Shown here in pieces: positions 1-41,347 of a stretch of DNA of 41,347 nt (positions within the stretch are counted from its first letter, which is position 1; each line of letters opens with the position of its first letter). A program made the position numbers and the translations under genes. The notes beneath the pieces were generated by a model that saw only the letters and a list, made by a program, of their open reading frames with translations, did no database searches and had not been told where the DNA came from. Location: contig DATIPW010000057.1 of NCBI GenBank assembly GCA_035471605.1, forward strand, positions 1-41,347. The letters run 5' to 3'. Origin of the DNA: Anaerolineales bacterium (lineage in GTDB: Bacteria; Chloroflexota; Anaerolineae; Anaerolineales; Villigracilaceae).

Positions 1-947
1 GCGCCCCGCAGCACCGTTTTCAGATACGGATTGACGCCCAGCTGGTTGAAGACGGTGTCCAGAACCCCAAAGATCAGCACCCCGGCGAGCGTGCCCCAGA
101 CGCCACCCTTGCCGCCGGAGAGAGCCGTTCCTCCGACGACAGTGGTGGCGATCGATTCAAGATCGTAGATGCCGTCGGGGCCCACCCAGGGTGCTCCAGA
201 CTGCAGGCGGCTTACCAGGAAGACGCCCGTCAACACGGCGGACATGCTGCACAGAACGTGAGCCAGGATCACGATGCGGTCTGTCCGCAGCCCGGAGAGC
301 CGCGCGACCTCCGCGCTCCCGCCCACCCCATACAGGTGAGCTCCGAACTTGGTGCGGGTGAGCAACAGCCAGCCAGCGATCACGATGATGAGCAGCACAA
401 AGATCGAGACCGGAATCAAGTTGAAGAGTTTTGCATAGCCAAAGAATTGAAAGCTCTTTGGCACGCTGCCGGTGTAGTTGGAGAAAGAGGCGTTAATCCC
501 ACCTGCGAGAAACAGGCTCATTCCGAGAGTGGCTATGAAGGCATTGACGTTCAGCTTGGTGATCACGAGACCATTGATCAGTCCAACGAGAGCGCCGATC
601 GCAAAGACGATCACGATCGCCAGGGGCACCCTGGCCGGATCACCCTGCATGATGTAGGAAGACAGGACGGCCGTGACGCTGATCAGATACGCCACCGAGA
701 GGTCGATCGAGGCGCCGACGATTACCAGGGTCTGGCCCACGGCCACAATGCCCAAGGCCACGGAACGGACGATGATGTTGAGGACGATATTCGGATTGGT
801 AAAGATCTGGCCGTCCGAAAAGATCTGATCCAGTACGCCGCCGATCAGGAAAATGACGATCAGGAAGATGTAGACCGGCGGGATCCGGACGGCCCGCAGT
901 GCCCGAGAGAAACTGCTGCTGGGGGCGGTGGTTGCAGTGGTGGCCAT
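1..947 (-). CDS. Sugar ABC transporter permease (RbsC/XylH type); C-terminus runs off the window edge
   Basis: Absent from the ORF track because it is open at the edge. Manual minus-strand translation from ATG 947..945 gives MATTATTAPSSSFSRALRAVRIPPVYIFLIVIF...GQTLVIVGASIDLSVAYL...ITKLNVNAFIATLGM...GGTALSGGKGGVWGTLAGVLIFG. It is multi-TM and ribose/xylose-permease-like. The ATG lies 1 nt after the ATPase stop (951..949). Plus ORF 258..1007 is its antisense shadow. Confidence 0.85.
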   Translation of the reverse strand, partial: MATTATTAPSSSFSRALRAVRIPPVYIFLIVIFLIGGVLDQIFSDGQIFTNPNIVLNIIVRSVALGIVAVGQTLVIVGASIDLSVAYLISVTAVLSSYIMQGDPARVPLAIVIVFAIGALVGLINGLVITKLNVNAFIATLGMSLFLAGGINASFSNYTGSVPKSFQFFGYAKLFNLIPVSIFVLLIIVIAGWLLLTRTKFGAHLYGVGGSAEVARLSGLRTDRIVILAHVLCSMSAVLTGVFLVSRLQSGAPWVGPDGIYDLESIATTVVGGTALSGGKGGVWGTLAGVLIFGVLDTVFNQLGVNPYLKTVLRG

Positions 948-948
948 A

Positions 949-2553
949 CTATTCCTTTCCCTGCGCCGATTTATCGTTGCCGCCGTGACCGGTGGCCATC
1001 AACATGATGTCCTGCTCGCTCGACCTGGCAGGCAGCTGGCCGGCTACGCGGCCATCCCACATCACCAGGATGCGGTCGCTCATTCCCACGACCTCGGGCA
1101 GCTCTGACGAGATCATCATTACCGCGATGCCCTTGCGGGTGAGGTCGCGGATCATGTCGTGGATGCTGGCCTTGGATTCGACGTCGATGCCTCGGGTGGG
1201 CTCATCGAAGACGAAGACATCTGCCTCTGAAGCCAGCCACTTGGCCAGCACGACCTTCTGCTGGTTTCCACCACTGAGGAACTGGGCCTCGCGATCAAAC
1301 GAGTCTGTACGGATATCCACCTGCGTGCCCAGCATGGGGACCAGCTTTCGCGATCTGCGAACACCATCCCGCTGGATGGCGCCGAAGATCGACTCGATGG
1401 CGCGCACCGTGAGAAGCATATTGTCGCGGATCGACTGCCTGGGAGCAATACCCTCGCTCTTGCGGTCCTCAGTGACAAATCCCATCTTGTTCTTGATGGC
1501 CTTGGTGGGATTGCCGACCGCGATCGCCTTGCCGTGGAGTTCCATGGTACCGGTCCGGAAGGGCGCAACTCCAAACAGGGCTTGGGCAAGCTCGGTGCGG
1601 CCTGAACCCTGCAGGCCTGCGACGCCCAATACCTCTCCCCTGCGAAGCTCAAAAGTAATGCCTTTCAGGAAGTGATTCCCGGCATCCTTGACCCTCAGGA
1701 CCACCTCCCCAAGCTCTTCGGGGGTCCCCAGTGGAGGGAAGTAGTGATCCAGAGTGCGACCGACCATGAGAAAGACCACGTCCGCAGGTTGAACCTCTTC
1801 TGTGTTGACGGTCTTGACCAGTTGGCCATCTTTCAGTACCGAAATCCTCTCGGCGATGTCGAAGACTTCAGGCAGCCGGTGGGAGATGAAGACGATCGCC
1901 ATACCGCGAGCCTTGAGTCGTCTTATCAGGTCATAGAGCAGCTGCACTTCCGTATAGGTTAGCGCCGCCGTGGGCTCGTCCATGATGAGAACTCTGGCAT
2001 TCAGTGAGATGGCCTTGGCAATCTCCACTAGCTGCTGCTCTGCCACTGAGAGGCCGCTGACAACGGCAGTGGGCGAAATCATCTTGTTCACGCCGAGTTC
2101 TTGCAGCACGGCCGTAGCCTGCGCATTCATGCGTCGGACGTCGATCACGCCTAGTCGGGATGGCTCGCGTCCGATGAAGATGTTATGGGCCACAGTCCGG
2201 TCGGGGAGCAGATTGAATTCCTGGTACATGATGCTGATGCCCTTGCGCTGCGCCTCGACAGGGTGGGAAAACGCAACCCGTTTCCCTTCCAGGAGGATCT
2301 GTCCCGCATCGGGGACATAGGCGCCCGACATGATCTTCATCAGTGTCGACTTGCCGGCGCCGTTCTCTCCGACCACGGCGTGGATCTCACCTGCCATGAA
2401 TTGGAGACTCACATCATGCAAAGCCTCCACGCCGGGGAAGCGCTTGGTGATGTGCTGCACCTCCAGCAATGGCTGCACTTGGCTCTTCTGGACCTTGGAG
2501 TTATCCGTTTTGCCTTTTGCCATTTGGACCTCGTCTTCTGCAGGCAATGTCAT
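949..2553 (-). CDS. Sugar ABC transporter ATP-binding protein, duplicated NBD (RbsA/MglA/XylG type)
   Basis: First NBD has Walker A GENGAGKST, an LSVAEQQ signature and LIMDEPTAAL. The second NBD has LSGGNQQK and FVFDEPTRGID. Start chosen at ATG 2553..2551, which overlaps the upstream stop in an ATGA. ATG 2523..2521 (MAKGKTDN..) is an equally plausible alternative. Confidence 0.9.
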   Translation of the reverse strand: MTLPAEDEVQMAKGKTDNSKVQKSQVQPLLEVQHITKRFPGVEALHDVSLQFMAGEIHAVVGENGAGKSTLMKIMSGAYVPDAGQILLEGKRVAFSHPVEAQRKGISIMYQEFNLLPDRTVAHNIFIGREPSRLGVIDVRRMNAQATAVLQELGVNKMISPTAVVSGLSVAEQQLVEIAKAISLNARVLIMDEPTAALTYTEVQLLYDLIRRLKARGMAIVFISHRLPEVFDIAERISVLKDGQLVKTVNTEEVQPADVVFLMVGRTLDHYFPPLGTPEELGEVVLRVKDAGNHFLKGITFELRRGEVLGVAGLQGSGRTELAQALFGVAPFRTGTMELHGKAIAVGNPTKAIKNKMGFVTEDRKSEGIAPRQSIRDNMLLTVRAIESIFGAIQRDGVRRSRKLVPMLGTQVDIRTDSFDREAQFLSGGNQQKVVLAKWLASEADVFVFDEPTRGIDVESKASIHDMIRDLTRKGIAVMMISSELPEVVGMSDRILVMWDGRVAGQLPARSSEQDIMLMATGHGGNDKSAQGKE

Positions 2554-3398
2554 GCGAGGATCGACTTCAGGAACTGCAGTCCCTGGGATGCAATCGCGTC
2601 TTGGCTGGGGGCAATCTTGCGCCAAATGCATACTGCTCGGGCGATCTCGCTAACCTCGGACGTGAACGACTCAATCACCACGGGACCTGAATACTTGATC
2701 TCTTTGAGTGCGGACGCCACCTCCTGCCAGCGCACCTGCCCTGTCCCAGGGATGCCGCGATCATTCTCGCACGCGTGGAAGTGGAAGATCCGATCTGAAG
2801 CCTTGCGAATCGCAGCACTGCTGCTCCGTTCTTCCAGATGCATGTGGAAGGTATCCAGGTGCAGCCCAACGTTGGGCTTGCCAACCTGATCAATGAAGTC
2901 TAAGGCCTGATCCACGATGTTGATCATGTCCGTTTCGAACCGGTTCAGAGGCTCCAGCGCAAGGCGCACACCCATTTCACCGGCGATCTTCGCCATTTCG
3001 CGGACTCCGCTCACGGCGCGCTCCCACTCGGCCCGGCGCGCGGACTCGTCATCCAGGTGTGCCTTGCCCACGCCAGAATACATCGGCCCGCAGACGGTCG
3101 ATGAACCCAGCGCAGCCGCGGCATCGATCAGCCAGCGGATGTAGGTCTTGGAGGCGTTCGAGATCGCGGGGTCCTCATTTGCCAGGTCGCGGTCCGGTCC
3201 CCATGCACCGCAGACCACAGCTTCCAACCCGTGCTCTGCCAGGCTCCGCTTGATCTCTGGCAGATCGATCGATTGAGGTGACTCAAAGGCAAGCTCAAGA
3301 ATGTCAAAGCCCATGGTCTTCACCTTGGGCGCCAACTTCAGGGCTGCCGCGGTATCTAATGGAGAAACCCACACAAACGTGTTGACGCCAAACCTCAC
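2550..3398 (-). CDS. Ketose 3-epimerase-like enzyme (D-tagatose/D-psicose 3-epimerase family, xylose-isomerase-like TIM barrel)
   Basis: LALEPLNRFETDMIN, GLHLDTFHMHLEE, HFHACENDRGIPGTG and VVIESF match the four metal-ligand blocks I recall for DTE/DPE-family epimerases. The GTG start overlaps the ROK stop (GTGA). Confidence 0.75.
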   Translation of the reverse strand: MRFGVNTFVWVSPLDTAAALKLAPKVKTMGFDILELAFESPQSIDLPEIKRSLAEHGLEAVVCGAWGPDRDLANEDPAISNASKTYIRWLIDAAAALGSSTVCGPMYSGVGKAHLDDESARRAEWERAVSGVREMAKIAGEMGVRLALEPLNRFETDMINIVDQALDFIDQVGKPNVGLHLDTFHMHLEERSSSAAIRKASDRIFHFHACENDRGIPGTGQVRWQEVASALKEIKYSGPVVIESFTSEVSEIARAVCIWRKIAPSQDAIASQGLQFLKSILA

Positions 3399-4726
3399 GG
3401 CCGCCCACCTTCCTCGTCTCGGGTCTCGCCGGGACCCTCCGGAACAATGGCAAGGACGTAGTCCAGGCCGAGGCCTATGGCACCAAGCATTCCTGCATCC
3501 GGGCCGATACCCGAAAAGACAATCTGGAGATTGCGGGTCGCCAGTGGCAGGGATCTCTTGAACACCGCCTGCCGGATGGACGACAGCAGCAAGTCTCCCA
3601 GGTTGCTCACCCCTCCGCCGATGACGATCATGTCTGGGTTGTAAAAGTTCACCAGGGCTGCCAGAACTTCCCCTACCAGCCGCCCGCTTTCGCGCACGAC
3701 CTCGATCGCAAACGCATCACCTTGCTGGGCGGCGACGCCAACATCCTGGGCTCCCAGCACATTCCCATTGCTCTCATACCGTTGCATCAGGGCCGGGCTA
3801 CGGCCGGCGCGGGCGCCCGCCAAGGCCCGCTCAGCAATACCTGCCCCGCCCGCGATTTTCTCCAAGCAGCCCTTGTTGCCGCACGGACACATCGGGCCGT
3901 TCTTGTCCACGCAAATGTGGCCGATATCGCCGGCGCACCCGCTGGAGCCTCGATAGATGCGCCCTTCACAGACTATGCCGGCACCGATTCCTGTGCCCAT
4001 CTTCACCGAGATCACGTGGTCAGCCCCGCGAGCCGCTCCCTGCCTCATCTCACCCAAGGCCATCACATTCACATCATTGTCCACAACGACATTGGCGAAG
4101 GGGAACCACTGCTGCACAGTATCTGCAATCGGATAGCGATCCCAGCCCGGCATGATCGGCGGCGAGACCACTGTTCCGGCAGAGAAATCCACCGGCCCTG
4201 GTACGCCAATGCCGATGCCCATCACGTTTTCGGCCGCCAAACCATTCTTGGCGAGCCAGCCCTCGAGGAGCGCGCAGGCGCGGCCCAGCGTGCAGATGGG
4301 CCCGTCTTGGACAACTGCGGGCTCGGAGTGCTTGACCAGCAGTTTCCCGGAAAAATCAGCAATCCCGAGGTCGAAGTCGATCGCGCCGATCTGAATGCCG
4401 GCCACCACACCAAGCTTCTCATTCAGCCGGAATGACTTCGAGCGTCGGCCCCCTGAGTACTCCGTGGATGTATTGGCGACCAGGATGGATTTGCTGAGCA
4501 GGGAGTCGATGCAACCTGTGATCTTCGTACGCGAGAAGTCGGTAAACGCGACAAGGCTTGACTTGGTGAGCTCACCCTCTCGGCGAAGCAGCTCGACCAG
4601 CGCATTCTCGGCGGTCGATATCGATTTCCGCCGCGGCAGTTTTGCAGCCCGATCCAACCACCCCGGCATGGAGCTTGATGCAACTTCCCGGGGTCCCTTG
4701 TGAGTCACGCCTCGAGCAATGCCCAT
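3395..4726 (-). CDS. ROK-family transcriptional regulator (N-terminal winged HTH plus sugar-kinase-like domain)
   Basis: HTH-like ALVELLRREGELTKSSLVAFTDFSRTKITGCIDSLL. ROK blocks are GIGVPGPVD, DNDVNVMALGE and the Zn motif CPCGNKGCLE. The maximal ORF reaches 4759 (GTG). ATG 4726..4724 is preferred because it is preceded by AAGAGGA. Confidence 0.85.
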   Translation of the reverse strand: MGIARGVTHKGPREVASSSMPGWLDRAAKLPRRKSISTAENALVELLRREGELTKSSLVAFTDFSRTKITGCIDSLLSKSILVANTSTEYSGGRRSKSFRLNEKLGVVAGIQIGAIDFDLGIADFSGKLLVKHSEPAVVQDGPICTLGRACALLEGWLAKNGLAAENVMGIGIGVPGPVDFSAGTVVSPPIMPGWDRYPIADTVQQWFPFANVVVDNDVNVMALGEMRQGAARGADHVISVKMGTGIGAGIVCEGRIYRGSSGCAGDIGHICVDKNGPMCPCGNKGCLEKIAGGAGIAERALAGARAGRSPALMQRYESNGNVLGAQDVGVAAQQGDAFAIEVVRESGRLVGEVLAALVNFYNPDMIVIGGGVSNLGDLLLSSIRQAVFKRSLPLATRNLQIVFSGIGPDAGMLGAIGLGLDYVLAIVPEGPGETRDEEGGRP

Positions 4727-4884
4727 TGCTGGCTTCGGTCCTCTTCTTTTCCGAGGCACAAGATGCGCCTCGGTACTCGTGGGCAGGGCTACAGACCACT
4801 AAGGCTTGGCTGAGACTTTGCAGTGGTTCTTCGCGGGGAACTATCTTGGACCGGTAAGCCGTGAGAACGTGTGCGCCAGGGAAA

Positions 4885-4949
4885 GTAATTACATCATCAC
4901 ATGATTCTTAGGGAAAAGGCTCTCTATGTCAATATGTTATGTGTCACAT
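4885..4949 (-). promoter_or_regulatory. Candidate internal promoter for the ROK/epimerase/ABC sub-operon, with flanking small palindromes
   Basis: The minus strand reads TTGACA (4932..4927), 17 nt, AAGAAT (4909..4904). Palindrome ATGTG-T-CACAT (4939..4949) lies just upstream. Palindrome GTAATTAC (4885..4892) lies about 12 nt downstream of the -10. Confidence 0.3.
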
Positions 4950-5042
4950 TGCGCTAGTTTCGTCTATCAGCGTCATAACTGGCGGGAGACTACGCGAAAA
5001 ACGCCGCCTACTGCTTTCGGCCCTTGGCAGAAAGCCCGTGCC

Positions 5043-6371
5043 CTAGTTGCTGACGCACTCAAGGTCAAAAACCTTCGAAATCGTTCTCAAGTCCTCCAAG
5101 TTGTGGCCTCTCGTCAAAATATAGTGGTGGGAAACCAAGTCCGCCACCAAGCGTTTGCCATTGGGCACTCTGATCACAGCGCCGTTGAGACAATGCGAGT
5201 TCTTGAAACCAGCATACTTGGGAAGCGCTCCCTCGACGACGGACCAACGATCAAAGGGCGGCATGAGCTTAACAAGGGTAATCTCGCCCTCGGCCAAGCG
5301 GGCGTCAATGGCAGTGGCGTTGTCATCCACGATTGCCAGAACCTTCGGCTTCAGCCTCCACTCAGTAGAAAACGATTGGGGCACCACGCCAAGGTAACCG
5401 CAGTGTGCCGCCAAGATGTGGTCTTCCGTACGACCGTCGACTGCGGGGAAGTGAGGAATGTGCTCATGCTTCAGGGCCGCGTCCCCCATTTCGAAGGGGT
5501 ACAGGTTGGTCATCATGAAAGGCACACCCAGCGTCTTGCCGATCAGGATCTTGGTGAGCATGGATATCAGGTCCGCCTCGCAACCCCAGACCATGCGCTG
5601 ATCCTCGAACAGGAAGTTCCAGGCCAAGCAGGGGGTGGTATCCGAGTACATGGACTCATTGAGGCAGTTGATGCCGACCGCGATGACGCTGGGATCACGA
5701 TCCAGCTCGGCCTTGACGGCCAGGTACATCTTCACCGCGCTTAGGACCGCGCTGTCCTTGAGGCGAGAGATGGGAGTCCTACCCTTGCGCCTCGCCCACT
5801 CAGCACGTGCCGCCTCCTCCGGGATGGCACGCGCAGCGGCTGCCAGCTTCTTGAAGCTCCTCTTCACCACCTTCACGCCGTAGCGCGTCTCGATCTCCTG
5901 GACGCATTGCGGCTCCCACCAGTAGAAGCGTTTGAAAATGGGATCTTGCTGACCCTGGCTGGCGGGGTGGTCCTGGAAGACGAGCAGCTTGGAACGCTTG
6001 AGCTGCCGCTTCAGGGCGAAGGCACGGCATGCCTGGCGGGTCTTCTCCAGACTAGTCGGTCCTATGACCCGCACGCCCCGGGCCGTGAGAAAACTATTGA
6101 TTTCCCAATCCCACATCGACACGGTTCCGAATTCGGAGGTCACCACCAGGAGCGGCTGGGGGAGTCTCTTGAACTTCTCCAGGAGCCCGTAGGCCTCGCC
6201 CAGCATCTGCGGAAAGATCACTGCATCGGCGGGTGGAACCCTGGCCCCGAGCTTGACGGGTGGCAGCAGATCGGCCTCATTGATCAGGAGTTGCTTCAGC
6301 TTGCCAAGCTGAGCCTCGAACTCGGAGTCGTTTGCGGACTTGAGGTAGAGGGGGACGATCCTGGCCTTCAT
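5043..6371 (-). CDS. L-fucose/L-arabinose isomerase-like sugar isomerase (divergent)
   Basis: 442 aa. WGCEADLISMLTKIL and AAHCGYLG resemble the acidic and His metal blocks of the FucI/AraA fold. The gene sits in a sugar operon. The family call rests on remembered motif similarity only. Confidence 0.5.
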   Translation of the reverse strand: MKARIVPLYLKSANDSEFEAQLGKLKQLLINEADLLPPVKLGARVPPADAVIFPQMLGEAYGLLEKFKRLPQPLLVVTSEFGTVSMWDWEINSFLTARGVRVIGPTSLEKTRQACRAFALKRQLKRSKLLVFQDHPASQGQQDPIFKRFYWWEPQCVQEIETRYGVKVVKRSFKKLAAAARAIPEEAARAEWARRKGRTPISRLKDSAVLSAVKMYLAVKAELDRDPSVIAVGINCLNESMYSDTTPCLAWNFLFEDQRMVWGCEADLISMLTKILIGKTLGVPFMMTNLYPFEMGDAALKHEHIPHFPAVDGRTEDHILAAHCGYLGVVPQSFSTEWRLKPKVLAIVDDNATAIDARLAEGEITLVKLMPPFDRWSVVEGALPKYAGFKNSHCLNGAVIRVPNGKRLVADLVSHHYILTRGHNLEDLRTISKVFDLECVSN

Positions 6372-6494
6372 GGCTACCGAAACCTTTCGTCAACCAAGCA
6401 ATCCCAGAAGAAGAAAATCACAGGGACGGGGAGCCACATCAACCCCGTCATGGCTCGGACAGGTTTCAAACCATCGCCCCCAAAGACCGGCTGC

Positions 6495-7658
6495 TCACCT
6501 AATATCTGAGACGTTCACCTTTTGCCCAGTCCTGGCCGAGATGATGGCGGCCTCCAGTACCTGCATGTCCTTCATGCCATCGAGCAGGTTGGGGGTAAGT
6601 TTGGCGCCCTTCTCCATGGCTTTCAGGAAGTCGGCCACCGCGTGCGTGAACTCGTGCTCGTAGCCGATGATGTGCCCCGGCGGCCACCACGCGGCGATGT
6701 AGGGATGGGTGGCGTTGGTAACCAAGATCGTGCGGAAACCCTGCTCATCGGCCGGATCTGCTAAGCTCAGGTATTGAAGCTCGTTCATGCGCTCGAGGTC
6801 GAAGGCCAGGCTGCCCTTGCTCCCGTAGATCTCGAAGTAGTTGTAGTTCTTTCGGCCGCTGGCGAACCGGCTCGCCTCGAATGCCCCCAGGGCGCCGTTC
6901 TCGAACTCGGCGACCATGAAGGCGGCGTCGTCGACCGTGACCTTGCCCTTCTCCGCGGCCGCCGTACCAGACTTGAACGTGCCAGCATCCTTTCCAGGCA
7001 GCGGACGCTCGGTAACGAAGGTCTTCGTCATCGCTGAGACGGCCTTGACCTCGCCTACCAGGTAGCGGGCCAGGTCCACGCTGTGCGAGTTCAGATCGTA
7101 GTGGGGCCCTGCGCCAGCGAACTTGCTCTGCAGGTGCCAAGTGAGAGGGAAGTCCGGATCAGTGATCCAGTCCTGCAGGTAGGTACCGCGCCAGTGGAAG
7201 ATCTGGCCGATCTTGCCCTCCTCGACAAGTTGGCGGGCAAATGCGATGGCAGGCGTGCGGCGGTAGTTGTGATTCAGATAGTGCAGAACGCCAGCCTTCT
7301 CCGCCGCCTCGTACATCTCCTTGGCCTCGGCGAAGTTCAGGGCGATCGGCTTCTCGCAGAAGATGTGCTTGCCATTGCGCGCGGCGGCGACCACGATGTC
7401 CTTGTGCAGGTACGTGGGTGTGCAGACGTCGATGATGTCGACGTCCTTGCGGTTAACAACACTCTGCCAGTCGCCCGCCGATTCTTCCCAGCCCCAGCGG
7501 CCCGCAAAATCGCTGGTGCCCTTTTCGTCCTGTCCGCAGGCCACCTTGAGCACCGGCGTGATGCCGACATCAAAGAACTTGGTGACGGAGGTCCACGCGT
7601 TGCTGTGGGCCTTGCCCATGAACTTGGTGCCGATTATGGCGACGTTGGCTTTCTTCAT
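6495..7658 (-). CDS. Gfo/Idh/MocA family NAD(P)-dependent oxidoreductase
   Basis: N-terminal Rossmann VAIIGTKFMGKAHSNAW and the family EKP motif (HIFCEKPIA). SD GAGGA lies upstream of ATG 7658. Confidence 0.9.
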   Translation of the reverse strand: MKKANVAIIGTKFMGKAHSNAWTSVTKFFDVGITPVLKVACGQDEKGTSDFAGRWGWEESAGDWQSVVNRKDVDIIDVCTPTYLHKDIVVAAARNGKHIFCEKPIALNFAEAKEMYEAAEKAGVLHYLNHNYRRTPAIAFARQLVEEGKIGQIFHWRGTYLQDWITDPDFPLTWHLQSKFAGAGPHYDLNSHSVDLARYLVGEVKAVSAMTKTFVTERPLPGKDAGTFKSGTAAAEKGKVTVDDAAFMVAEFENGALGAFEASRFASGRKNYNYFEIYGSKGSLAFDLERMNELQYLSLADPADEQGFRTILVTNATHPYIAAWWPPGHIIGYEHEFTHAVADFLKAMEKGAKLTPNLLDGMKDMQVLEAAIISARTGQKVNVSDIR

Positions 7659-7713
7659 GGGATCCTCGCTTTCCAGGCGTATCCGCGCTTGGGCTGCTCT
7701 GCCCAGGCATTTT

Positions 7714-8577
7714 CTAGTGGAGGGAGGCGGCGATCTTCTTCAGGGCTTTGATGCTGAGCTCGACCATGTCGTCTTCCTTACCCTCCCAGTCGGAGTGCGG
7801 GTGGTCGATCTCCACGGCCAAGAAGCCCTTGAAGTTGGCCTTGTGCAGCAGCTCCGCCAGGCGCTGGTTGTCAATCAGTCCGTCGCCGACCGGAACGCCC
7901 CCAAAGAAATACCAGTCCGTCGGGCTCGCCTTCTTGTCTGGCATAAGGTCTTTGACATGAGTGGCCATGACATGCGGCGCAAGTTTCTCCATCGCCGCGA
8001 TCGGGTCGTCCAGCAGGCGTAGGAAATTGCCGGTGTCGAAATTCAGGCCGAAGCTCGTCGAATTGACTTCGTTGATGAGCTGCAGCACTTCGTCGCCCGT
8101 GAAGTCGATGTGATTCTCTACCGCCATCTTGACGCCGTGGTCCTCGGCAACCTTGATGGCCTTCCTGAACATCTCGACAAGGGCCTTGATCTGCGGCCCG
8201 TGGGGCTCGTGGCGGAATGCCAGGCTGCTACCCACGACGCGCATCACATCCGCGCCAATGGCCTTGGCCTTCGGAATGCCCGCGACCATCTCCTCGTATG
8301 CAGTCCAGTTCTGCCCGCGCTCGAGTCCGTCGGGATGACCCCAGGCATAGACGCGGTCCAGTTTGTAATCGTCCAGTTGGGCCTTCAGATCCCTGAACCA
8401 CCCATCATCTGCCTTCACGGGGAAGAAGCAGGACTCCAACGATACGCCGTCGACTTTCAACTCCCGGGCTCGCTTGAGGAAATCCTGCATGCTCCATTCT
8501 TTTTCCGGTTTCTTCTGATCCGGATAGACCTCCCCAAAGAAACGGTGATAGCAATAGCTGTCGATTCCGACCTTCAT
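7714..8577 (-). CDS. Sugar phosphate isomerase/epimerase family protein (xylose-isomerase-like TIM barrel)
   Basis: AVENH, FDTGNF, THVKD and AVEIDH blocks are typical of the AP_endonuc_2/XI-like barrel. A strong SD AGGAGG precedes ATG 8577. It is the first gene of the minus-strand unit. Confidence 0.85.
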   Translation of the reverse strand: MKVGIDSYCYHRFFGEVYPDQKKPEKEWSMQDFLKRARELKVDGVSLESCFFPVKADDGWFRDLKAQLDDYKLDRVYAWGHPDGLERGQNWTAYEEMVAGIPKAKAIGADVMRVVGSSLAFRHEPHGPQIKALVEMFRKAIKVAEDHGVKMAVENHIDFTGDEVLQLINEVNSTSFGLNFDTGNFLRLLDDPIAAMEKLAPHVMATHVKDLMPDKKASPTDWYFFGGVPVGDGLIDNQRLAELLHKANFKGFLAVEIDHPHSDWEGKEDDMVELSIKALKKIAASLH

Positions 8578-8699
8578 CTGCGACCTCCTGGTATGGGTTG
8601 GATCCTGCCTGCCGACACCGAGCGATGTCCCTCAGGCTGGTGTGCAGCCACAAGCGTTGGTGCCCGGCTTCACACGGAAGCCACACCGCACAAATAAAC

Positions 8700-8748
8700 C
8701 TGTCATTACAGGATGACATTATTATACAGCCATCCGCCCGAAAAGCAA
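8700..8748 (-). promoter_or_regulatory. Promoter plus palindromic operator (op3) for the minus-strand sugar unit
   Basis: The minus strand reads TTGCTT (8748..8743), 16 nt, TATAAT (8726..8721), aa, TGTCAT-CCTGTA-ATGACA (8718..8701). The inverted repeat is related to the two operators at 8984 and 20508. Confidence 0.5.
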
Positions 8749-8951
8749 GGGCCACCCAATGTGCGGTTCCGCGCTGTACCTACAGGAATCCTTGGCTTGC
8801 CGGTCACGAATTCTGGTGGGCTGGTTCCCCGTGCCTATGCTGGATCGGACGATGCTTGCTGCCACGATCGGACACGTTTGGGACGCCGCGGCGCTGCGGA
8901 ACGGCCGGGGAGAGACCGATCGCCATCCGAGAACCTGAAATGCAAGCCCTA

Positions 8952-9003
8952 TTGACATCGCCTGTCACCGCAGGTATAATTGCTTGTAATAACAGGATTA
9001 CAA
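8952..9003 (+). promoter_or_regulatory. Consensus sigma70-type promoter plus palindromic operator (op1) for the gntR-led operon
   Basis: TTGACA (8952..8957), exactly 17 nt, TATAAT (8975..8980), tgc, then TTGTAAT-AACAGG-ATTACAA (8984..9003). It lies 33 nt upstream of the GntR GTG start. Confidence 0.65.
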
Positions 9004-9035
9004 CCTCTGCGTGAGACACTTGGGGAGAGAGCGTC

Positions 9036-9809
9036 GTGGACGCCAAGATCAACTTCGACAGCCACCTGCCGTACTACATCCAGCTAATCGACATCCTGCG
9101 CGACAAGGTGCAGACAGGTACATGGTCACCGGGGGATCAGATCCCGGGCGAGCAGGAGCTTTGCGAAATGTATTCGGTCAGCCGCACGGTCGTGCGGCAG
9201 GCGCTGCGGGAGCTCGAGCTGGAAGGCATGATCACGCGGCGGAAGGGCAAGGGCACGTTCATCTCGCCTCCAAAGATCAGTGAAGGCCTGGTGCAAAAGC
9301 TAACCGGCTTCTACCAGGACATGGTTGAACGAGGCCTTCGCACTACTACGAGGGTCTTGCATCACAGCGTGGTCCCCGCCACAGAAAAAATCGCCCGCTT
9401 CCTGAGAATTTCACCAGGGGACAAAGTGATCGATCTGCTCAGGCTGCGGTCGATCAACGATGAGCCGATCCAGCTGGTGACCAGCTACATTCCATTATCC
9501 GTATGCCCAGAGCTCGCCGAAGTGGATCTCACGAACCGCTCGCTTTACGAGTTCATGCAGGCGGAATGTGGCGTTTTCATTGCCAAGGGACGGCGTACTG
9601 TGGAGGCCGTCTTGGCCAATGAGACCGAGGCCGCGCTGCTGGGCGTGGAGCGCGGCGCACCACTCCTGATGCTCGATAGCATCAGCTTTTCGGAGTCCGG
9701 GCAGGTGGTCGAGTATTACCATGCTCTGCACCGGGGCGATCGATCCCGCTTCGAGGTCGAGCTTCTGCGCACCCGGGAAGCCGTCTCGAAGGCGCCAGCT
9801 TCCAACTAG
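9036..9809 (+). CDS. GntR-family transcriptional regulator, HutC subfamily (wHTH plus UTRA effector domain)
   Basis: LPYYIQLIDILRDKVQTGTWSPGDQIPGEQELCEMYSVSRTVVRQALRELELEGMITRRKGKGTFI is a classic GntR wHTH. The C-terminal half is UTRA-like. GTG start follows SD GGGGAGAG. Confidence 0.9.
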   Translation: MDAKINFDSHLPYYIQLIDILRDKVQTGTWSPGDQIPGEQELCEMYSVSRTVVRQALRELELEGMITRRKGKGTFISPPKISEGLVQKLTGFYQDMVERGLRTTTRVLHHSVVPATEKIARFLRISPGDKVIDLLRLRSINDEPIQLVTSYIPLSVCPELAEVDLTNRSLYEFMQAECGVFIAKGRRTVEAVLANETEAALLGVERGAPLLMLDSISFSESGQVVEYYHALHRGDRSRFEVELLRTREAVSKAPASN

Positions 9810-9835
9810 CCCCGAGTGCCTTCCAGGAGAGTGAC

Positions 9836-11410
9836 GTGCCGCAAAAGTATCTGATCGGTGTTGACCTTGGAACCAGCGGGACCAAGGCCGCGCTGTATCA
9901 GGTGGATGGCAGGCGCGTTTTCGCGGCCGCCATGGAAGTTCCCCTTCACCATCCGAGCCCTGGCGTCGTGGAGCAGGACAGCGAGGATTTCTACTCGTCG
10001 GCGGCGCAGACCGTTCGCGAATGCATCGGCGGCAGCGGCGTCGAGCCTGCCTCGGTCGCCGCGATCGCTTTCGATTCACAGATGGCAGGTGTTGGTCTCA
10101 TCGATGAGGATTTCCACCCGGTAGCGCGCTTCGACTCTTGGCTCGACATGCGCTGCCGGCCGTACATTGAGGCGATGGACAGGGAAGCGGGCGAGCGCAT
10201 CACCCAGCTCACTGGCTGCCCGCCGACTTGCGACCACGGCCCCAAAATGCTCTGGTGGAAGCACGAGCAGCCGGAAGTGTACAAGCGCGCCGCCAAATTC
10301 GTCATGCCGGGGACCTACGTGTCCGGCCGGCTGGCAGGTCTGCGAGCCGACCAGGCTTTCATCGACCATACCTACATACATTTCTCGGGATTCTCGGACG
10401 CTCGCAGCGGCACGTGGTCGGACGAACTGTGCGGCCGCTTTGGGCTTGACCCGCAAAAACTGCCCAGGATCGTGGCTCCGACCGAGATCATCGGTGAGGT
10501 ACTGGAGGGACCGGGCGCTGAGTTCGGGCTGGCGCCCGGCACCATCATTGCTGCAGGGGCAGGGGACACGGCCGCCAACGCGCTGGGCGCGGGAATCGTG
10601 CGCGCGGGGATGCTCTTCGACGTGGCAGGCACGGCTTCCGTCCTGGCCGGCTGCACGGACAGATTCGTAGCTGACACGCGCAACCGCGCCCTGATGACCA
10701 TGCGTTCCGTGATTCCGGGGCTGTGGAACCCGCTGGCCTACATCGGGGGCGGCGGAATCGCGCTGCGATGGTTTCGGGACAATTTCTACAATACTTCGCG
10801 GGGGAGCCCCCTGCCTCCTGATGAGGACACGTACGCGCGGATGATCGCCACGGCACAAGGCGCTCCCCCCGGAGCCGACGGGCTCCTCTTCTCGCCGCAC
10901 TTGGGCGGCCGCATCTGCCCCTCCAGTCCGGAAATGCGCGGCGCGTGGCTCGGCTTCTCGTGGTCCCACACGCAGGCGCACTTCGCCCGTTCGATCCTCG
11001 AGAGCATCGCCTACGAGTACGCGTACTATTTGAAGATCCTGCGCACCCTCATGCCTGAACTTGAGCTTGTAGAAGCGCGAGTGGTCGGCGGCGGTGCACG
11101 CAGCCCGGGGTGGAATCAGATCAAGGCCGATGTGCTGGCAGTCCCGTACCAGCGGCTGGCGGGCAGCGAGTTCGGCACATGGGGCACGGCCATGATCGCC
11201 GGGACGGCTGCAGGCCTGATTCCGGATCTCGCCGGGCACGCGCAGAGATGCGCCGTCCGCGACGGAGACCCGCTACAGCCTGGACAGGACGCCCACGCGG
11301 CCTACGAGCCGATCGTCAGTCGATATATACGGCTGCAACACACACTTAATGCCTACTTCACCAGCTCCGAGATTGAACCCGCCCGAGAGTGGGAGGATCG
11401 ATCTAGATGA
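9836..11410 (+). CDS. FGGY-family carbohydrate kinase (xylulokinase-like), copy 1
   Basis: YLIGVDLGTSGTKAALY N-terminal ATPase motif and GAGDTAANALGAG, about 520 aa. SD AGGAGAG. The stop overlaps the next start (ATGA at 11407). Confidence 0.9.
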   Translation: MPQKYLIGVDLGTSGTKAALYQVDGRRVFAAAMEVPLHHPSPGVVEQDSEDFYSSAAQTVRECIGGSGVEPASVAAIAFDSQMAGVGLIDEDFHPVARFDSWLDMRCRPYIEAMDREAGERITQLTGCPPTCDHGPKMLWWKHEQPEVYKRAAKFVMPGTYVSGRLAGLRADQAFIDHTYIHFSGFSDARSGTWSDELCGRFGLDPQKLPRIVAPTEIIGEVLEGPGAEFGLAPGTIIAAGAGDTAANALGAGIVRAGMLFDVAGTASVLAGCTDRFVADTRNRALMTMRSVIPGLWNPLAYIGGGGIALRWFRDNFYNTSRGSPLPPDEDTYARMIATAQGAPPGADGLLFSPHLGGRICPSSPEMRGAWLGFSWSHTQAHFARSILESIAYEYAYYLKILRTLMPELELVEARVVGGGARSPGWNQIKADVLAVPYQRLAGSEFGTWGTAMIAGTAAGLIPDLAGHAQRCAVRDGDPLQPGQDAHAAYEPIVSRYIRLQHTLNAYFTSSEIEPAREWEDRSR

Positions 11411-12459
11411 GGCAACCCGTTCGCTTGTGCATGATCGGCGCAGGCCGCGTCGGGAAGAATCATTCCCGGGCAATCGTGCGCGGCATTGCCGGCGCGCGCA
11501 TCGTCGCCCTGGTGGACCCTGTAGAGCAGATCCGGCAGCAGACGGCCACGGAGTTCGGCATCCAGCAGCAGTTCGCTTCGTTGGAAGAGGCGCTGGATCA
11601 GGCCGACTTCGACGCCGTGGTGATCACCACGCCCACTCCCACGCACATGCCTCTTGCGGCCACAGCCGCCGGGCACAAGAAGCACGTGTTTCTTGAGAAA
11701 CCGATGGCGTTGAACCTGCAGGAATGCGATGAGATCCTGGCGGCGGTTGAGAGGGAGAGCGTTCTGCTGCAGCTTGGGTTCATGCGCCGGTTTGATCCCG
11801 AGTTCGTCGCGGCCGCCCGGCGCATCGAGGCGGGTGAGATTGGTCAGCCCATGATGATCAAGTCCAATACCCATGGCCCCGGCCTGCCGCCCGCCTGGGC
11901 ACGCGACCTGCGCACCTCCAACGGGATGCTGGCCGAGGTCAACAGTCATGACTGGGATACGACGCGCTGGCTGATGGGCTCTGACTACGAGCGCGTCTAC
12001 ACTGAAGTGGCCAACTTCAAGGGCACGGCCCACGGCGTGGAAGCCGAGCATTTCTACGACAACGCCCTCGTCAATCTGAAATTCGAAAGCGGCGGCCTGG
12101 GATTGATCTCCGGAGTCTGCCCCTGCGGCTATGGGTATGATGCCAGGGTGGAGGTCATCGGTGAGAGGGGCATCATGCTGATTGGATCCCTGCAGGGCCA
12201 GGATGTGGTCGTGTGCACCGATCGCGACCACGGCCTGATCACGCCGATCTACCGGACGTGGCCGGAGCGCTTCGAATGGGGCTACATAAACGAGTTGCAG
12301 CATTTCGTCACCTGCATCCAAGATGGCGAGCGACCCCGTGTGGGCGGCGTGGACGGTCGATGGGCGGTTGCGGGTGTGCTAGCAGGGACGAAATCTTTTC
12401 TTGAGGAACGCCCCGTATATCTCAAGGAAATCCTTGGGAACGGCACGCGGAAAAGCTGA
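11407..12459 (+). CDS. Gfo/Idh/MocA family oxidoreductase (inositol-2-dehydrogenase-like)
   Basis: CMIGAGRVGKNHSRA Rossmann fold, HVFLEKPMA motif, 350 aa. Confidence 0.9.
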   Translation: MRQPVRLCMIGAGRVGKNHSRAIVRGIAGARIVALVDPVEQIRQQTATEFGIQQQFASLEEALDQADFDAVVITTPTPTHMPLAATAAGHKKHVFLEKPMALNLQECDEILAAVERESVLLQLGFMRRFDPEFVAAARRIEAGEIGQPMMIKSNTHGPGLPPAWARDLRTSNGMLAEVNSHDWDTTRWLMGSDYERVYTEVANFKGTAHGVEAEHFYDNALVNLKFESGGLGLISGVCPCGYGYDARVEVIGERGIMLIGSLQGQDVVVCTDRDHGLITPIYRTWPERFEWGYINELQHFVTCIQDGERPRVGGVDGRWAVAGVLAGTKSFLEERPVYLKEILGNGTRKS

Positions 12460-12465
12460 GGGTTG

Positions 12466-13506
12466 ATGTTGGCTGCGGTGTACCACGGTCCCAATGATCT
12501 GCGCCTCGAGCAGGTGCCTGTCCCGGAGATCGAACGCGGCGAGATTCTGGTGAGGGTCGTGAGCGCAAGCATCTGCGGCACCGACCTGCGCATTTGGCAC
12601 GGCAATCACCGCATGTACCCTCCCGGAAGCGTGCGCATTCCGGGGCACGAGATTGTCGGCACCATCGCGAAGGTGTCGCCCGAGATCAGGGATTATGCGG
12701 TTGGACAGCGGGTGTTCTGCGCGCCCAACACGGGCTGCGGCCATTGCCGGCAGTGCATAACCGGCCACAACAACCTGTGCGCCAACTACGATGCCCTGGG
12801 CGTGACTTCCAACGGCGGCTTCGCTGAGTATGTGCGTATCCCCGCCAGATCGGTCCAGCAGGGAAACCTGATTCCCGTGGAGCAGTCGGTGGATCCCGCG
12901 GTGGCCGCACTGCTCGAGCCGTTCGCGTGCGTGGTGAGAGGGCAGAATGCGCTGCGCATCCAGCCAGGCGAGACCGTGCTGGTGATGGGCGCGGGACCGA
13001 TCGGCGTCATGCACGTCCAGCTAGCGAAGAGCCGCGGCGCAAGCCGAGTGGTCGTCAGCGAACCGATTGCCGAGCGGAGAACGCAGGCCGCAGCCATGGG
13101 CGCCGACAAGGTCATCAATCCCGAAACGGAGGACCTGTCCGCGGCATTGCGGGTTGAGGGCAGCGCCGGACCCGACGTGATCATCGTGGCAGCGCCTGCG
13201 CACGCGGCCCAGGAGGCCGCCGTTCAGCTGGCTGCCGTAGGCGGACGCATCAACCTATTTGGGGGCTTGCCGAAAGAACGTCCAGTGATCAGCCTGGATT
13301 CCAATCTAGTGCATTACAAGGAGCTAGTGATCACTGGAACGACGGCCTGCAGCACGGCCGATTGCTGGCAGTCGGCGCGCATCGTCAATGCGGGCCTTGT
13401 CGATCTCTCGCCGTTGATCAGCCAGCGCTTTCCTCTGAAGGATGCGGTTGCCGCCTTCAGGGCGGCAGAGGACCGGAAGTCTCTCAAGGTCGTGCTGCAA
13501 CCATGA
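12466..13506 (+). CDS. Zn-dependent medium-chain alcohol/polyol dehydrogenase (sorbitol/threonine-DH-like)
   Basis: CGTDLRIWHG...GHEIVG catalytic-Zn motif. CGHCRQCITGHNNLC structural-Zn motif. GAGPIGV NAD motif. ATG 12466 is preferred over TTG 12463. Confidence 0.9.
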   Translation: MLAAVYHGPNDLRLEQVPVPEIERGEILVRVVSASICGTDLRIWHGNHRMYPPGSVRIPGHEIVGTIAKVSPEIRDYAVGQRVFCAPNTGCGHCRQCITGHNNLCANYDALGVTSNGGFAEYVRIPARSVQQGNLIPVEQSVDPAVAALLEPFACVVRGQNALRIQPGETVLVMGAGPIGVMHVQLAKSRGASRVVVSEPIAERRTQAAAMGADKVINPETEDLSAALRVEGSAGPDVIIVAAPAHAAQEAAVQLAAVGGRINLFGGLPKERPVISLDSNLVHYKELVITGTTACSTADCWQSARIVNAGLVDLSPLISQRFPLKDAVAAFRAAEDRKSLKVVLQP

Positions 13507-14474
13507 CCCAGCCTTCCAATCACGGAGCGCCCAGCCGCGCGCGGCCGGTCGTGACCGTGCAGGGCCCGGCGGCGCACGACAGCCTGGGAATCACCGATGC
13601 ACACAACCACGTGTGGATCGAGGCCGTGCGGGGCGCGGATTCGGCCAGCCCAGTCCTGGATGACTTCGACGCCATCGCGGGCGAACTGGTGGAGTACCGC
13701 CAGGCAGGCGGTGGCAGCCTGCTCGATTGCCAGCCAGGCGGCGCGGGGCGGGATGGCAACAAGCTCCGCGAGCTCGCAGACATATCCGGCGTGAATCTGA
13801 TCGCCTGCACGGGCTTCCACCGGCGCAAGTACTACGCTGCAGACCACAAGCTCTGGGAGGCTCCTGCCGAGAAGGTCTCAGATCTGATCTGCGCTGAGTT
13901 CGAGCAGGGCCTCGAAGAAACTCTCGGAGGCGCAACCCCGGTGAAAGCAGGCTTCATCAAGATCGCGCTTGAGGCCACCTGGGAGGACTGCCCGCGTGCA
14001 GCAGTTGATGGCGCCGGCCTCGCCGCGGTCAAGACCGGAGCCCTCATGGCGATGCACACGGAGAAGGGCGCTCTGGCCGAACGTGCCTGCACACATCTGA
14101 TCGCGATCGGCGTTGAGCCGAAGCAGCTCCTCGTCTGCCATATGGACAAGCGCCCGGATGTTGGACTCCACAAGGCGCTGGTTGGCATGGGCACGATGCT
14201 GGAATACGACACGTTCTACCGGCCCAAATACGAACCCCCCGTCCGCCTGTGGCCGCTGCTGGAGATCATGGCGGACGCTGGATTGGCGGGCTACATCGCC
14301 CTCGCAACCGACATGGCGGAGAGCGAGCTCTACCGTCGTATCGGCGGCGGGCCAGGTCTGGCCAGCCTGCCCGGCGAGATCCGGCGACATCTGCAGGATC
14401 GGGGATTCTCCACGAAGCAACAGGAGCAGTTGTTGGGTGGGAATGTTGCCCGGCGCCTCGCGGGGCTTGATTAG
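13503..14474 (+). CDS. Phosphotriesterase-family (amidohydrolase) hydrolase, probable lactonase
   Basis: All PTE-type ligand positions are recognisable: GITDAHNHVW (HxH), KAGFIKIAL (bridging Lys), AMHTEKG, LLVCHMDK and ALATDMA. The ATG overlaps the previous stop (ATGA 13503..13506). The upstream part of track ORF 13362.. overlaps the preceding gene and is discarded. Confidence 0.8.
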   Translation: MTQPSNHGAPSRARPVVTVQGPAAHDSLGITDAHNHVWIEAVRGADSASPVLDDFDAIAGELVEYRQAGGGSLLDCQPGGAGRDGNKLRELADISGVNLIACTGFHRRKYYAADHKLWEAPAEKVSDLICAEFEQGLEETLGGATPVKAGFIKIALEATWEDCPRAAVDGAGLAAVKTGALMAMHTEKGALAERACTHLIAIGVEPKQLLVCHMDKRPDVGLHKALVGMGTMLEYDTFYRPKYEPPVRLWPLLEIMADAGLAGYIALATDMAESELYRRIGGGPGLASLPGEIRRHLQDRGFSTKQQEQLLGGNVARRLAGLD

Positions 14475-14493
14475 TCTCAAACTGGAGAAGCAA

Positions 14494-15081
14494 ATGAGGG
14501 ACCTGCCATTCACCTTCACGCTGCCTTTGCCAGAGGTCATCCCCTCTAGGAAAGACAATCACATCCAGCGCCGGCTTTCTGCACTTCGCGGTCAGTTTCT
14601 CGAACAGGCCGCGTACGATAGGATGCTAGCCAGGGAAGACGAATTGGTCTATGAGGTCTACGAGATCAAGCGGCCCGAGGCCCAAGGAGAGTTGATCATG
14701 GGGGTCTCCATCGTTCACCCCGGCAAAGTGGGCCGGGAGTTCTACATGACGAAAGGACACTTCCACTCCGCGCTGGAGACTTCGGAGATCTACTGCTGCC
14801 TACGCGGTGAGGGCTACATGGTGATGGAAACACCGGAGGGGGAAACGAGCGTGGAGCCACTGACGCCCGGCAAGTTGCTCTATGTGACCCCGGGCTGGGC
14901 GCATCGATCCGTATGCACCTCCCGACAGGAAGACCTGGTCACCTTCTTTGCCTATCCCGCCAACGCGGGACATGACTACGCCACGATCGAACGTACCGGC
15001 TTCAGGAAGCTGGTCGTTGATGGACCCAAGGGGCCCGAGATCGTCGACAACCCGCGGGCGACAGGCTCTGCACGGTCATGA
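14494..15081 (+). CDS. pgiA: Cupin-type phosphoglucose isomerase (archaeal cPGI family)
   Basis: VYEVYEI...HPGKVGREFYMTKGHFHS...EIYCCLRGEGYMVMETPEGE...YVTPGWAHRSV...AYPANAGHDYATIERTGFRKLVV...VDNPR aligns block for block with the Pyrococcus furiosus cupin PGI as I recall it. SD GGAGA lies before ATG 14494. Confidence 0.8.
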   Translation: MRDLPFTFTLPLPEVIPSRKDNHIQRRLSALRGQFLEQAAYDRMLAREDELVYEVYEIKRPEAQGELIMGVSIVHPGKVGREFYMTKGHFHSALETSEIYCCLRGEGYMVMETPEGETSVEPLTPGKLLYVTPGWAHRSVCTSRQEDLVTFFAYPANAGHDYATIERTGFRKLVVDGPKGPEIVDNPRATGSARS

Positions 15082-16043
15082 AGCTCAAGGAATGCCGCCT
15101 GCTCGTAACACCAACTTCGTACGGGAAGAACGACCCCCGGCTCAAGAGCGACCTCGAGGCCATGGTTGGTGAAGTCACCTACAACTCGACGGGGAAGCCG
15201 CTGACATCAGGGCAAGTCAGGGATCTCTTGCCCGGCATCGACGGATACATCGCGGGCTTGGACGCCATCGACGCGGCAGCCCTCGCCGCCGGAAACCGCC
15301 TGCGGGTGATCGCGCGCTACGGCGTGGGTGTTGATAACGTCGACCTGGAAGTCGCAAAGCATCGGAAGATCGTGGTCACAAACACCCCCGGCGCGAATTC
15401 CGTCTCCGTTGCCGAGTTGGCGCTGGGCCTGATGCTGGCGTTGGCGCGCCAGATTCCGGAGGCCGTGGAGGCCGTGCACCTCGGCAAGTGGCCGCGGTAC
15501 TCCGGTCTGAGCCTGGAAGGCAAGACCGTGGGGATTCTTGGGCTGGGTGCCATCGGCAGGCAGCTGGTCCGCAGGCTTCAGGGGTTCGATTGCCGAATCA
15601 TCGCGCACGAACCAATCGTTGACGCGGCCGCTGCAAATTCATTAGGTGTTGAGCTCTTGAGCATGCGTGAAGTCATTGGCCAGGCTGATTTCTTGAGTCT
15701 GCACGTACCGTTGCTGCCCGAGACGCGCGGTTTGGTGAACGCCGAGTTCCTGAGCCAGATGAAGCCGGGGTCATTCCTGATCAACACGGCTCGCGGCGAG
15801 GTCATCGACGAGGGCGCTCTTCTGGGCGCCCTCCGGAGCGGTCATCTGAGGGGGGCGGGGTTGGACACGTTTGCTCAGGAACCGCCTCATCCAGACAACC
15901 CTCTGCTGCGGCTGCCGCAGGTCGTGGCAACTCCGCATCTGGGCGCCATGACGGATGGCGCAACGGGCAATATGGGTTGGATGGCAATGCAAGACTGCCT
16001 GGCGGTATTGAAGGATGAGGAGCCGGCGCATCGGGTCGTTTGA
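15078..16043 (+). CDS. D-isomer-specific 2-hydroxyacid dehydrogenase (phosphoglycerate/glyoxylate reductase-like)
   Basis: GKTVGILGLGAIGRQL NAD motif, NTARGEVIDE, and C-terminal ATPHLGAMT with the catalytic His. ATGA overlap with pgiA. Confidence 0.9.
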   Translation: MKLKECRLLVTPTSYGKNDPRLKSDLEAMVGEVTYNSTGKPLTSGQVRDLLPGIDGYIAGLDAIDAAALAAGNRLRVIARYGVGVDNVDLEVAKHRKIVVTNTPGANSVSVAELALGLMLALARQIPEAVEAVHLGKWPRYSGLSLEGKTVGILGLGAIGRQLVRRLQGFDCRIIAHEPIVDAAAANSLGVELLSMREVIGQADFLSLHVPLLPETRGLVNAEFLSQMKPGSFLINTARGEVIDEGALLGALRSGHLRGAGLDTFAQEPPHPDNPLLRLPQVVATPHLGAMTDGATGNMGWMAMQDCLAVLKDEEPAHRVV

Positions 16044-16077
16044 CCGGCCGGACCTCCAGATTGGGTTTGGAGGAACC

Positions 16078-16731
16078 ATGAACAAAGCTGACGTCCTTGA
16101 ACGAATCAAGGATCTCGGGGTGCTGGCTGTGATTAGGGGCCCCTCGGCGGACCTCACGGTCAAGATGGTCGATGCGCTGATGGAAGGAGGCATTGCCGGG
16201 ATCGAAATCACCTACAGCACGCCCAACGCTGAGGAGGTCGTCCGTGCCCTGGTGAAGAAGTTCGGAGAAAGCATACTCGTTGGCATGGGCACGCTGACAG
16301 ATCTCGAACAGGCGGAATCTGCCAAGGCCGCCGGCGCGAAATTCCTCGTAAGCCCTGTTTGCGAGCCGGCGCTGGTCCGCAGCATGATTGCCAGCGAATT
16401 GCTGACGATGGCAGGCGCGCTTACGCCCACCGAGGTGCTGCAGGCCTACAGCCTCGGATCGGATGTCGTCAAGGTATTCCCGGGATCGCTTGGCGGGCCT
16501 GCCTACGTCAGGGCCCTCAAGGGACCGTTCCCGCACATTCCGATGATGCCGACCGGCGGAGTAAGTTCGACCAACGTGGCCGACTGGTTCGCCACGGGCG
16601 TGGTGGCAGTGGGTGCAGGCAGCGAATTATGCCCGCCGCAATTGGCCAGAGAAGGGAAGTTCGCCGAGATCACCAAGCGCGCTCAGGAATTCGCGAGGAT
16701 CGTGAAGGCCGCAAGACCATCTGTCAAGTAG
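16078..16731 (+). CDS. eda: 2-dehydro-3-deoxy-phosphogluconate / 4-hydroxy-2-oxoglutarate aldolase family (class I, Eda-like)
   Basis: LAVIRG....GGIAGIEITYSTPNA...VGMGTL...GAKFLVSP...DVVKVFPG...PTGGV blocks of the KDPG aldolase fold. SD GGAGGA lies before ATG 16078. Confidence 0.85.
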   Translation: MNKADVLERIKDLGVLAVIRGPSADLTVKMVDALMEGGIAGIEITYSTPNAEEVVRALVKKFGESILVGMGTLTDLEQAESAKAAGAKFLVSPVCEPALVRSMIASELLTMAGALTPTEVLQAYSLGSDVVKVFPGSLGGPAYVRALKGPFPHIPMMPTGGVSSTNVADWFATGVVAVGAGSELCPPQLAREGKFAEITKRAQEFARIVKAARPSVK

Positions 16732-16744
16732 ACAGGAACCCATC

Positions 16745-17719
16745 ATGAACACGCCTACCGCTGCTGCAGAGACGTTCAATATCGTCACCAAGAGTGCTCC
16801 AACCTTCTACTTCATCGGCGTCACCACCGGAAAGTCATCCATTAACAAGGTCTTCCCCCTTTGGATGGAAGTCCTTGGACGCCCCGAGGTCGCGCTGGAG
16901 GGCATGGATTGCAGGATCCATGACGTGCCCGGTGTCTACCGCGAGAAGGTCGCTCAGATCAAGTACGACCCGCTGTCGGTGGGCGCCCTTGTCACCACGC
17001 ACAAGATCGATCTGCTGACAGCCGCCCGGGACATGTTCGATTACCTGGACTCGTACGCCCTCATCACGGATGAGGTTTCGAGTATTTCGAAACTGGACGG
17101 GCGACTCGAAGGTCATGCGAAAGACCCGATCACGGCGGGCGCCAGCCTGGATGCCATCATCGACAAGGGCTACTTTGGCGAGACGAAGGGACATGTGCTC
17201 AGCTTCGGCGCCGGAGGCTCAGCGATTGCCACGCTGCTGCATCTGATCAACAAGAAGAATAAGGAAGACAGACCGGACCGCTTCACGTTCGTGAACCGGT
17301 CACAAGGAAGGCTGGATCACGCCAGGCAGATGGTCGGAAATCTCAAGACCGACATCCTCATCGAATACATTCAAAACATGGATCCGGAAGTCAACGACAG
17401 GATCATGGAGAAGTTGCCGCCCTACAGCATAGTGATCAATGCCACGGGCATGGGCAAGGACACGCCAGGCTCACCGATCACCTGGAACGGCAAGTTCCCG
17501 ATGAACAGCATCTCCTGGGAATTCAACTACCGAGGCGAACTCGATTTCCTGCACCAATCTCTGGCGCAGGCGGAAAGCCGCAAGGTGAAGGTCGAGGACG
17601 GCTGGATCTACTTTGTGCACGGGTGGACGCAGGTGGTGGCGCAAGTGTTGCACTTCGACCTGACGCCCGATCTGTTTGCGCAGCTCAACGAAGCGGCATC
17701 GAGCGTGCGCGGCCGGTGA
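16745..17719 (+). CDS. Shikimate/quinate dehydrogenase-family protein (AroE-like, non-canonical N-terminus)
   Basis: GALVTTHK (catalytic Lys block), LEGHAKD (NTD-like Asp block), FGAGGSA dinucleotide loop and INATGMG are all in AroE-family order. Confidence 0.7.
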   Translation: MNTPTAAAETFNIVTKSAPTFYFIGVTTGKSSINKVFPLWMEVLGRPEVALEGMDCRIHDVPGVYREKVAQIKYDPLSVGALVTTHKIDLLTAARDMFDYLDSYALITDEVSSISKLDGRLEGHAKDPITAGASLDAIIDKGYFGETKGHVLSFGAGGSAIATLLHLINKKNKEDRPDRFTFVNRSQGRLDHARQMVGNLKTDILIEYIQNMDPEVNDRIMEKLPPYSIVINATGMGKDTPGSPITWNGKFPMNSISWEFNYRGELDFLHQSLAQAESRKVKVEDGWIYFVHGWTQVVAQVLHFDLTPDLFAQLNEAASSVRGR

Positions 17720-17734
17720 GCCACCGGGACCGGG

Positions 17735-18202
17735 ATGCCAATGAGCAGCAAGACGAACATCGCCACGCTCCACCATGAGCAAGGCTACGGCTGCGCTCAG
17801 CCCGTGCTGGCGGCGTTCGCGGGGGATTATGTCTCGAGTGAAGAGCAAGCCCTCAAACCTGCCACGGGATTCGGATCAGGCATGGGGGGGCTGTGCGAGG
17901 TGTGGGGAGCTCTGACGAGCGCCTTCCGGGTGCCCAGGTCGAAATACGGCCGTGCAGAATGCGATGGCACGAACTACCGTACAAAGACCGAAACCCCGTA
18001 TACCCCCATCCATGCCTTTGCAAGCCGCTTCAAGGAGCGCAACTTCGGCATCTACTGCGGGGTACTGGCCGGACCCGACCTCAACAACCCCGAGCAACGC
18101 GAGAGGGCGAAGCGGGAGGGCGTCCTTGCCACAACCTGCAGCCAGTGCGTTCAGGATGTCACCGAGTTGGTTGCGGAACTGCTCGAGGTAGAGACGCCAT
18201 GA
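17735..18202 (+). CDS. C_GCAxxG_C_C family protein (putative redox-active small protein)
   Basis: HHEQGYGCAQPVLAAFAG....GFGSGMGGLCEVWGALTSA....FGIYCGVL....TTCSQCVQDV matches the family order of conserved Cys blocks. The central CGA block is altered to CEVWGA. Confidence 0.55.
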   Translation: MPMSSKTNIATLHHEQGYGCAQPVLAAFAGDYVSSEEQALKPATGFGSGMGGLCEVWGALTSAFRVPRSKYGRAECDGTNYRTKTETPYTPIHAFASRFKERNFGIYCGVLAGPDLNNPEQRERAKREGVLATTCSQCVQDVTELVAELLEVETP

Positions 18203-18885
18203 GCTTGGACCCCGAGGACATTGCGGCCATGATCGACCTGTCCTGCGTGCGGACAACCTCGAGCCGCGAGGACATCGACCGGATGGTTGAGGCGGCGGCA
18301 CGCTACCACTTTGGACACGTTTCCGTCCTGCAGTGCTTCATCCCCTACACGCGGGATTTGTTGAAGGACGCGCCCGGCGTGGAACTGGTCGGGAATGTCA
18401 GCTTCCCCTCGGGCTCTGACTCCACATCGATCAAGGTTGCACAGGCCAGGGAGATGCTCGCGTCCGGTTGTCACGAGATCGACATGGTGATGAACATAGC
18501 CAGACTGCGCTCCGGCGAAGTCGCCGAGGCGGAATCCGATGTTTGCCAAGTGATCGAGGCCGTGCGTCCAACGCCTGTAAAGGTAATCATCGAAATGATG
18601 GTCCTGACGCCGGAAGAGGTCGCGACGGCATGCAACATCTCCGTTCGCGCCGGGGCTTCATTCGTCAAGACGGGCACAGGTTGGGCTGAGCGCGGCACGA
18701 CGCTCGAGGACGTGCGGCTCGTCAAGTCGATCGTGGGCGACAGCATCAAGATCAAGGCCTCAGGCGGCATACGACGGCTCGACACCCTGATCGCGATGTA
18801 CCAAGCCGGCGCGCGCCGCTTTGGCGTCAACCTTGGGAGCGGAATCCAGATTGTTGAGGAAGCCCGTGCGCTGCAGGCAGGCTGA
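18199..18885 (+). CDS. deoC: Deoxyribose-phosphate aldolase family (DeoC-like class I aldolase)
   Basis: HEIDMVMN, VKVIIE, ASFVKTGTGW (Schiff-base Lys block) and IKASGGIR. ATGA overlap with the preceding gene at 18199..18202. The upstream part of track ORF 17893.. is discarded. Confidence 0.85.
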   Translation: MSLDPEDIAAMIDLSCVRTTSSREDIDRMVEAAARYHFGHVSVLQCFIPYTRDLLKDAPGVELVGNVSFPSGSDSTSIKVAQAREMLASGCHEIDMVMNIARLRSGEVAEAESDVCQVIEAVRPTPVKVIIEMMVLTPEEVATACNISVRAGASFVKTGTGWAERGTTLEDVRLVKSIVGDSIKIKASGGIRRLDTLIAMYQAGARRFGVNLGSGIQIVEEARALQAG

Positions 18886-18894
18886 GGCAATGCA

Positions 18895-20433
18895 ATGAAC
18901 GAGAAGATCATTTCGTTTGACCTGGGAACCGGCGGTAACAAGGCTTCCCTCTATGATGCGGCGGGCAACTGCCTCGCCAGTGCGTTTGTCCCCTACCCCA
19001 CCACGTATCCGCAGGTCGGCTGGCACGAGCAGCGCCCGGAGAACTGGTGGAATGCGGTTGTTGACAGTGCTTCCCAACTGATTGCATCAAGCGGAGTCAA
19101 CAAGAACGAGGTGGTGTGCCTGGGAATCTCGGGACACAGCCTTGGGGCCGTACCCATCGACGCAAGCGGCAATGTCCTGCGCGACGCCACGCCCATATGG
19201 TCCGACGTGCGCGCCGAAGCCGAGGCCCACGACTTTTTCACTAGGGTCGATCCCGCCACCTGGTACATGACCACCGGCAACGGGTTCCCGGCCGCGCTCT
19301 ACACGGTCTTCAAGGTCATGTGGTACCGGCGACACGAGCCGGCCATGTTCCGCAAGGTGCATCGGATCCTTGGCACGAAGGATTACATCAACTTCCGCCT
19401 CACGGGTCAGATCAAAACCGACTTCTCGTATGCGTCGGGGACAGGGGTGTACGACCTTCAAGCCGGGCAATACAGCGCTGCGTTCATGAGGGCCAGTGGC
19501 CTGCCCGAGGACTTTTGGCCCGAGATTGTGCCCTCGAGCGAGGTGCTCGGCGAGCTGACGCCCGAGGTGGCCGACCGGATGGGCCTGGGAAGAAGCGTAC
19601 GCGTGGTGTGCGGCGGCGTTGACAACTCGTGCATGGCGTTGGGGGCCGGCAACATCCGCGACGGCCGGGTCTACACGTCGCTCGGCTCGGCAGCCTGGAT
19701 CGCGGTCTCATCTGAGAAGCCCGTGCTGGACGAAAAGTACCGGCCCTTTGTATTCACACACGTCATCCCGAAGATGTTTACGTCCGCGGTGAGCATCTTT
19801 TCTGCAGGTACCTCTTTTACGTGGGTCAGGGACAACCTGTGCGAGGGTCTTGCAGGACGTGCCGTGCAGGAGGACAGGGACGCGTACGTACTGATGAACG
19901 AGGTGGCCGCGCAGGCGCCCGCCGGCTCCCGCAAACTGCTGTTCAATCCCAGCCTGGCAGGCGGAACCTCGCAGGATCCCAGCCCGCATATCCGCGGCGG
20001 CTACATCGGCTTGGACCTGAAGCACGGAAAGCCGGAGCTCATCCGCTCGGCGATGGAGGGCATCGCCATGAATCTACGTCTGAGGCTTGATCTGCTCCGT
20101 AAATACACGCCCCTCGAAGACCAAATCCTGTTCGTCGGCGGCGGCGCGAAGAGCCGCTTCTACCTGCAGATTTTCGCGGACGCCTTCAACGCGCGCATCC
20201 GGAAGACGAACATCGACCAGGATGCTGGAGCCCTCGGCGCGGCCGCCATTGCGGCAGTGGGATGCGGGCTCTGGAACGGCTACGAGAAGATCGACGAGAT
20301 CCATCACACAGAGGAGGTCGTGGAGCCCAATCCGGAGAACAACGCCAAATACGAGAAGCTCCTCCCCATCTTTGAGCTTGCAGCGAAGTTGCAGTCGGAG
20401 ATTGGCGATGCCCTGCAGTCCGTAGACATATAG
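18895..20433 (+). CDS. FGGY-family carbohydrate kinase (xylulokinase-like), copy 2
   Basis: IISFDLGTGGNKASLY, GGVDNSCMALGAG and FVGGGAKS, 512 aa. It is the last gene of the 12-gene operon. Confidence 0.9.
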   Translation: MNEKIISFDLGTGGNKASLYDAAGNCLASAFVPYPTTYPQVGWHEQRPENWWNAVVDSASQLIASSGVNKNEVVCLGISGHSLGAVPIDASGNVLRDATPIWSDVRAEAEAHDFFTRVDPATWYMTTGNGFPAALYTVFKVMWYRRHEPAMFRKVHRILGTKDYINFRLTGQIKTDFSYASGTGVYDLQAGQYSAAFMRASGLPEDFWPEIVPSSEVLGELTPEVADRMGLGRSVRVVCGGVDNSCMALGAGNIRDGRVYTSLGSAAWIAVSSEKPVLDEKYRPFVFTHVIPKMFTSAVSIFSAGTSFTWVRDNLCEGLAGRAVQEDRDAYVLMNEVAAQAPAGSRKLLFNPSLAGGTSQDPSPHIRGGYIGLDLKHGKPELIRSAMEGIAMNLRLRLDLLRKYTPLEDQILFVGGGAKSRFYLQIFADAFNARIRKTNIDQDAGALGAAAIAAVGCGLWNGYEKIDEIHHTEEVVEPNPENNAKYEKLLPIFELAAKLQSEIGDALQSVDI

Positions 20434-20475
20434 CGGCGCCTGTGGCCGATTGGGTCCGCCAGACCACATTGCTCA

Positions 20476-20527
20476 TTGACACAACTGCAGAAGATGAGTA
20501 CAATCACTTGTAATTACAGGATTACAG
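20476..20527 (+). promoter_or_regulatory. Consensus sigma70-type promoter plus palindromic operator (op2) for the 20744..26659 operon
   Basis: TTGACA (20476..20481), exactly 17 nt, TACAAT (20499..20504), cac, then TTGTAAT-TACAGG-ATTACAG (20508..20527). The architecture matches 8952..9003. Confidence 0.65.
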
Positions 20528-20743
20528 CCGGCGACGCCAACGCCATAGCGGTCGAAACCTGCTCCATCATCTTCCAGCAATCCCCTTTAGCGGTTCGCTT
20601 CTCCCACAATTCGTCCTCTGTGCCTGATGCACCGCCACGCACCCGGGCGCGCATCGCGGCCCCGCCTACATGTGGAAGGAGTCCTATCGATTGGGACCAG
20701 TGACCCGCGCAGCCAGGACAGCAATAGCCGAAAGGATTGCACA

Positions 20744-21715
20744 ATGAAGATAGGTCTGTTCACAGCCACTTTTCTTGATATGAAGATCGACGAGGTGTTC
20801 AGACTGGCCGCCGGCTTGGGGTACGAGGCCGTCGAAATGCCTGCATTTGCCAACAACGGGCAGCTCGACATTGAAGCGATCGTCAAGGGCAACGCCGCGG
20901 CTGATCTGAAGAACCAGGTCAAGTCGCACGGCCTTATTATCTCCGCCTTGGCCAATCACCCGGAGGGACAGATCGTACTGGGCCCGTATGGCAAGGACAC
21001 CGACGCCATTTGCCAGGGCACCAAGGAGGAGAAGATCAAGTTCGGCACGGAACGCATGATCAAGACGGCGGCGGCCGCCAATGCGCTTGAAGTACCCGTG
21101 GTTACCGGCTTTATCGGTTGCGAGAATTTTGGCCGCTTCTTTCCCTGGCCCTATTCCCAGGGCTGGTCTGACATGGAACAGGAGTTTGTCGAGCGCTGGG
21201 GAAAGATCCTCGACAAATTTGCCGAGTACGGCGTGAAGTTCGCCCACGAGCCGCATCCGAGTGAACTGGCGTACAACGTCGAGACGGCACAGCGAGCGGT
21301 GGAGCTGATGGGTGGTCGCAAGGAGTTCGGCTTCAATTTCGATCCCGCCAACCTGATCTACATGGGCATCGACGTGGAGAACTTCATCGACGCGCTGGCG
21401 CCACATATCTATCACGTGCATGCCAAGGACGGCGAGATCGTGGCCCACAACGTTCGACGTTCGGGCCTCATTCCGCAGGGCGACTGGCAGCGCCTGGGTC
21501 GCGGCTTCCGCTTCCGCATCCCTGGTTGGGGATCCGTGCCGTGGAAGAAGGTCATCACCGAACTCTCTCTGATCGGGTACGACTACGTCATGTCTTATGA
21601 GCATGAGGATGTCACCATGAGCCGGCATGACGGCATCACCAAGACGATTGCCTACCTCAAGCCGCTGCTCATCGAGAAGCCGTACGAAGGCCGCCACGAC
21701 GTGCTGTTCAACTGA
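20744..21715 (+). CDS. Sugar phosphate isomerase/epimerase family protein (xylose-isomerase-like TIM barrel)
   Basis: MKIGLFTATF..., FAHEPHP, FNFDPANL, YHVHAKDGE and MSYEHED blocks. It is a paralog of 25745..26659. Start at ATG 20744. The upstream part of the track ORF lies in the leader. Confidence 0.85.
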   Translation: MKIGLFTATFLDMKIDEVFRLAAGLGYEAVEMPAFANNGQLDIEAIVKGNAAADLKNQVKSHGLIISALANHPEGQIVLGPYGKDTDAICQGTKEEKIKFGTERMIKTAAAANALEVPVVTGFIGCENFGRFFPWPYSQGWSDMEQEFVERWGKILDKFAEYGVKFAHEPHPSELAYNVETAQRAVELMGGRKEFGFNFDPANLIYMGIDVENFIDALAPHIYHVHAKDGEIVAHNVRRSGLIPQGDWQRLGRGFRFRIPGWGSVPWKKVITELSLIGYDYVMSYEHEDVTMSRHDGITKTIAYLKPLLIEKPYEGRHDVLFN

Positions 21716-21739
21716 GGAGACCAGCGAGGAGTCTATGCG

Positions 21740-22798
21740 ATGACACAAACCATGAAAGCAGCGGTGTTCGAAGCGCCCAAGAAGGTCGTGATCAAGCAGG
21801 TGCCGGTACCCGAGATTGGTCCGGCCGACGTGCTGATCAAGGTCAAATACACGGGCATTTGCGGCACGGACTGGAGCATTTACAACGGCTGGTACGCTGC
21901 CGAAAAGCTGCCGATGATCCCGGGTCACGAGTTCTCAGGTGTAATTGCCAAGATCGACAGGAACACACGCGGCTTGAAAGAGGGCGACCGCGTCACGGCA
22001 GACATCAACATGAGTTGCGGCACGTGCTTCTACTGCATGCACGGGCAGCAGCTCCTGTGCGACCAGTTCACACAGCTCGGCATTCACACGGACGGCACCT
22101 TCGCCGAGTTTGTCAGGGCGCCGATCGCCAACGTTCACAAGCTGCCGGATAACCTGAGCTTCGAGGAAGGAGCCTTCATCGAGCCCGTATCCTGCGTGAT
22201 CCACGCTGCCAAGGCCATGGACCCGGCACTCGGCAGCAGCGTAGCCATCATTGGCTGCGGCCTCGGGGTGCTGCACGGCGCCCTCGCCAAGCTCAAGGCC
22301 TGCGCCCCGGTGATCGTCATCGGCGACAATCGAAAGCGGCTTCAGCTGGCGAAGGACATGGGCGCCGATCACATCATCCACATCGACGACGTGAAGGACG
22401 TCGTCGCAGAGGTTCGCAAGCTAACCGAAGGTCGCGGCGCGGACTACGTGCTCGAGGCGGTCGGCAGCATCAAGACCTACGAGCAGGCGTTTGCCATGAT
22501 GCGCAAAGGCGGCGTGCTCTCCTCCTTCGGCATCGTCGGCGACCAGGATGTGATGCAAATCCGGCCTTTCGAGTTCGTCCTGGGCGAAAAGAAGATCACG
22601 GGATCGTGCGCGGGCATCGGCAGCGACTGGCCGGATGCTATCACGCTCATCGCCAACGGCCGCATTGATCCCAAGCCGCTGTTCTCAATGCGCGTACCCC
22701 TCGAAGACCTTGAATGGGCGCTGCATGAGCTACGCAAGGATCCCAGTCTGTTCAAGGTGTTCGTCTCGCCGGAGATCAGCAAGCGCGAGGTCATCTAG
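21740..22798 (+). CDS. Zn-dependent medium-chain alcohol/polyol dehydrogenase, copy 2
   Basis: CGTDWSIYNG...GHEFSG, CGTCFYCMHGQQLLC and IIGCGLGV. Confidence 0.9.
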   Translation: MTQTMKAAVFEAPKKVVIKQVPVPEIGPADVLIKVKYTGICGTDWSIYNGWYAAEKLPMIPGHEFSGVIAKIDRNTRGLKEGDRVTADINMSCGTCFYCMHGQQLLCDQFTQLGIHTDGTFAEFVRAPIANVHKLPDNLSFEEGAFIEPVSCVIHAAKAMDPALGSSVAIIGCGLGVLHGALAKLKACAPVIVIGDNRKRLQLAKDMGADHIIHIDDVKDVVAEVRKLTEGRGADYVLEAVGSIKTYEQAFAMMRKGGVLSSFGIVGDQDVMQIRPFEFVLGEKKITGSCAGIGSDWPDAITLIANGRIDPKPLFSMRVPLEDLEWALHELRKDPSLFKVFVSPEISKREVI

Positions 22799-22831
22799 CC
22801 TGGTCGCACGCGGGCGACACATGCCGGCTGC

Positions 22832-23245
22832 GTGTCCTGCTGGCGGAGCAACGCACTGAAGATCAACGGCATCGACCACGTATCCATCAACTTGACCGAC
22901 GCGGCCCGGTCCTTTCACTTCTACGCAGCCGTGCTTGGGCTGGAACGCCTCGAGACAGTGGACTGCGGCGATTTCGAGATCACGTACTTCGGCCTACCGA
23001 GCGGGGGCCGGCTCGAGCTCTTCGACTATCGCGGCCGCAACGCCGTTCGGCGGCGCCAGGAAAGCGATGTTGGGCTGCGCCACATCGCGTTCGAGGTGGA
23101 AGATGTCGCGGCGCACGAGGCGCGGCTCCGACAGGCCGGCGTCAAGATCACCCTGCCCACGACCGAATTCCCGAACCTGGGCGTGAGGGTGCTGCTCTTC
23201 GAGGACCCCAACGGCGTGACACTCGAGTTTTGTGAACGGCTGTAG
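22832..23245 (+). CDS. VOC (glyoxalase/bleomycin-resistance/dioxygenase) family protein
   Basis: IDHVSINLTDAARSFHFYAAVLGLE....LRHIAFEVEDV....FEDPNGVTLEF is the typical paired beta-alpha-beta-beta-beta VOC signature. The start (GTG 22832) is uncertain. Confidence 0.75.
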   Translation: MSCWRSNALKINGIDHVSINLTDAARSFHFYAAVLGLERLETVDCGDFEITYFGLPSGGRLELFDYRGRNAVRRRQESDVGLRHIAFEVEDVAAHEARLRQAGVKITLPTTEFPNLGVRVLLFEDPNGVTLEFCERL

Positions 23246-23311
23246 CGAGCTCACGCAGGAGCAAGGCCGAACGTACCGAACAGCATGACCCATTCCAGGA
23301 GGAAGCACAAG

Positions 23312-24553
23312 ATGGACCATCGAGAAATCTTGCTGGCACCGATCCAGATCGGCACGCGGACATGCGTGAATCGCTTCTTCAGCCAGCCAATGGAGTGCAG
23401 TGACGCCGATCCGCAGGGGAATCCGACCGACATCACGCTGGAGCGCTACGAGAACCTCTTCCGGGGCGAGGCGGGGCTGGTAAGCCTGGAGGCCATCACC
23501 ATAACGGATAAGAACCGCTCGCGCATGGATCAGCTCTTCATCATGCCTCAGAACCTGCCCGCGCTCACGAAGTTCGTCGAGCGCCTGCGGCAGGTTAACC
23601 CAAAGACGCTTTTCATCTACCAGCTGACTCATTCGGGTGAGCTCAGCAACCCGGAGTTCTCCAAGCGGCTTTCGGTGAAGCCGCTGCCGGGCTTTCAGGC
23701 GCAGGTCTTCACCGAGGACGAGTTTGAGAAGATCATGGACGACTTCGTCTTGGCCGCCAAGATCACGTATGACTCGGGTGCGGACGGCATCGACATGAAG
23801 TTCTGCCACGGCTACCTAGGTTCGCAGATCCTGCGGCCGTACAACACACGTAAGTGGAAATACGGCGGCAAGTGGGAGAACCGGCGGCAGTTCGCCTTCG
23901 ACCTGTATGAACGCATCCGCAGGCAGATCCCCGACAAGAGCTTCCTGATCGGCTCGAAGATTTCTATGTGGGAGGGCTTTCCCGGAGGCTTCGGCACGGC
24001 AGGACCGGACACGCCGGTCATCGACCTGACGGAAGCCATCGATCTAGTAAAGGGCCTGGAAGAGCGCGGCGCTCAGTACTTCATCCAGTCTGCGGGCAGC
24101 CCGTCCATAACGATCAGCCTGACGCAGGCCGACAAGGAACATCCCTACTTCGCCTACCTGCACCAGTACTTCGCCAAGGTGCTCAAGGAAAACGCCCGCA
24201 AGGAGACAGTGATCATCGGCTCCAACTACTCGCTCTTTGGCAAGGGTTTCAACAAGCTGCAGGCGGTGACGCGCGAGAGCAGCTCTCTGCTGAACTTCGG
24301 CGCGCAGAATATCCAGAAGGGCTACGTGGATATGATTGGGCTCGGCAGGCAATCCCTGGCTGACCCGCTGCTGCCGCTGAAAGTCCGCGAAGGCCGTGAG
24401 GCAGACATCAACTACTGCACTGCAGACGATCACTGCCTGGAGTTGCTGATTCGGCAGCGGAAGGTGGGTTGTTGCACCTACAACAAGCGTTACACGCAGA
24501 TCCTAGTTGAGACCCGCGAAGAACTCGGCGCCCTCAAGGACATGCACACCTAG
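23312..24553 (+). CDS. NADH:flavin oxidoreductase, Old Yellow Enzyme family
   Basis: [48 protein letters not shown] matches the OYE HGYL...R.D.YGGS.ENR.RF block. ATG 23312 is preceded by AGGAGG. The track start 23285 is less likely. Confidence 0.8.
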
Positions 24554-24567
24554 CCAGAGAGGCTCGC

Positions 24568-25734
24568 ATGACAAGAAACCTGACCAAGCACACCATCGGC
24601 GTGGGCGTGGCCGGGACCGGCTTCATCGGCCCGGCGCACGTGGAAGCCTTGCGGCGCAACGGCATCACCGTGGCGGCACTGGCCGAAGCAACCATGGAAA
24701 AGGCGGAACAGAAGGCGGCCGAACTTGGCATCCCGCGCTGGTACGCGTCGCTGGAGGAACTTCTGGCAGATCCGGCCATCCAGGTGGTGCACTTGGCGAC
24801 GCCCAATCACCTGCATTTCGCGCAGGCCAAGGCTGCGCTGCTGGCCGGCAAGCATGTGATCTGCGAAAAACCGCTTTCGCTTACCAGCAAGGAATCTGGA
24901 GAGCTGACCACTCTCGCCGCCGAGAAGAAGCTCGTCAACGTCGTGAACTTCAACATCCGCATGTACCCCATGGCGCAGCAGGCGCGCGCCGCGGTGCAGG
25001 GGGGCGAAATCGGCGACCTATTCATTGTCCAGGGCTCCTACCTGCAGGACTGGCTGCTTTTCCCCACCGACTGGAACTGGCGTCTCGAGCCGGGTCTGGG
25101 CGGCAATCTGCGCGCGGTTGGCGATATCGGCTCGCATTGGCTCGATCTGATCACGTTCATCACCGAGGCGCAGGTGGACGAGGTCTACGCTGATTTCCGC
25201 ACCTTCATCCCCAGTCGCAAGAAACCAAAGCAAGAAGTGGAAACCTACACCGGCAAGATGCTGCAGGCCACCGACTACGTGGACCAGCCCATCCAGACTG
25301 AGGACTATGCCAGCGTTCTACTGCACTACCAGAATGGGGCGCGCGGCGTGCTGGTAGTCTCACAGGTTTCGGCGGGCCGGAAGAACCGCCTCTTCTACGA
25401 AATCAGCGGATCGAAGTCGTCCATCGCGTGGGATTCGGAACGCCCCAACGAGTTGTGGCTGGGCCGACGGACAGCGCCGAACCAGATGCTGCTGAAGGAC
25501 CCGGCGCTCCTCAGCCCGCAGGCACGGCTCGTGAGCTCCTACCCCGGCGGCCACAACGAGGGTTTCCCCGATACTTTCAAGCAGCTGTACGCCAAGGTGT
25601 ACGACTACATCCTTGCAGGTGATTACAACAGCAGGCCCGATTTCCCCACTTTTGCGGACGGGCACTACGAGATGCGGCTCTGCGAGGCCATCCAGCGCAG
25701 CGCGACGGAGAAGGCGTGGGTGAAGGTGGACTGA
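24568..25734 (+). CDS. Gfo/Idh/MocA family oxidoreductase
   Basis: [19 protein letters not shown] Rossmann fold and HVICEKPLS motif. Same length class as 6495..7658. Confidence 0.9.
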
Positions 25735-25744
25735 GGAGGATCAA

Positions 25745-26659
25745 ATGAAACTCGGATTCCTGACCGCGGCTCTGCCGGACAGCACGCTGGAGCAGGCCGC
25801 CCAGTGGGGCGCAGAAAGCGGCTTCCAGGCCATCGAGATCGCGTGCTGGCCGCACGAGAAGGCGGCCCGGCGCTACGCAGGCGTGACTCACATCGATGCA
25901 GCGCAACTCGACAGGCCGAAAGCGAAAGAGATCCGCAGTATGCTGGACGGCATTGGCCTGCAGATCTCCTCGCTGGCGTACTATCCTAACCCCCTCCACC
26001 CGGAGCCGGAACACCGGCAAACCGTCATCCGCCATCTGATGAAAGTGATTGAGGCCGCGGCGCTCCTGGAGGTACCTATGGTGGGCACCTTCATCGGCAA
26101 GAATAAGGACAAGACGGTGCCTGCGAACTTCGAGGACTATGTCAAGGTGTGGCCACCGATCGTGACCTTTGCCCGAGACCGCGGGGTGAAGATCGCTATT
26201 GAGAACTGCCCCATGCTCTTTTCCTATGACGAGTGGCCGGGTGGGCACAACCTTGCCAGCACCCCGGCGATCTGGCGCAAGATGTGGGAGCTCATCCCGG
26301 ATGACAACTTCGGGCTCAATCTGGACCCCTCGCACCTCATTCTGCAGATGATCGACTACGAACGCGTGGTGCGCGAATTCGGCGCAAAGATCTTCCACGT
26401 GCACGCCAAGGACATGCATATCGACCACGAGGGGCTGTACAACCACGGCGCGTTGGCCCAAGGCATGGGCTGGCAGGTGCCGCGGCTGCCCGGGCTCGGG
26501 GACGTCGACTGGGGCAACTTCATCGCGGCGCTGATGGCCGCTCAATACGACTACGTGATCAGCATCGAGCACGAGGACCGCAATTTCGAGGGTAGCGAGG
26601 AATTGGTCAAGCGCGGCTTCTACGTCTCGCGCGACGTGCTCAAGCCGTACATCCACTAG
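25745..26659 (+). CDS. Sugar phosphate isomerase/epimerase family protein (xylose-isomerase-like TIM barrel)
   Basis: AIENCP, LNLDPSHL, FHVHAKDMH and ISIEHED blocks. SD GAGGAGGA. It lies directly downstream of the Gfo/Idh/MocA gene. Confidence 0.85.
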   Translation: MKLGFLTAALPDSTLEQAAQWGAESGFQAIEIACWPHEKAARRYAGVTHIDAAQLDRPKAKEIRSMLDGIGLQISSLAYYPNPLHPEPEHRQTVIRHLMKVIEAAALLEVPMVGTFIGKNKDKTVPANFEDYVKVWPPIVTFARDRGVKIAIENCPMLFSYDEWPGGHNLASTPAIWRKMWELIPDDNFGLNLDPSHLILQMIDYERVVREFGAKIFHVHAKDMHIDHEGLYNHGALAQGMGWQVPRLPGLGDVDWGNFIAALMAAQYDYVISIEHEDRNFEGSEELVKRGFYVSRDVLKPYIH

Positions 26660-26661
26660 AG

Positions 26662-27109
26662 CCCCGACGCCCCTCCCTGGCTAGACGGCGCGATCTGGGC
26701 AGGGAAATCAGAGTTGGCGCCACCGGACCCTCCGCAGAAAGCTGAACAGCAACTCGGGAGGGCGATCGGGGTCGATTCTGTATTCGTTCCGCGGAGCCAA
26801 TCAGGAACTAGTGGGATGCTCGGGAGGAGGGCATGAGGGGCCGGGCTCGGGAATGCTGCTGGAACACTGATACTTAAACAGGGTGTCTATCCCAGAGTGG
26901 TCCAAGAGCGATTGAGACATGCCAGTGTCTTGTTGCCGCTGGGGACCTGCTCCCGGATTGTGCCCGATATTCGGGAGGAAAGGGCTGATAGGCTCGACCG
27001 GTTGTTTGCGAAAGAGCAGGAGGCGGATAGTGCTGAACGTGTCCTGGACGATGATTCCTCGTGCCGAACCCTAGTCGAAAGCACGTCTGAACGACTCTGG
27101 TTGCCGTAG
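26662..27109 (+). pseudogene. Decayed 3' fragment of a tyrosine recombinase (phage-type integrase) gene
   Basis: Frame 26837..27109 reads GLGNAAGTLILKQGVYPRVVQERLRHASVLLPLGTCSRIVPDIREERADRLDRLF. This resembles the integrase C-terminus (RHTAATLLL..GV.PKVVQERLGH....TLDTYSH). The Arg/His box is lost (GLGN) and the catalytic Tyr is replaced (TCSR). Upstream frames are broken by stops and the N-terminal half is absent. Confidence 0.55.
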
Positions 27110-27127
27110 GGGTGCTGTAGTAGAGAG
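27094..27127. repeat. Direct repeat copy 1 (overlaps the integrase-remnant stop codon)
   Basis: ACTCTGGTTGCcGTAGGGgTGCTGTAG(tag)AGAG. It matches 27349..27379 with 2 mismatches and one 3-nt indel. Confidence 0.6.
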
Positions 27128-27152
27128 GACCTCCACACTCGGGAGGTCCTCT
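27124..27152 (+). terminator. Hairpin terminator after the integrase remnant
   Basis: AGAGGACCTCC (27124..27134), 7-nt loop, GGAGGTCCTCT (27142..27152). This is a perfect 11-bp stem followed by TTGT, a short T tract. Confidence 0.45.
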
Positions 27153-27198
27153 TTGTACCCAAGTATGGGTTTGAACGAGGCCAGAAACCGAAAGTCTA

Positions 27199-27230
27199 GG
27201 TGACCGACCAGGGACTTGAACCCTGAACCC
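27199..27230 (-). other. tRNA 3'-end fragment (T-arm plus acceptor 3' strand), putative att-site remnant
   Basis: The minus strand reads CAGGG-TTCAAGT-CCCTG-GTCGGTC-A-CC. That is a canonical T stem-loop (GGTTCAAGTCC) plus 7 nt and a discriminator. No matching 5' acceptor, D-arm or anticodon arm can be folded from the flanking sequence. Confidence 0.4.
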
Positions 27231-27348
27231 ACTGATTAAGAGGCCGAGAATCGCAGATCCATATCGTATATGTGGGCCTCGTGAGTCCGTGCTGTCCCGC
27301 ATATGGGGGATCAAAGGCGTTTTCTTGTCCACTGAAAACACTGTTTCC

Positions 27349-27379
27349 ACTCTGGTTGCTGTAGGGTTGCTGTAGAGAG
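27349..27379. repeat. Direct repeat copy 2
   Basis: ACTCTGGTTGCtGTAGGGtTGCTGTAGAGAG. Internally it is a tandem of TTGCTGTAG(G/A)G. Confidence 0.6.
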
Positions 27380-27631
27380 CAGCACGGGCCGTTTCGGTGC
27401 GGCGAGTCGTTTCGCACATACGCCGCGACCCTCAAGACTCCCATTGAAGAATCTTGGCCCTGCCATCTCCTGATGCACGGCCCTGCCGCTGGTTGTGAAC
27501 CAGGGCTAGCGAACAATCGGCTCGCGGCCGATCCCAGCATTACGGTTTCCACCGGCACCTGCGGGGCTCACCTACCTGTCACCACCCTGACAGTTGCGCC
27601 CCCGACACCGTCTGTGAGAAAATTCTCTAAT

Positions 27632-27660
27632 TTGCCGTTGCCGGTCATATTTCCTATAAT
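27632..27660 (+). promoter_or_regulatory. Candidate promoter upstream of the mini-ORF/M28 peptidase
   Basis: TTGCCG (27632..27637), 17 nt, TATAAT (27655..27660). Confidence 0.4.
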
Positions 27661-27822
27661 TTGAAGTGTAGGCCGCAGCCCATCCGTCCAGGGATTGCGC
27701 AGCAAGATGCTCGATCTGTGCACCGCCGGAGACAGCCTTCTGCCAGTGGTCCGCATGCGGAAGGCCAGGAGAATCATCGACCCCGCCGGCGAGCCATGTG
27801 GCACCGAGAAGAGGAGGTATGG

Positions 27823-27909
27823 ATGTCTGAGAATCATGCGATGCGCCGTCCAAGACGCCAGACCACTTGGCTCCTCATCACCCCAATCCTGAGTGGAGAC
27901 GCAGCATGA
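27823..27909 (+). CDS. Possible 28-aa upstream ORF translationally coupled to the M28 peptidase
   Basis: A strong SD GAGGAGG lies 5 nt before ATG 27823. The peptide is MSENHAMRRPRRQTTWLLITPILSGDAA. Its TGA overlaps the peptidase ATG (ATGA at 27906..27909). No homology is recognised. Confidence 0.25.
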   Translation: MSENHAMRRPRRQTTWLLITPILSGDAA

Positions 27910-30236
27910 AGACAGGCTCCTTCTCACGCATAGCGATACTCTCCCTGGTTCTTCTTGGGGCAGGATGGCTCGCACTCTACAAGACCAGACCGCCCGCCGT
28001 TGAACCGGCCAGCGCGCCGGAGACCGAGTTCTCGGCAGCGCGGGCGATGAAACACCTCGCTGCCATCAGCCAGGAGCCGCACGTTACCGGTTCGCCGGAA
28101 CTCTATAGAGTCCGGGACTACATCCTGGGCGAGTTGATGAGTCTGGGGCTTGAGTCGAAAACGCAGTTGGCTGTGGCGCAAAATCCGATCAATGATATGA
28201 AGGTGGCTTTGGCCGAGAACATCCTTTCAGTCATACCGGGCACAAGTCCCAGCAAAGCCATTCTGATCATCGGCCACTACGATACGCCCCCAACCTCACC
28301 GGGGGCCGCCGATGATGGTACCGCCGTAGCCGCCATGCTCGAAACTGCGCGCGCGCTGGCAGCCGGCACCCCCCTGCAGAACGATGTCGTTCTCCTCTTT
28401 TCCGATGCGGAGGATACAGCCTTGAGTGGGGCGTACGCCGCCCTCAAGGACCCGTGGCTCTCCAATGTGGGCCTTGTCGTCAATCTCGAAATGCGCGGTG
28501 GCGGGGGGCCGGTCTATATGTTTGAAAGCGGGCGGCAGAACGGTTGGATCATCCCCGAGTTCGCCAAAGCCGTTCCGTATCCGGCCACCTCATCGCTGAT
28601 GCGCGTGGTGTACGGACTGATGCCGAACAATACCGATTTCACGGGGTATCGCGACGCCGGGTATGCCGGTTTCAACTTCGGGGCGCTGGAGCAGGCCACG
28701 CAGTACCATACGCCGTTGGCGACAGTTGAGGAACTCGACGCGCGGTCCATCCAGCATCATGGCTCCTACACCCTCGGAATCGCACGTCATTTTGGGAACC
28801 TGGACCTGGGCAACGTGGCAGCCAGCGACGCAGTCTATTTCGACCTGCTGCAGTCAACTCTGATCCACTATCCAGGCTTCCTGGCTGTGCCTCTGGCGAT
28901 ACTGACGATCCTGCTCTTCATGCTGGCGGTGGTCATAGGCCTGCGCAGAGGACTCCTGCATGCCGGAGGCTTTGGCCGCGGATTCATGGCTTTCTTGGCG
29001 GTCCTGGTCGCAGGGCCTGGAGCAGTGACCCTGCTGTGGTTCATCATCCGCGCCACGGTGAATCCACCTGTGGTCGAGGGAGATACGTACAACAGCCTGC
29101 TCTATCTTCTGGGGTTTGGGCTGCTGGTCGTGGCAATCACGGCTGCCCTGTACAACGCTTTCCGCCGCAGGGTGAGCACAGCCAATCTGGCCGTTGGTGC
29201 CCTGCTGTGGTGGGTGGTGTTCTTGCTTGTCGTAACGATAATGTTTCCCCTGGCAAACTATCTCTTCACCTGGCCGCTCCTGTTTGCCCTCATCGGCGTA
29301 GCGTACCTCTTCTCGTCGAGTGGTCAGAAGTCCCTGACTTGGATGGGCGTGGCCCTTCTATCTGTTGCGGGCCTCCCCGGAGTGCTGCTTATGCTGCCAG
29401 CCACGCACCAGACATCCATGGCACTCGTCCAGTTGCTCAGCGTGACGGGAGCAGGGCTGGTCTTGCTATCCTTCCTTCTAGGGCTGCTCGTGCCACATCT
29501 GGCGGTCATGGCCGCATCCAATTCTGGGCTGGGCCGGTGGTGGCTTCCCGTCGGATCAGCCGCCCTTGGAATAGTGGTGCTGATCGTGGCCATGGCTACG
29601 GTGCGCGCAGACGCCAGGCACCCTCGGGTCTTCCACCTCATATACGGCCTGGATGCGGACACCGGAGAGACGATGTGGGCGAGTATCGATTCTTCAAAGT
29701 TCTCTCGAGAGTGGTCAGGAAAGTTCTTCTCTGAACAGGCCACGAGGGAGCCCTTGCCCCAGTTCTTTGGGCTTGATCGCCCCGTGTTCTTGATCGACAG
29801 GGCCCCGGCTGCGCCTTTGTCTCCACCTGAGATAGTGGTGCTCGAGGATACTCAAGCAGGCGACGTTCGCAATCTGCGTCTTTCGGTCACCTCAACGCGA
29901 GGGGCGACCCACGTCAAGTTCTACGTCGAGGCGCCGACTCAAGTGCTATCAGCGGCCATCAACGGCGAACCGATCAAAGTCGCCGAGAATCCGCCCGAGC
30001 GCGGGGAACCGTGGGAGTTAAGGTATTGGGGACCGCTCGCCGACGGCATGGAACTGAGCCTGGAGGTCACGTCACAGCAAGCGATCCAGATGCGCGTCGT
30101 GGAAGTGGCAGTAGGCTTGCCCGAAAGCCTTGTGCAATCGATCGCCCCACGGCCGGACGACATGACCAGTTTCACCTGCTGGTGCCGCGACGATGGTGAC
30201 ATGACCCTGATCACAAGTGCCCTTACCTTCCGGTAG
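27906..30236 (+). CDS. Polytopic membrane M28-family metallopeptidase
   Basis: N-terminal TM, then M28 blocks IIGHYDTPPTSPGAADDGTAVAAMLE, FSDAEDTALSGA, NLEMRGGGGP and YHTPLATVEELD. About 8 hydrophobic helices follow, then a soluble C-terminal domain. SD GGAGA lies before ATG 27906. Confidence 0.85.
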   Translation: MKTGSFSRIAILSLVLLGAGWLALYKTRPPAVEPASAPETEFSAARAMKHLAAISQEPHVTGSPELYRVRDYILGELMSLGLESKTQLAVAQNPINDMKVALAENILSVIPGTSPSKAILIIGHYDTPPTSPGAADDGTAVAAMLETARALAAGTPLQNDVVLLFSDAEDTALSGAYAALKDPWLSNVGLVVNLEMRGGGGPVYMFESGRQNGWIIPEFAKAVPYPATSSLMRVVYGLMPNNTDFTGYRDAGYAGFNFGALEQATQYHTPLATVEELDARSIQHHGSYTLGIARHFGNLDLGNVAASDAVYFDLLQSTLIHYPGFLAVPLAILTILLFMLAVVIGLRRGLLHAGGFGRGFMAFLAVLVAGPGAVTLLWFIIRATVNPPVVEGDTYNSLLYLLGFGLLVVAITAALYNAFRRRVSTANLAVGALLWWVVFLLVVTIMFPLANYLFTWPLLFALIGVAYLFSSSGQKSLTWMGVALLSVAGLPGVLLMLPATHQTSMALVQLLSVTGAGLVLLSFLLGLLVPHLAVMAASNSGLGRWWLPVGSAALGIVVLIVAMATVRADARHPRVFHLIYGLDADTGETMWASIDSSKFSREWSGKFFSEQATREPLPQFFGLDRPVFLIDRAPAAPLSPPEIVVLEDTQAGDVRNLRLSVTSTRGATHVKFYVEAPTQVLSAAINGEPIKVAENPPERGEPWELRYWGPLADGMELSLEVTSQQAIQMRVVEVAVGLPESLVQSIAPRPDDMTSFTCWCRDDGDMTLITSALTFR

Positions 30237-30692
30237 GGGATACAGATCTGCCGCCGTCGCCGCACGCAACCTGCTCGCGCAGAGGCGGGCCTCCCGTTGC
30301 AGGTTCGTGATCCTTGCCAGTTCCCGAGGGCGGCCGCATTGGACTCGTCCCGCTGGTTGGGCGGCCTGACCTCCTGTCTATTCTGGGGATACTCCACGCC
30401 CATGCTCCGGTCTTGCTCGTGGAGGGCGAGGACCTGTGGTCTGTTCATTGTGTGCGCGATGCTGCCGGGCGCCGGCCATCGGGGCCGTATCTCTCTCGGT
30501 CGAAGTGAGCCACACCCAGGTAGTCCAGTTTGTTTACGATGAGCGAATGGCCGCGCTTTCGCGCCTCGAACGTTGAAGCGCGACTTCGGGGAAATCGCTC
30601 TAGAAGCTCTCGTCCAAGCGGCAAGCAGAAGCCTCAAGGATCGCCATGGGCCTGATTAGTGGGCCAGCCAGCCATTATCCCGGCCCAATGCG

Positions 30693-30720
30693 AGGCCAAG
30701 CGGATCACGGAGCTTGGCCT
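30693..30720 (-). terminator. Hairpin downstream of the small Cys/His-rich gene
   Basis: AGGCCAAGC (30693..30701) pairs perfectly with GCTTGGCCT (30712..30720), giving a 9-bp stem and 10-nt loop. It lies about 38 nt past the 30758 stop. No U tract follows. Confidence 0.35.
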
Positions 30721-30757
30721 CGCATCGCCTACCTCGTGGAAGGGATTGCCCGGTCAC

Positions 30758-30916
30758 TCACATGGCGTGCATCAAGTGATCGCATCCGAAGAGATAGTGG
30801 CAAATGGGCAACACATTGTGGAATGTGCAAGCCACCAGGAAGAGGGCGATCACACCCGCGAGCGAGAAGATAATCACCCGATGGTGCCTATCCATTACTG
30901 AATATACTGCGGTCAT
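30758..30916 (-). CDS. Small (52 aa) single-TM protein with Cys/His-rich tail, DUF2933-like
   Basis: SD GGAGG lies before ATG 30916. The protein is MTAVYSVMDRHHRVIIFSLAGVIALFLVACTFHNVLPICHYLFGCDHLMHAM. The C-terminal C..H....C.HLMH resembles the CPLMH(L)FMH tail I recall for DUF2933. Confidence 0.35.
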   Translation of the reverse strand: MTAVYSVMDRHHRVIIFSLAGVIALFLVACTFHNVLPICHYLFGCDHLMHAM

Positions 30917-30964
30917 CTTGGTGCCTCCTGTTCCTATGTGCTTCAAACGGAAGATCATGGAATC

Positions 30965-31333
30965 TCAGTTGCGGGGTCCGACGGCTTTGACAAGGATCGC
31001 GCCACCGACCAGAACCAAAATCAGTGGCCAGGAAATGGTCAGCGCGGCAAAGCCGCCCAAGCCAAGGATCAGGAAGATGCCGGCCCAAACCCAATCCCAG
31101 GCGGTGGCACTCGGAGCATCGGGCGACGAAAGACGGTAGAGAGCACCCAACAGCCCGAGGACGCCGGCGCCAAGGAAGATCCAACTCCAGGCGTCCGCAG
31201 AGCCAAACCTCGGTAGAACACCCATGCTGTCGGCGCCGAACACGAGCCCGGCCCAGATCAGCACAACTGCCCACCAGATCCCCTCCAAACGCTGACGTTC
31301 CTTCTTCTGCCCCATAATCCCTTCTTGTGTCAT
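30965..31333 (-). CDS. Small integral membrane protein (about 4 TM), unknown function
   Basis: An excellent SD AAGGAGG precedes ATG 31333. The sequence has Trp/Gly-rich hydrophobic segments (GIWWAVVLIWAGLVFG, WSWIFLGAGVLGLLGAL, WDWVWAGIFLILGLGGF, WPLILVLVGGAIL). Confidence 0.6.
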   Translation of the reverse strand: MTQEGIMGQKKERQRLEGIWWAVVLIWAGLVFGADSMGVLPRFGSADAWSWIFLGAGVLGLLGALYRLSSPDAPSATAWDWVWAGIFLILGLGGFAALTISWPLILVLVGGAILVKAVGPRN

Positions 31334-31466
31334 GTTTGCCTCCTTACAGGAAAGTCCGACCAACGTTCGCAGTATAGAATCCAGTGCGGTGAGATGTCAT
31401 CACATCATCTGGTGATTCATGGGGTGGTTTGTCCTGCTGCCCGAACTGCAGCCTGCTACATGAGAA

Positions 31467-31518
31467 GGCCTCGGCATGGTGCCGAGGCCCGGAAAAGCGG
31501 CTGGCGATCAAAAGCCGC
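31467..31518 (-). terminator. Tandem hairpin terminators after the SQS/PSY-family gene
   Basis: On the minus strand, GCGGCT, 10 nt, AGCCGC is followed by TTTTCC (31518..31491). Next comes a perfect 9-bp GGCCTCGGC/GCCGAGGCC hairpin (31489..31467) followed by TTCTCAT. Confidence 0.5.
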
Positions 31519-31648
31519 CGTTGGCTCCATCCCGCCCAAGGGCTACACGACGTATCCTGGTGTCGTTCCCGGTGAGACCGGCCTCACAACATGCCGCAGA
31601 TGGCGGCGTGGGCCGGCATAGATGGCGCTCTCCCTACGTAGCCCGTGC

Positions 31649-32665
31649 TCATTGCCGAGTTCGCGGCTGTCGAGCACGAAACACATGCGCTCGGCGATAC
31701 GCATGCCGGATCGCTATGGCTATGCTGAGCCAGAGCATCCTAGGCCAGACCCACTCGGACTTGTACTCAGCTCGCAGAGCATAGCCGTCACCTTCTATGG
31801 TGTCCAAGATGCTTTCAAATCGGGCACAGTACCAGTAGCCCGCGATCTTGCAGCGCAGGACCTCCAAGCTTTCCAGATATCTCTTGCCTTCTCTGAACTG
31901 TCTCCGAGCCAGCTCCGTGCGTTCTTGCACCCAGGCCCGGAACGGCGGGCTGTCAATATCTCCCGGGGCAATGCCGTGCTCATCCAGGTATTCCTGATGG
32001 ATGTTGATGTAACCATTATCAATGTCGCGAACCGTATCTCTGAGCAGGTGGACGATGTGCGCGCCATGGGCAGCCAGATAGCGGCTTTCACCATCAGGAT
32101 ATGCGGCCTCGTTCCCAATGAAGTATTGCAGCCCATCCGTCACGGATCGCGCCAGCCAGCCTGAGTAGGAATCCAGCTGCTCCCTCCGGACGGTGGACCC
32201 TTTGCGACGGGCATCGAACTCGATGACGGCGAACATGTTCTCTATGAAGGATCGCAGCCCGGCCTTTCCATTCTTGTGGTTGTGCACAAGATCCGCAAGC
32301 ATTTCTTCTTCTGCACTAAGGTCGGCGGGGCGTTGCCTGGCATGGAGAGCCTCGATCAGCTTCCTTTGTCGTTTGATAAAGGAGAGTCTTTGACCATCCG
32401 ACCGGGCGGTCTGGTCAACCACATCGTCAGCCCAGCGGAAGTAGGCATACGCCCTGCAGAAATCGCCTACGAGATGGCTATCTACCAGGAGCTGTGCAGT
32501 GTAGAACGCCTGCTTGCTGCTGGCGCGGGTGATGGACCTGGCCAGCTCTTCACTTGAGACGATATCTCCTTGCACGATGGCCGCCGGTTCAAGCCGATTT
32601 CTGTACTTGGCCATCCCCTCGTTGCGCTCCGTCATTTCCGATAGGTCACCCGCCATGTGTTTCAT
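31649..32665 (-). CDS. Squalene/phytoene synthase family protein (divergent)
   Basis: SKQAFYTAQLL....FCRAYAYFRWADDVVDQ is the first Asp-rich block. GAHIVHLLRDTVRDIDNGYINI is the second. Start taken at ATG 32665, which overlaps the upstream stop (ATGA). The maximal ORF reaches 32689. Confidence 0.8.
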   Translation of the reverse strand: MKHMAGDLSEMTERNEGMAKYRNRLEPAAIVQGDIVSSEELARSITRASSKQAFYTAQLLVDSHLVGDFCRAYAYFRWADDVVDQTARSDGQRLSFIKRQRKLIEALHARQRPADLSAEEEMLADLVHNHKNGKAGLRSFIENMFAVIEFDARRKGSTVRREQLDSYSGWLARSVTDGLQYFIGNEAAYPDGESRYLAAHGAHIVHLLRDTVRDIDNGYINIHQEYLDEHGIAPGDIDSPPFRAWVQERTELARRQFREGKRYLESLEVLRCKIAGYWYCARFESILDTIEGDGYALRAEYKSEWVWPRMLWLSIAIAIRHAYRRAHVFRARQPRTRQ

Positions 32666-32940
32666 CGTTCCTGGCAGTTTGCCTGGCATTTCGGGGAGTT
32701 GGCCATGGTCCTGACGGACAGCAGCTTCAGATTCATATTGCGGATCTTGAGCAGAACGCTGTGCAAGGCGGTTTGATCGACCAGGCGCCCGCAGAGGGTA
32801 GTGGTCCCATCTCTTTCACGACAGAGAGCCATGTCCTCGAAAGATTCCTTCCATCTGTCATGCAGATGCCCGTCCACGCGAATCTCGTAGATTTCAGGTT
32901 CAGAATGAACGGCGCGTGACGCCGATGGCTCCTTCATCAT
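32662..32940 (-). CDS. Conserved small protein (about 92 aa) of unknown function
   Basis: SD GAGGT lies before ATGATG 32940. The sequence EIYEIRVDGHLHDRWKESFEDMAL....TTLCGRLVDQTALHSVLLKIRNMNLKLLSV matches a recurrent hypothetical-protein family (YEIR..GHL...W...F.......T.L.G...DQAALHG.L.KIR.L.L.L.SV). The family call is from memory and I know no named domain for it. Confidence 0.6.
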   Translation of the reverse strand: MMKEPSASRAVHSEPEIYEIRVDGHLHDRWKESFEDMALCRERDGTTTLCGRLVDQTALHSVLLKIRNMNLKLLSVRTMANSPKCQANCQER

Positions 32941-33210
32941 TACCTCACGGCGATCTCGATGTCCACCGGGAGCGCGTCCCGACTGGAACCGGCAGGTGGT
33001 GCTCTCCCGTGACCGCCAGGCCGAATGCTTCAGACGTCCTCGCACCGTGCCTGGATCAAGCCACCTGCATTCTGCCAGGCAAAGTGGTGATTCGTCATCA
33101 CCGGATGTGGTGATTGAACGGGTGATTCTTGTCATGCACGGAGTGACGAGGCCGTTGGGCCCGGCGCTGGGTACTGTGATCATCCTACCGGGACGACCGC
33201 CTTCCAGAAG

Positions 33211-35910
33211 TCACAGCAGCTCCAGTTCCTTGGCCTGGCGGACTGCGGCTCTGCGGCTGTTCACTCCAAGCTTCGCGTAGATGCTCTTCGTGTGAGTGCG
33301 GATCGTGTTCAGGGATACGGTCAACTCCCCGGCAATTTCGGGCCCGGACAGGTCCGTTCTCAGGAGTCTCAGGACGTCCAATTCGCGTTCAGTAAGCGGA
33401 TCGACCAGGGGGCCCGAAGTCGTTGACCGTCCCTCGCCATCCACCCTTTCAAAGGCTGCCAACAATCTGCCAATATATTTACCCAGAGGTCCGCTCGCCT
33501 CGATCTGGCGAACCAACTTGAGCATGGGCTCGCCCTCATCGACATAAGTCCGCACGAATTTCTCCTCTGCGGCCAGACCCAGCGCTTCCCGCAGGGATAA
33601 CAAGGCCTGATCCTGCAGACCTTGTGCGGAAGATGCCAGCGACTGGAGTGCCAGGAGCTCGATCAGGTCGCGCGTGCATCCGACAGACCTGGCTATGTTC
33701 AACATTCGAGCGATCAGAGATTGGGCTCTTGAAAGTTCGTCCCCTTCAGGATTCCACCGTCCCAGGTATAGAAGGCAGCGCGCCAGCGCCGCATGCCTGA
33801 ACCCATCGAAGTAGGCGATCTCATCATCGACGTCCAGGTCATTTTCACGGAAGACATTCAATGCCTCGCTGGGCAGCTTCTGTTCCAGCAGTAATCTGAC
33901 CCTTCCATCGATCATGAGTTGCCGGGTGCCGGCGGCCAGGTTCAGCGTATTCTGTGCCATTCGTTCCGCTGATTTGTACGACTCCATGGCCTCGTCCACA
34001 TTGCCCAAAGACAATTGAACACGGGTCATGACGGCATAGCCGGATATCACCGCGTCGACCATTCTTGCGGGCTCACCGATCCGAATGCCTTCATCCAGAA
34101 GCGCCAAGGCAGATTCCAGGTCATTCCATTCGCGAGAGATGTTGGCAAGGTGCACGCAGGCTGAACTTGCGTAGGGAATATGGATTTGGGTCTTCTCGTA
34201 TCTGAGGTCGATAGCCTGCTGAAAGGTGTCGGCCGCCTGTGAAAGCCGGCCCTGAAGTGCCTGCGTCACGCCCAATTCAAGAATGATGGCCTGGGCCAGG
34301 ATGCGATTGCCGACTCTGAGACTTTCCCGGCGCGCCTCTTTGAAGATCTTGATGGCGCCATCAAGGTCGCCGCTGGCCCGAGCCGCGAGCGCCAGGGCAT
34401 CCGTCGCGACGGCACGATTGAAATGGTCGCCCGGCAAGTGGTGCAGGGCCTGAGTTGCATATTCGCGGGATTTCGCCAGCCGCCCGTCCAAGAGAGCGAA
34501 TAGAGCCCGGATCGCCGCGACTTGCCCCTGAATGGCCGACTTCCCGCCCACAGGTTCCGGTGTGGATTCATCTTCAAGTGCTCGTTCCGCGGCTGCCAGG
34601 TAGCTCTCACCCTCTTCAACTCTCGCCCACCGCTGATACATCCAAGCCCGGATGATACAGAGCCATGGCCAACCGAGGACAATATCTTCAGGGATGGCAT
34701 CCAACCACGTGGCCAGTTGGTCAAACTCACTTTGCATCATCATGTCCGGCCCGATGGCTTCCACCAACTGAGCCGCCTGTACGAAATCTCCACCGAGCAA
34801 AGCATGATCGATGGCTTCGGTGATGAGCCCTTGCCGTTTCAGCCATTCTGAAGCGCGCCGATGCAATTCCGGAACATTGTGGGCCGCATCTTCACGCAAT
34901 CGCTGCACAAGGAACTCAGCAAAAAGGTGATGATAGCGAAACCAATCTCGGTCTTCGTCGAGAGGAATGAGGAATGTATTGGCTTCGTGCAGGTGGCGAA
35001 GGATCCTGCTGCTCGTCGAAGAATCCAGCGTGGCATCACACAGAGCCGCATTGAATCGCTGAAGGACGGACGTTTGAAGCAGGAAGGCCTGGACTTCCTC
35101 TGGTTCTCGTGACAGCACCTCATCAAGCAGGTAGTCAATGATGTGCTGATGGCTCCCGGAGAACGCGGCAATGAATTCGTCCTTGTCTGGTCTCCCTCGG
35201 AGCGACAATGCGGCCAACTGCAATCCGGTGATCCATCCCTCGGTTCGCGCAAGGAGGGTCGTCGTCTGCTCTGCAGACAGCCGCAACTCCAATTCGTCGT
35301 TTAGGTATGCGACTACTTCCGACTCAGTGAAGCGAAGATCGTGCGCACGAACCTCGACCATCTCTCCTCTCGCCCTCAGACGCGCAAGGGAGAAAGGCGG
35401 ATCGACACGCCCACTTACGATCAAGTGGGCGTTGTGAGGCAGGTGAGCCAGCAGGAACTCCATGGCACCATGGATTGCTTGCGACGTTATGAGGTGATAG
35501 TCATCAAGCACTAAGTAGAATTGATGCTTGGAGACCGACAGTTCGTTGATGAGGGTGGTGAAAAGCGGTTCGATTGGGGGACTATCGGTGGCTTCCAGTG
35601 TCTGCAGCAACTCCTCGCCAACGCCACCATCGATTTTCTGGATGGCAGCCACAAAGTATCCGAGGAAGCGCTTCAGGTTGTTGTCATTTTCGTCCAACGA
35701 CAACCAGGCCACCGATTTCCCTTCGTGCCTCGCCCATTCGCTGACGAGAGTACTCTTCCCATACCCTGCAGGCGCCGATAGAAGGATTAGTTTGCGGTCT
35801 TCCCCGTCGTGCAGTTGGCCAACCAGACGTGGCCGCATCACCAGCTTGGCGCCAGCAGGCGGAATGTAGAGTTTGGTACTCAGGAGTGAAGTAGTCAATC
35901 TGGACTCCAA
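33211..35910 (-). CDS. MalT/LuxR-type large ATP-dependent transcriptional regulator (STAND NTPase, TPR-like repeats, LuxR HTH)
   Basis: Walker A LLSAPAGYGKSTL, Walker B YLVLDDYH, a long helical repeat region, and C-terminal LTERELDVLRLL....EIAGELTVSLNTIRTHTKSIYAKLGV. TTG start at 35910. TTG 35898, preceded by GGAG, is an alternative. Confidence 0.9.
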   Translation of the reverse strand: MESRLTTSLLSTKLYIPPAGAKLVMRPRLVGQLHDGEDRKLILLSAPAGYGKSTLVSEWARHEGKSVAWLSLDENDNNLKRFLGYFVAAIQKIDGGVGEELLQTLEATDSPPIEPLFTTLINELSVSKHQFYLVLDDYHLITSQAIHGAMEFLLAHLPHNAHLIVSGRVDPPFSLARLRARGEMVEVRAHDLRFTESEVVAYLNDELELRLSAEQTTTLLARTEGWITGLQLAALSLRGRPDKDEFIAAFSGSHQHIIDYLLDEVLSREPEEVQAFLLQTSVLQRFNAALCDATLDSSTSSRILRHLHEANTFLIPLDEDRDWFRYHHLFAEFLVQRLREDAAHNVPELHRRASEWLKRQGLITEAIDHALLGGDFVQAAQLVEAIGPDMMMQSEFDQLATWLDAIPEDIVLGWPWLCIIRAWMYQRWARVEEGESYLAAAERALEDESTPEPVGGKSAIQGQVAAIRALFALLDGRLAKSREYATQALHHLPGDHFNRAVATDALALAARASGDLDGAIKIFKEARRESLRVGNRILAQAIILELGVTQALQGRLSQAADTFQQAIDLRYEKTQIHIPYASSACVHLANISREWNDLESALALLDEGIRIGEPARMVDAVISGYAVMTRVQLSLGNVDEAMESYKSAERMAQNTLNLAAGTRQLMIDGRVRLLLEQKLPSEALNVFRENDLDVDDEIAYFDGFRHAALARCLLYLGRWNPEGDELSRAQSLIARMLNIARSVGCTRDLIELLALQSLASSAQGLQDQALLSLREALGLAAEEKFVRTYVDEGEPMLKLVRQIEASGPLGKYIGRLLAAFERVDGEGRSTTSGPLVDPLTERELDVLRLLRTDLSGPEIAGELTVSLNTIRTHTKSIYAKLGVNSRRAAVRQAKELELL

Positions 35911-36277
35911 AACTCCCGTTACAAGGGTTGCCGATATGATACACGATTCCGTTGCTGCGACCGCCGCTCAATAGATGGAACTAATAAAACACAGGTGAAA
36001 ACGGCACTTCACGAGAGCAAGAGGCGAAGAAGAAACAACATGATTGCACCCTTGGAGACTCGGAAGCATCGGAGAAGGGATGAGTTCGTCCTTTGTGAAG
36101 CGTTGATGCCTGGTGCGCAACCTAACGAGAGCCGTGACCTGTACTCCACGCGTGCCAGAACTCCTACCTGATGGAGCCTCCTTGGCCCACACATTGATCC
36201 CGCTGCCTGCAGGCCGACCTCTTTCAGTTGCCGGAGAGAGCGCTTGACAACCCGCCCCCCGATCTGCTTTACTAGTA

Positions 36278-36475
36278 GTGCTGGCCCGGTCCAGTCCCGA
36301 TCATGACCCAAGAACAGAAGAAGAGCAGCAACAGCGAGGCGCTGGTCAAGTTCCTGGCCCTCGTAGGCTCAAACGCGCCTTGGAGAAGCTGGCGGCCGAG
36401 CGCAATGTGGCGCTCTCGGCCCTGCTGCGACTGATGACTTCGGAGTACGTCAGGCGGGTCAATGAACAGACATGA
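36278..36475 (+). pseudogene. Small ribbon-helix-helix-like gene upstream of parA, possibly frame-disrupted
   Basis: The C-terminal part RRLKRALEKLAAERNVALSALLRLMTSEYVRRV looks like RHH helices. The only ATG with a plausible N-terminus (36303, MTQEQKKSSNSEALVKF..) is in a different frame. The stop overlaps the parA ATG (ATGA). Confidence 0.3.
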
Positions 36476-36965
36476 TCATTTCAATCGCCAACCAGAAAGG
36501 AGGAGTGGCCAAGAGCACCACCGCCATCAACCTGGCGGCTGGACTGGCCTCCGGTGGACACAATGTGCTGCTGATCGATGCCGATCCGCAATCGAACTCG
36601 ACCCGGGTTTTCCTTCACCCCGATGTCGAGGCCGCACTGGAGAGGTCGCTGTACGCCCTCATCATCAACTTCTCCCCCATCGCTTCGGTCGTGCGCAAGA
36701 CGGGCCTCCAGAACCTCTCCTCTGTCCCGGCGCACATCCGCCTCTCGGGAATCGACCTGGAGCTTGGCCAGGCCATCGACAATCGCAGTGAAAGGCTGAA
36801 GTCAAGTTCGCCAGGGAAAAGTACGACTACATCATCATCGATACTCCCCCATCCCTCGGGATTCTCAGCATCAACGCCTTCGTGGCAAGCGACCAGCTTT
36901 TCCACGAGTTCGATCTTTTGTGCTCAAGCACCCTCACCGTAACGCTCCGGTCGGCCGGGCCCTAA
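36472..36965 (+). pseudogene. parA: ParA/Soj-family partition ATPase, frameshifted and 3'-truncated
   Basis: [37 protein letters not shown].. is a deviant Walker A. Homology jumps frame near 36800, where the next frame reads [32 protein letters not shown]. After that, resemblance ends and a stop follows. Only about 140 residues of ParA-like sequence remain, well short of the usual length. Confidence 0.6.
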
Positions 36966-37230
36966 TGCTGCCGCCCCCTGACGGCTGCCGTATCCTTTTC
37001 ATCGTGATCTCCAGCGTGTTTTGATTGTCATCTGAACGCCCAGGCGTGCCGCGGCAGGTGAACAGACCTGCAAGGTGTTCTTGTGGTGCTTTGACTATCG
37101 CCGTTCCACAATCCCAAGGCTTGGATGAGATCAGTCTATGAGCCCAGTCGAATTGCCATGCCGAGGGGAATGAGTTGGAGTGATGATGAGCCGGTTAACT
37201 TCTGTTTCGCGTGCGGACCCTTGGATTGCC

Positions 37231-38454
37231 CTAGGGAACGACCTGCCCATTCAAGCTGGCCCCAAATAGCGCAACAATCACAGGGCGGTAGTCGACACCC
37301 AGGGATTCTGCCCGGATGGTGTGTGAACCGGGATCGAATCCACTGACTTCGATGTACCCGCCGTACGAATAGTCATAGATATCCTGTCTAATTTGACCCA
37401 GCCTCAAGGTGTCACCGCGCCAGACCTCCTGGCCGTCGAATAGCACGCGCGCCCAGCCCATTGTGTGCTTGCCGTAGATTTGCACGCCGATGGCGCTTGC
37501 CGGAGTATCGACGGTCATCTCGGTCCAATCATGTAGTCCCCACAATACGCGAGTGAAACCATACGGAATTGAAACATCGCTGGCTCCAATGGTGTAGCCG
37601 TCTGGCATGTCCCTCGCCAAGGATGCCCTCAGAAGCAGCTCCGGTGGAGCACTGAAGAGCTGCACATAGCCCGGATACACATTGACGATCAGACCATCGG
37701 GCGCGGGAGGCGCATCCGCCTGTAGGCGAGTAACATCGACCTCCTCGCAGGCTGGTTCACGATAGTAGTGGCCACCGGCGCCCGTGTACCCGCTCAGCGG
37801 ACCGCAGTTTATCCACTCCTGCCCGGCGAGGTTCTTGCCGCGCAGGTCGATGGAGCAAGGATCGTCGATCAGTTCTAGAACGAGAACGCGGTCAGCCAAC
37901 CCCCATCGGTCTTCGATACGCCATCGATATTCACCAGTTACCTGTGGGCAATAAGGATCGTTGAACAGATATAGGTGATCATCAGCCACAGAATAGGACG
38001 CGATGCTGTGCCAACCAGTTACGTTGTAAAGTATCCGCATGACGCCGCGGTCGAAACGCATCTTCCAGATGCCGCCGGCGGGACGATAATCCGCACAGCG
38101 CAGGCACTGCCACCACTCCGGCCAGGAAGCATCATACTTGGCGAAGGTACCGTCGATCTGTGTCATCTCGCCCGGCGGCAGATCGGTACTGTAGGGATTG
38201 GGTGTTTTCGCTTGTAGGCTGGCCCAGATATGAGCAGGAGACGGAAGCGGAGTTAGAGTAGAGGCTGGTAGGCTCGTTGATGATCGAGACGATGCGGGCG
38301 TGATGACGCTTGTCGCAGTCGGGGGCACGCTAACGGTTGGCGCAGCGGAGGTGGAAGTGGGCAGTGCCACCAAAGGCGAGCAGGACGCCACCAGCGTCGT
38401 CGCAAAGGCAATCACAGCACCCAGTGTGCGCACGCTAGCCCCCGATCGATTCAT
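37231..38454 (-). CDS. Lipoprotein (about 407 aa) with Ser/Thr/Pro linker; contains the two-Cys domain shared with 39002 and 39934
   Basis: Signal peptide and lipobox MNRSGASVRTLGAVIAFATTLVASC, then a PTS-rich linker. The domain block is CPQVTGEYRWRIEDRWGLADRVLVLELIDDPCSIDLRGKNL. Start at ATG 38454. The track ORF extends to 38601. Confidence 0.7.
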   Translation of the reverse strand: MNRSGASVRTLGAVIAFATTLVASCSPLVALPTSTSAAPTVSVPPTATSVITPASSRSSTSLPASTLTPLPSPAHIWASLQAKTPNPYSTDLPPGEMTQIDGTFAKYDASWPEWWQCLRCADYRPAGGIWKMRFDRGVMRILYNVTGWHSIASYSVADDHLYLFNDPYCPQVTGEYRWRIEDRWGLADRVLVLELIDDPCSIDLRGKNLAGQEWINCGPLSGYTGAGGHYYREPACEEVDVTRLQADAPPAPDGLIVNVYPGYVQLFSAPPELLLRASLARDMPDGYTIGASDVSIPYGFTRVLWGLHDWTEMTVDTPASAIGVQIYGKHTMGWARVLFDGQEVWRGDTLRLGQIRQDIYDYSYGGYIEVSGFDPGSHTIRAESLGVDYRPVIVALFGASLNGQVVP

Positions 38455-39001
38455 CCTCTTCAATTGTATCGCCCCACTTCGGCCGGTCGTGCTGGGCCGC
38501 CTGTCGTGGCTTTGTGAGTTGTGCGAGACATTGGCCCGATAGGTCTTTGACAGCTCGTGAAAGCAGTGGGGTTGGGTGGCAGGCCCCGAAGATCGCCCCA
38601 AAATCGGCCTGTCGCCGGCAGGCCACCGTCAGCAAACCTGCTTGCTCAACGTCTTGCACGGGGGGATTCGTCGATCGGCAGGATTGAACGCTGCCCCTGC
38701 ATACACGGCCAACGGGGAATCGGAGAACGATCGACACCGCCGCATTGCGCTCACACAATAGACAAACGGGGCGATATGACAAACGTCACTTGAATCACAA
38801 ATTGACGGTCGCTAGACTGACAGTGGCAGGGCCGCATTTGCCTGCGTGGCCCGGCAGAATCTGAATGGAGAAGGCGGAATCATTGTCTCCAGGCAGGTTC
38901 CGAGCATGGAGATGTGTCTATATGGTAGTGGGGGGCATACCGCCGAGGATTGTTGACGGAAGCTTGCGTCAGGAGATCCAAGGAGTCTCGGAGGAGAAAC
39001 A

Positions 39002-39457
39002 ATGAAAAGCCTTGTCTGGGTGTTTGCCTTGATCGCCTTGCTGGGTGTTGCGGCACAGGCCTGTGACTCCAAAATGAACCAGTCCAATGCTCCTATTCTC
39101 GGGACGTATGAGGCCGAGGTCACAGCCGCCGCGATACAGGCTGCCGGCGGAGGAGTAGCCGTTGTGGCCGCCGAAGAAGGCGCATGGCAACTGGAATTCA
39201 CCAAAGAGGGCCAGTGCCGGCTGATTCGGCTGCGCCCCGTCGGCGGTCCAATGCTGGAGGAGGAGGTGCCCTTCCATCTTTCCGGCGATACGTTGGTCTT
39301 GGAACCGCGCTCCGGCGAACTCGGCTGCTTTCCAAGTGAAGGCCAAGGGACCTATCGCTGGAAATTGGAGGGTGAGCAACTTACCCTGACTGCCATTGAG
39401 GATCACTGCTACCGGCAGTTTGCATTGACCGTCAATCCGTGGATCAAGACACGCTGA
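39002..39457 (+). CDS. Small lipoprotein, two-Cys domain paralog
   Basis: SD GGAGGAG. Lipobox MKSLVWVFALIALLGVAAQAC. Domain block CFPSEGQGTYRWKLEGEQLTLTAIEDHCYRQFAL. Confidence 0.7.
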   Translation: MKSLVWVFALIALLGVAAQACDSKMNQSNAPILGTYEAEVTAAAIQAAGGGVAVVAAEEGAWQLEFTKEGQCRLIRLRPVGGPMLEEEVPFHLSGDTLVLEPRSGELGCFPSEGQGTYRWKLEGEQLTLTAIEDHCYRQFALTVNPWIKTR

Positions 39458-39816
39458 TCCCACAAGTAATGTCAATCAGTGCCACTTTCCAGCTGACGGC
39501 GTGGACTGGGGCACATAGTGCAGCCTGTGGGCCCGGAGGGCGCGCGAGCAGAGCAATCTGAAAGGTAGACCAGAAAGATAGCGCACCCGGACCTCTGCTT
39601 GCTGCGGTCAGGACATGAACAACGGAGCCGCTCGCTCTACTGAATGGGCGGGGATGCGCCTTTCCAACACGCACCTGTTCCCGCCACACCGAGCCAGATC
39701 AGCCGCCAATCTTTCAGGCAGCGCATCCAAAGCTCAGCCGCGCTCCACGTAGGGAAAGTGCTTTCCGCCGGGTGGCTTGATGTGCCTATCCTCCTCAAGG
39801 ACGCCAGTCGGGAACC

Positions 39817-39844
39817 TTGACAATCCGAGACACGAGACTATAAT
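39817..39844 (+). promoter_or_regulatory. Near-consensus sigma70-type promoter for the 39934 lipoprotein gene
   Basis: TTGACA (39817..39822), 16 nt, TATAAT (39839..39844). A GCCGA/TCGGC hairpin around TTTTAAAAC (39847..39865) follows. Confidence 0.55.
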
Positions 39845-39933
39845 GCGCCGATTTTAAAACTCGGCCGGACCACGTTGTGAAGCCCAGCACGTGCGACTCG
39901 ACAATGTCCGTCCACCAGACAAGGAGAGAGGCT

Positions 39934-40323
39934 GTGCACGTAAAGTCGCATTTGTGGATTGCGGTCGTCGTTCTTGGCAGTATTGTGGTGGGTGCCTGTG
40001 CCGGGCCTTCCGGACAGGCCGCCGCGGCTTTCCCGGCTGGCGTCTACAAGCCGGCGCAGAAGCTCTATGCCGATGAGCTGACATTCGGAGAGGACGGCAG
40101 GTACCAGATCACCGTCGGGACTTGGCAGATCCACGGCAGCTATGCTGTGGACGGCACCAAGATTGTGCTCACCAACGAAGACACGGCGGAGTGCCGCGAC
40201 TATCCCGGCACCTACGGCTGGGAAGCCCGGGGAAATGAACTGACCCTGAAGGCAATCGAGGACACGTGCACGGGCTCGGACCGCGAGAAGGACCTTTCGC
40301 GCTCCTGGGTTCTGCAACCCTGA
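39934..40323 (+). CDS. Small lipoprotein, two-Cys domain paralog
   Basis: GTG 39934 follows AAGGAGAGAGG. Lipobox VHVKSHLWIAVVVLGSIVVGAC. Domain block CRDYPGTYGWEARGNELTLKAIEDTCTGSDREKDL. Confidence 0.65.
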   Translation: MHVKSHLWIAVVVLGSIVVGACAGPSGQAAAAFPAGVYKPAQKLYADELTFGEDGRYQITVGTWQIHGSYAVDGTKIVLTNEDTAECRDYPGTYGWEARGNELTLKAIEDTCTGSDREKDLSRSWVLQP

Positions 40324-40474
40324 GAGCATCCGGGCAAGCCCCGGGCTGGGCGGGTCCGCTGCGCGTCGACTTGCCCGCGGATGCCGTTCCGGAGCTCTAG
40401 CGCAGAAGGGCGTCACAATGCCGGGGAAGTAGTCGGCTTCTTGTCCGCCAGTGGCACGTCTTGCTTGGATTCAA

Positions 40475-40506
40475 TCACAAACGCCTGGCGATCCAGGCGT
40501 TTGTGA
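40475..40506. terminator. Perfect 14-bp-stem palindrome between convergent genes (candidate bidirectional terminator)
   Basis: TCACAAACGCCTGG, cgat, CCAGGCGTTTGTGA. No clear U tract on either side. Confidence 0.45.
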
Positions 40507-40689
40507 CTCTCCAGATTGCTGCACCGGCCTTGGGGCAGCGCGCCATGATGACGGCGTCTGCAGTCTGCATCGCAATGTTCGGCTGGTCCAGGGCAGGTGC
40601 TGCACTTCCTTTGCGCTTCAGTCGAAATGCAGTCCGTTGGCTGCGCGTGGGAAGAGATATGTGCTGGTTCCGTAGTATGAATATGGTAC

Positions 40690-41196
40690 TCAGATGAAGA
40701 CAATCTGGGCACCCTCGGTCATGTCCATGAAGTCGCTGGCGGTGACAACCTTTTCGACACATGGCAGGAAATCATCCTGCTTGAGGCCCCACATATCAAC
40801 GGTCATCTTGCAACCGTACATCTTTGCCCCGCCATCGGAAAGCATGTCCAAGTATTCCCGCACGGTGGGTACGCCCAGTTTCTTCATCTTCCATTTCATG
40901 AACCAGGTGGCGAAGGCGGTCATGCCGGGAATGATTCCCAGAATGTTGGGAATACCCAGGTTGCCGGTGGGCAATCCCATCAGGCTAAACTTGAAGCCCG
41001 TGTTGGCTACCGGCGCGATTTCGAGATGGTCCACGCGCTTCTTGGTGACAAGATCCAGTCCCCAGAAGGTGAAGAAGATAGTGACATCAATGCCGTTGCC
41101 GAGGGCTGCCCATCCCATGATGAGCGCGGGATAAGCCATATCAAGGTCGCTTTTGGAACAGATGAAGGCCATGTGACGGTTCTTTTGCTCAGCCAT
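40690..41196 (-). CDS. DsrE/DsrF/DrsH-like family protein (sulfur-relay / 'peroxiredoxin family' annotation class)
   Basis: MAFICSKSDLDMAYPALIMGWAALGNGIDVTIFFTFWGLDLV....PNILGIIPGMTAFATWFMKWKMKK....MYGCKMTVDMWGL....EGAQIVFI is the characteristic layout of this family. SD AAGGAGA lies before ATG 41196. Confidence 0.75.
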   Translation of the reverse strand: MAEQKNRHMAFICSKSDLDMAYPALIMGWAALGNGIDVTIFFTFWGLDLVTKKRVDHLEIAPVANTGFKFSLMGLPTGNLGIPNILGIIPGMTAFATWFMKWKMKKLGVPTVREYLDMLSDGGAKMYGCKMTVDMWGLKQDDFLPCVEKVVTASDFMDMTEGAQIVFI

Positions 41197-41224
41197 TCTA
41201 GATTCTCCTTGTCGTTCCGCTGAA

Positions 41225-41347
41225 CTACACACAACCCTCAGGCTTGCCGAGACCAGCGATCTTCGCGACCTTCTTGGCCGGGCCCTTTGGGAAGAGAGCG
41301 AACAGGTCCTTGGTGGAAACGCCGGTCCCGCTCGTGATCTGGCGTAG
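41225..41347 (-). CDS. DsrC/TusE-family protein, C-terminal 40 codons only (N-terminus outside the window)
   Basis: Manual minus-strand translation gives LRQITSGTGVSTKDLFALFPKGPAKKVAKIAGLGKPEGCV*. This is the typical DsrC/TusE tail (..LFP.GP.K.A.KIAGLPKP.GCV) with the penultimate Cys. Confidence 0.75.
   Translation of the reverse strand, partial: LRQITSGTGVSTKDLFALFPKGPAKKVAKIAGLGKPEGCV

What the first reader, a model, noticed from the sequence alone, without database searches (positions are those of the whole stretch)
6495..8577. Gfo/Idh/MocA oxidoreductase paired with a TIM-barrel 'isomerase', as in oxidative glycoside or anhydrosugar cleavage
An adjacent Gfo/Idh/MocA gene and xylose-isomerase-like barrel occur here and again at 24568..26659. 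Further members lie at 11407 and 20744. As I recall, this pairing underlies levoglucosan catabolism (LgdA with LgdB-type barrels). It also underlies C-glycoside deglycosylation (DgpA with DgpBC) and the 3-keto-glycoside elimination route. In these routes the 'isomerase' acts as a lyase or hydratase on a 3-keto sugar. With four barrels and three oxidoreductases in one regulon, this chemistry is a plausible core of the cluster.
Basis: inference. Interest (0 to 1): 0.6.

Follow-up and report, generated by a model that had tools for sequence, protein, structure and literature searches.

The report
Keto-sugar enzyme pairs, substrate unknown
Two real, separately conserved pairs of a sugar dehydrogenase and a metal-dependent barrel enzyme sit in one repressor-controlled sugar regulon of an uncultured Chloroflexota bacterium; parts of the regulon resemble the levoglucosan / 3-keto-glycoside cleavage route, but the barrel in the flagged pair belongs to an uncharacterised family and the sugar is unknown.

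Summary
6495-7658(-) is a Gfo/Idh/MocA dehydrogenase (G1) and 7714-8577(-) a PF01261 barrel (B1). A second pair lies at 24568-26659 (G3, B4), with further members at 11407 (G2), 20627/20744 (B3) and 2550 (B0).

An 18-bp HutC-type operator precedes all four operons.

B1 and G1 are adjacent in 67 of 80 species-level loci from at least seven phyla. In 62 of these a third gene (5043-6371) joins them. It has no Pfam hit but folds like L-arabinose isomerase.

G1 belongs to a sister subfamily of levoglucosan dehydrogenase: 353-430 bits against a cut-off of 650, while true LGDH scores 714.

B1 is not LgdB1 (18-23% identity to barrels beside true LGDH). It is not close to DgpC, OGE, AtHYD, IolE/IolI or YcjR either. 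Its nearest structure is the 'isomerase' Art22.

G3 is 55% identical to the oxidoreductase that closes a true levoglucosan operon. B3 belongs with the 2-hydroxy-3-keto-glucal hydratase family (AtHYD, SCO6571).

So the 3-keto-sugar reading is partly supported. Three of the four Lgd roles have homologues, and an unknown barrel takes the fourth place. Neither the substrate nor B1's reaction (elimination or epimerisation) is resolved. First readers noted the same trio on other genomes in this scan.

The parts
7714..8577 (-). B1: metal-dependent PF01261 TIM barrel of an uncharacterised, highly conserved family (first gene of the operon)
6495..7658 (-). G1: NAD-dependent Gfo/Idh/MocA dehydrogenase, sister subfamily of levoglucosan dehydrogenase
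   Evidence: NF052479 394 bits against a cut-off of 650. PDB 4h3v 393 bits and 6a3f 338 bits. 42-44% identity to true LGDHs, with the GxGFMGKAHS, EKP, NYRRTPA and GTYLQDW blocks shared.
5043..6371 (-). AraA/FucI-fold isomerase-like protein, third member of the conserved trio
   Evidence: No Pfam, NCBIfam or PDB sequence hit. AF2 pLDDT 88.7. Foldseek matches E. coli L-arabinose isomerase at E 4.6e-22, TM 0.72. Present in 62 of 80 loci.
8701..8718 (+). HutC/GntR-type operator ahead of the B1-G1-isomerase operon
8985..9002 (+). Same operator ahead of the GntR-led cassette
20509..20526 (+). Same operator ahead of the B3...B4 operon
4884..4901 (+). Degenerate copy of the operator ahead of the ROK-B0-ABC operon
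   Evidence: one mismatch to the relaxed pattern
9036..9809 (+). GntR/HutC-family repressor (UTRA domain)
3395..4759 (-). ROK-family regulator; 46% identical to the ROK gene of a true Lgd locus
2550..3398 (-). B0: ketose-3-epimerase-like PF01261 barrel
   Evidence: NF051856 D-psicose 3-epimerase 200 bits against a cut-off of 300
3..2631 (-). CUT2-type sugar ABC transporter: ATPase (949-2631) and permease (3-947, cut by the contig end)
11407..12459 (+). G2: IolG-like Gfo/Idh/MocA dehydrogenase of the central cassette
   Evidence: TIGR04380 272 bits against a cut-off of 355
20627..21715 (+). B3: barrel of the SCO6571 / AtHYD (2-hydroxy-3-keto-glucal hydratase) / long-LgdB type; the true start may be 20744
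   Evidence: 2zds 145 bits and 8ro4 80 bits. 33-35% identity to barrels of true Lgd loci.
21740..24553 (+). Zn-ADH (21740-22798), VOC/glyoxalase-fold protein (22832-23245) and Old Yellow Enzyme (23285-24553), between B3 and G3
24568..25734 (+). G3: Gfo/Idh/MocA oxidoreductase, LgdC-position homologue
   Evidence: 55% identity over 384 aa to the Gfo gene closing the true Lgd operon in L083. Orthologues found in 31 of 151 class genomes.
25745..26659 (+). B4: divergent paralogue of B3, fixed partner of G3
   Evidence: 28% identity to B3, E 7e-27. 2zds 51 bits and 8ro4 23 bits. Follows G3 in 12 of 24 loci.

Best explanation
The regulon holds two distinct cytoplasmic dehydrogenase-plus-barrel modules that work on keto-sugar intermediates, following the logic of the levoglucosan / 3-keto-glycoside route.

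Inferred sequence of steps:
1. A monosaccharide-sized compound enters through the CUT2 ABC system.
2. G1, the LGDH-like enzyme, oxidises a ring hydroxyl, most likely C3-OH, with NAD+.
3. B1, a metal-dependent barrel of a new family that sits where LgdB1 sits in true Lgd loci, acts on the carbon next to the new ketone. It either eliminates a substituent (an anhydro bridge or a small aglycone) or epimerises.
4. B3, and perhaps its paralogue B4, hydrate the resulting 2-hydroxy-3-keto-glycal.
5. G3 reduces the 3-keto sugar to a free aldose.
6. The AraA-fold isomerase turns that aldose into a ketose for the FGGY kinases and aldolases of the same regulon.

Shown here: the families, the conserved gene pairs and trio, the shared operator, and the homology of G1, G3 and B3 to LgdA, the LgdC-position enzyme and AtHYD.

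Inferred only: the regiochemistry of G1, the reaction of B1, the order of the steps, and the substrate. The substrate is probably not levoglucosan itself.
For: - G1's family tracks LGDH over its full length. It scores 353-430 bits in eight members from different phyla, while true LGDH scores 714, and the conserved blocks are shared.
- True Lgd loci found here (L083, L084) have the order ROK - LgdB1 - LgdA - SBP - ABC - permease - long barrel - Gfo. The window holds ROK (46% identity), CUT2 ABC (36-41%), G1 (42-44%), B3 (33-35%) and G3 (55%) as counterparts.
- The long barrel of L084 scores 482 bits to 2zds and 160 bits to AtHYD. B3 scores 145 and 80 bits to the same two.
- In A. tumefaciens an eliminase barrel, the AtHYD barrel and a Gfo reductase together convert a 3-keto-glucoside to glucose (PMC10628242). 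In Bacillus smithii LgdA, LgdB1, LgdB2 and LgdC do the same for levoglucosan (PMC7676230).
- B1-G1 adjacency holds in 67 of 80 loci.
- A minimal operon of ABC, permeases, SBP, B1 and G1 occurs in L063.
- B1 keeps an intact four-residue metal site.
- One operator precedes all four operons.
- An OYE ene-reductase and a VOC protein lie between B3 and G3. This fits enone intermediates.
- In Spirosoma oryzicola the B1-G1 pair (60% and 56% identity) sits in a SusC/SusD locus with a ThuA-domain gene. I recall ThuA being linked to 3-keto-disaccharide formation; I did not check this.
Against: - B1 is not related to LgdB1 beyond the superfamily level.
- G1's wider family also holds a C1-oxidising enzyme (the scyllo-inositol / L-glucose dehydrogenase 5ya8, 214 bits). 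C3 chemistry is therefore not guaranteed.
- G3-B4 and B3 are not linked to B1-G1 in most other phyla, so the four roles need not form one pathway.
- The hosts are mostly anaerobes from soil, sediment, digesters and guts, where pyrolysis anhydrosugars are unlikely to be major substrates.
- No enzyme of either pair has been assayed.
Confidence: 0.42

Rival explanations
1. Oxidation-epimerisation-reduction without bond cleavage, like E. coli YcjS/YcjR/YcjQ (recalled from memory, not checked here). G1 makes a 3-keto sugar. B1 inverts a neighbouring centre or shifts the carbonyl. G1, G3 or a Zn-ADH then reduces it, which converts a rare sugar into a common one. The AraA-fold isomerase and the kinases take it from there.
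For: - A Zn-ADH (12463) is the next most frequent neighbour, present in 50 of 80 loci.
- B0 is ketose-3-epimerase-like.
- The AraA-fold partner and the CUT2 transporter both indicate free monosaccharides.
Against: - YcjR itself (6wn6) scores only 18.7 bits against the B1 profile.
- This reading leaves the AtHYD-type B3, the OYE and the LgdC-like G3 in the same regulon unexplained.
Confidence: 0.25
2. A route for D-apiose or another branched or acid sugar. G1 acts as an aldose or sugar-acid dehydrogenase, and B1 acts as an OiaC-like beta-keto-acid decarboxylase or an apiose isomerase.
For: - JGI names some B1 orthologues '3-oxoisoapionate decarboxylase'.
- In Spirosoma oryzicola the B1-G1 pair lies three genes from a GH140 gene (Pfam Apiosidase, 418 bits) inside a SusC/SusD locus.
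- L-erythrulose kinase (LerK) follows OiaC in the described route (PMC13753588). From memory, not checked, LerK is of the FGGY type, and FGGY kinases are present in this regulon.
Against: - The JGI label is applied to only some members of one and the same 90% cluster.
- ApnO, which makes OiaC's substrate, is KARI-like and not a Gfo/Idh/MocA enzyme (PMC13753588). No such gene was recognised in the window.
- No GH140 was found in this genome (93% complete) or in the 80 loci.
- OiaC and ApsI reference sequences could not be obtained, so this was never tested directly.
Confidence: 0.12
3. Cyclitol (inositol-type) catabolism. G1 and G2 act as inositol dehydrogenases and the barrels act as inosose dehydratases or isomerases (IolG / IolE / IolI / IolO logic).
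For: - G2 scores 272 bits on IolG.
- Both Zn-ADHs score about 200 bits on IolM, and B0 scores 133 bits on IolO.
- 5ya8, a scyllo-inositol dehydrogenase, scores 214 bits with G1.
Against: - Every one of these scores is well below the curated cut-offs of 355, 450 and 300 bits.
- B1, B3 and B4 score only 27-38 bits on IolE against a cut-off of 290.
- No NCBIfam inositol-pathway model scored near its cut-off on any protein scanned; IolB, IolC, IolD and IolN were not searched by name.
- An aldose-ketose isomerase has no role on cyclitols.
Confidence: 0.08

Closest known systems
Levoglucosan pathway LgdA-LgdB1-LgdB2/B3-LgdC (Bacillus smithii, Paenarthrobacter; PMC7676230, PMC10066097)
   Same: - It has a ROK regulator, a CUT2 ABC transporter, an LGDH-family dehydrogenase next to a ~280-aa PF01261 barrel, a ~330-aa barrel and a second Gfo enzyme.
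- G1 is 42-44% identical to true LGDH, G3 is 55% identical to the terminal Gfo, and B3 is 33-35% identical to the long barrel.
   Different: - G1 scores 394 bits against a cut-off of 650.
- B1 is unrelated to LgdB1 beyond the fold (18-23% identity).
- An AraA-fold isomerase is added.
- The homologous parts lie in three operons, together with an OYE, a VOC protein, Zn-ADHs, kinases and aldolases.
- The pair is spread through anaerobic phyla.
Agrobacterium tumefaciens 3-keto-glycoside route: AtOGE eliminase, AtHYD hydratase (PDB 8ro4), Gfo reductase (PMC10628242)
   Same: Barrel enzymes work with a Gfo reductase on 3-keto sugars. B3 matches AtHYD over its full length (80 bits, E 2e-21).
   Different: - The first oxidation there is done by a periplasmic flavoenzyme acting on glycosides.
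- AtOGE (8bvk) scores only 32 bits, and only in part, against the B1 profile.
- B4 barely matches AtHYD (23 bits).
Art22 (PDB 8z1i / 9koj, deposited as 'isomerase') and the Planctomyces limnophilus structural-genomics barrels 4ovx and 3tva
   Different: Identity is only 19-21%. No paper on Art22 was found in the library, and the Planctomyces proteins have no assigned function.
E. coli YcjS / YcjR / YcjQ (D-glucoside 3-dehydrogenase, 3-keto-glucoside 4-epimerase, Zn-ADH); recalled from memory
   Same: The same three enzyme classes stand together and use a 3-keto intermediate.
   Different: YcjR (6wn6) scores 18.7 bits against the B1 profile. Membership is not supported; the resemblance is only in the logic.
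C-glycoside deglycosidation: DgpA with DgpB-DgpC / CarABC
   Same: A Gfo oxidase works with a PF01261 barrel lyase.
   Different: - DgpA scores 71-75 bits with G1.
- DgpC scores 35-38 bits against B1, over the N-terminal half only.
- No small DgpB-like subunit gene lies next to either pair.

Membership tests
Levoglucosan dehydrogenase LgdA (NCBIfam NF052479, equivalog) | Whole-protein score at or above the curated cut-off of 650 bits | tested here: not met
   G1 scores 394 bits. Seven G1 orthologues from other phyla score 353-430. True LGDH in L083 scores 714.
Levoglucosan dehydrogenase LgdA (NCBIfam NF052479, equivalog) | An LgdB1-type barrel (~270 aa) encoded next to it | tested here: not met
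   The barrels beside true LGDH in L083 and L084 are 52% identical to each other but only 18-23% identical to B1.
Levoglucosan dehydrogenase LgdA (NCBIfam NF052479, equivalog) | NAD-dependent C3 oxidation of levoglucosan | not testable with these tools
   This needs an enzyme assay.
Gfo/Idh/MocA oxidoreductases (PF01408 / PF22725 / PF02894) | N-terminal Rossmann domain, C-terminal alpha/beta domain and the EKP motif | tested here: met
   G1, G2 and G3 all pass the Pfam cut-offs. The EKP motif is visible in the alignment.
Xylose-isomerase-like TIM barrel (PF01261) | Pfam score above the cut-off, and a Glu-Asp-His-Glu metal site | tested here: met
   B0, B1, B3 and B4 score 106-159 bits against a cut-off of 31. 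In B1, E154, D181, H207 and E256 are conserved. The metal site was checked for B1 only.
LgdB1 (3-keto-levoglucosan beta-eliminase) | Sequence family of the ~270-aa barrels adjacent to true LgdA | tested here: not met
   hhalign probability 96.7 with score 71, over only 202 columns at 18% identity. BLASTP gives 23% identity at E 1e-4. The references are candidates assigned by position, not assayed proteins.
2-hydroxy-3-keto-glucal hydratase type (AtHYD 8ro4 / SCO6571 2zds / long LgdB barrels) | Full-length similarity to AtHYD or SCO6571 and to the long barrels of true Lgd loci | tested here: met
   B3 scores 145 bits to 2zds and 80 bits to 8ro4 over residues 54-339. It is 33-35% identical to the L083 and L084 barrels. 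This is family-level only; the activity is untested.
2-hydroxy-3-keto-glucal hydratase type (AtHYD 8ro4 / SCO6571 2zds / long LgdB barrels) | The same test applied to B4 | tested here: inconclusive
   B4 scores 51 bits to 2zds and 23 bits to 8ro4 (partial match). It is 28% identical to B3, E 7e-27.
LgdC (glucose 3-dehydrogenase / 3-ketoglucose reductase) | Orthology to the Gfo gene that closes Lgd operons | tested here: inconclusive
   G3 is 55% identical to the L083 Gfo but only 33% identical to the L084 Gfo. Those two are 30% identical to each other. No assayed LgdC sequence was available.
C-glycoside deglycosidase DgpBC / CarBC and O-glycoside eliminase AtOGE | Sequence similarity to DgpC, CarB or AtOGE, and a DgpB-like small subunit | tested here: not met
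   The B1 profile scores 35-38 bits to DgpC (N-terminal half only) and 32 bits to 8bvk. No small-subunit gene lies beside either pair.
Inosose dehydratase / isomerase and hydroxypyruvate isomerase (IolE, IolI/IolO, Hyi) | NCBIfam equivalog cut-offs (290, 300 and 353 bits) | tested here: not met
   On IolE, B1 scores 38, B3 27 and B4 30 bits. B0 scores 133 on IolO and 83 on Hyi.
3-oxo-isoapionate decarboxylase OiaC / D-apiose isomerase ApsI | Similarity to the assayed proteins of Carter et al. 2018, and the presence of ApnO | not testable with these tools
   No reference sequence or paper was held. The only evidence is a sporadic JGI label.
L-arabinose / L-fucose isomerase fold (gene 5043-6371) | Three-domain AraA/FucI fold | tested here: met
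   Foldseek matches 2ajt at E 4.6e-22, TMq 0.72. Every match from rank 1 to 41 is an AraA-, FucI- or D-arabinose-isomerase structure. There is no Pfam or sequence-level hit, so family membership in the narrow sense stays open.

The most novel reading that the evidence does not exclude
The trio of B1, G1 and the AraA-fold protein is the entry module of an undescribed, widely spread pathway for a common but unrecognised small sugar substrate. It occurs in Chloroflexota, Bacillota, Acidobacteriota, Planctomycetota, Spirochaetota, Desulfobacterota, Actinomycetota and Bacteroidota. Candidate substrates are a small glycoside, an anhydro sugar or apiose. In this reading B1 founds a new functional family of PF01261 enzymes that act on keto sugars, and the AraA-fold protein founds a new isomerase family invisible to Pfam.
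Probability: 0.35. Interest if true: 0.7.

Novelty: new variant of a known kind. Interest (0 to 1): 0.55.

Why it matters
Dehydrogenase-plus-barrel modules that cleave or rearrange sugars through 3-keto intermediates have emerged only recently as an alternative to hydrolases. Known examples act on levoglucosan, on C- and O-glycosides, and in the Bacteroides 'alternative glycosidase' route.

This work defines a further such module that is very well conserved: B1 is 60-87% identical across phyla. Its barrel and its isomerase belong to no characterised family, and cultured carriers exist (Christensenella sp. Marseille-P2438, Spirosoma oryzicola).

Identifying its substrate would assign a function to thousands of 'sugar phosphate isomerase/epimerase' and 'Gfo/Idh/MocA oxidoreductase' annotations. 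It could also reveal a carbon source used widely by anaerobes of soil, sediment and gut.

Tried and rejected
- ApnO as a model for G1. From memory I took ApnO to be a Gfo enzyme, but the 2026 JBC paper shows it is KARI-like, so that link was dropped.
- Foldseek on the B1 model. It does not discriminate among PF01261 structures; all matches lie at E about 1e-13. The VIA re-alignment gave a modest lead for Art22 and 4ovx.
- Literature on Art22. Three searches found nothing relevant.
- Papers not held. Carter et al. 2018 (apiose) and Sugiura et al. 2018 (LGDH structure) were unavailable. I therefore made no comparison with OiaC or ApsI, and no residue-by-residue check of the LGDH substrate pocket.
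- Substrate clues from the binding protein. The SBP next to B1-G1 in L063 has no close solved relative; the best match is 88 bits to 4pe6.
- The alternative barrel that replaces the isomerase in Acidobacteriota and Spirosoma loci. It has no PDB sequence match.
- The GH140 link. GH140 was not found in the own genome (93% complete) or in the 80 loci, so that link rests on one record.
- Cluster-member names. They gave only generic labels, and the Atlas searches likewise.
- No complex prediction was run, because no physical binding is claimed.
Full report
**Anatomy**

The window is contig C57 of a 2.68-Mb Chloroflexota MAG (93% complete). From ORF listing and Pfam/NCBIfam scans, the left 27 kb holds four co-regulated operons.

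1. Minus strand: B1 (7714-8577, PF01261 barrel), G1 (6495-7658, Gfo/Idh/MocA) and a 442-aa protein with no Pfam hit (5043-6371).
2. Minus strand: a ROK regulator (3395-4759), B0 (2550-3398, a ketose-3-epimerase-like barrel), and a CUT2 ABC ATPase and permease that run off the contig end.
3. Plus strand: a GntR/HutC repressor (9036), then a cassette in this order:
   - an FGGY kinase
   - G2 (11407, IolG-like)
   - a Zn-ADH
   - a PTE-family hydrolase
   - a cupin
   - a 2-hydroxyacid dehydrogenase
   - Eda aldolase
   - an AroE-like protein
   - DeoC
   - a second FGGY kinase
4. Plus strand: B3 (20627/20744-21715), a Zn-ADH, a VOC protein (22832-23245), OYE (23285), G3 (24568-25734) and B4 (25745-26659).

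The 18-bp site TGTAATnACAnnATnACA stands ahead of all four operons, at 4884, 8701, 8985 and 20509. None is expected by chance.

**Is the pairing more than chance?**

Yes. B1 is unusually conserved. A genome-collection scan with a profile of the family returned 80 species-level loci at 61-87% identity. By record title they come from Chloroflexota, Bacillota (Christensenellaceae, Oscillospiraceae and others), Planctomycetota, Acidobacteriota, Spirochaetota, Desulfobacterota/Deltaproteobacteria and Actinomycetota.
- 69 of the 80 hold a G1 orthologue, and 67 of those are on the same strand within 300 bp of B1.
- 62 also hold an orthologue of the 442-aa protein.
- The next most frequent neighbours are genes of the window's central cassette: Zn-ADH in 50 loci, FGGY in 43, G2 in 41, the cupin in 39 and PTE in 35. 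Their arrangement varies.
- One locus (L063) is a bare operon of ABC, permeases, SBP, B1 and G1.

The second pair is a separate unit. G3 orthologues occur in 31 of 151 genomes of the class. In 12 of 24 fetched loci a B4 orthologue (47-66% identity) follows directly, often after a ROK gene and a DeoC-like gene. G3-B4 is not found beside B1-G1 in the other phyla.

**What the proteins are**

*G1.* It matches the levoglucosan-dehydrogenase model NF052479 over its whole length at 394 bits, against a curated cut-off of 650. Its best solved relatives are 4h3v (an unassigned protein, 393 bits) and LGDH 6a3f (338 bits).

To obtain genuine references I searched 401 genomes of another phylum with that model. 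Two loci scored above the cut-off, at 713-714 bits. Both have this layout:
- a 270-272-aa PF01261 barrel beside the LGDH
- a Peripla_BP_4 binding protein
- a CUT2 ABC system
- a 324-333-aa barrel
- a second Gfo gene

L084 also has a ROK gene upstream. This is the published Lgd layout (PMC7676230, PMC10066097).

G1 is 42-44% identical to these LGDHs. Seven G1 orthologues from different phyla score 353-430 bits. The G1 family is therefore a coherent sister subfamily of LGDH, not LGDH itself. The alignment keeps the cofactor and EKP blocks and most LGDH-specific blocks, but it differs in the C-terminal substrate-side segment.

*B1.* The two LgdB1-position barrels are 52% identical to each other but only 18-23% identical to B1. 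They also lack B1's invariant N-terminal G-x-D-x-Y-x-Y-H-R block.

A profile of 38 diverse B1 relatives gave the following scores against solved structures:

| Structure | Bits |
|---|---|
| Art22, deposited as 'isomerase' | 90 |
| 3tva | 88 |
| UlaE | 68 |
| IolI | 54 |
| IolE | 47 |
| DgpC | 35-38 |
| AtOGE | 32 |
| AtHYD | 24 |
| YcjR | 19 |

The Glu-Asp-His-Glu metal site is conserved. B1 is therefore a metal-dependent enolate-chemistry enzyme of its own family. Its sequence relations lean slightly towards isomerases and epimerases rather than known lyases.

*The 442-aa protein.* It has no sequence hit in Pfam, NCBIfam or the PDB, yet it is strongly conserved (mean column identity 62%). 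Its model (pLDDT 88.7) matches only L-arabinose, L-fucose and D-arabinose isomerases. The best match is E 4.6e-22 with TM 0.72.

*G3, B3 and B4.*
- G3 is 55% identical over 384 residues to the Gfo gene that closes the L083 Lgd operon, and 33% identical to the one in L084.
- B3 scores 145 bits to SCO6571 (2zds) and 80 bits to AtHYD, the 2-hydroxy-3-keto-glucal hydratase.
- The long barrel of L084 scores 482 and 160 bits to the same two. This ties the long Lgd barrels, AtHYD and B3 into one family.
- B4 is a 28%-identical paralogue of B3 with only faint matches to those structures.

**Interpretation**

Homologues of three of the four Lgd roles are present under one operator: the oxidising dehydrogenase, the hydratase-type barrel and the terminal reductase. 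The ROK and CUT2 context is also shared. The fourth role, the eliminase LgdB1, has no homologue. In its place beside the dehydrogenase stands B1.

It stops short of showing a lyase, for four reasons:
- B1's relations do not favour known lyases.
- G1's wider family includes a C1-oxidising enzyme (5ya8).
- The modules are linked in Anaerolineae but not elsewhere.
- The constant AraA-fold partner and the monosaccharide-type transporter indicate that a free aldose or ketose is a substrate or product.

My best reading (0.42) is an Lgd-like sequence of oxidation, B1 step, hydration, reduction and isomerisation, acting on a small compound that is not levoglucosan. The main rival (0.25) is redox epimerisation or isomerisation without cleavage.

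Two weaker rivals are an apiose-type route (0.12) and a cyclitol route (0.08).
- *Apiose.* This rests on sporadic JGI labels and on one Spirosoma oryzicola plasmid locus. There the order is GH5, SusC, SusD, B1 (60% identity), G1 (56%), PhyH, another barrel, GH140 apiosidase and ThuA.
- *Cyclitol.* All Iol-model scores are far below their cut-offs.

**Limits**

- No enzyme was assayed.
- The LgdB1 and LgdC references are assigned by position in loci with a true LGDH, not by experiment.

**Novelty and score**

The kind of system is known: a Gfo dehydrogenase with PF01261 barrels working through keto sugars. This trio is not described in anything I could find. Its barrel and isomerase fall outside the characterised families, and it is widespread. 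I rate it a new variant of a known kind, with interest 0.55.

Notes from first readers on at least two other genomes of this scan describe the same trio. None of them has been resolved.

Noticed in passing
window 5043-6371 (-): A 442-aa protein invisible to Pfam, NCBIfam and PDB sequence search folds as an L-arabinose/L-fucose isomerase. It has about 90 invariant residues across phyla. It looks like an unrecognised branch of that isomerase superfamily.
   Followed up: partly
L110 (Spirosoma oryzicola plasmid NZ_CP089540.1, 219330-240128): The B1-G1 pair sits inside a SusC/SusD polysaccharide-utilisation locus. The same locus holds GH5, GH140 (Pfam Apiosidase, 418 bits), a PhyH-family dioxygenase, a further barrel and a ThuA-domain gene.
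   Followed up: partly
L079:2497-3399, L075:11565-12464, L110:11006-11923: In Acidobacteriota and Spirosoma loci the AraA-fold gene is missing. A different ~300-aa PF01261 barrel (54-58% identical among these loci, no PDB sequence match) accompanies B1-G1 instead.
   Followed up: partly
window 17893-18885 (+): The DeoC/LacD-family gene passes the curated cut-off for deoxyribose-phosphate aldolase (TIGR00126, 202 bits against 117). This is unexpected in a cassette that also holds an Eda-type aldolase. DeoC-like genes also precede G3-B4 in other Anaerolineae.
   Followed up: no
window 4884-4901: A fourth, more degenerate copy of the HutC-type operator lies ahead of the ROK-B0-ABC operon. That operon would then answer to two regulators, HutC-type and ROK.
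   Followed up: partly
window 2550-2631: The longest ORF of the ABC ATPase overlaps the 3' end of B0 by 82 nt, so the true ATPase start is probably an internal codon.
   Followed up: no
window 22832-24553 (+): A VOC/glyoxalase-fold protein (Pfam Glyoxalase, 71 bits) and an Old Yellow Enzyme lie between the hydratase-like B3 and the reductase-like G3. Orthologues of B3, the Zn-ADH and OYE travel together in several Bacillota and Spirochaetota loci. This would fit the processing of an enone.
   Followed up: partly
P0145 and cluster members (Acinetobacter ursingii / A. baylyi): A 37%-identical relative of B1 occurs in cultured Acinetobacter species.
   Followed up: no

What the first reader, a model, noticed from the sequence alone, without database searches (positions are those of the whole stretch)
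8700..9003. Divergent control region with two copies of one 20-bp inverted-repeat operator, each placed just after a -10 box
On the plus strand, an exact TTGACA-17-TATAAT promoter is followed 3 nt later by TTGTAAT-AACAGG-ATTACAA (8984..9003). On the minus strand, TTGCTT-16-TATAAT is followed 2 nt later by TGTCAT-CCTGTA-ATGACA (8718..8701). The half-sites (tGTaAT/ATtACa) and the 6-nt spacer (ACAGG core) are shared. This position would occlude RNA polymerase. GT..AC-type palindromes are what GntR/HutC repressors typically bind, and such a regulator is the first gene downstream. This implies autoregulation and co-repression of both divergent sugar units.
Basis: partly seen in the sequence, partly recalled or inferred. 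Interest (0 to 1): 0.65.

Follow-up and report, generated by a model that had tools for sequence, protein, structure and literature searches.

The report
Conserved HutC repressor operators behind promoters
An 18-bp DNA site that sits directly behind four promoters of a sugar-catabolism gene cluster in an uncultured Anaerolineae bacterium is almost certainly the binding site of the cluster's own GntR/HutC repressor; the case is well supported, but this is an ordinary kind of bacterial on/off switch.

Summary
Three exact arm matches occur in the window against none in 100 shuffles.

The gene at 9036..9809 is a GntR+UTRA (HutC-subfamily) regulator. In about 60 orthologous Anaerolineae loci, the only conserved intergenic blocks are the two -35/-10 pairs, the 18-bp site abutting each -10, and the ribosome-binding sites.

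The same site also follows the -10 of two further promoters in the window, at 20509-20526 and 4884-4901. The regulon therefore covers four transcription units.

One point needs correcting. The "6-nt spacer" is as conserved as the arms. The motif is TGTnATnACAgGATnACA. That is a canonical HutC GT-N4-AC palindrome (TGTA-N2-TACA, as for Pseudomonas HutC) plus a third half-site 8 bp downstream, and some lineages carry a fourth. It is not a 6-N6-6 inverted repeat.

The variable positions do not covary, which argues against an RNA hairpin. The motif follows the regulator gene even where that gene is unlinked from the cluster.

Binding, transcription start sites and the inducer remain untested. Conserved phosphate-binding residues suggest the inducer is a sugar phosphate.

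Verdict: a new member of a known kind, of modest interest.

The parts
8985..9002 (.). Proximal operator TGTAATAACAGGATTACA (20-bp inverted repeat 8984-9003), about -2 to +16 of the regulator promoter
   Evidence: Conserved at 32-47 nt before the regulator start in nearly all loci with at least 57% identity.
8952..8980 (+). Promoter of the regulator operon: TTGACA (8952-8957), 17 nt, TATAAT (8975-8980)
   Evidence: 12 of 12. Both hexamers are conserved while the spacer is randomised in 49 orthologous promoters.
8701..8718 (.). Distal operator TGTCATTACAGGATGACA, about -4 to +14 of the divergent promoter. With its flank it forms the 14-bp palindrome CCTGTCATTACAGG (8699-8712).
   Evidence: Conserved 91-142 nt before the TIM-barrel gene start in more than 30 loci.
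8721..8748 (-). Divergent promoter: TTGCTT (8748..8743), 16 nt, TATAAT (8726..8721)
   Evidence: Orthologues show cTTGaa/TTGCA, about 17 nt, then TATAATAA abutting the site. The -35 is weak in the window (3 of 6), so one search does not list it.
9036..9809 (+). GntR/HutC-subfamily regulator (257 aa), the presumed binder and the first gene of its operon
   Evidence: Pfam GntR plus UTRA. Full-length match to NagR and DasR structures at 1e-41. Below all NCBIfam equivalog cut-offs.
20509..20526 (.). Third operator TGTAATTACAGGATTACA, lying 4 nt after TACAAT. The promoter is TTGACA 20476-20481, 17 nt, TACAAT 20499-20504. It precedes the TIM-barrel gene 20627..21715.
   Evidence: The same site lies before orthologues of this gene in L002 and in many metagenome contigs.
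4884..4901 (.). Fourth operator AGTAATTACATCATCACA, behind a minus-strand promoter (TTGACA 4932..4927, 17 nt, AAGAAT 4909..4904) for the ROK-TIM-ABC unit (4759 downwards)
   Evidence: Orthologues show ATTGACA-17-TATAAT-2 nt-TGTAATSATGTAATTACY in 13 loci.
9836..20433 (+). Structural genes co-transcribed with the regulator: FGGY kinase, Gfo/Idh/MocA, Zn-ADH, PTE-type lactonase, cupin phosphoglucose isomerase, 2-hydroxyacid dehydrogenase, KDPG-type aldolase, an unknown 324-aa protein, GCAxxG, DeoC, and a second FGGY kinase
   Evidence: Gene order is conserved in orthologous loci.
5043..8577 (-). Divergent unit: TIM-barrel isomerase/epimerase-like protein, Gfo/Idh/MocA oxidoreductase, and an unknown 442-aa protein
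   Evidence: RNA contigs from sediment metatranscriptomes cover the first gene and its leader up to 8699.

Best explanation
The 18-bp elements are DNA operators of the HutC-subfamily GntR regulator encoded at 9036..9809.

Proposed mechanism:
- Without inducer, the regulator binds each operator.
- Each operator starts 2-4 nt after a -10 hexamer and covers the transcription start. Binding therefore keeps RNA polymerase from forming or leaving an open complex at four promoters of one catabolic island.
- The four promoters are the regulator's own operon (autoregulation), the divergent TIM-barrel/oxidoreductase unit, the ROK-ABC unit and the downstream TIM-barrel/ADH unit.
- An anionic ligand, probably a sugar phosphate made by a kinase of the island, binds the UTRA domain and releases the DNA-binding domains.

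Operator anatomy: TGTnA|TnACA is a canonical HutC GT-N4-AC palindrome that takes one dimer. It is extended by GG, and a third half-site ATnACA lies 8 bp further on. The third half-site probably engages a further DNA-binding domain, giving a trimer or tetramer on DNA as reported for Pseudomonas HutC.

Shown here: sequence, conservation, gene family and residue identities. Inferred: binding, repression, stoichiometry and the inducer.
For: 1. Statistics: 3 exact matches against 0 in 100 shuffles.

2. Phylogenetic footprint: in the divergent region, only the -35 and -10 hexamers, the 18-bp sites and the ribosome-binding sites are conserved. Promoter spacers and leaders are randomised.

3. Location: all 134 hits with at most one mismatch in 80 loci (1.3 Mb) are intergenic and lie next to cluster genes.

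4. Motif-anchored search, unbiased with respect to the regulator: of 120 exact matches in metagenome contigs, 67 lie before the regulator or cluster genes. Most of the rest are in AT-rich unrelated contigs, many apparently inside coding sequence by eye, although reading frames were not called.

5. The motif follows the regulator when it is unlinked from the cluster (L038-L043, L084, L097, L136 and others). It also follows the cluster when the regulator is not adjacent (L091, L122, L151, L160, L188).

6. Family fit: GT and AC are 4 nt apart, as in most HutC operators (PMC4494728). TGTA-N2-TACA is the Pseudomonas HutC consensus, and its site is described as having three half-sites (PMC12977541).

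7. Reading residues: NagR Arg48, which reads the G of GT, corresponds to an invariant Arg50. NagR Arg38, which reads the preceding G, corresponds to Gln40 and is never Arg in 80 orthologues. This fits T rather than G before GT. Wing Gly69 corresponds to an invariant Gly71.

8. Effector pocket: the NagR phosphate-binding residues Arg133, Arg135 and Ser165-Ile-Tyr167 correspond to invariant Arg136, Arg138 and Ser169-Leu-Tyr171.
Against: - There is no binding, footprint or expression experiment.
- Transcription start sites are not mapped. The only RNA evidence is assembled metatranscriptome contigs. The contig nearest the 5' end stops at 8699, which is 13-15 nt short of the predicted start. That is compatible with the model but not decisive.
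- The window's minus-strand -35 is weak (3 of 6), and the -10 of the ROK promoter matches only 4 of 6.
- A second possible regulator (ROK family, with a weak winged-helix signal at its N-terminus) sits in the island and could co-regulate.
- In several contigs the operated operon has no adjacent regulator gene, so the link rests on co-occurrence across genomes.
Confidence: 0.85

Rival explanations
1. One reading: the site is a plain 6-N6-6 (20-bp) inverted repeat. One dimer contacts the two outer arms, and the middle is only a spacer.
For: The outer arms are perfect inverted repeats in the window. In proximal sites the symmetry extends to 20 bp, with T before and A after.
Against: When sites are found by the arms alone, 135 of 155 carry ACA at positions 8-10 (about 3% expected) and G12 is present in 109 of 124. 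In solved GntR-DNA complexes the two domains sit side by side, with the G of GT and the C of AC 7 steps apart. The inner palindrome has exactly this spacing (G2-C9), whereas the outer arms are 15 steps apart. Some lineages add a fourth unit at the same 8-bp step (L037, L061, L066, L068, L069).
Confidence: 0.1
2. The sites are bound by another transcription factor, not by the HutC-type protein. Candidates are the ROK-family protein of the island (3395..4759) or an unlinked regulator.
For: A ROK protein with a weak winged-helix-like N-terminus is encoded in the island and has a site in its own promoter. Some operated operons lack an adjacent HutC gene.
Against: Forty-two loci have the site before the HutC gene without any ROK orthologue in the locus, and none has ROK without a site. 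The site accompanies the HutC gene when it stands alone. The motif has the HutC-family GT-N4-AC geometry, and the regulator's reading residues fit it.
Confidence: 0.06
3. The element works as RNA: a 5'-terminal hairpin (6-7 bp stem, 6-nt loop) on the mRNAs that affects stability or translation. A variant reading is that the minus-strand copy is an intrinsic terminator.
For: The sites lie at or just after the predicted starts, so they would be transcribed. flags CCTGTAATGACAGG plus a T-rich tail (8712..8699) as terminator-like.
Against: The variable arm positions 4 and 15 are complementary in only 73 of 138 sites (57.5 expected if independent), and the commonest distal site is a C/A mismatch. 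The element is used in both orientations relative to transcription, so the loop would differ (ACAGG against CCUGU). Rfam gives no match. The T-rich tail is not conserved in orthologues, and no minus-strand gene ends upstream of it.
Confidence: 0.03
4. The HutC-type protein binds the sites but acts as an activator or dual regulator rather than as a simple repressor.
For: Some GntR-family proteins activate (general knowledge). Expression was not measured here.
Against: At all four promoters the site overlaps the predicted start directly behind a good -10. The promoters match the sigma-70 consensus closely, at 12 of 12 and 11 of 12, so they should not need an activator. The site works in either orientation.
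Confidence: 0.05

Closest known systems
Pseudomonas HutC and its Phut operator (hutU and hutF promoters)
   Same: Same subfamily (GntR wHTH plus UTRA). The operator core is TGTA-N2-TACA, identical in form to TGTA-AT-TACA here. The strongly bound region is described as a canonical site with three half-sites, with dimer-to-tetramer assembly on DNA and overlap with the promoter. The inducer is a small anionic metabolite (PMC12977541).
   Different: The regulon differs (histidine/urocanate against an uncharacterised sugar island), as does the phylum (Pseudomonadota against Chloroflexota/Anaerolineae). Here the third half-site is as invariant as the core and sits at a fixed 8-bp step. The protein scores below the NCBIfam HutC equivalog cut-off (142.6 against 220 bits), so it is not a HutC orthologue.
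Bacillus subtilis NagR (YvoA) / Streptomyces DasR and dre sites
   Same: These are the closest solved structures (1e-41 over the full length). They are repressors of sugar catabolism with a GT-N4-AC palindrome. The G of GT is read by a conserved Arg, the wing contains a Gly, and a sugar-phosphate effector is held by two Arg residues and a helix N-terminus. All of these residues are conserved here.
   Different: dre half-sites are GGT/ACC, and the first G is read by Arg38. Here the half-site is TGT and the equivalent residue is Gln, Pro or Ala. dre sites are single 14-16-bp palindromes without an obligatory third half-site.
Additional half-sites next to GntR-family palindromes (Suvorova, Korostelev and Gelfand 2015)
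   Same: That comparative study found weaker extra boxes 7-12 nt from the palindrome centre in FadR, HutC and YtrA groups, and described divergons with two sites, one per operon (PMC4494728). Here the extra box is centred about 10 nt from the palindrome centre.
   Different: The extra box here is not weaker than the core and can be iterated to a fourth unit. This regulator group and its motif were not found in the searchable literature.
HutC-subfamily regulators that bind direct repeats (E. coli FarR/MngR TGTATTAWTT; NagQ TGGTATT)
   Same: The half-site begins with TGT and is reused as tandem direct copies (PMC4494728). Here ATnACAGG-ATnACA(-GG-ATnACA) is a direct repeat.
   Different: Those operators lack a palindromic core and have a different repeat length. 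Here a canonical palindrome is always present at one end, and the step is 8 bp.

Membership tests
GntR family, HutC subfamily (protein 9036..9809) | N-terminal GntR-type winged helix-turn-helix (PF00392) | tested here: met
   residues 16-76, E = 3e-21, above the gathering score.
GntR family, HutC subfamily (protein 9036..9809) | C-terminal UTRA / chorismate-lyase-fold effector domain (PF07702) | tested here: met
   residues 98-236, E = 6e-44; full-length alignment to the NagR and DasR structures.
GntR family, HutC subfamily (protein 9036..9809) | Orthology to a characterised member (HutC, PhnF, TreR, NagR and others) | tested here: not met
   all NCBIfam equivalog models score below their cut-offs. 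It is therefore an uncharacterised member of the subfamily, not any named regulator.
HutC-type operator | Palindromic core with GT and AC separated by 4 nt | tested here: met
   T-GT-nATn-AC-A at positions 1-10 of every site. The definition comes from PMC4494728.
HutC-type operator | Located in the promoter of the regulator gene and/or of adjacent target operons, and conserved with them | tested here: met
HutC-type operator | Specific binding by the cognate regulator, relieved by its effector | not testable with these tools
   This needs EMSA or footprinting with purified protein. Only indirect support is available, from co-occurrence and reading residues.
Repressor operator that overlaps the transcription start | The site overlaps -10/+1 of a functional promoter | tested here: inconclusive
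   At sequence level this is met at four promoters. Start sites are not mapped. The RNA contigs end at 8699 and none spans 8700-9050.
Structured RNA element (riboswitch, leader hairpin or terminator) | Stem kept by compensatory changes, fixed orientation relative to transcription, or a match to a known family | tested here: not met
   No covariation, both orientations in use, and no Rfam match.
CcpA/LacI-type cre site (considered because of the TGTAA...TTACA look) | 14-bp palindrome with a central CG (TGWAANCGNTNWCA, from general knowledge) | tested here: not met
   The centre here is AT, the half-site spacing differs, and a third half-site is present. No LacI-family gene is present among the genes scanned.

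The most novel reading that the evidence does not exclude
The operator may not be 'a palindrome plus a helper box'. It may instead be a phased array: an inverted cap (TGTnAT) followed by two to three direct 8-bp units (ATnACAGG). The regulator would assemble on it as a trimer or tetramer, with DNA-binding domains engaged at a non-integral helical step. That binding mode would differ from the side-by-side dimer seen in the FadR, AraR and NagR complexes. It could explain structurally the long-noted extra half-sites of GntR-family operators and the stepwise oligomers reported for HutC.
Probability: 0.2. Interest if true: 0.5.

Novelty: new member of a known kind. Interest (0 to 1): 0.3.

Why it matters
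It gives a ready-made, comparatively validated regulator-operator pair and a four-promoter regulon for a widespread catabolic island of uncultured Anaerolineae from sediments and soils.

- The island's substrate is unknown. The regulator could be used to screen for it, by asking which sugar phosphate releases the DNA.
- The invariant third half-site at a fixed 8-bp step is a clean natural case for asking how HutC-type proteins use extra half-sites.
- Beyond that, it is textbook negative autoregulation of a divergent sugar locus.

Tried and rejected
1. RNA element. Rfam found nothing at gathering or permissive thresholds, the arms do not covary, and both orientations are used. Rejected.

2. Intrinsic terminator at 8712..8699 (flagged). 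The tail is not conserved and no gene lies upstream on that strand. Rejected.

3. DNA looping between the two operators. Their separation ranges from 115 to 742 bp in 33 loci with no helical phasing (Rayleigh p = 0.1-0.4). Each site therefore probably serves its own promoter.

4. A lone palindrome-like element at 8775-8786 (TGTACCTACAGG). It is not conserved in orthologous regions and is treated as chance.

5. Mapping start sites from public RNA. Only assembled metatranscriptome contigs of related strains exist. They show that the divergent gene is transcribed and that the leader is covered up to 8699, but they give no 5' ends.

6. Naming the substrate. Pfam, NCBIfam and PDB searches give only generic enzyme classes, plus a cupin phosphoglucose isomerase and a PTE-type phospho-lactonase-like protein. 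Two conserved proteins have no match at all. No pathway could be assigned.

7. Literature search for the motif string. This returned only unrelated hits.

8. Anchoring the information profile on the -10 box. The operator signal was blurred because the gap between the -10 and the site varies by a few nt. The arm-anchored profile was used instead for the spacer question.

Full report
**Observation**

- Plus strand: TTGACA (8952-8957), 17 nt, TATAAT (8975-8980), 3 nt, then TTGTAATAACAGGATTACAA (8984-9003).
- Minus strand: TTGCTT (8748..8743), 16 nt, TATAAT (8726..8721), 2 nt, then TGTCATCCTGTAATGACA (8718..8701).

The consensus scan lists the plus-strand promoter at 12 of 12. It omits the minus-strand promoter because its -35 matches only 3 of 6.

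The arm pattern TGTMAT-N6-ATKACA occurs three times exactly in the window, at 8701, 8985 and 20509. It occurred in none of 100 dinucleotide-preserving shuffles. A one-mismatch copy lies at 4884-4901.

**Surroundings**

The gene behind the plus-strand promoter (9036..9809) has a GntR winged-helix domain and a UTRA domain, which is the HutC-subfamily architecture. It aligns over its full length with the NagR/YvoA and DasR structures at 1e-41. It stays below every NCBIfam equivalog cut-off, so it is an uncharacterised member of the subfamily.

The regulator heads a long plus-strand operon. Its genes encode an FGGY kinase, a Gfo/Idh/MocA oxidoreductase, a Zn-ADH, a PTE-type lactonase, a cupin phosphoglucose isomerase, a 2-hydroxyacid dehydrogenase, a KDPG-type aldolase, an unknown 324-aa protein, a GCAxxG protein, DeoC and a second FGGY kinase.

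The divergent unit encodes a xylose-isomerase-like TIM barrel, a Gfo/Idh/MocA oxidoreductase and an unknown 442-aa protein. Beyond it lie a ROK protein, another TIM barrel and an ABC ATPase.

The third site (20509-20526) follows TTGACA-17-TACAAT by 4 nt and precedes a TIM-barrel/ADH unit. The fourth site (4884-4901) follows a minus-strand TTGACA-17-AAGAAT by 2 nt and precedes the ROK unit. All four copies therefore sit directly behind a -10 hexamer.

**Related loci**

A protein-anchored scan of species-representative genomes returned 80 loci with 54-83% identity. Nearly all are from Chloroflexota/Anaerolineae metagenome-assembled genomes. Gene order of the island is conserved.

- Nearly every locus with at least 57% identity carries the site 32-47 nt before the regulator start, preceded by ctaTTGACA-17-TATAAT. 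The promoter spacer and the leader are randomised.
- The distal site, with TATAATAA abutting it and a cTTGaa -35, is conserved 91-142 nt before the TIM-barrel gene in more than 30 loci.
- A multiple alignment of seven divergent regions shows only five conserved kinds of block: the two ribosome-binding sites, the two -35/-10 pairs and the two operators.
- The ROK-promoter site and the TIM-barrel/ADH site are conserved in the same way.
- All 134 hits with at most one mismatch across 1.3 Mb of loci are intergenic and adjacent to island genes.

A search anchored on the motif instead of the protein gave 120 exact matches of TGTAATNACAGGATTACA in metagenome contigs.

- 67 lie before the regulator (37) or island genes (30).
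- At least three more are truncated true promoters at contig ends.
- Most of the rest are in unrelated AT-rich contigs. Several of these share the same flanking sequence and look as if they lie inside coding sequence, but reading frames were not called.

**Which protein binds**

The motif accompanies the HutC-type gene where that gene stands alone, without island genes within 10 kb (L038-L043, L084, L097, L136 and others). It also accompanies island operons that begin without the regulator (L091, L122, L151, L160, L188). This pattern is what a trans-acting, autoregulated local regulator would produce.

Forty-two loci have the site before the HutC gene with no ROK orthologue in the locus. No locus has ROK without the site.

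The reading residues fit the motif. In the NagR-DNA structures, Arg48 reads the G of GT, Arg38 reads the preceding G, and wing Gly69 reaches the minor groove (PMC4333415). The equivalents here are:

| NagR residue | Role in NagR | Equivalent here |
|---|---|---|
| Arg48 | reads the G of GT | Arg50, invariant in 80 orthologues |
| Gly69 | wing, reaches the minor groove | Gly71, invariant |
| Arg38 | reads the G before GT | Gln40 in the window; Gln, Pro, Ala or others in orthologues, never Arg |

The comparative study of GntR motifs found that Arg at this HTH position prefers G/C at the base before GT (PMC4494728). A non-Arg residue therefore fits TGT rather than GGT.

**Anatomy of the operator**

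The '6-nt spacer' is not a spacer. When sites are collected by the arms alone, 135 of 155 carry ACA at positions 8-10 in one orientation, against about 3% expected. In addition, G12 is present in 109 of 124 and G11 in 86 of 124.

The only variable positions are 4, 7 and 15. Each is the 'n' of one of three equivalent hexamers: TGTnAT (1-6, inverted), ATnACA (5-10) and ATnACA (13-18).

Positions 1-10 form a palindrome with GT and AC 4 nt apart, which is the spacing of most HutC operators (PMC4494728). It is identical in form to the Pseudomonas HutC consensus TGTA-N2-TACA (PMC12977541).

G2 and C9 are 7 steps apart, like G-4 and C+4 in the NagR complex, where the two domains sit side by side in one major-groove segment. 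The outer arms (G2 and C17) are 15 steps apart and do not fit that geometry.

The right arm is therefore best read as a third half-site centred about 10 nt from the palindrome centre. Such extra boxes at 7-12 nt were reported statistically for FadR, HutC and YtrA groups. The strongly bound Pseudomonas site is described as having three half-sites, with HutC assembling up to tetramers on DNA.

In a more distant clade a fourth unit follows at the same 8-bp step. An example is TGTCATAACAAGATTACAGGATAACA in L061, and similar sites occur in L037, L066, L068 and L069.

**Rivals**

- *RNA hairpin.* The arm positions 4 and 15 pair in 73 of 138 sites, against 57.5 expected by independence. The commonest distal site is a C/A mismatch. 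The element is used in both orientations relative to transcription. Rfam finds nothing.
- *Terminator.* The terminator-like call on the minus strand has a non-conserved tail and no gene upstream of it.
- *Looping.* The separation between operators varies from 115 to 742 bp without helical phasing, so each operator probably serves its own promoter.

**Mechanism (inferred)**

The regulator represses four promoters by occupying roughly -4 to +16 of each. It limits its own synthesis because it is the first gene behind one operator.

The NagR residues that hold the effector's phosphate (Arg133, Arg135, Ser165-Ile-Tyr167) are invariant here as Arg136, Arg138 and Ser169-Leu-Tyr171. The next gene is a sugar kinase. 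A phosphorylated intermediate is therefore the likely inducer. The substrate of the island could not be named.

**RNA evidence**

The organism or close strains occur in sediment metagenomes. Metatranscriptome contigs cover the divergent TIM-barrel gene and its leader up to 8699, and none spans 8700-9050. This is compatible with a start near 8713, but it is weak evidence. The contigs are assemblies, carry no direction, and could include DNA.

**Comparison and verdict**

This is a HutC-subfamily repressor with a HutC-type operator placed in the classical position for a repressor. Membership of the subfamily is met on domain architecture and operator geometry. Orthology to any named regulator is not met. 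Binding cannot be tested here.

The motif string is not in the searchable literature. The operator description should change from '20-bp inverted repeat with a 6-nt spacer' to 'canonical 10-12-bp HutC palindrome plus an equally conserved third half-site at +8 bp'. The regulon should be extended to four promoters.

It is a new member of a known kind. The interest is modest and rests mainly on the unusually strict third half-site and on the unknown, widely conserved Anaerolineae pathway that it controls.

Noticed in passing
window 4884-4901 (promoter 4904-4932, minus strand): A fourth copy of the operator (AGTAATTACATCATCACA) lies 2 nt behind a minus-strand TTGACA-17-AAGAAT promoter, before the ROK / TIM-barrel / ABC-ATPase unit. 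The first base is A or G instead of T in all orthologous copies of this particular site.
   Followed up: yes
window 20476-20526: The third copy (TGTAATTACAGGATTACA, the perfect consensus) lies behind TTGACA-17-TACAAT, before the TIM-barrel/ADH unit 20627..22798. Its layout is the same as at the regulator promoter.
   Followed up: yes
window 8719-8726 and 8975-8990: The half-site resembles the -10 hexamer (TGTAAT against TATAAT). At the distal promoter the complement of the -10 (ATTATA, 8721-8726) continues the 8-bp register of the ATnACA units (ATTACAGG-ATGACATT-ATTATA). This could be coincidence, or a way of coupling the operator to the -10.
   Followed up: no
L037, L061, L066, L068, L069 (sites just before the regulator start): More distant orthologues carry a fourth unit at the same 8-bp step (...ATTACAGGATAACA). 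In L047-L062 the site lies only 11-24 nt before a TTG start codon, leaving almost no leader.
   Followed up: partly
window 5043..6371 (-) and 16745..17719 (+): Two proteins conserved throughout the island (442 aa and 324 aa) have no Pfam match and no PDB sequence match. The 324-aa protein shows only a faint shikimate-dehydrogenase-like NCBIfam signal. They co-occur with the regulator across the whole set of loci.
   Followed up: partly
window about 14500..15081 (+): The operon encodes a cupin-type phosphoglucose isomerase that matches the archaeal (Pyrococcus/Thermococcus) enzymes at 1e-46. The listed ORF (14113..15081) is about 130 codons longer than the homologous part, so the real start is probably near 14500.
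   Followed up: partly
window 8775-8786: TGTACCTACAGG is a lone TGTA-N2-TACA-GG element between the two operators. It is not conserved in orthologous intergenic regions.
   Followed up: yes
window 8408-8699: In one marine-sediment metatranscriptome, the 5' leader of the divergent TIM-barrel gene is the best-covered part of the region (word depth about 8). The contig ends 2 nt before the operator. The leader sequence itself is not conserved among orthologues.
   Followed up: partly
L085, L121, L145, L155, L199 and other AT-rich metagenome contigs: Exact matches to the 18-bp motif also occur in unrelated low-GC contigs. Several share similar flanks, which suggests a conserved coding segment. Read in frame the core would encode ...ITGLH..., but frames were not called. 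These matches are unrelated to the operator and are a caution for motif-only searches.
   Followed up: partly
L188 (about 4900-6300), L102, L131: In some contigs the divergent region joins the TIM-barrel unit directly to the Gfo/ADH genes. The operator is present, but the regulator and the first kinase are absent. The regulator gene is therefore mobile relative to its regulon.
   Followed up: partly

Follow-up and report, generated by a model that had tools for sequence, protein, structure and literature searches.

The eleven plus-strand ORFs that an initial annotation had placed between 9836 and 20433 of the window (the whole analysed stretch of 41,347 nucleotides from an Anaerolineales bacterium, GCA_035471605.1 DATIPW010000057.1:1-41347) were confirmed at their coordinates, with ten of the eleven, all but G8, being assigned by Pfam to the families named there (Table 1). 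The four ATGA overlaps reported at 11407, 13503, 15078 and 18199 are present in the sequence, and the remaining intergenic gaps from G0 to G11 are all of 34 nt or less, with 16078 taken as the start of G7. Because of this tight coupling and a single strong promoter, G1-G11 are almost certainly transcribed together, and they are conserved together as well. No match to IlvD/Edd, the enolase superfamily or PfkB was obtained among the window ORFs scanned (all those of at least 380 aa except two antisense ones within cluster genes, 10076-11239 and 20684-21928), in agreement with the annotated absence of a sugar-acid dehydratase and a PfkB kinase, and a canonical dehydratase was found neither in the window nor in any of the related clusters. 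Curated NCBIfam cut-offs were passed only by the DeoC (G10) and Eda (G7) proteins, the other G1-G14 enzymes being below all equivalog cut-offs, most of them by more than 2-fold.

Table 1. Genes and control regions of the locus by position in the window, with the basis of each assignment.
Feature	Coordinates	Strand	Assignment	Basis
TIM barrel	2550..3398	-	xylose-isomerase-like TIM barrel, ketose 3-epimerase-like	Pfam AP_endonuc_2
ROK	3395..4759	-	ROK-family protein (NagC/Mlc-like regulator or sugar kinase)	Pfam ROK
U443	5043..6371	-	442 aa, predicted L-arabinose/L-fucose isomerase fold	AlphaFold + Foldseek
LGDH-like	6495..7658	-	Gfo/Idh/MocA dehydrogenase resembling levoglucosan dehydrogenase	Pfam
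TIM barrel	7714..8577	-	xylose-isomerase-like TIM barrel, first gene of divergent operon	Pfam AP_endonuc_2
O1	8701..8748	-	divergent promoter and operator	sequence reading + palindrome search
O2	8952..9002	+	main promoter and operator	promoter and palindrome search
G0	9036..9809	+	GntR/HutC-type repressor, UTRA effector domain	Pfam GntR + UTRA
G1	9836..11410	+	FGGY sugar kinase	Pfam FGGY_N/C
G2	11407..12459	+	IolG-like Gfo/Idh/MocA dehydrogenase	Pfam GFO_IDH_MocA
G3	12463..13506	+	Zn-dependent medium-chain dehydrogenase (MDR)	Pfam ADH_N/ADH_zinc_N
G4	13503..14474	+	PTE-family (amidohydrolase) hydrolase	Pfam PTE
G5	14494..15081	+	cupin-type phosphoglucose isomerase	Pfam GPI
G6	15078..16043	+	D-2-hydroxyacid dehydrogenase, nearest 3-phosphoglycerate dehydrogenase	Pfam 2-Hacid_dh
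G7	16078..16731	+	Eda-type class I aldolase	Pfam KDPG/KHG aldolase
G8	16745..17719	+	divergent shikimate-dehydrogenase superfamily member	profile + fold matches
G9	17735..18202	+	C_GCAxxG_C_C protein, optional insertion	Pfam C_GCAxxG_C_C
G10	18199..18885	+	DeoC, deoxyribose-phosphate aldolase type, module B	Pfam DeoC
G11	18895..20433	+	FGGY kinase close to xylulokinase, module B	Pfam FGGY
O3	20476..20526	+	second plus-strand promoter and operator	promoter and palindrome search
G12	20744..21715	+	xylose-isomerase-like TIM barrel, module B	Pfam AP_endonuc_2
G13	21740..22798	+	Zn-dependent medium-chain dehydrogenase, module B	Pfam
VOC	22832..23245	+	glyoxalase/VOC-family protein, module B	NCBIfam VOC matches
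G14	23285..24553	+	Old-Yellow-Enzyme-type flavin oxidoreductase, module B	Pfam Oxidored_FMN

The kinase G1, with 45-47% identity to its orthologs in Actinomycetota, gave 257 bits with the XylB model (cut-off 380) and 209 bits with gntK_FGGY (cut-off 649). G2 reached 272 bits with TIGR04380 (cut-off 355), and its top PDB match was 3ezy (4e-54), which we take to be T. maritima TM0414 (IolG), followed by inositol dehydrogenases only. For G3, by sequence a predicted polyol, aldonate or keto-inositol dehydrogenase, the top NCBIfam models were Tdh (224 bits), IolM (197) and IdnD (134), all of them under cut-off. The putative phosphosugar lactonase G4 is matched best by the phospho-furanose lactonase model (99.9 bits, cut-off 630) and in the PDB by 3msr (1.7e-26), presumably also a phospho-furanose lactonase; in four related loci it is replaced by a paralog placed after G8. 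The alignment of G5 with the P. furiosus cPGI (4e-47) keeps the motifs TKGHFH, SEIY, GWAHR and YPAxAGHDY, assumed here to comprise the metal, catalytic and phosphate-site residues. G6 was matched by the PGDH model (279 bits, cut-off 454) and by PGDH in the PDB (9e-65), and G7, above the cut-off of TIGR01182 (191 bits versus 156), keeps the equivalents of the Schiff-base Lys, the catalytic Glu and the phosphate-binding Ser of E. coli Eda. The catalytic residues are intact in G5, G7 and G8, and the closest characterised relatives of G4, G5, G6 and G7 each act on phosphorylated substrates.

The designation of G8 as AroE-like is weak by sequence: Pfam gave no match, TIGR00507 was matched at E 2.8e-7, and the family profile found M. 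jannaschii AroE at 5.8e-5. By fold, every top Foldseek match was of the shikimate-DH family, but the model is poor (pLDDT 62); the profile and fold matches are restricted to this family, 5-ketofructose reductase included. The protein, probably NADP(H)-dependent, has as invariant features K87, D127, a GAGGS loop and an NRS motif, and is the most conserved of cassette A (66-90% identity across Anaerolineae), with distant homologs (40-53% identity) in unrelated gene contexts. A natural fusion of a 2-hydroxyacid dehydrogenase with a G8 homolog in P0242 ties G6 to G8, and the role proposed for G8 is a guess based on this fusion and on a remote resemblance to a keto-sugar reductase.

G9 was found in only 9 of the 52 related loci, in each between G8 and G10. 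G10 exceeds the cut-off of TIGR00126 (203.6 versus 117 bits), and G11 comes to 344 bits with the XylB model (cut-off 380) and matches E. coli XylB in the PDB at 5e-56. The median identity of G12 in the relatives is 87%, and the NCBIfam matches of G13 are all under cut-off. An apparent 486-bp gap between G13 and G14 is filled by the VOC ORF; its homologs hold the same position in relatives, which keep G14 downstream of G13 and the VOC gene. Since G10-G14 co-occur all-or-none (all five in 20 of 61 loci, none in 32), G10 (DeoC) and G11, the second FGGY kinase, are assigned to the downstream TIM/MDR/VOC/OYE operon, and module B forms an operon of its own in locus L065.

On the minus strand, the first gene of the divergent operon adjoins the LGDH-like gene in relatives too. 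The latter matches the NCBIfam model LevoglcsnDh at full length (394 bits, cut-off 650); the levoglucosan dehydrogenase which it resembles is of the sugar 3-dehydrogenase type. For U443 no sequence match was obtained in Pfam, NCBIfam or PDB, and its AlphaFold model (pLDDT 76, pTM 0.81) was matched by Foldseek with L-arabinose isomerase in all of the top 33 entries (E 9e-18 to 3e-15) and then with L-fucose isomerase, so that, judged by the model, it is a putative aldose-ketose isomerase for an unphosphorylated sugar. Its orthologs lie directly downstream of G8 in distant Anaerolineae operons, and a Pfam-recognisable FucI-like gene takes the equivalent place in the related cluster L088. The ROK gene (221 bits with ROK_glcA_fam, cut-off 260) is directly downstream of U443 on the same strand. 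The TIM barrel at the tail of this gene string, whose inclusion in the regulon is uncertain, gives 200.6 bits with the D-psicose 3-epimerase model (cut-off 300) and has a homolog in L088.

An 18-bp palindrome, TGTnATnACAGGATnACA, stands just 3' of the -10 box at three promoters, three copies being observed versus 0.18 expected by chance. The divergent promoter has a -35 box TTGCTT (8748-8743), a -10 box TATAAT (8726-8721) and the operator TGTCATTACAGGATGACA (8701-8718); the main promoter is TTGACA-N17-TATAAT (8952-8980, 12/12 matches) with TGTAATAACAGGATTACA (8985-9002); and the third is TTGACA-N17-TACAAT (20476-20504, 11/12 matches) with TGTAATTACAGGATTACA (20509-20526). In 43 of 58 related loci an operator precedes G0 or G1 at a distance of no more than 150 nt, and in relatives it is conserved upstream of G12, the divergent TIM gene and stand-alone G8 genes as well. 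The three promoters would drive the divergent operon of the TIM, LGDH-like and U443 genes, the operon G0-G11 and the operon G12-G14, with G0 as the likely repressor at the palindrome, which defines one predicted regulon inclusive of the divergent operon with U443. Thus, the functional unit exceeds the 9836-20433 block to which the initial annotation had confined it, since G0, the divergent operon (5043-8577) and G12-G14 are all behind the same operator.

Co-conservation in relatives was borne out for G1-G8, all colinear in 41 of 68 Anaerolineae loci (species representatives), an order far beyond chance on this count, with at least six cassette A genes colinear in 54 of the 68. Orthologs of G0-G8 occur in Actinomycetota, Phytoactinopolyspora sp. 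YIM 96077 among them, together with a CUT2-type ABC sugar transporter and an SDR, and distant operons carry in addition a mutarotase-like gene and one for a binding protein of the monosaccharide type. The core of the regulon, of ancient origin, would be cassette A (G1-G8). In Streptosporangiales only the transporter-SDR-Gfo-MDR-FGGY portion is present, and the halves of the cassette may therefore represent separate pathways. By synteny the block is composite, consisting of cassette A (the repressor G0 with G1-G8), the optional G9 and the module B genes G10-G11, and the suggested single eleven-gene unit with two converging branches finds no support in that form; the block is not one pathway of eleven steps.

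As the resemblance of G4-G7 to enzymes of phosphorylated substrates favours an oxidative route through phosphorylated intermediates with Eda cleavage as its last step, we give somewhat less than an even chance to one repressor-controlled, modular carbohydrate regulon in which cassette A follows such a route. Its substrate would be a hexose-level sugar (of rare hexose, hexitol or L-aldose type), converted as the free sugar to a ketose by the AraA-fold U443 or the polyol dehydrogenase G3, phosphorylated by G1, and isomerised by the cupin PGI G5 to an aldose-6-phosphate, which G2 would oxidise at C1 and the PTE-like phospholactonase G4 would open at the lactone. C2 of the 6-phospho-aldonate might then be oxidised or epimerised by the PGDH-like G6 and the shikimate-DH-like reductase G8, and the 2-keto-phosphoacid would be split by G7 into a C3 keto acid and glyceraldehyde-3-phosphate. 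Eda normally needs a 3-deoxy substrate, and because no version of the cluster has a dehydratase, the chemistry from G6 to G7 is not fully accounted for in this scheme. The analysis shows the families of the genes and their coupling, the promoters with their operators, the boundaries of the modules, the conservation across phyla and the intact catalytic residues of G5, G7 and G8, whereas we infer every substrate, the order of the steps and the origin of the 3-deoxy group without a dehydratase. Against this route, the nearest relatives of G2 are inositol dehydrogenases rather than sugar-phosphate dehydrogenases, and G1 is far under every kinase equivalog cut-off; the guessed role and poor model of G8, the unrelated contexts of its distant homologs and the partial gene set of Streptosporangiales also count against it.

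The same relatives of G2 suggest a catabolism of cyclitols (the inositol family) by a modified Thermotoga maritima route, in which G2 would convert inositol to inosose, G3 would yield a diketone, and hydrolytic ring opening by the PTE-like G4 would give a keto-aldonate to be isomerised, reduced, phosphorylated and cleaved by Eda, with the TIM barrels and Gfo/Idh/MocA paralogs serving other stereoisomers, as in iol operons. TIGR04380 is by far the best G2 model in both phyla, the IolM model matched by the MDR is the top match for the Acidimicrobiales ortholog, the associated binding protein is of Peripla_BP_4 (presumably the family to which the binding proteins for inositol and rhizopine belong), TIM barrels weakly similar to IolE are found alongside the cassette, and the MtaA-like methyltransferase of some operons could demethylate methyl-inositols. 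This route is nevertheless considered unlikely: G2 and G3 (the latter at 197 versus 450 bits) are under the curated cut-offs, the TIM barrels reach at most 52 versus 290 bits (IolE) and 133 versus 300 (IolO), and homologs of IolC, IolD, IolB, IolJ and IolA are absent. The well-conserved phosphosugar isomerase G5 has, to our knowledge, no role in the known inositol routes, the presence of mutarotase-like, AraA-fold and FucI-like isomerases speaks for a reducing sugar, and we know of no precedent for the required PTE-fold C-C hydrolase. A salvage of L-aldoses or L-aldonates by redox epimerisation, resembling the E. coli L-idonate, Paracoccus L-glucose and Bacteroides L-galactose pathways, is likewise doubtful, although the cassette families agree with the set used there (Gfo/Idh/MocA aldose dehydrogenase, amidohydrolase-type lactonase, Zn-MDR aldonate 5-dehydrogenase, reductase, kinase and KDPG(al) aldolase). 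In this scheme G2 would be the aldose 1-dehydrogenase, G4 the lactonase, G3 the aldonate 5-dehydrogenase and G8 or the SDR the keto-reductase, and the gluconokinase-like G1 would give 6-phosphogluconate or an analogue for a housekeeping dehydratase encoded elsewhere and cleavage by G7. G3 matches the L-idonate 5-dehydrogenase model, G1 gntK_FGGY, and the actinobacterial SDR, among others, the gluconate 5-dehydrogenase model, and the partial cluster of Streptosporangiales (transporter, SDR, Gfo, MDR, FGGY) has the appearance of an idonate-type module complete in itself; but all these model matches are far under cut-off, G5 (cPGI) and the PGDH-like G6 are left without a role, the nearest G4 relatives hydrolyse phosphorylated lactones, and an unlinked dehydratase would be required in every lineage.

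A sulfonate in the phosphate-binding sites of the relatives is assumed by a sulfosugar (sulfoquinovose-type) catabolism, with the cPGI-like G5 as a sulfoquinovose isomerase, an FGGY kinase acting on 6-deoxy-6-sulfo-ketose, the PGDH-like G6 on sulfolactate and Eda as a KDSG aldolase; sulfoquinovose and sulfolactate would indeed be close analogues of glucose-6-phosphate and 3-phosphoglycerate. In L075 a G7-like/G8 pair has nearby a gene of GH31, the family containing sulfoquinovosidases, and the FucI-like gene of L088 weakly matches the SftI model (48.7 bits, cut-off 700). However, GH31 is limited to that one locus, U443 is without any NCBIfam match, SftI included, G10 is of the DERA and not the YihT/LacD type, and a sulfonate exporter, a sulfolyase and a sulfoacetaldehyde enzyme are absent in or near every cluster version, which makes such a catabolism extremely improbable. 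Nothing new would be encoded if divergent genes served the described gluconate/Entner-Doudoroff, xylulose and deoxyribose utilisation, as the curated models passed by Eda and DeoC, the G11 score near the xylulokinase cut-off and the bona fide PGI appearance of G5 would allow; this is held to be very unlikely, as Edd, Zwf and Pgl are absent, all G1-G14 enzymes save Eda and DeoC are under equivalog cut-offs, the cassette contains G8 with no Pfam assignment, and the fixed nine-gene association in two phyla fits no pathway known to us or found in the literature searched.

No described pathway matches the cassette and no paper in the literature searched names this enzyme combination, which, together with the sub-cut-off enzymes, upholds the candidate undescribed catabolic route of the initial annotation; the cassette is a candidate for an undescribed route of carbohydrate breakdown, solid though unsolved. 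Within the favoured phosphorylative regulon, module B (TIM, MDR, VOC, OYE, DeoC and the XylB-like kinase) would be an accessory branch, with the DERA-type cleavage of a deoxy-sugar phosphate as its possible end point.

The eleven co-oriented ORFs at 9836-20433, regarded in the initial annotation as one operon, are present and belong to the families proposed for them, as follows from the ORF listing and the Pfam search, and the four ATGA overlaps were also found, with all the remaining junctions from the regulator gene G0 to G11 being of 34 nt or less. The core claim, that of an undescribed catabolic route, survives, and the combination matched nothing findable in the literature, a full-text search having returned no paper describing it. 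It had also been suggested that all eleven enzymes form one pathway whose two branches converge; this was not upheld, as synteny in relatives divides the block into modules, namely a cassette of eight enzymes behind the regulator (G0-G8), the C_GCAxxG_C_C protein G9, and a module B (G10-G14 with a VOC gene). The reported lack of a sugar-acid dehydratase and of a PfkB kinase was confirmed among the ORFs scanned in the window, which include all those of at least 380 aa except two antisense ORFs inside cluster genes; ILVD_EDD and enolase-superfamily matches were found neither among the ORFs scanned nor, for both phyla, in the related loci. The window gave no match to an Rfam family and no tRNA, and the terminator scan gave fewer candidates than chance, none of them convincing inside the operon. 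The curated NCBIfam cut-offs were passed only by Eda (G7) and DeoC (G10), with the kinase G11 being close and the rest well below.

Genes and regulatory signals of the window, with the transcription units probably repressed by G0
Feature	Position	Strand	Probable unit	Assignment
ABC ATPase, TIM barrel, ROK protein	949-4759	-		two ABC domains in the ATPase; TIM barrel D-psicose-3-epimerase-like
U443	5043-6371	-	1	442 aa
LGDH-like dehydrogenase	6495-7658	-	1	Gfo/Idh/MocA
TIM barrel	7714-8577	-	1
Palindrome	8701-8718			2 nt past minus-strand TATAAT box
Promoter	8952-8980	+		12/12 consensus positions
Palindrome	8985-9002			4 nt past -10 box
G0	9036-9809	+	2	GntR + UTRA (Pfam)
G1		+	2	FGGY kinase (Pfam)
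G2		+	2	Gfo/Idh/MocA (Pfam)
G3		+	2	Zn-MDR (Pfam)
G4		+	2	PTE (Pfam)
G5		+	2	cupin GPI (Pfam)
G6		+	2	D-2-hydroxyacid dehydrogenase (Pfam)
G7		+	2	KDPG/KHG aldolase (Pfam)
G8		+	2	no Pfam match
G9		+	2	C_GCAxxG_C_C (Pfam)
G10		+	2	DeoC (Pfam)
G11		+	2	second FGGY kinase (Pfam)
Promoter	20476-20504	+		11/12 consensus positions
Palindrome	20509-20526			4 nt past -10 box
G12		+	3	TIM barrel
G13		+	3	MDR
VOC/glyoxalase gene	22832-23245	+	3	137 aa, GTG start
G14		+	3	OYE
G15-G16	24568-26659	+	3 (possibly)	LGDH-like Gfo/Idh/MocA and TIM barrel
ORF	37231-38601	-		456 aa, no Pfam match

The regulator G0, located directly upstream of the block, is a GntR/UTRA protein of the HutC/FrlR type. Over 20 kb of the plus strand only two strong sigma-70-like promoters were found, and the palindrome TGTAATnACAGGATTACA sits just past the -10 box of both, the third copy following a -10 box that serves the divergent genes. 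The 18-bp palindrome TGTnATnACAGGATnACA occurs three times in the window against 0.18 copies expected by chance, each time 2-5 nt past a -10 box. It is kept before G0/G1 in 43 of 58 related loci and is found in relatives within Anaerolineae also before G12, the divergent TIM-barrel gene, and even stand-alone G8 genes. The palindrome is, as judged from the sequence, a candidate operator of the repressor G0; the features of a HutC/FrlR-type GntR regulon (HTH with UTRA, and a palindrome overlapping the regulated promoters) can be read from the DNA, and the arrangement in which both promoters and the divergent -10 box are each trailed by the palindrome suggests that G0 probably represses three units. 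The VOC gene of the third unit fills an apparent 486-bp gap between G13 and G14, and its position is kept in relatives.

G8 homologs of 66-90% identity are found throughout Anaerolineae. In the mapping of the window proteins onto 80 species-representative loci, G1-G8 are complete and colinear in 41 of the 68 loci with enough flank, and at least six of these genes are colinear in 54 of the 68; the Anaerolineae chromosomes OY969938.1 and NZ_OZ244997.1 are among the complete genomes with the cassette. G9 is found in only 9/52 loci, while G10-G14 behave as a unit (all five in 20/61 loci, none in 32/61), which forms a separate operon in the locus L065, with G10-G11 being inverted in L027 and L047. 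In the relatives from Promineifilum, Ardenticatenaceae and Caldilineaceae, the operon runs from a Peripla_BP_4 binding protein through two TIM barrels and G1-G8 to U443, followed optionally by an MtaA-like gene, the TIM barrel and the LGDH-like gene; a mutarotase-like gene is also present in some of these operons. In L041, L044, L045 and L048, a PTE paralog (27-30% identity to G4) stands after G8 exactly where G4 is absent, which looks like a paralogous displacement preserving the hydrolase function of the cassette. The reduced loci with G8 alone are surrounded mostly by unrelated genes. An MtaA/CmuA-like methyltransferase gene of the URO-D family (194 bits against a cut-off of 235) was observed after U443 in L054, L058, L061, L065, L067, L079 and L080, with no corrinoid protein visible beside it in those sugar operons.

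The search for the G8 family among 50%-identity cluster representatives gave 236 clusters at E below 1e-30, the protein P0242 described below being one of them. Through a 44%-identical G8 homolog, the clusters of Actinomycetota were reached, with the G0-G8 orthologs (27-49% identity) being found in a MAG (L089, without a G4 match), an Acidimicrobiales MAG (L092), and the cultured Phytoactinopolyspora sp. YIM 96077 (L090), where the cluster lies at about 4.962-4.984 Mb of CP033729.1 and is split by an IS element (rve transposase). The kinase of these clusters matches G1, not G11, and they additionally contain an ABC transporter of the CUT2 type along with an SDR; in a Streptosporangiales MAG, the set is limited to the regulator and to the SDR, transporter, Gfo, MDR and FGGY genes. 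A dehydratase was found in no version of the cluster, either in Anaerolineae or in Actinomycetota. The G8 homologs at 40-53% identity, including those of Bryobacteraceae and other MAGs, lie in unrelated neighbourhoods that give no functional clue. The related locus L088 is ordered as follows: cPGI, the protein P0242, Eda, an epimerase-like TIM barrel, a FucI-like isomerase, an MFS transporter, and a GH2-like gene. P0242 (1077-3062 of L088, 661 aa) is a natural fusion of a G6-like D-2-hydroxyacid dehydrogenase with a G8-like domain of the shikimate-dehydrogenase superfamily, which suggests that the two dehydrogenases act in sequence, e.g., as a redox epimerase pair.

The nearest characterised relatives of the four consecutive enzymes G4-G7 all act on phosphorylated substrates. 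G5 scores 98 bits on Pfam GPI (PF06560) against a cut-off of 20.7 and aligns with the P. furiosus cupin PGI (4e-47) with conservation of TKGHFH, SEIY, GWAHR and YPAxAGHDY, which we take to contain the metal ligands (His, His, Glu, His), the catalytic Glu and the phosphate-site His/Tyr; by both the family model and the motifs, it is predicted to be a cupin-type phosphoglucose isomerase. The processing of unsaturated uronates of the KduI/KduD type, considered for G5 with G8, was rejected, as G5 is too near to authentic phosphoglucose isomerases. The best solved relative of G4 is 3msr, presumably a phospho-furanose lactonase of the Lmo2620 type, and its top NCBIfam model (NF045706) bears the same name; G4 shares with these lactonases, its best-scoring characterised relatives, the PTE fold and the HxH metal motif. 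However, it belongs only to the PTE superfamily and is not an ortholog, because its score is 99.9 bits, with the cut-off at 630. The phospho-furanose lactonases occur in PTS/ascorbate-like contexts and are not known beside Eda and cPGI. G6 is nearest to 3-phosphoglycerate dehydrogenases (9e-65). G7 is a KDPG aldolase by TIGR01182 (191.4 bits, cut-off 156) and keeps the equivalents of the Schiff-base Lys, catalytic Glu, Thr and phosphate-binding Ser of E. coli Eda.

The designation of G8 as AroE-like holds in part: weak NCBIfam, family-profile and fold matches lead to the shikimate-dehydrogenase family, but no Pfam model matches. The score on TIGR00507 is 30 bits (E 2.8e-7) against a cut-off of 200, the family profile meets M. 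jannaschii AroE at 5.8e-5, and Foldseek returned only structures of the shikimate-dehydrogenase family, including 5-ketofructose reductase, for a low-confidence model (pLDDT 62) that was built only with homologs of at least 80% identity and used for the fold class alone. Invariance was found for the aligned catalytic Lys (THK) and Asp (GHAKD), as well as for the glycine loop and for an NRS motif. G8 is therefore a member of the shikimate-dehydrogenase superfamily and not an AroE ortholog, as the low TIGR00507 score and the missing Pfam match are accompanied by the profile and fold matches and the invariant Lys and Asp, and its NRS motif suggests an NADP(H) dependence. The co-regulated U443 gave no Pfam, NCBIfam or PDB sequence match, and its family counts thousands of metagenomic members. 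Its model (pLDDT 76, pTM 0.81) resembles L-arabinose isomerases (E 9e-18, TM about 0.6) and then L-fucose isomerases, so that the fold of these isomerases is predicted, and a metal site is suggested by the Glu and His residues that are invariant in it. DeoC (G10) scores 203.6 bits on TIGR00126 (cut-off 117.3), with a partner kinase of the FGGY family, not of the PfkB-type DeoK; the xylulokinase model TIGR01312 (cut-off 380) gives 344 bits for G11 and 257 for G1.

The proposed logic of the cassette is that of the upper Entner-Doudoroff route and the oxidative pentose-phosphate route (Zwf, Pgl, Edd, Eda), in which a hexose-6-phosphate is oxidised at C1, the 6-phospholactone is hydrolysed to a 6-phospho-aldonate, and Eda cleaves the 2-keto phosphoacid, with G7 being a true member of the Eda family. 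However, a Gfo/Idh/MocA enzyme would stand here for Zwf, a PTE-fold hydrolase for Pgl, and a PGDH-like dehydrogenase in the place of Edd, with no dehydratase; Edd next to, or co-regulated with, Eda, by which the Entner-Doudoroff pathway is recognised, was found neither among the ORFs scanned in the window nor at the related loci. A rival reading is an L-aldose or L-aldonate route like those for L-idonate (GntII of E. coli), L-glucose (Paracoccus sp. 43P) and L-galactose (Bacteroides vulgatus), which combine Gfo/Idh/MocA and Zn-MDR dehydrogenases, a metal-dependent lactonase, a keto-reductase, a kinase, a KDPG(al) aldolase and a regulator of the sugar-acid type. This combination is common to the cassette, and G1-G4, G7 and the SDR would fit. 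However, a sugar-acid dehydratase is part of such routes or is relied on by them, and their kinases are of the PfkB or GntK type; an unlinked dehydratase would be required, and the matches to the IdnD and GntK models are far below the cut-offs. Moreover, to our knowledge, they include no cupin PGI, PGDH-like or shikimate-DH-like enzymes, and G5 and G6 would remain idle.

The myo-inositol pathway of T. maritima (IolG, IolM, IolN, IolO) is another rival: G2 is closest to inositol dehydrogenases, with the best structure match to 3ezy (which we take to be IolG of T. maritima), the Zn-MDR resembles IolM, TIM barrels like IolO and like psicose epimerase are found close by in the window, as is a ROK regulator, and the binding-protein family is also in agreement. 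However, every curated iol model failed, with 272 bits against 355 for G2 (IolG), 197 against 450 for G3 (IolM), and for the best TIM barrel 52 against 290 (IolE) and 133 against 300 (IolO); no IolC, IolD, IolB, IolJ or IolN family match was obtained, the rest of the cassette (FGGY, cPGI, PGDH-like, SDH-like, PTE-like) is foreign to that pathway, and the phosphosugar enzymes are left unexplained. The levoglucosan/3-keto-glycoside pathway unites the dehydrogenase LgdA with TIM-barrel eliminases (PMC7676230), an architecture of two families that is matched by the divergent LGDH-like and TIM-barrel pair of unit 1, which by analogy could supply oxidation and beta-elimination chemistry; however, the dehydrogenase of this pair scores 394 bits against a cut-off of 650 on NF052479, the partner genes are others, and the pair is inside a much larger regulon. 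The AraA-AraB and FucI-FucK pathways share with the window the isomerase fold predicted for U443, FGGY kinases and a terminal aldolase, but no similarity to AraA or FucI can be detected in the sequence of U443, the aldolases are of class I (Eda, DeoC) and not class II, and five dehydrogenases intervene. A sulfosugar route, chemically appealing, is of low probability, as no sulfonate-handling gene is present and the cupin of the sulfoglycolysis paper is another one (DUF4867). The model scores contradict the reading of the cassette as only a divergent version of a known pathway, and so does the association of nine genes, which is fixed across two phyla.

Beside the directly observed anatomy, regulation signals, module structure, conservation and intact catalytic residues, a G0-repressed regulon for a hexose-level carbohydrate is favoured, for which we infer all the substrates and the order of steps. 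The sugar would be taken up by the CUT2-type ABC transporter, turned into a ketose, either by U443 or by a polyol dehydrogenase, phosphorylated by G1, isomerised by G5 and oxidised at C1 by G2, whereupon G4 would hydrolyse the phospholactone, G6 with G8 would oxidise or epimerise C2, and G7 would perform the aldol cleavage. Module B may be an accessory branch, in which deoxygenation of a keto-sugar could fall to the TIM barrel and OYE, with the XylB-like kinase and DeoC then phosphorylating and cleaving the product. The main gap is the origin of the 3-deoxy group needed by Eda without a dehydratase: a 3-deoxy-6-phospho-aldonate might be oxidised, a 3-hydroxy substrate might be cleaved to hydroxypyruvate, the TIM barrels might beta-eliminate, or an unlinked housekeeping dehydratase might serve. 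A bolder version, which we hold to be rather improbable, makes the cassette a dehydratase-free branch of the Entner-Doudoroff type, in which the PGDH-like enzyme and its shikimate-DH-like partner would form the 2-keto group of a 6-phospho-aldonate. The Eda homolog would then split a 3-hydroxy substrate into hydroxypyruvate and glyceraldehyde-3-phosphate, or the substrate would be a 3-deoxy-hexose phosphate, coming from beta-elimination of a keto-sugar (Gfo/Idh/MocA and TIM barrel) and a subsequent flavin ene-reduction (OYE). In both cases, if true, this would be an undescribed path to aldol cleavage of the ED type, class-wide in Anaerolineae and common to Actinomycetota.

The enzyme superfamilies are known, and the general logic of a sugar operon under a repressor, with class I aldolases at its end, is familiar, whereas the combination kept in two phyla without a dehydratase, with the Pfam-less G8 and the co-regulated Pfam-less U443, is not. 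In anaerobic digesters, activated sludge, sediments and soils, Anaerolineae belong to the most abundant heterotrophs and to those least cultured, with a diet largely inferred from annotation. The nine-gene cassette, with its G8 so well conserved across orders, is among their most conserved sugar loci and is explained by no described pathway. Its solution would assign functions to G8 and U443, probably define new specificities in the PTE-like lactonase, cupin PGI, PGDH-like and FGGY families, and identify a carbon source important to Anaerolineae; the conserved operator and the cultured actinobacterial host make the cassette experimentally tractable.

Further genes adjoin the units on both sides. 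After U443, on the same strand, there follow the ROK protein, the ketose-3-epimerase-like TIM barrel (with 200 bits where the cut-off is 300) and the ABC ATPase, which may provide transport and epimerisation in the system to which U443 belongs; a similar epimerase-like TIM barrel also accompanies the cassette in L088. After G14 lies the second pair of an LGDH-like dehydrogenase (G15, 184 bits on NF052479) and a TIM barrel (G16), a pair that is conserved beside the cassette in no more than 2-3 of 52 relatives.
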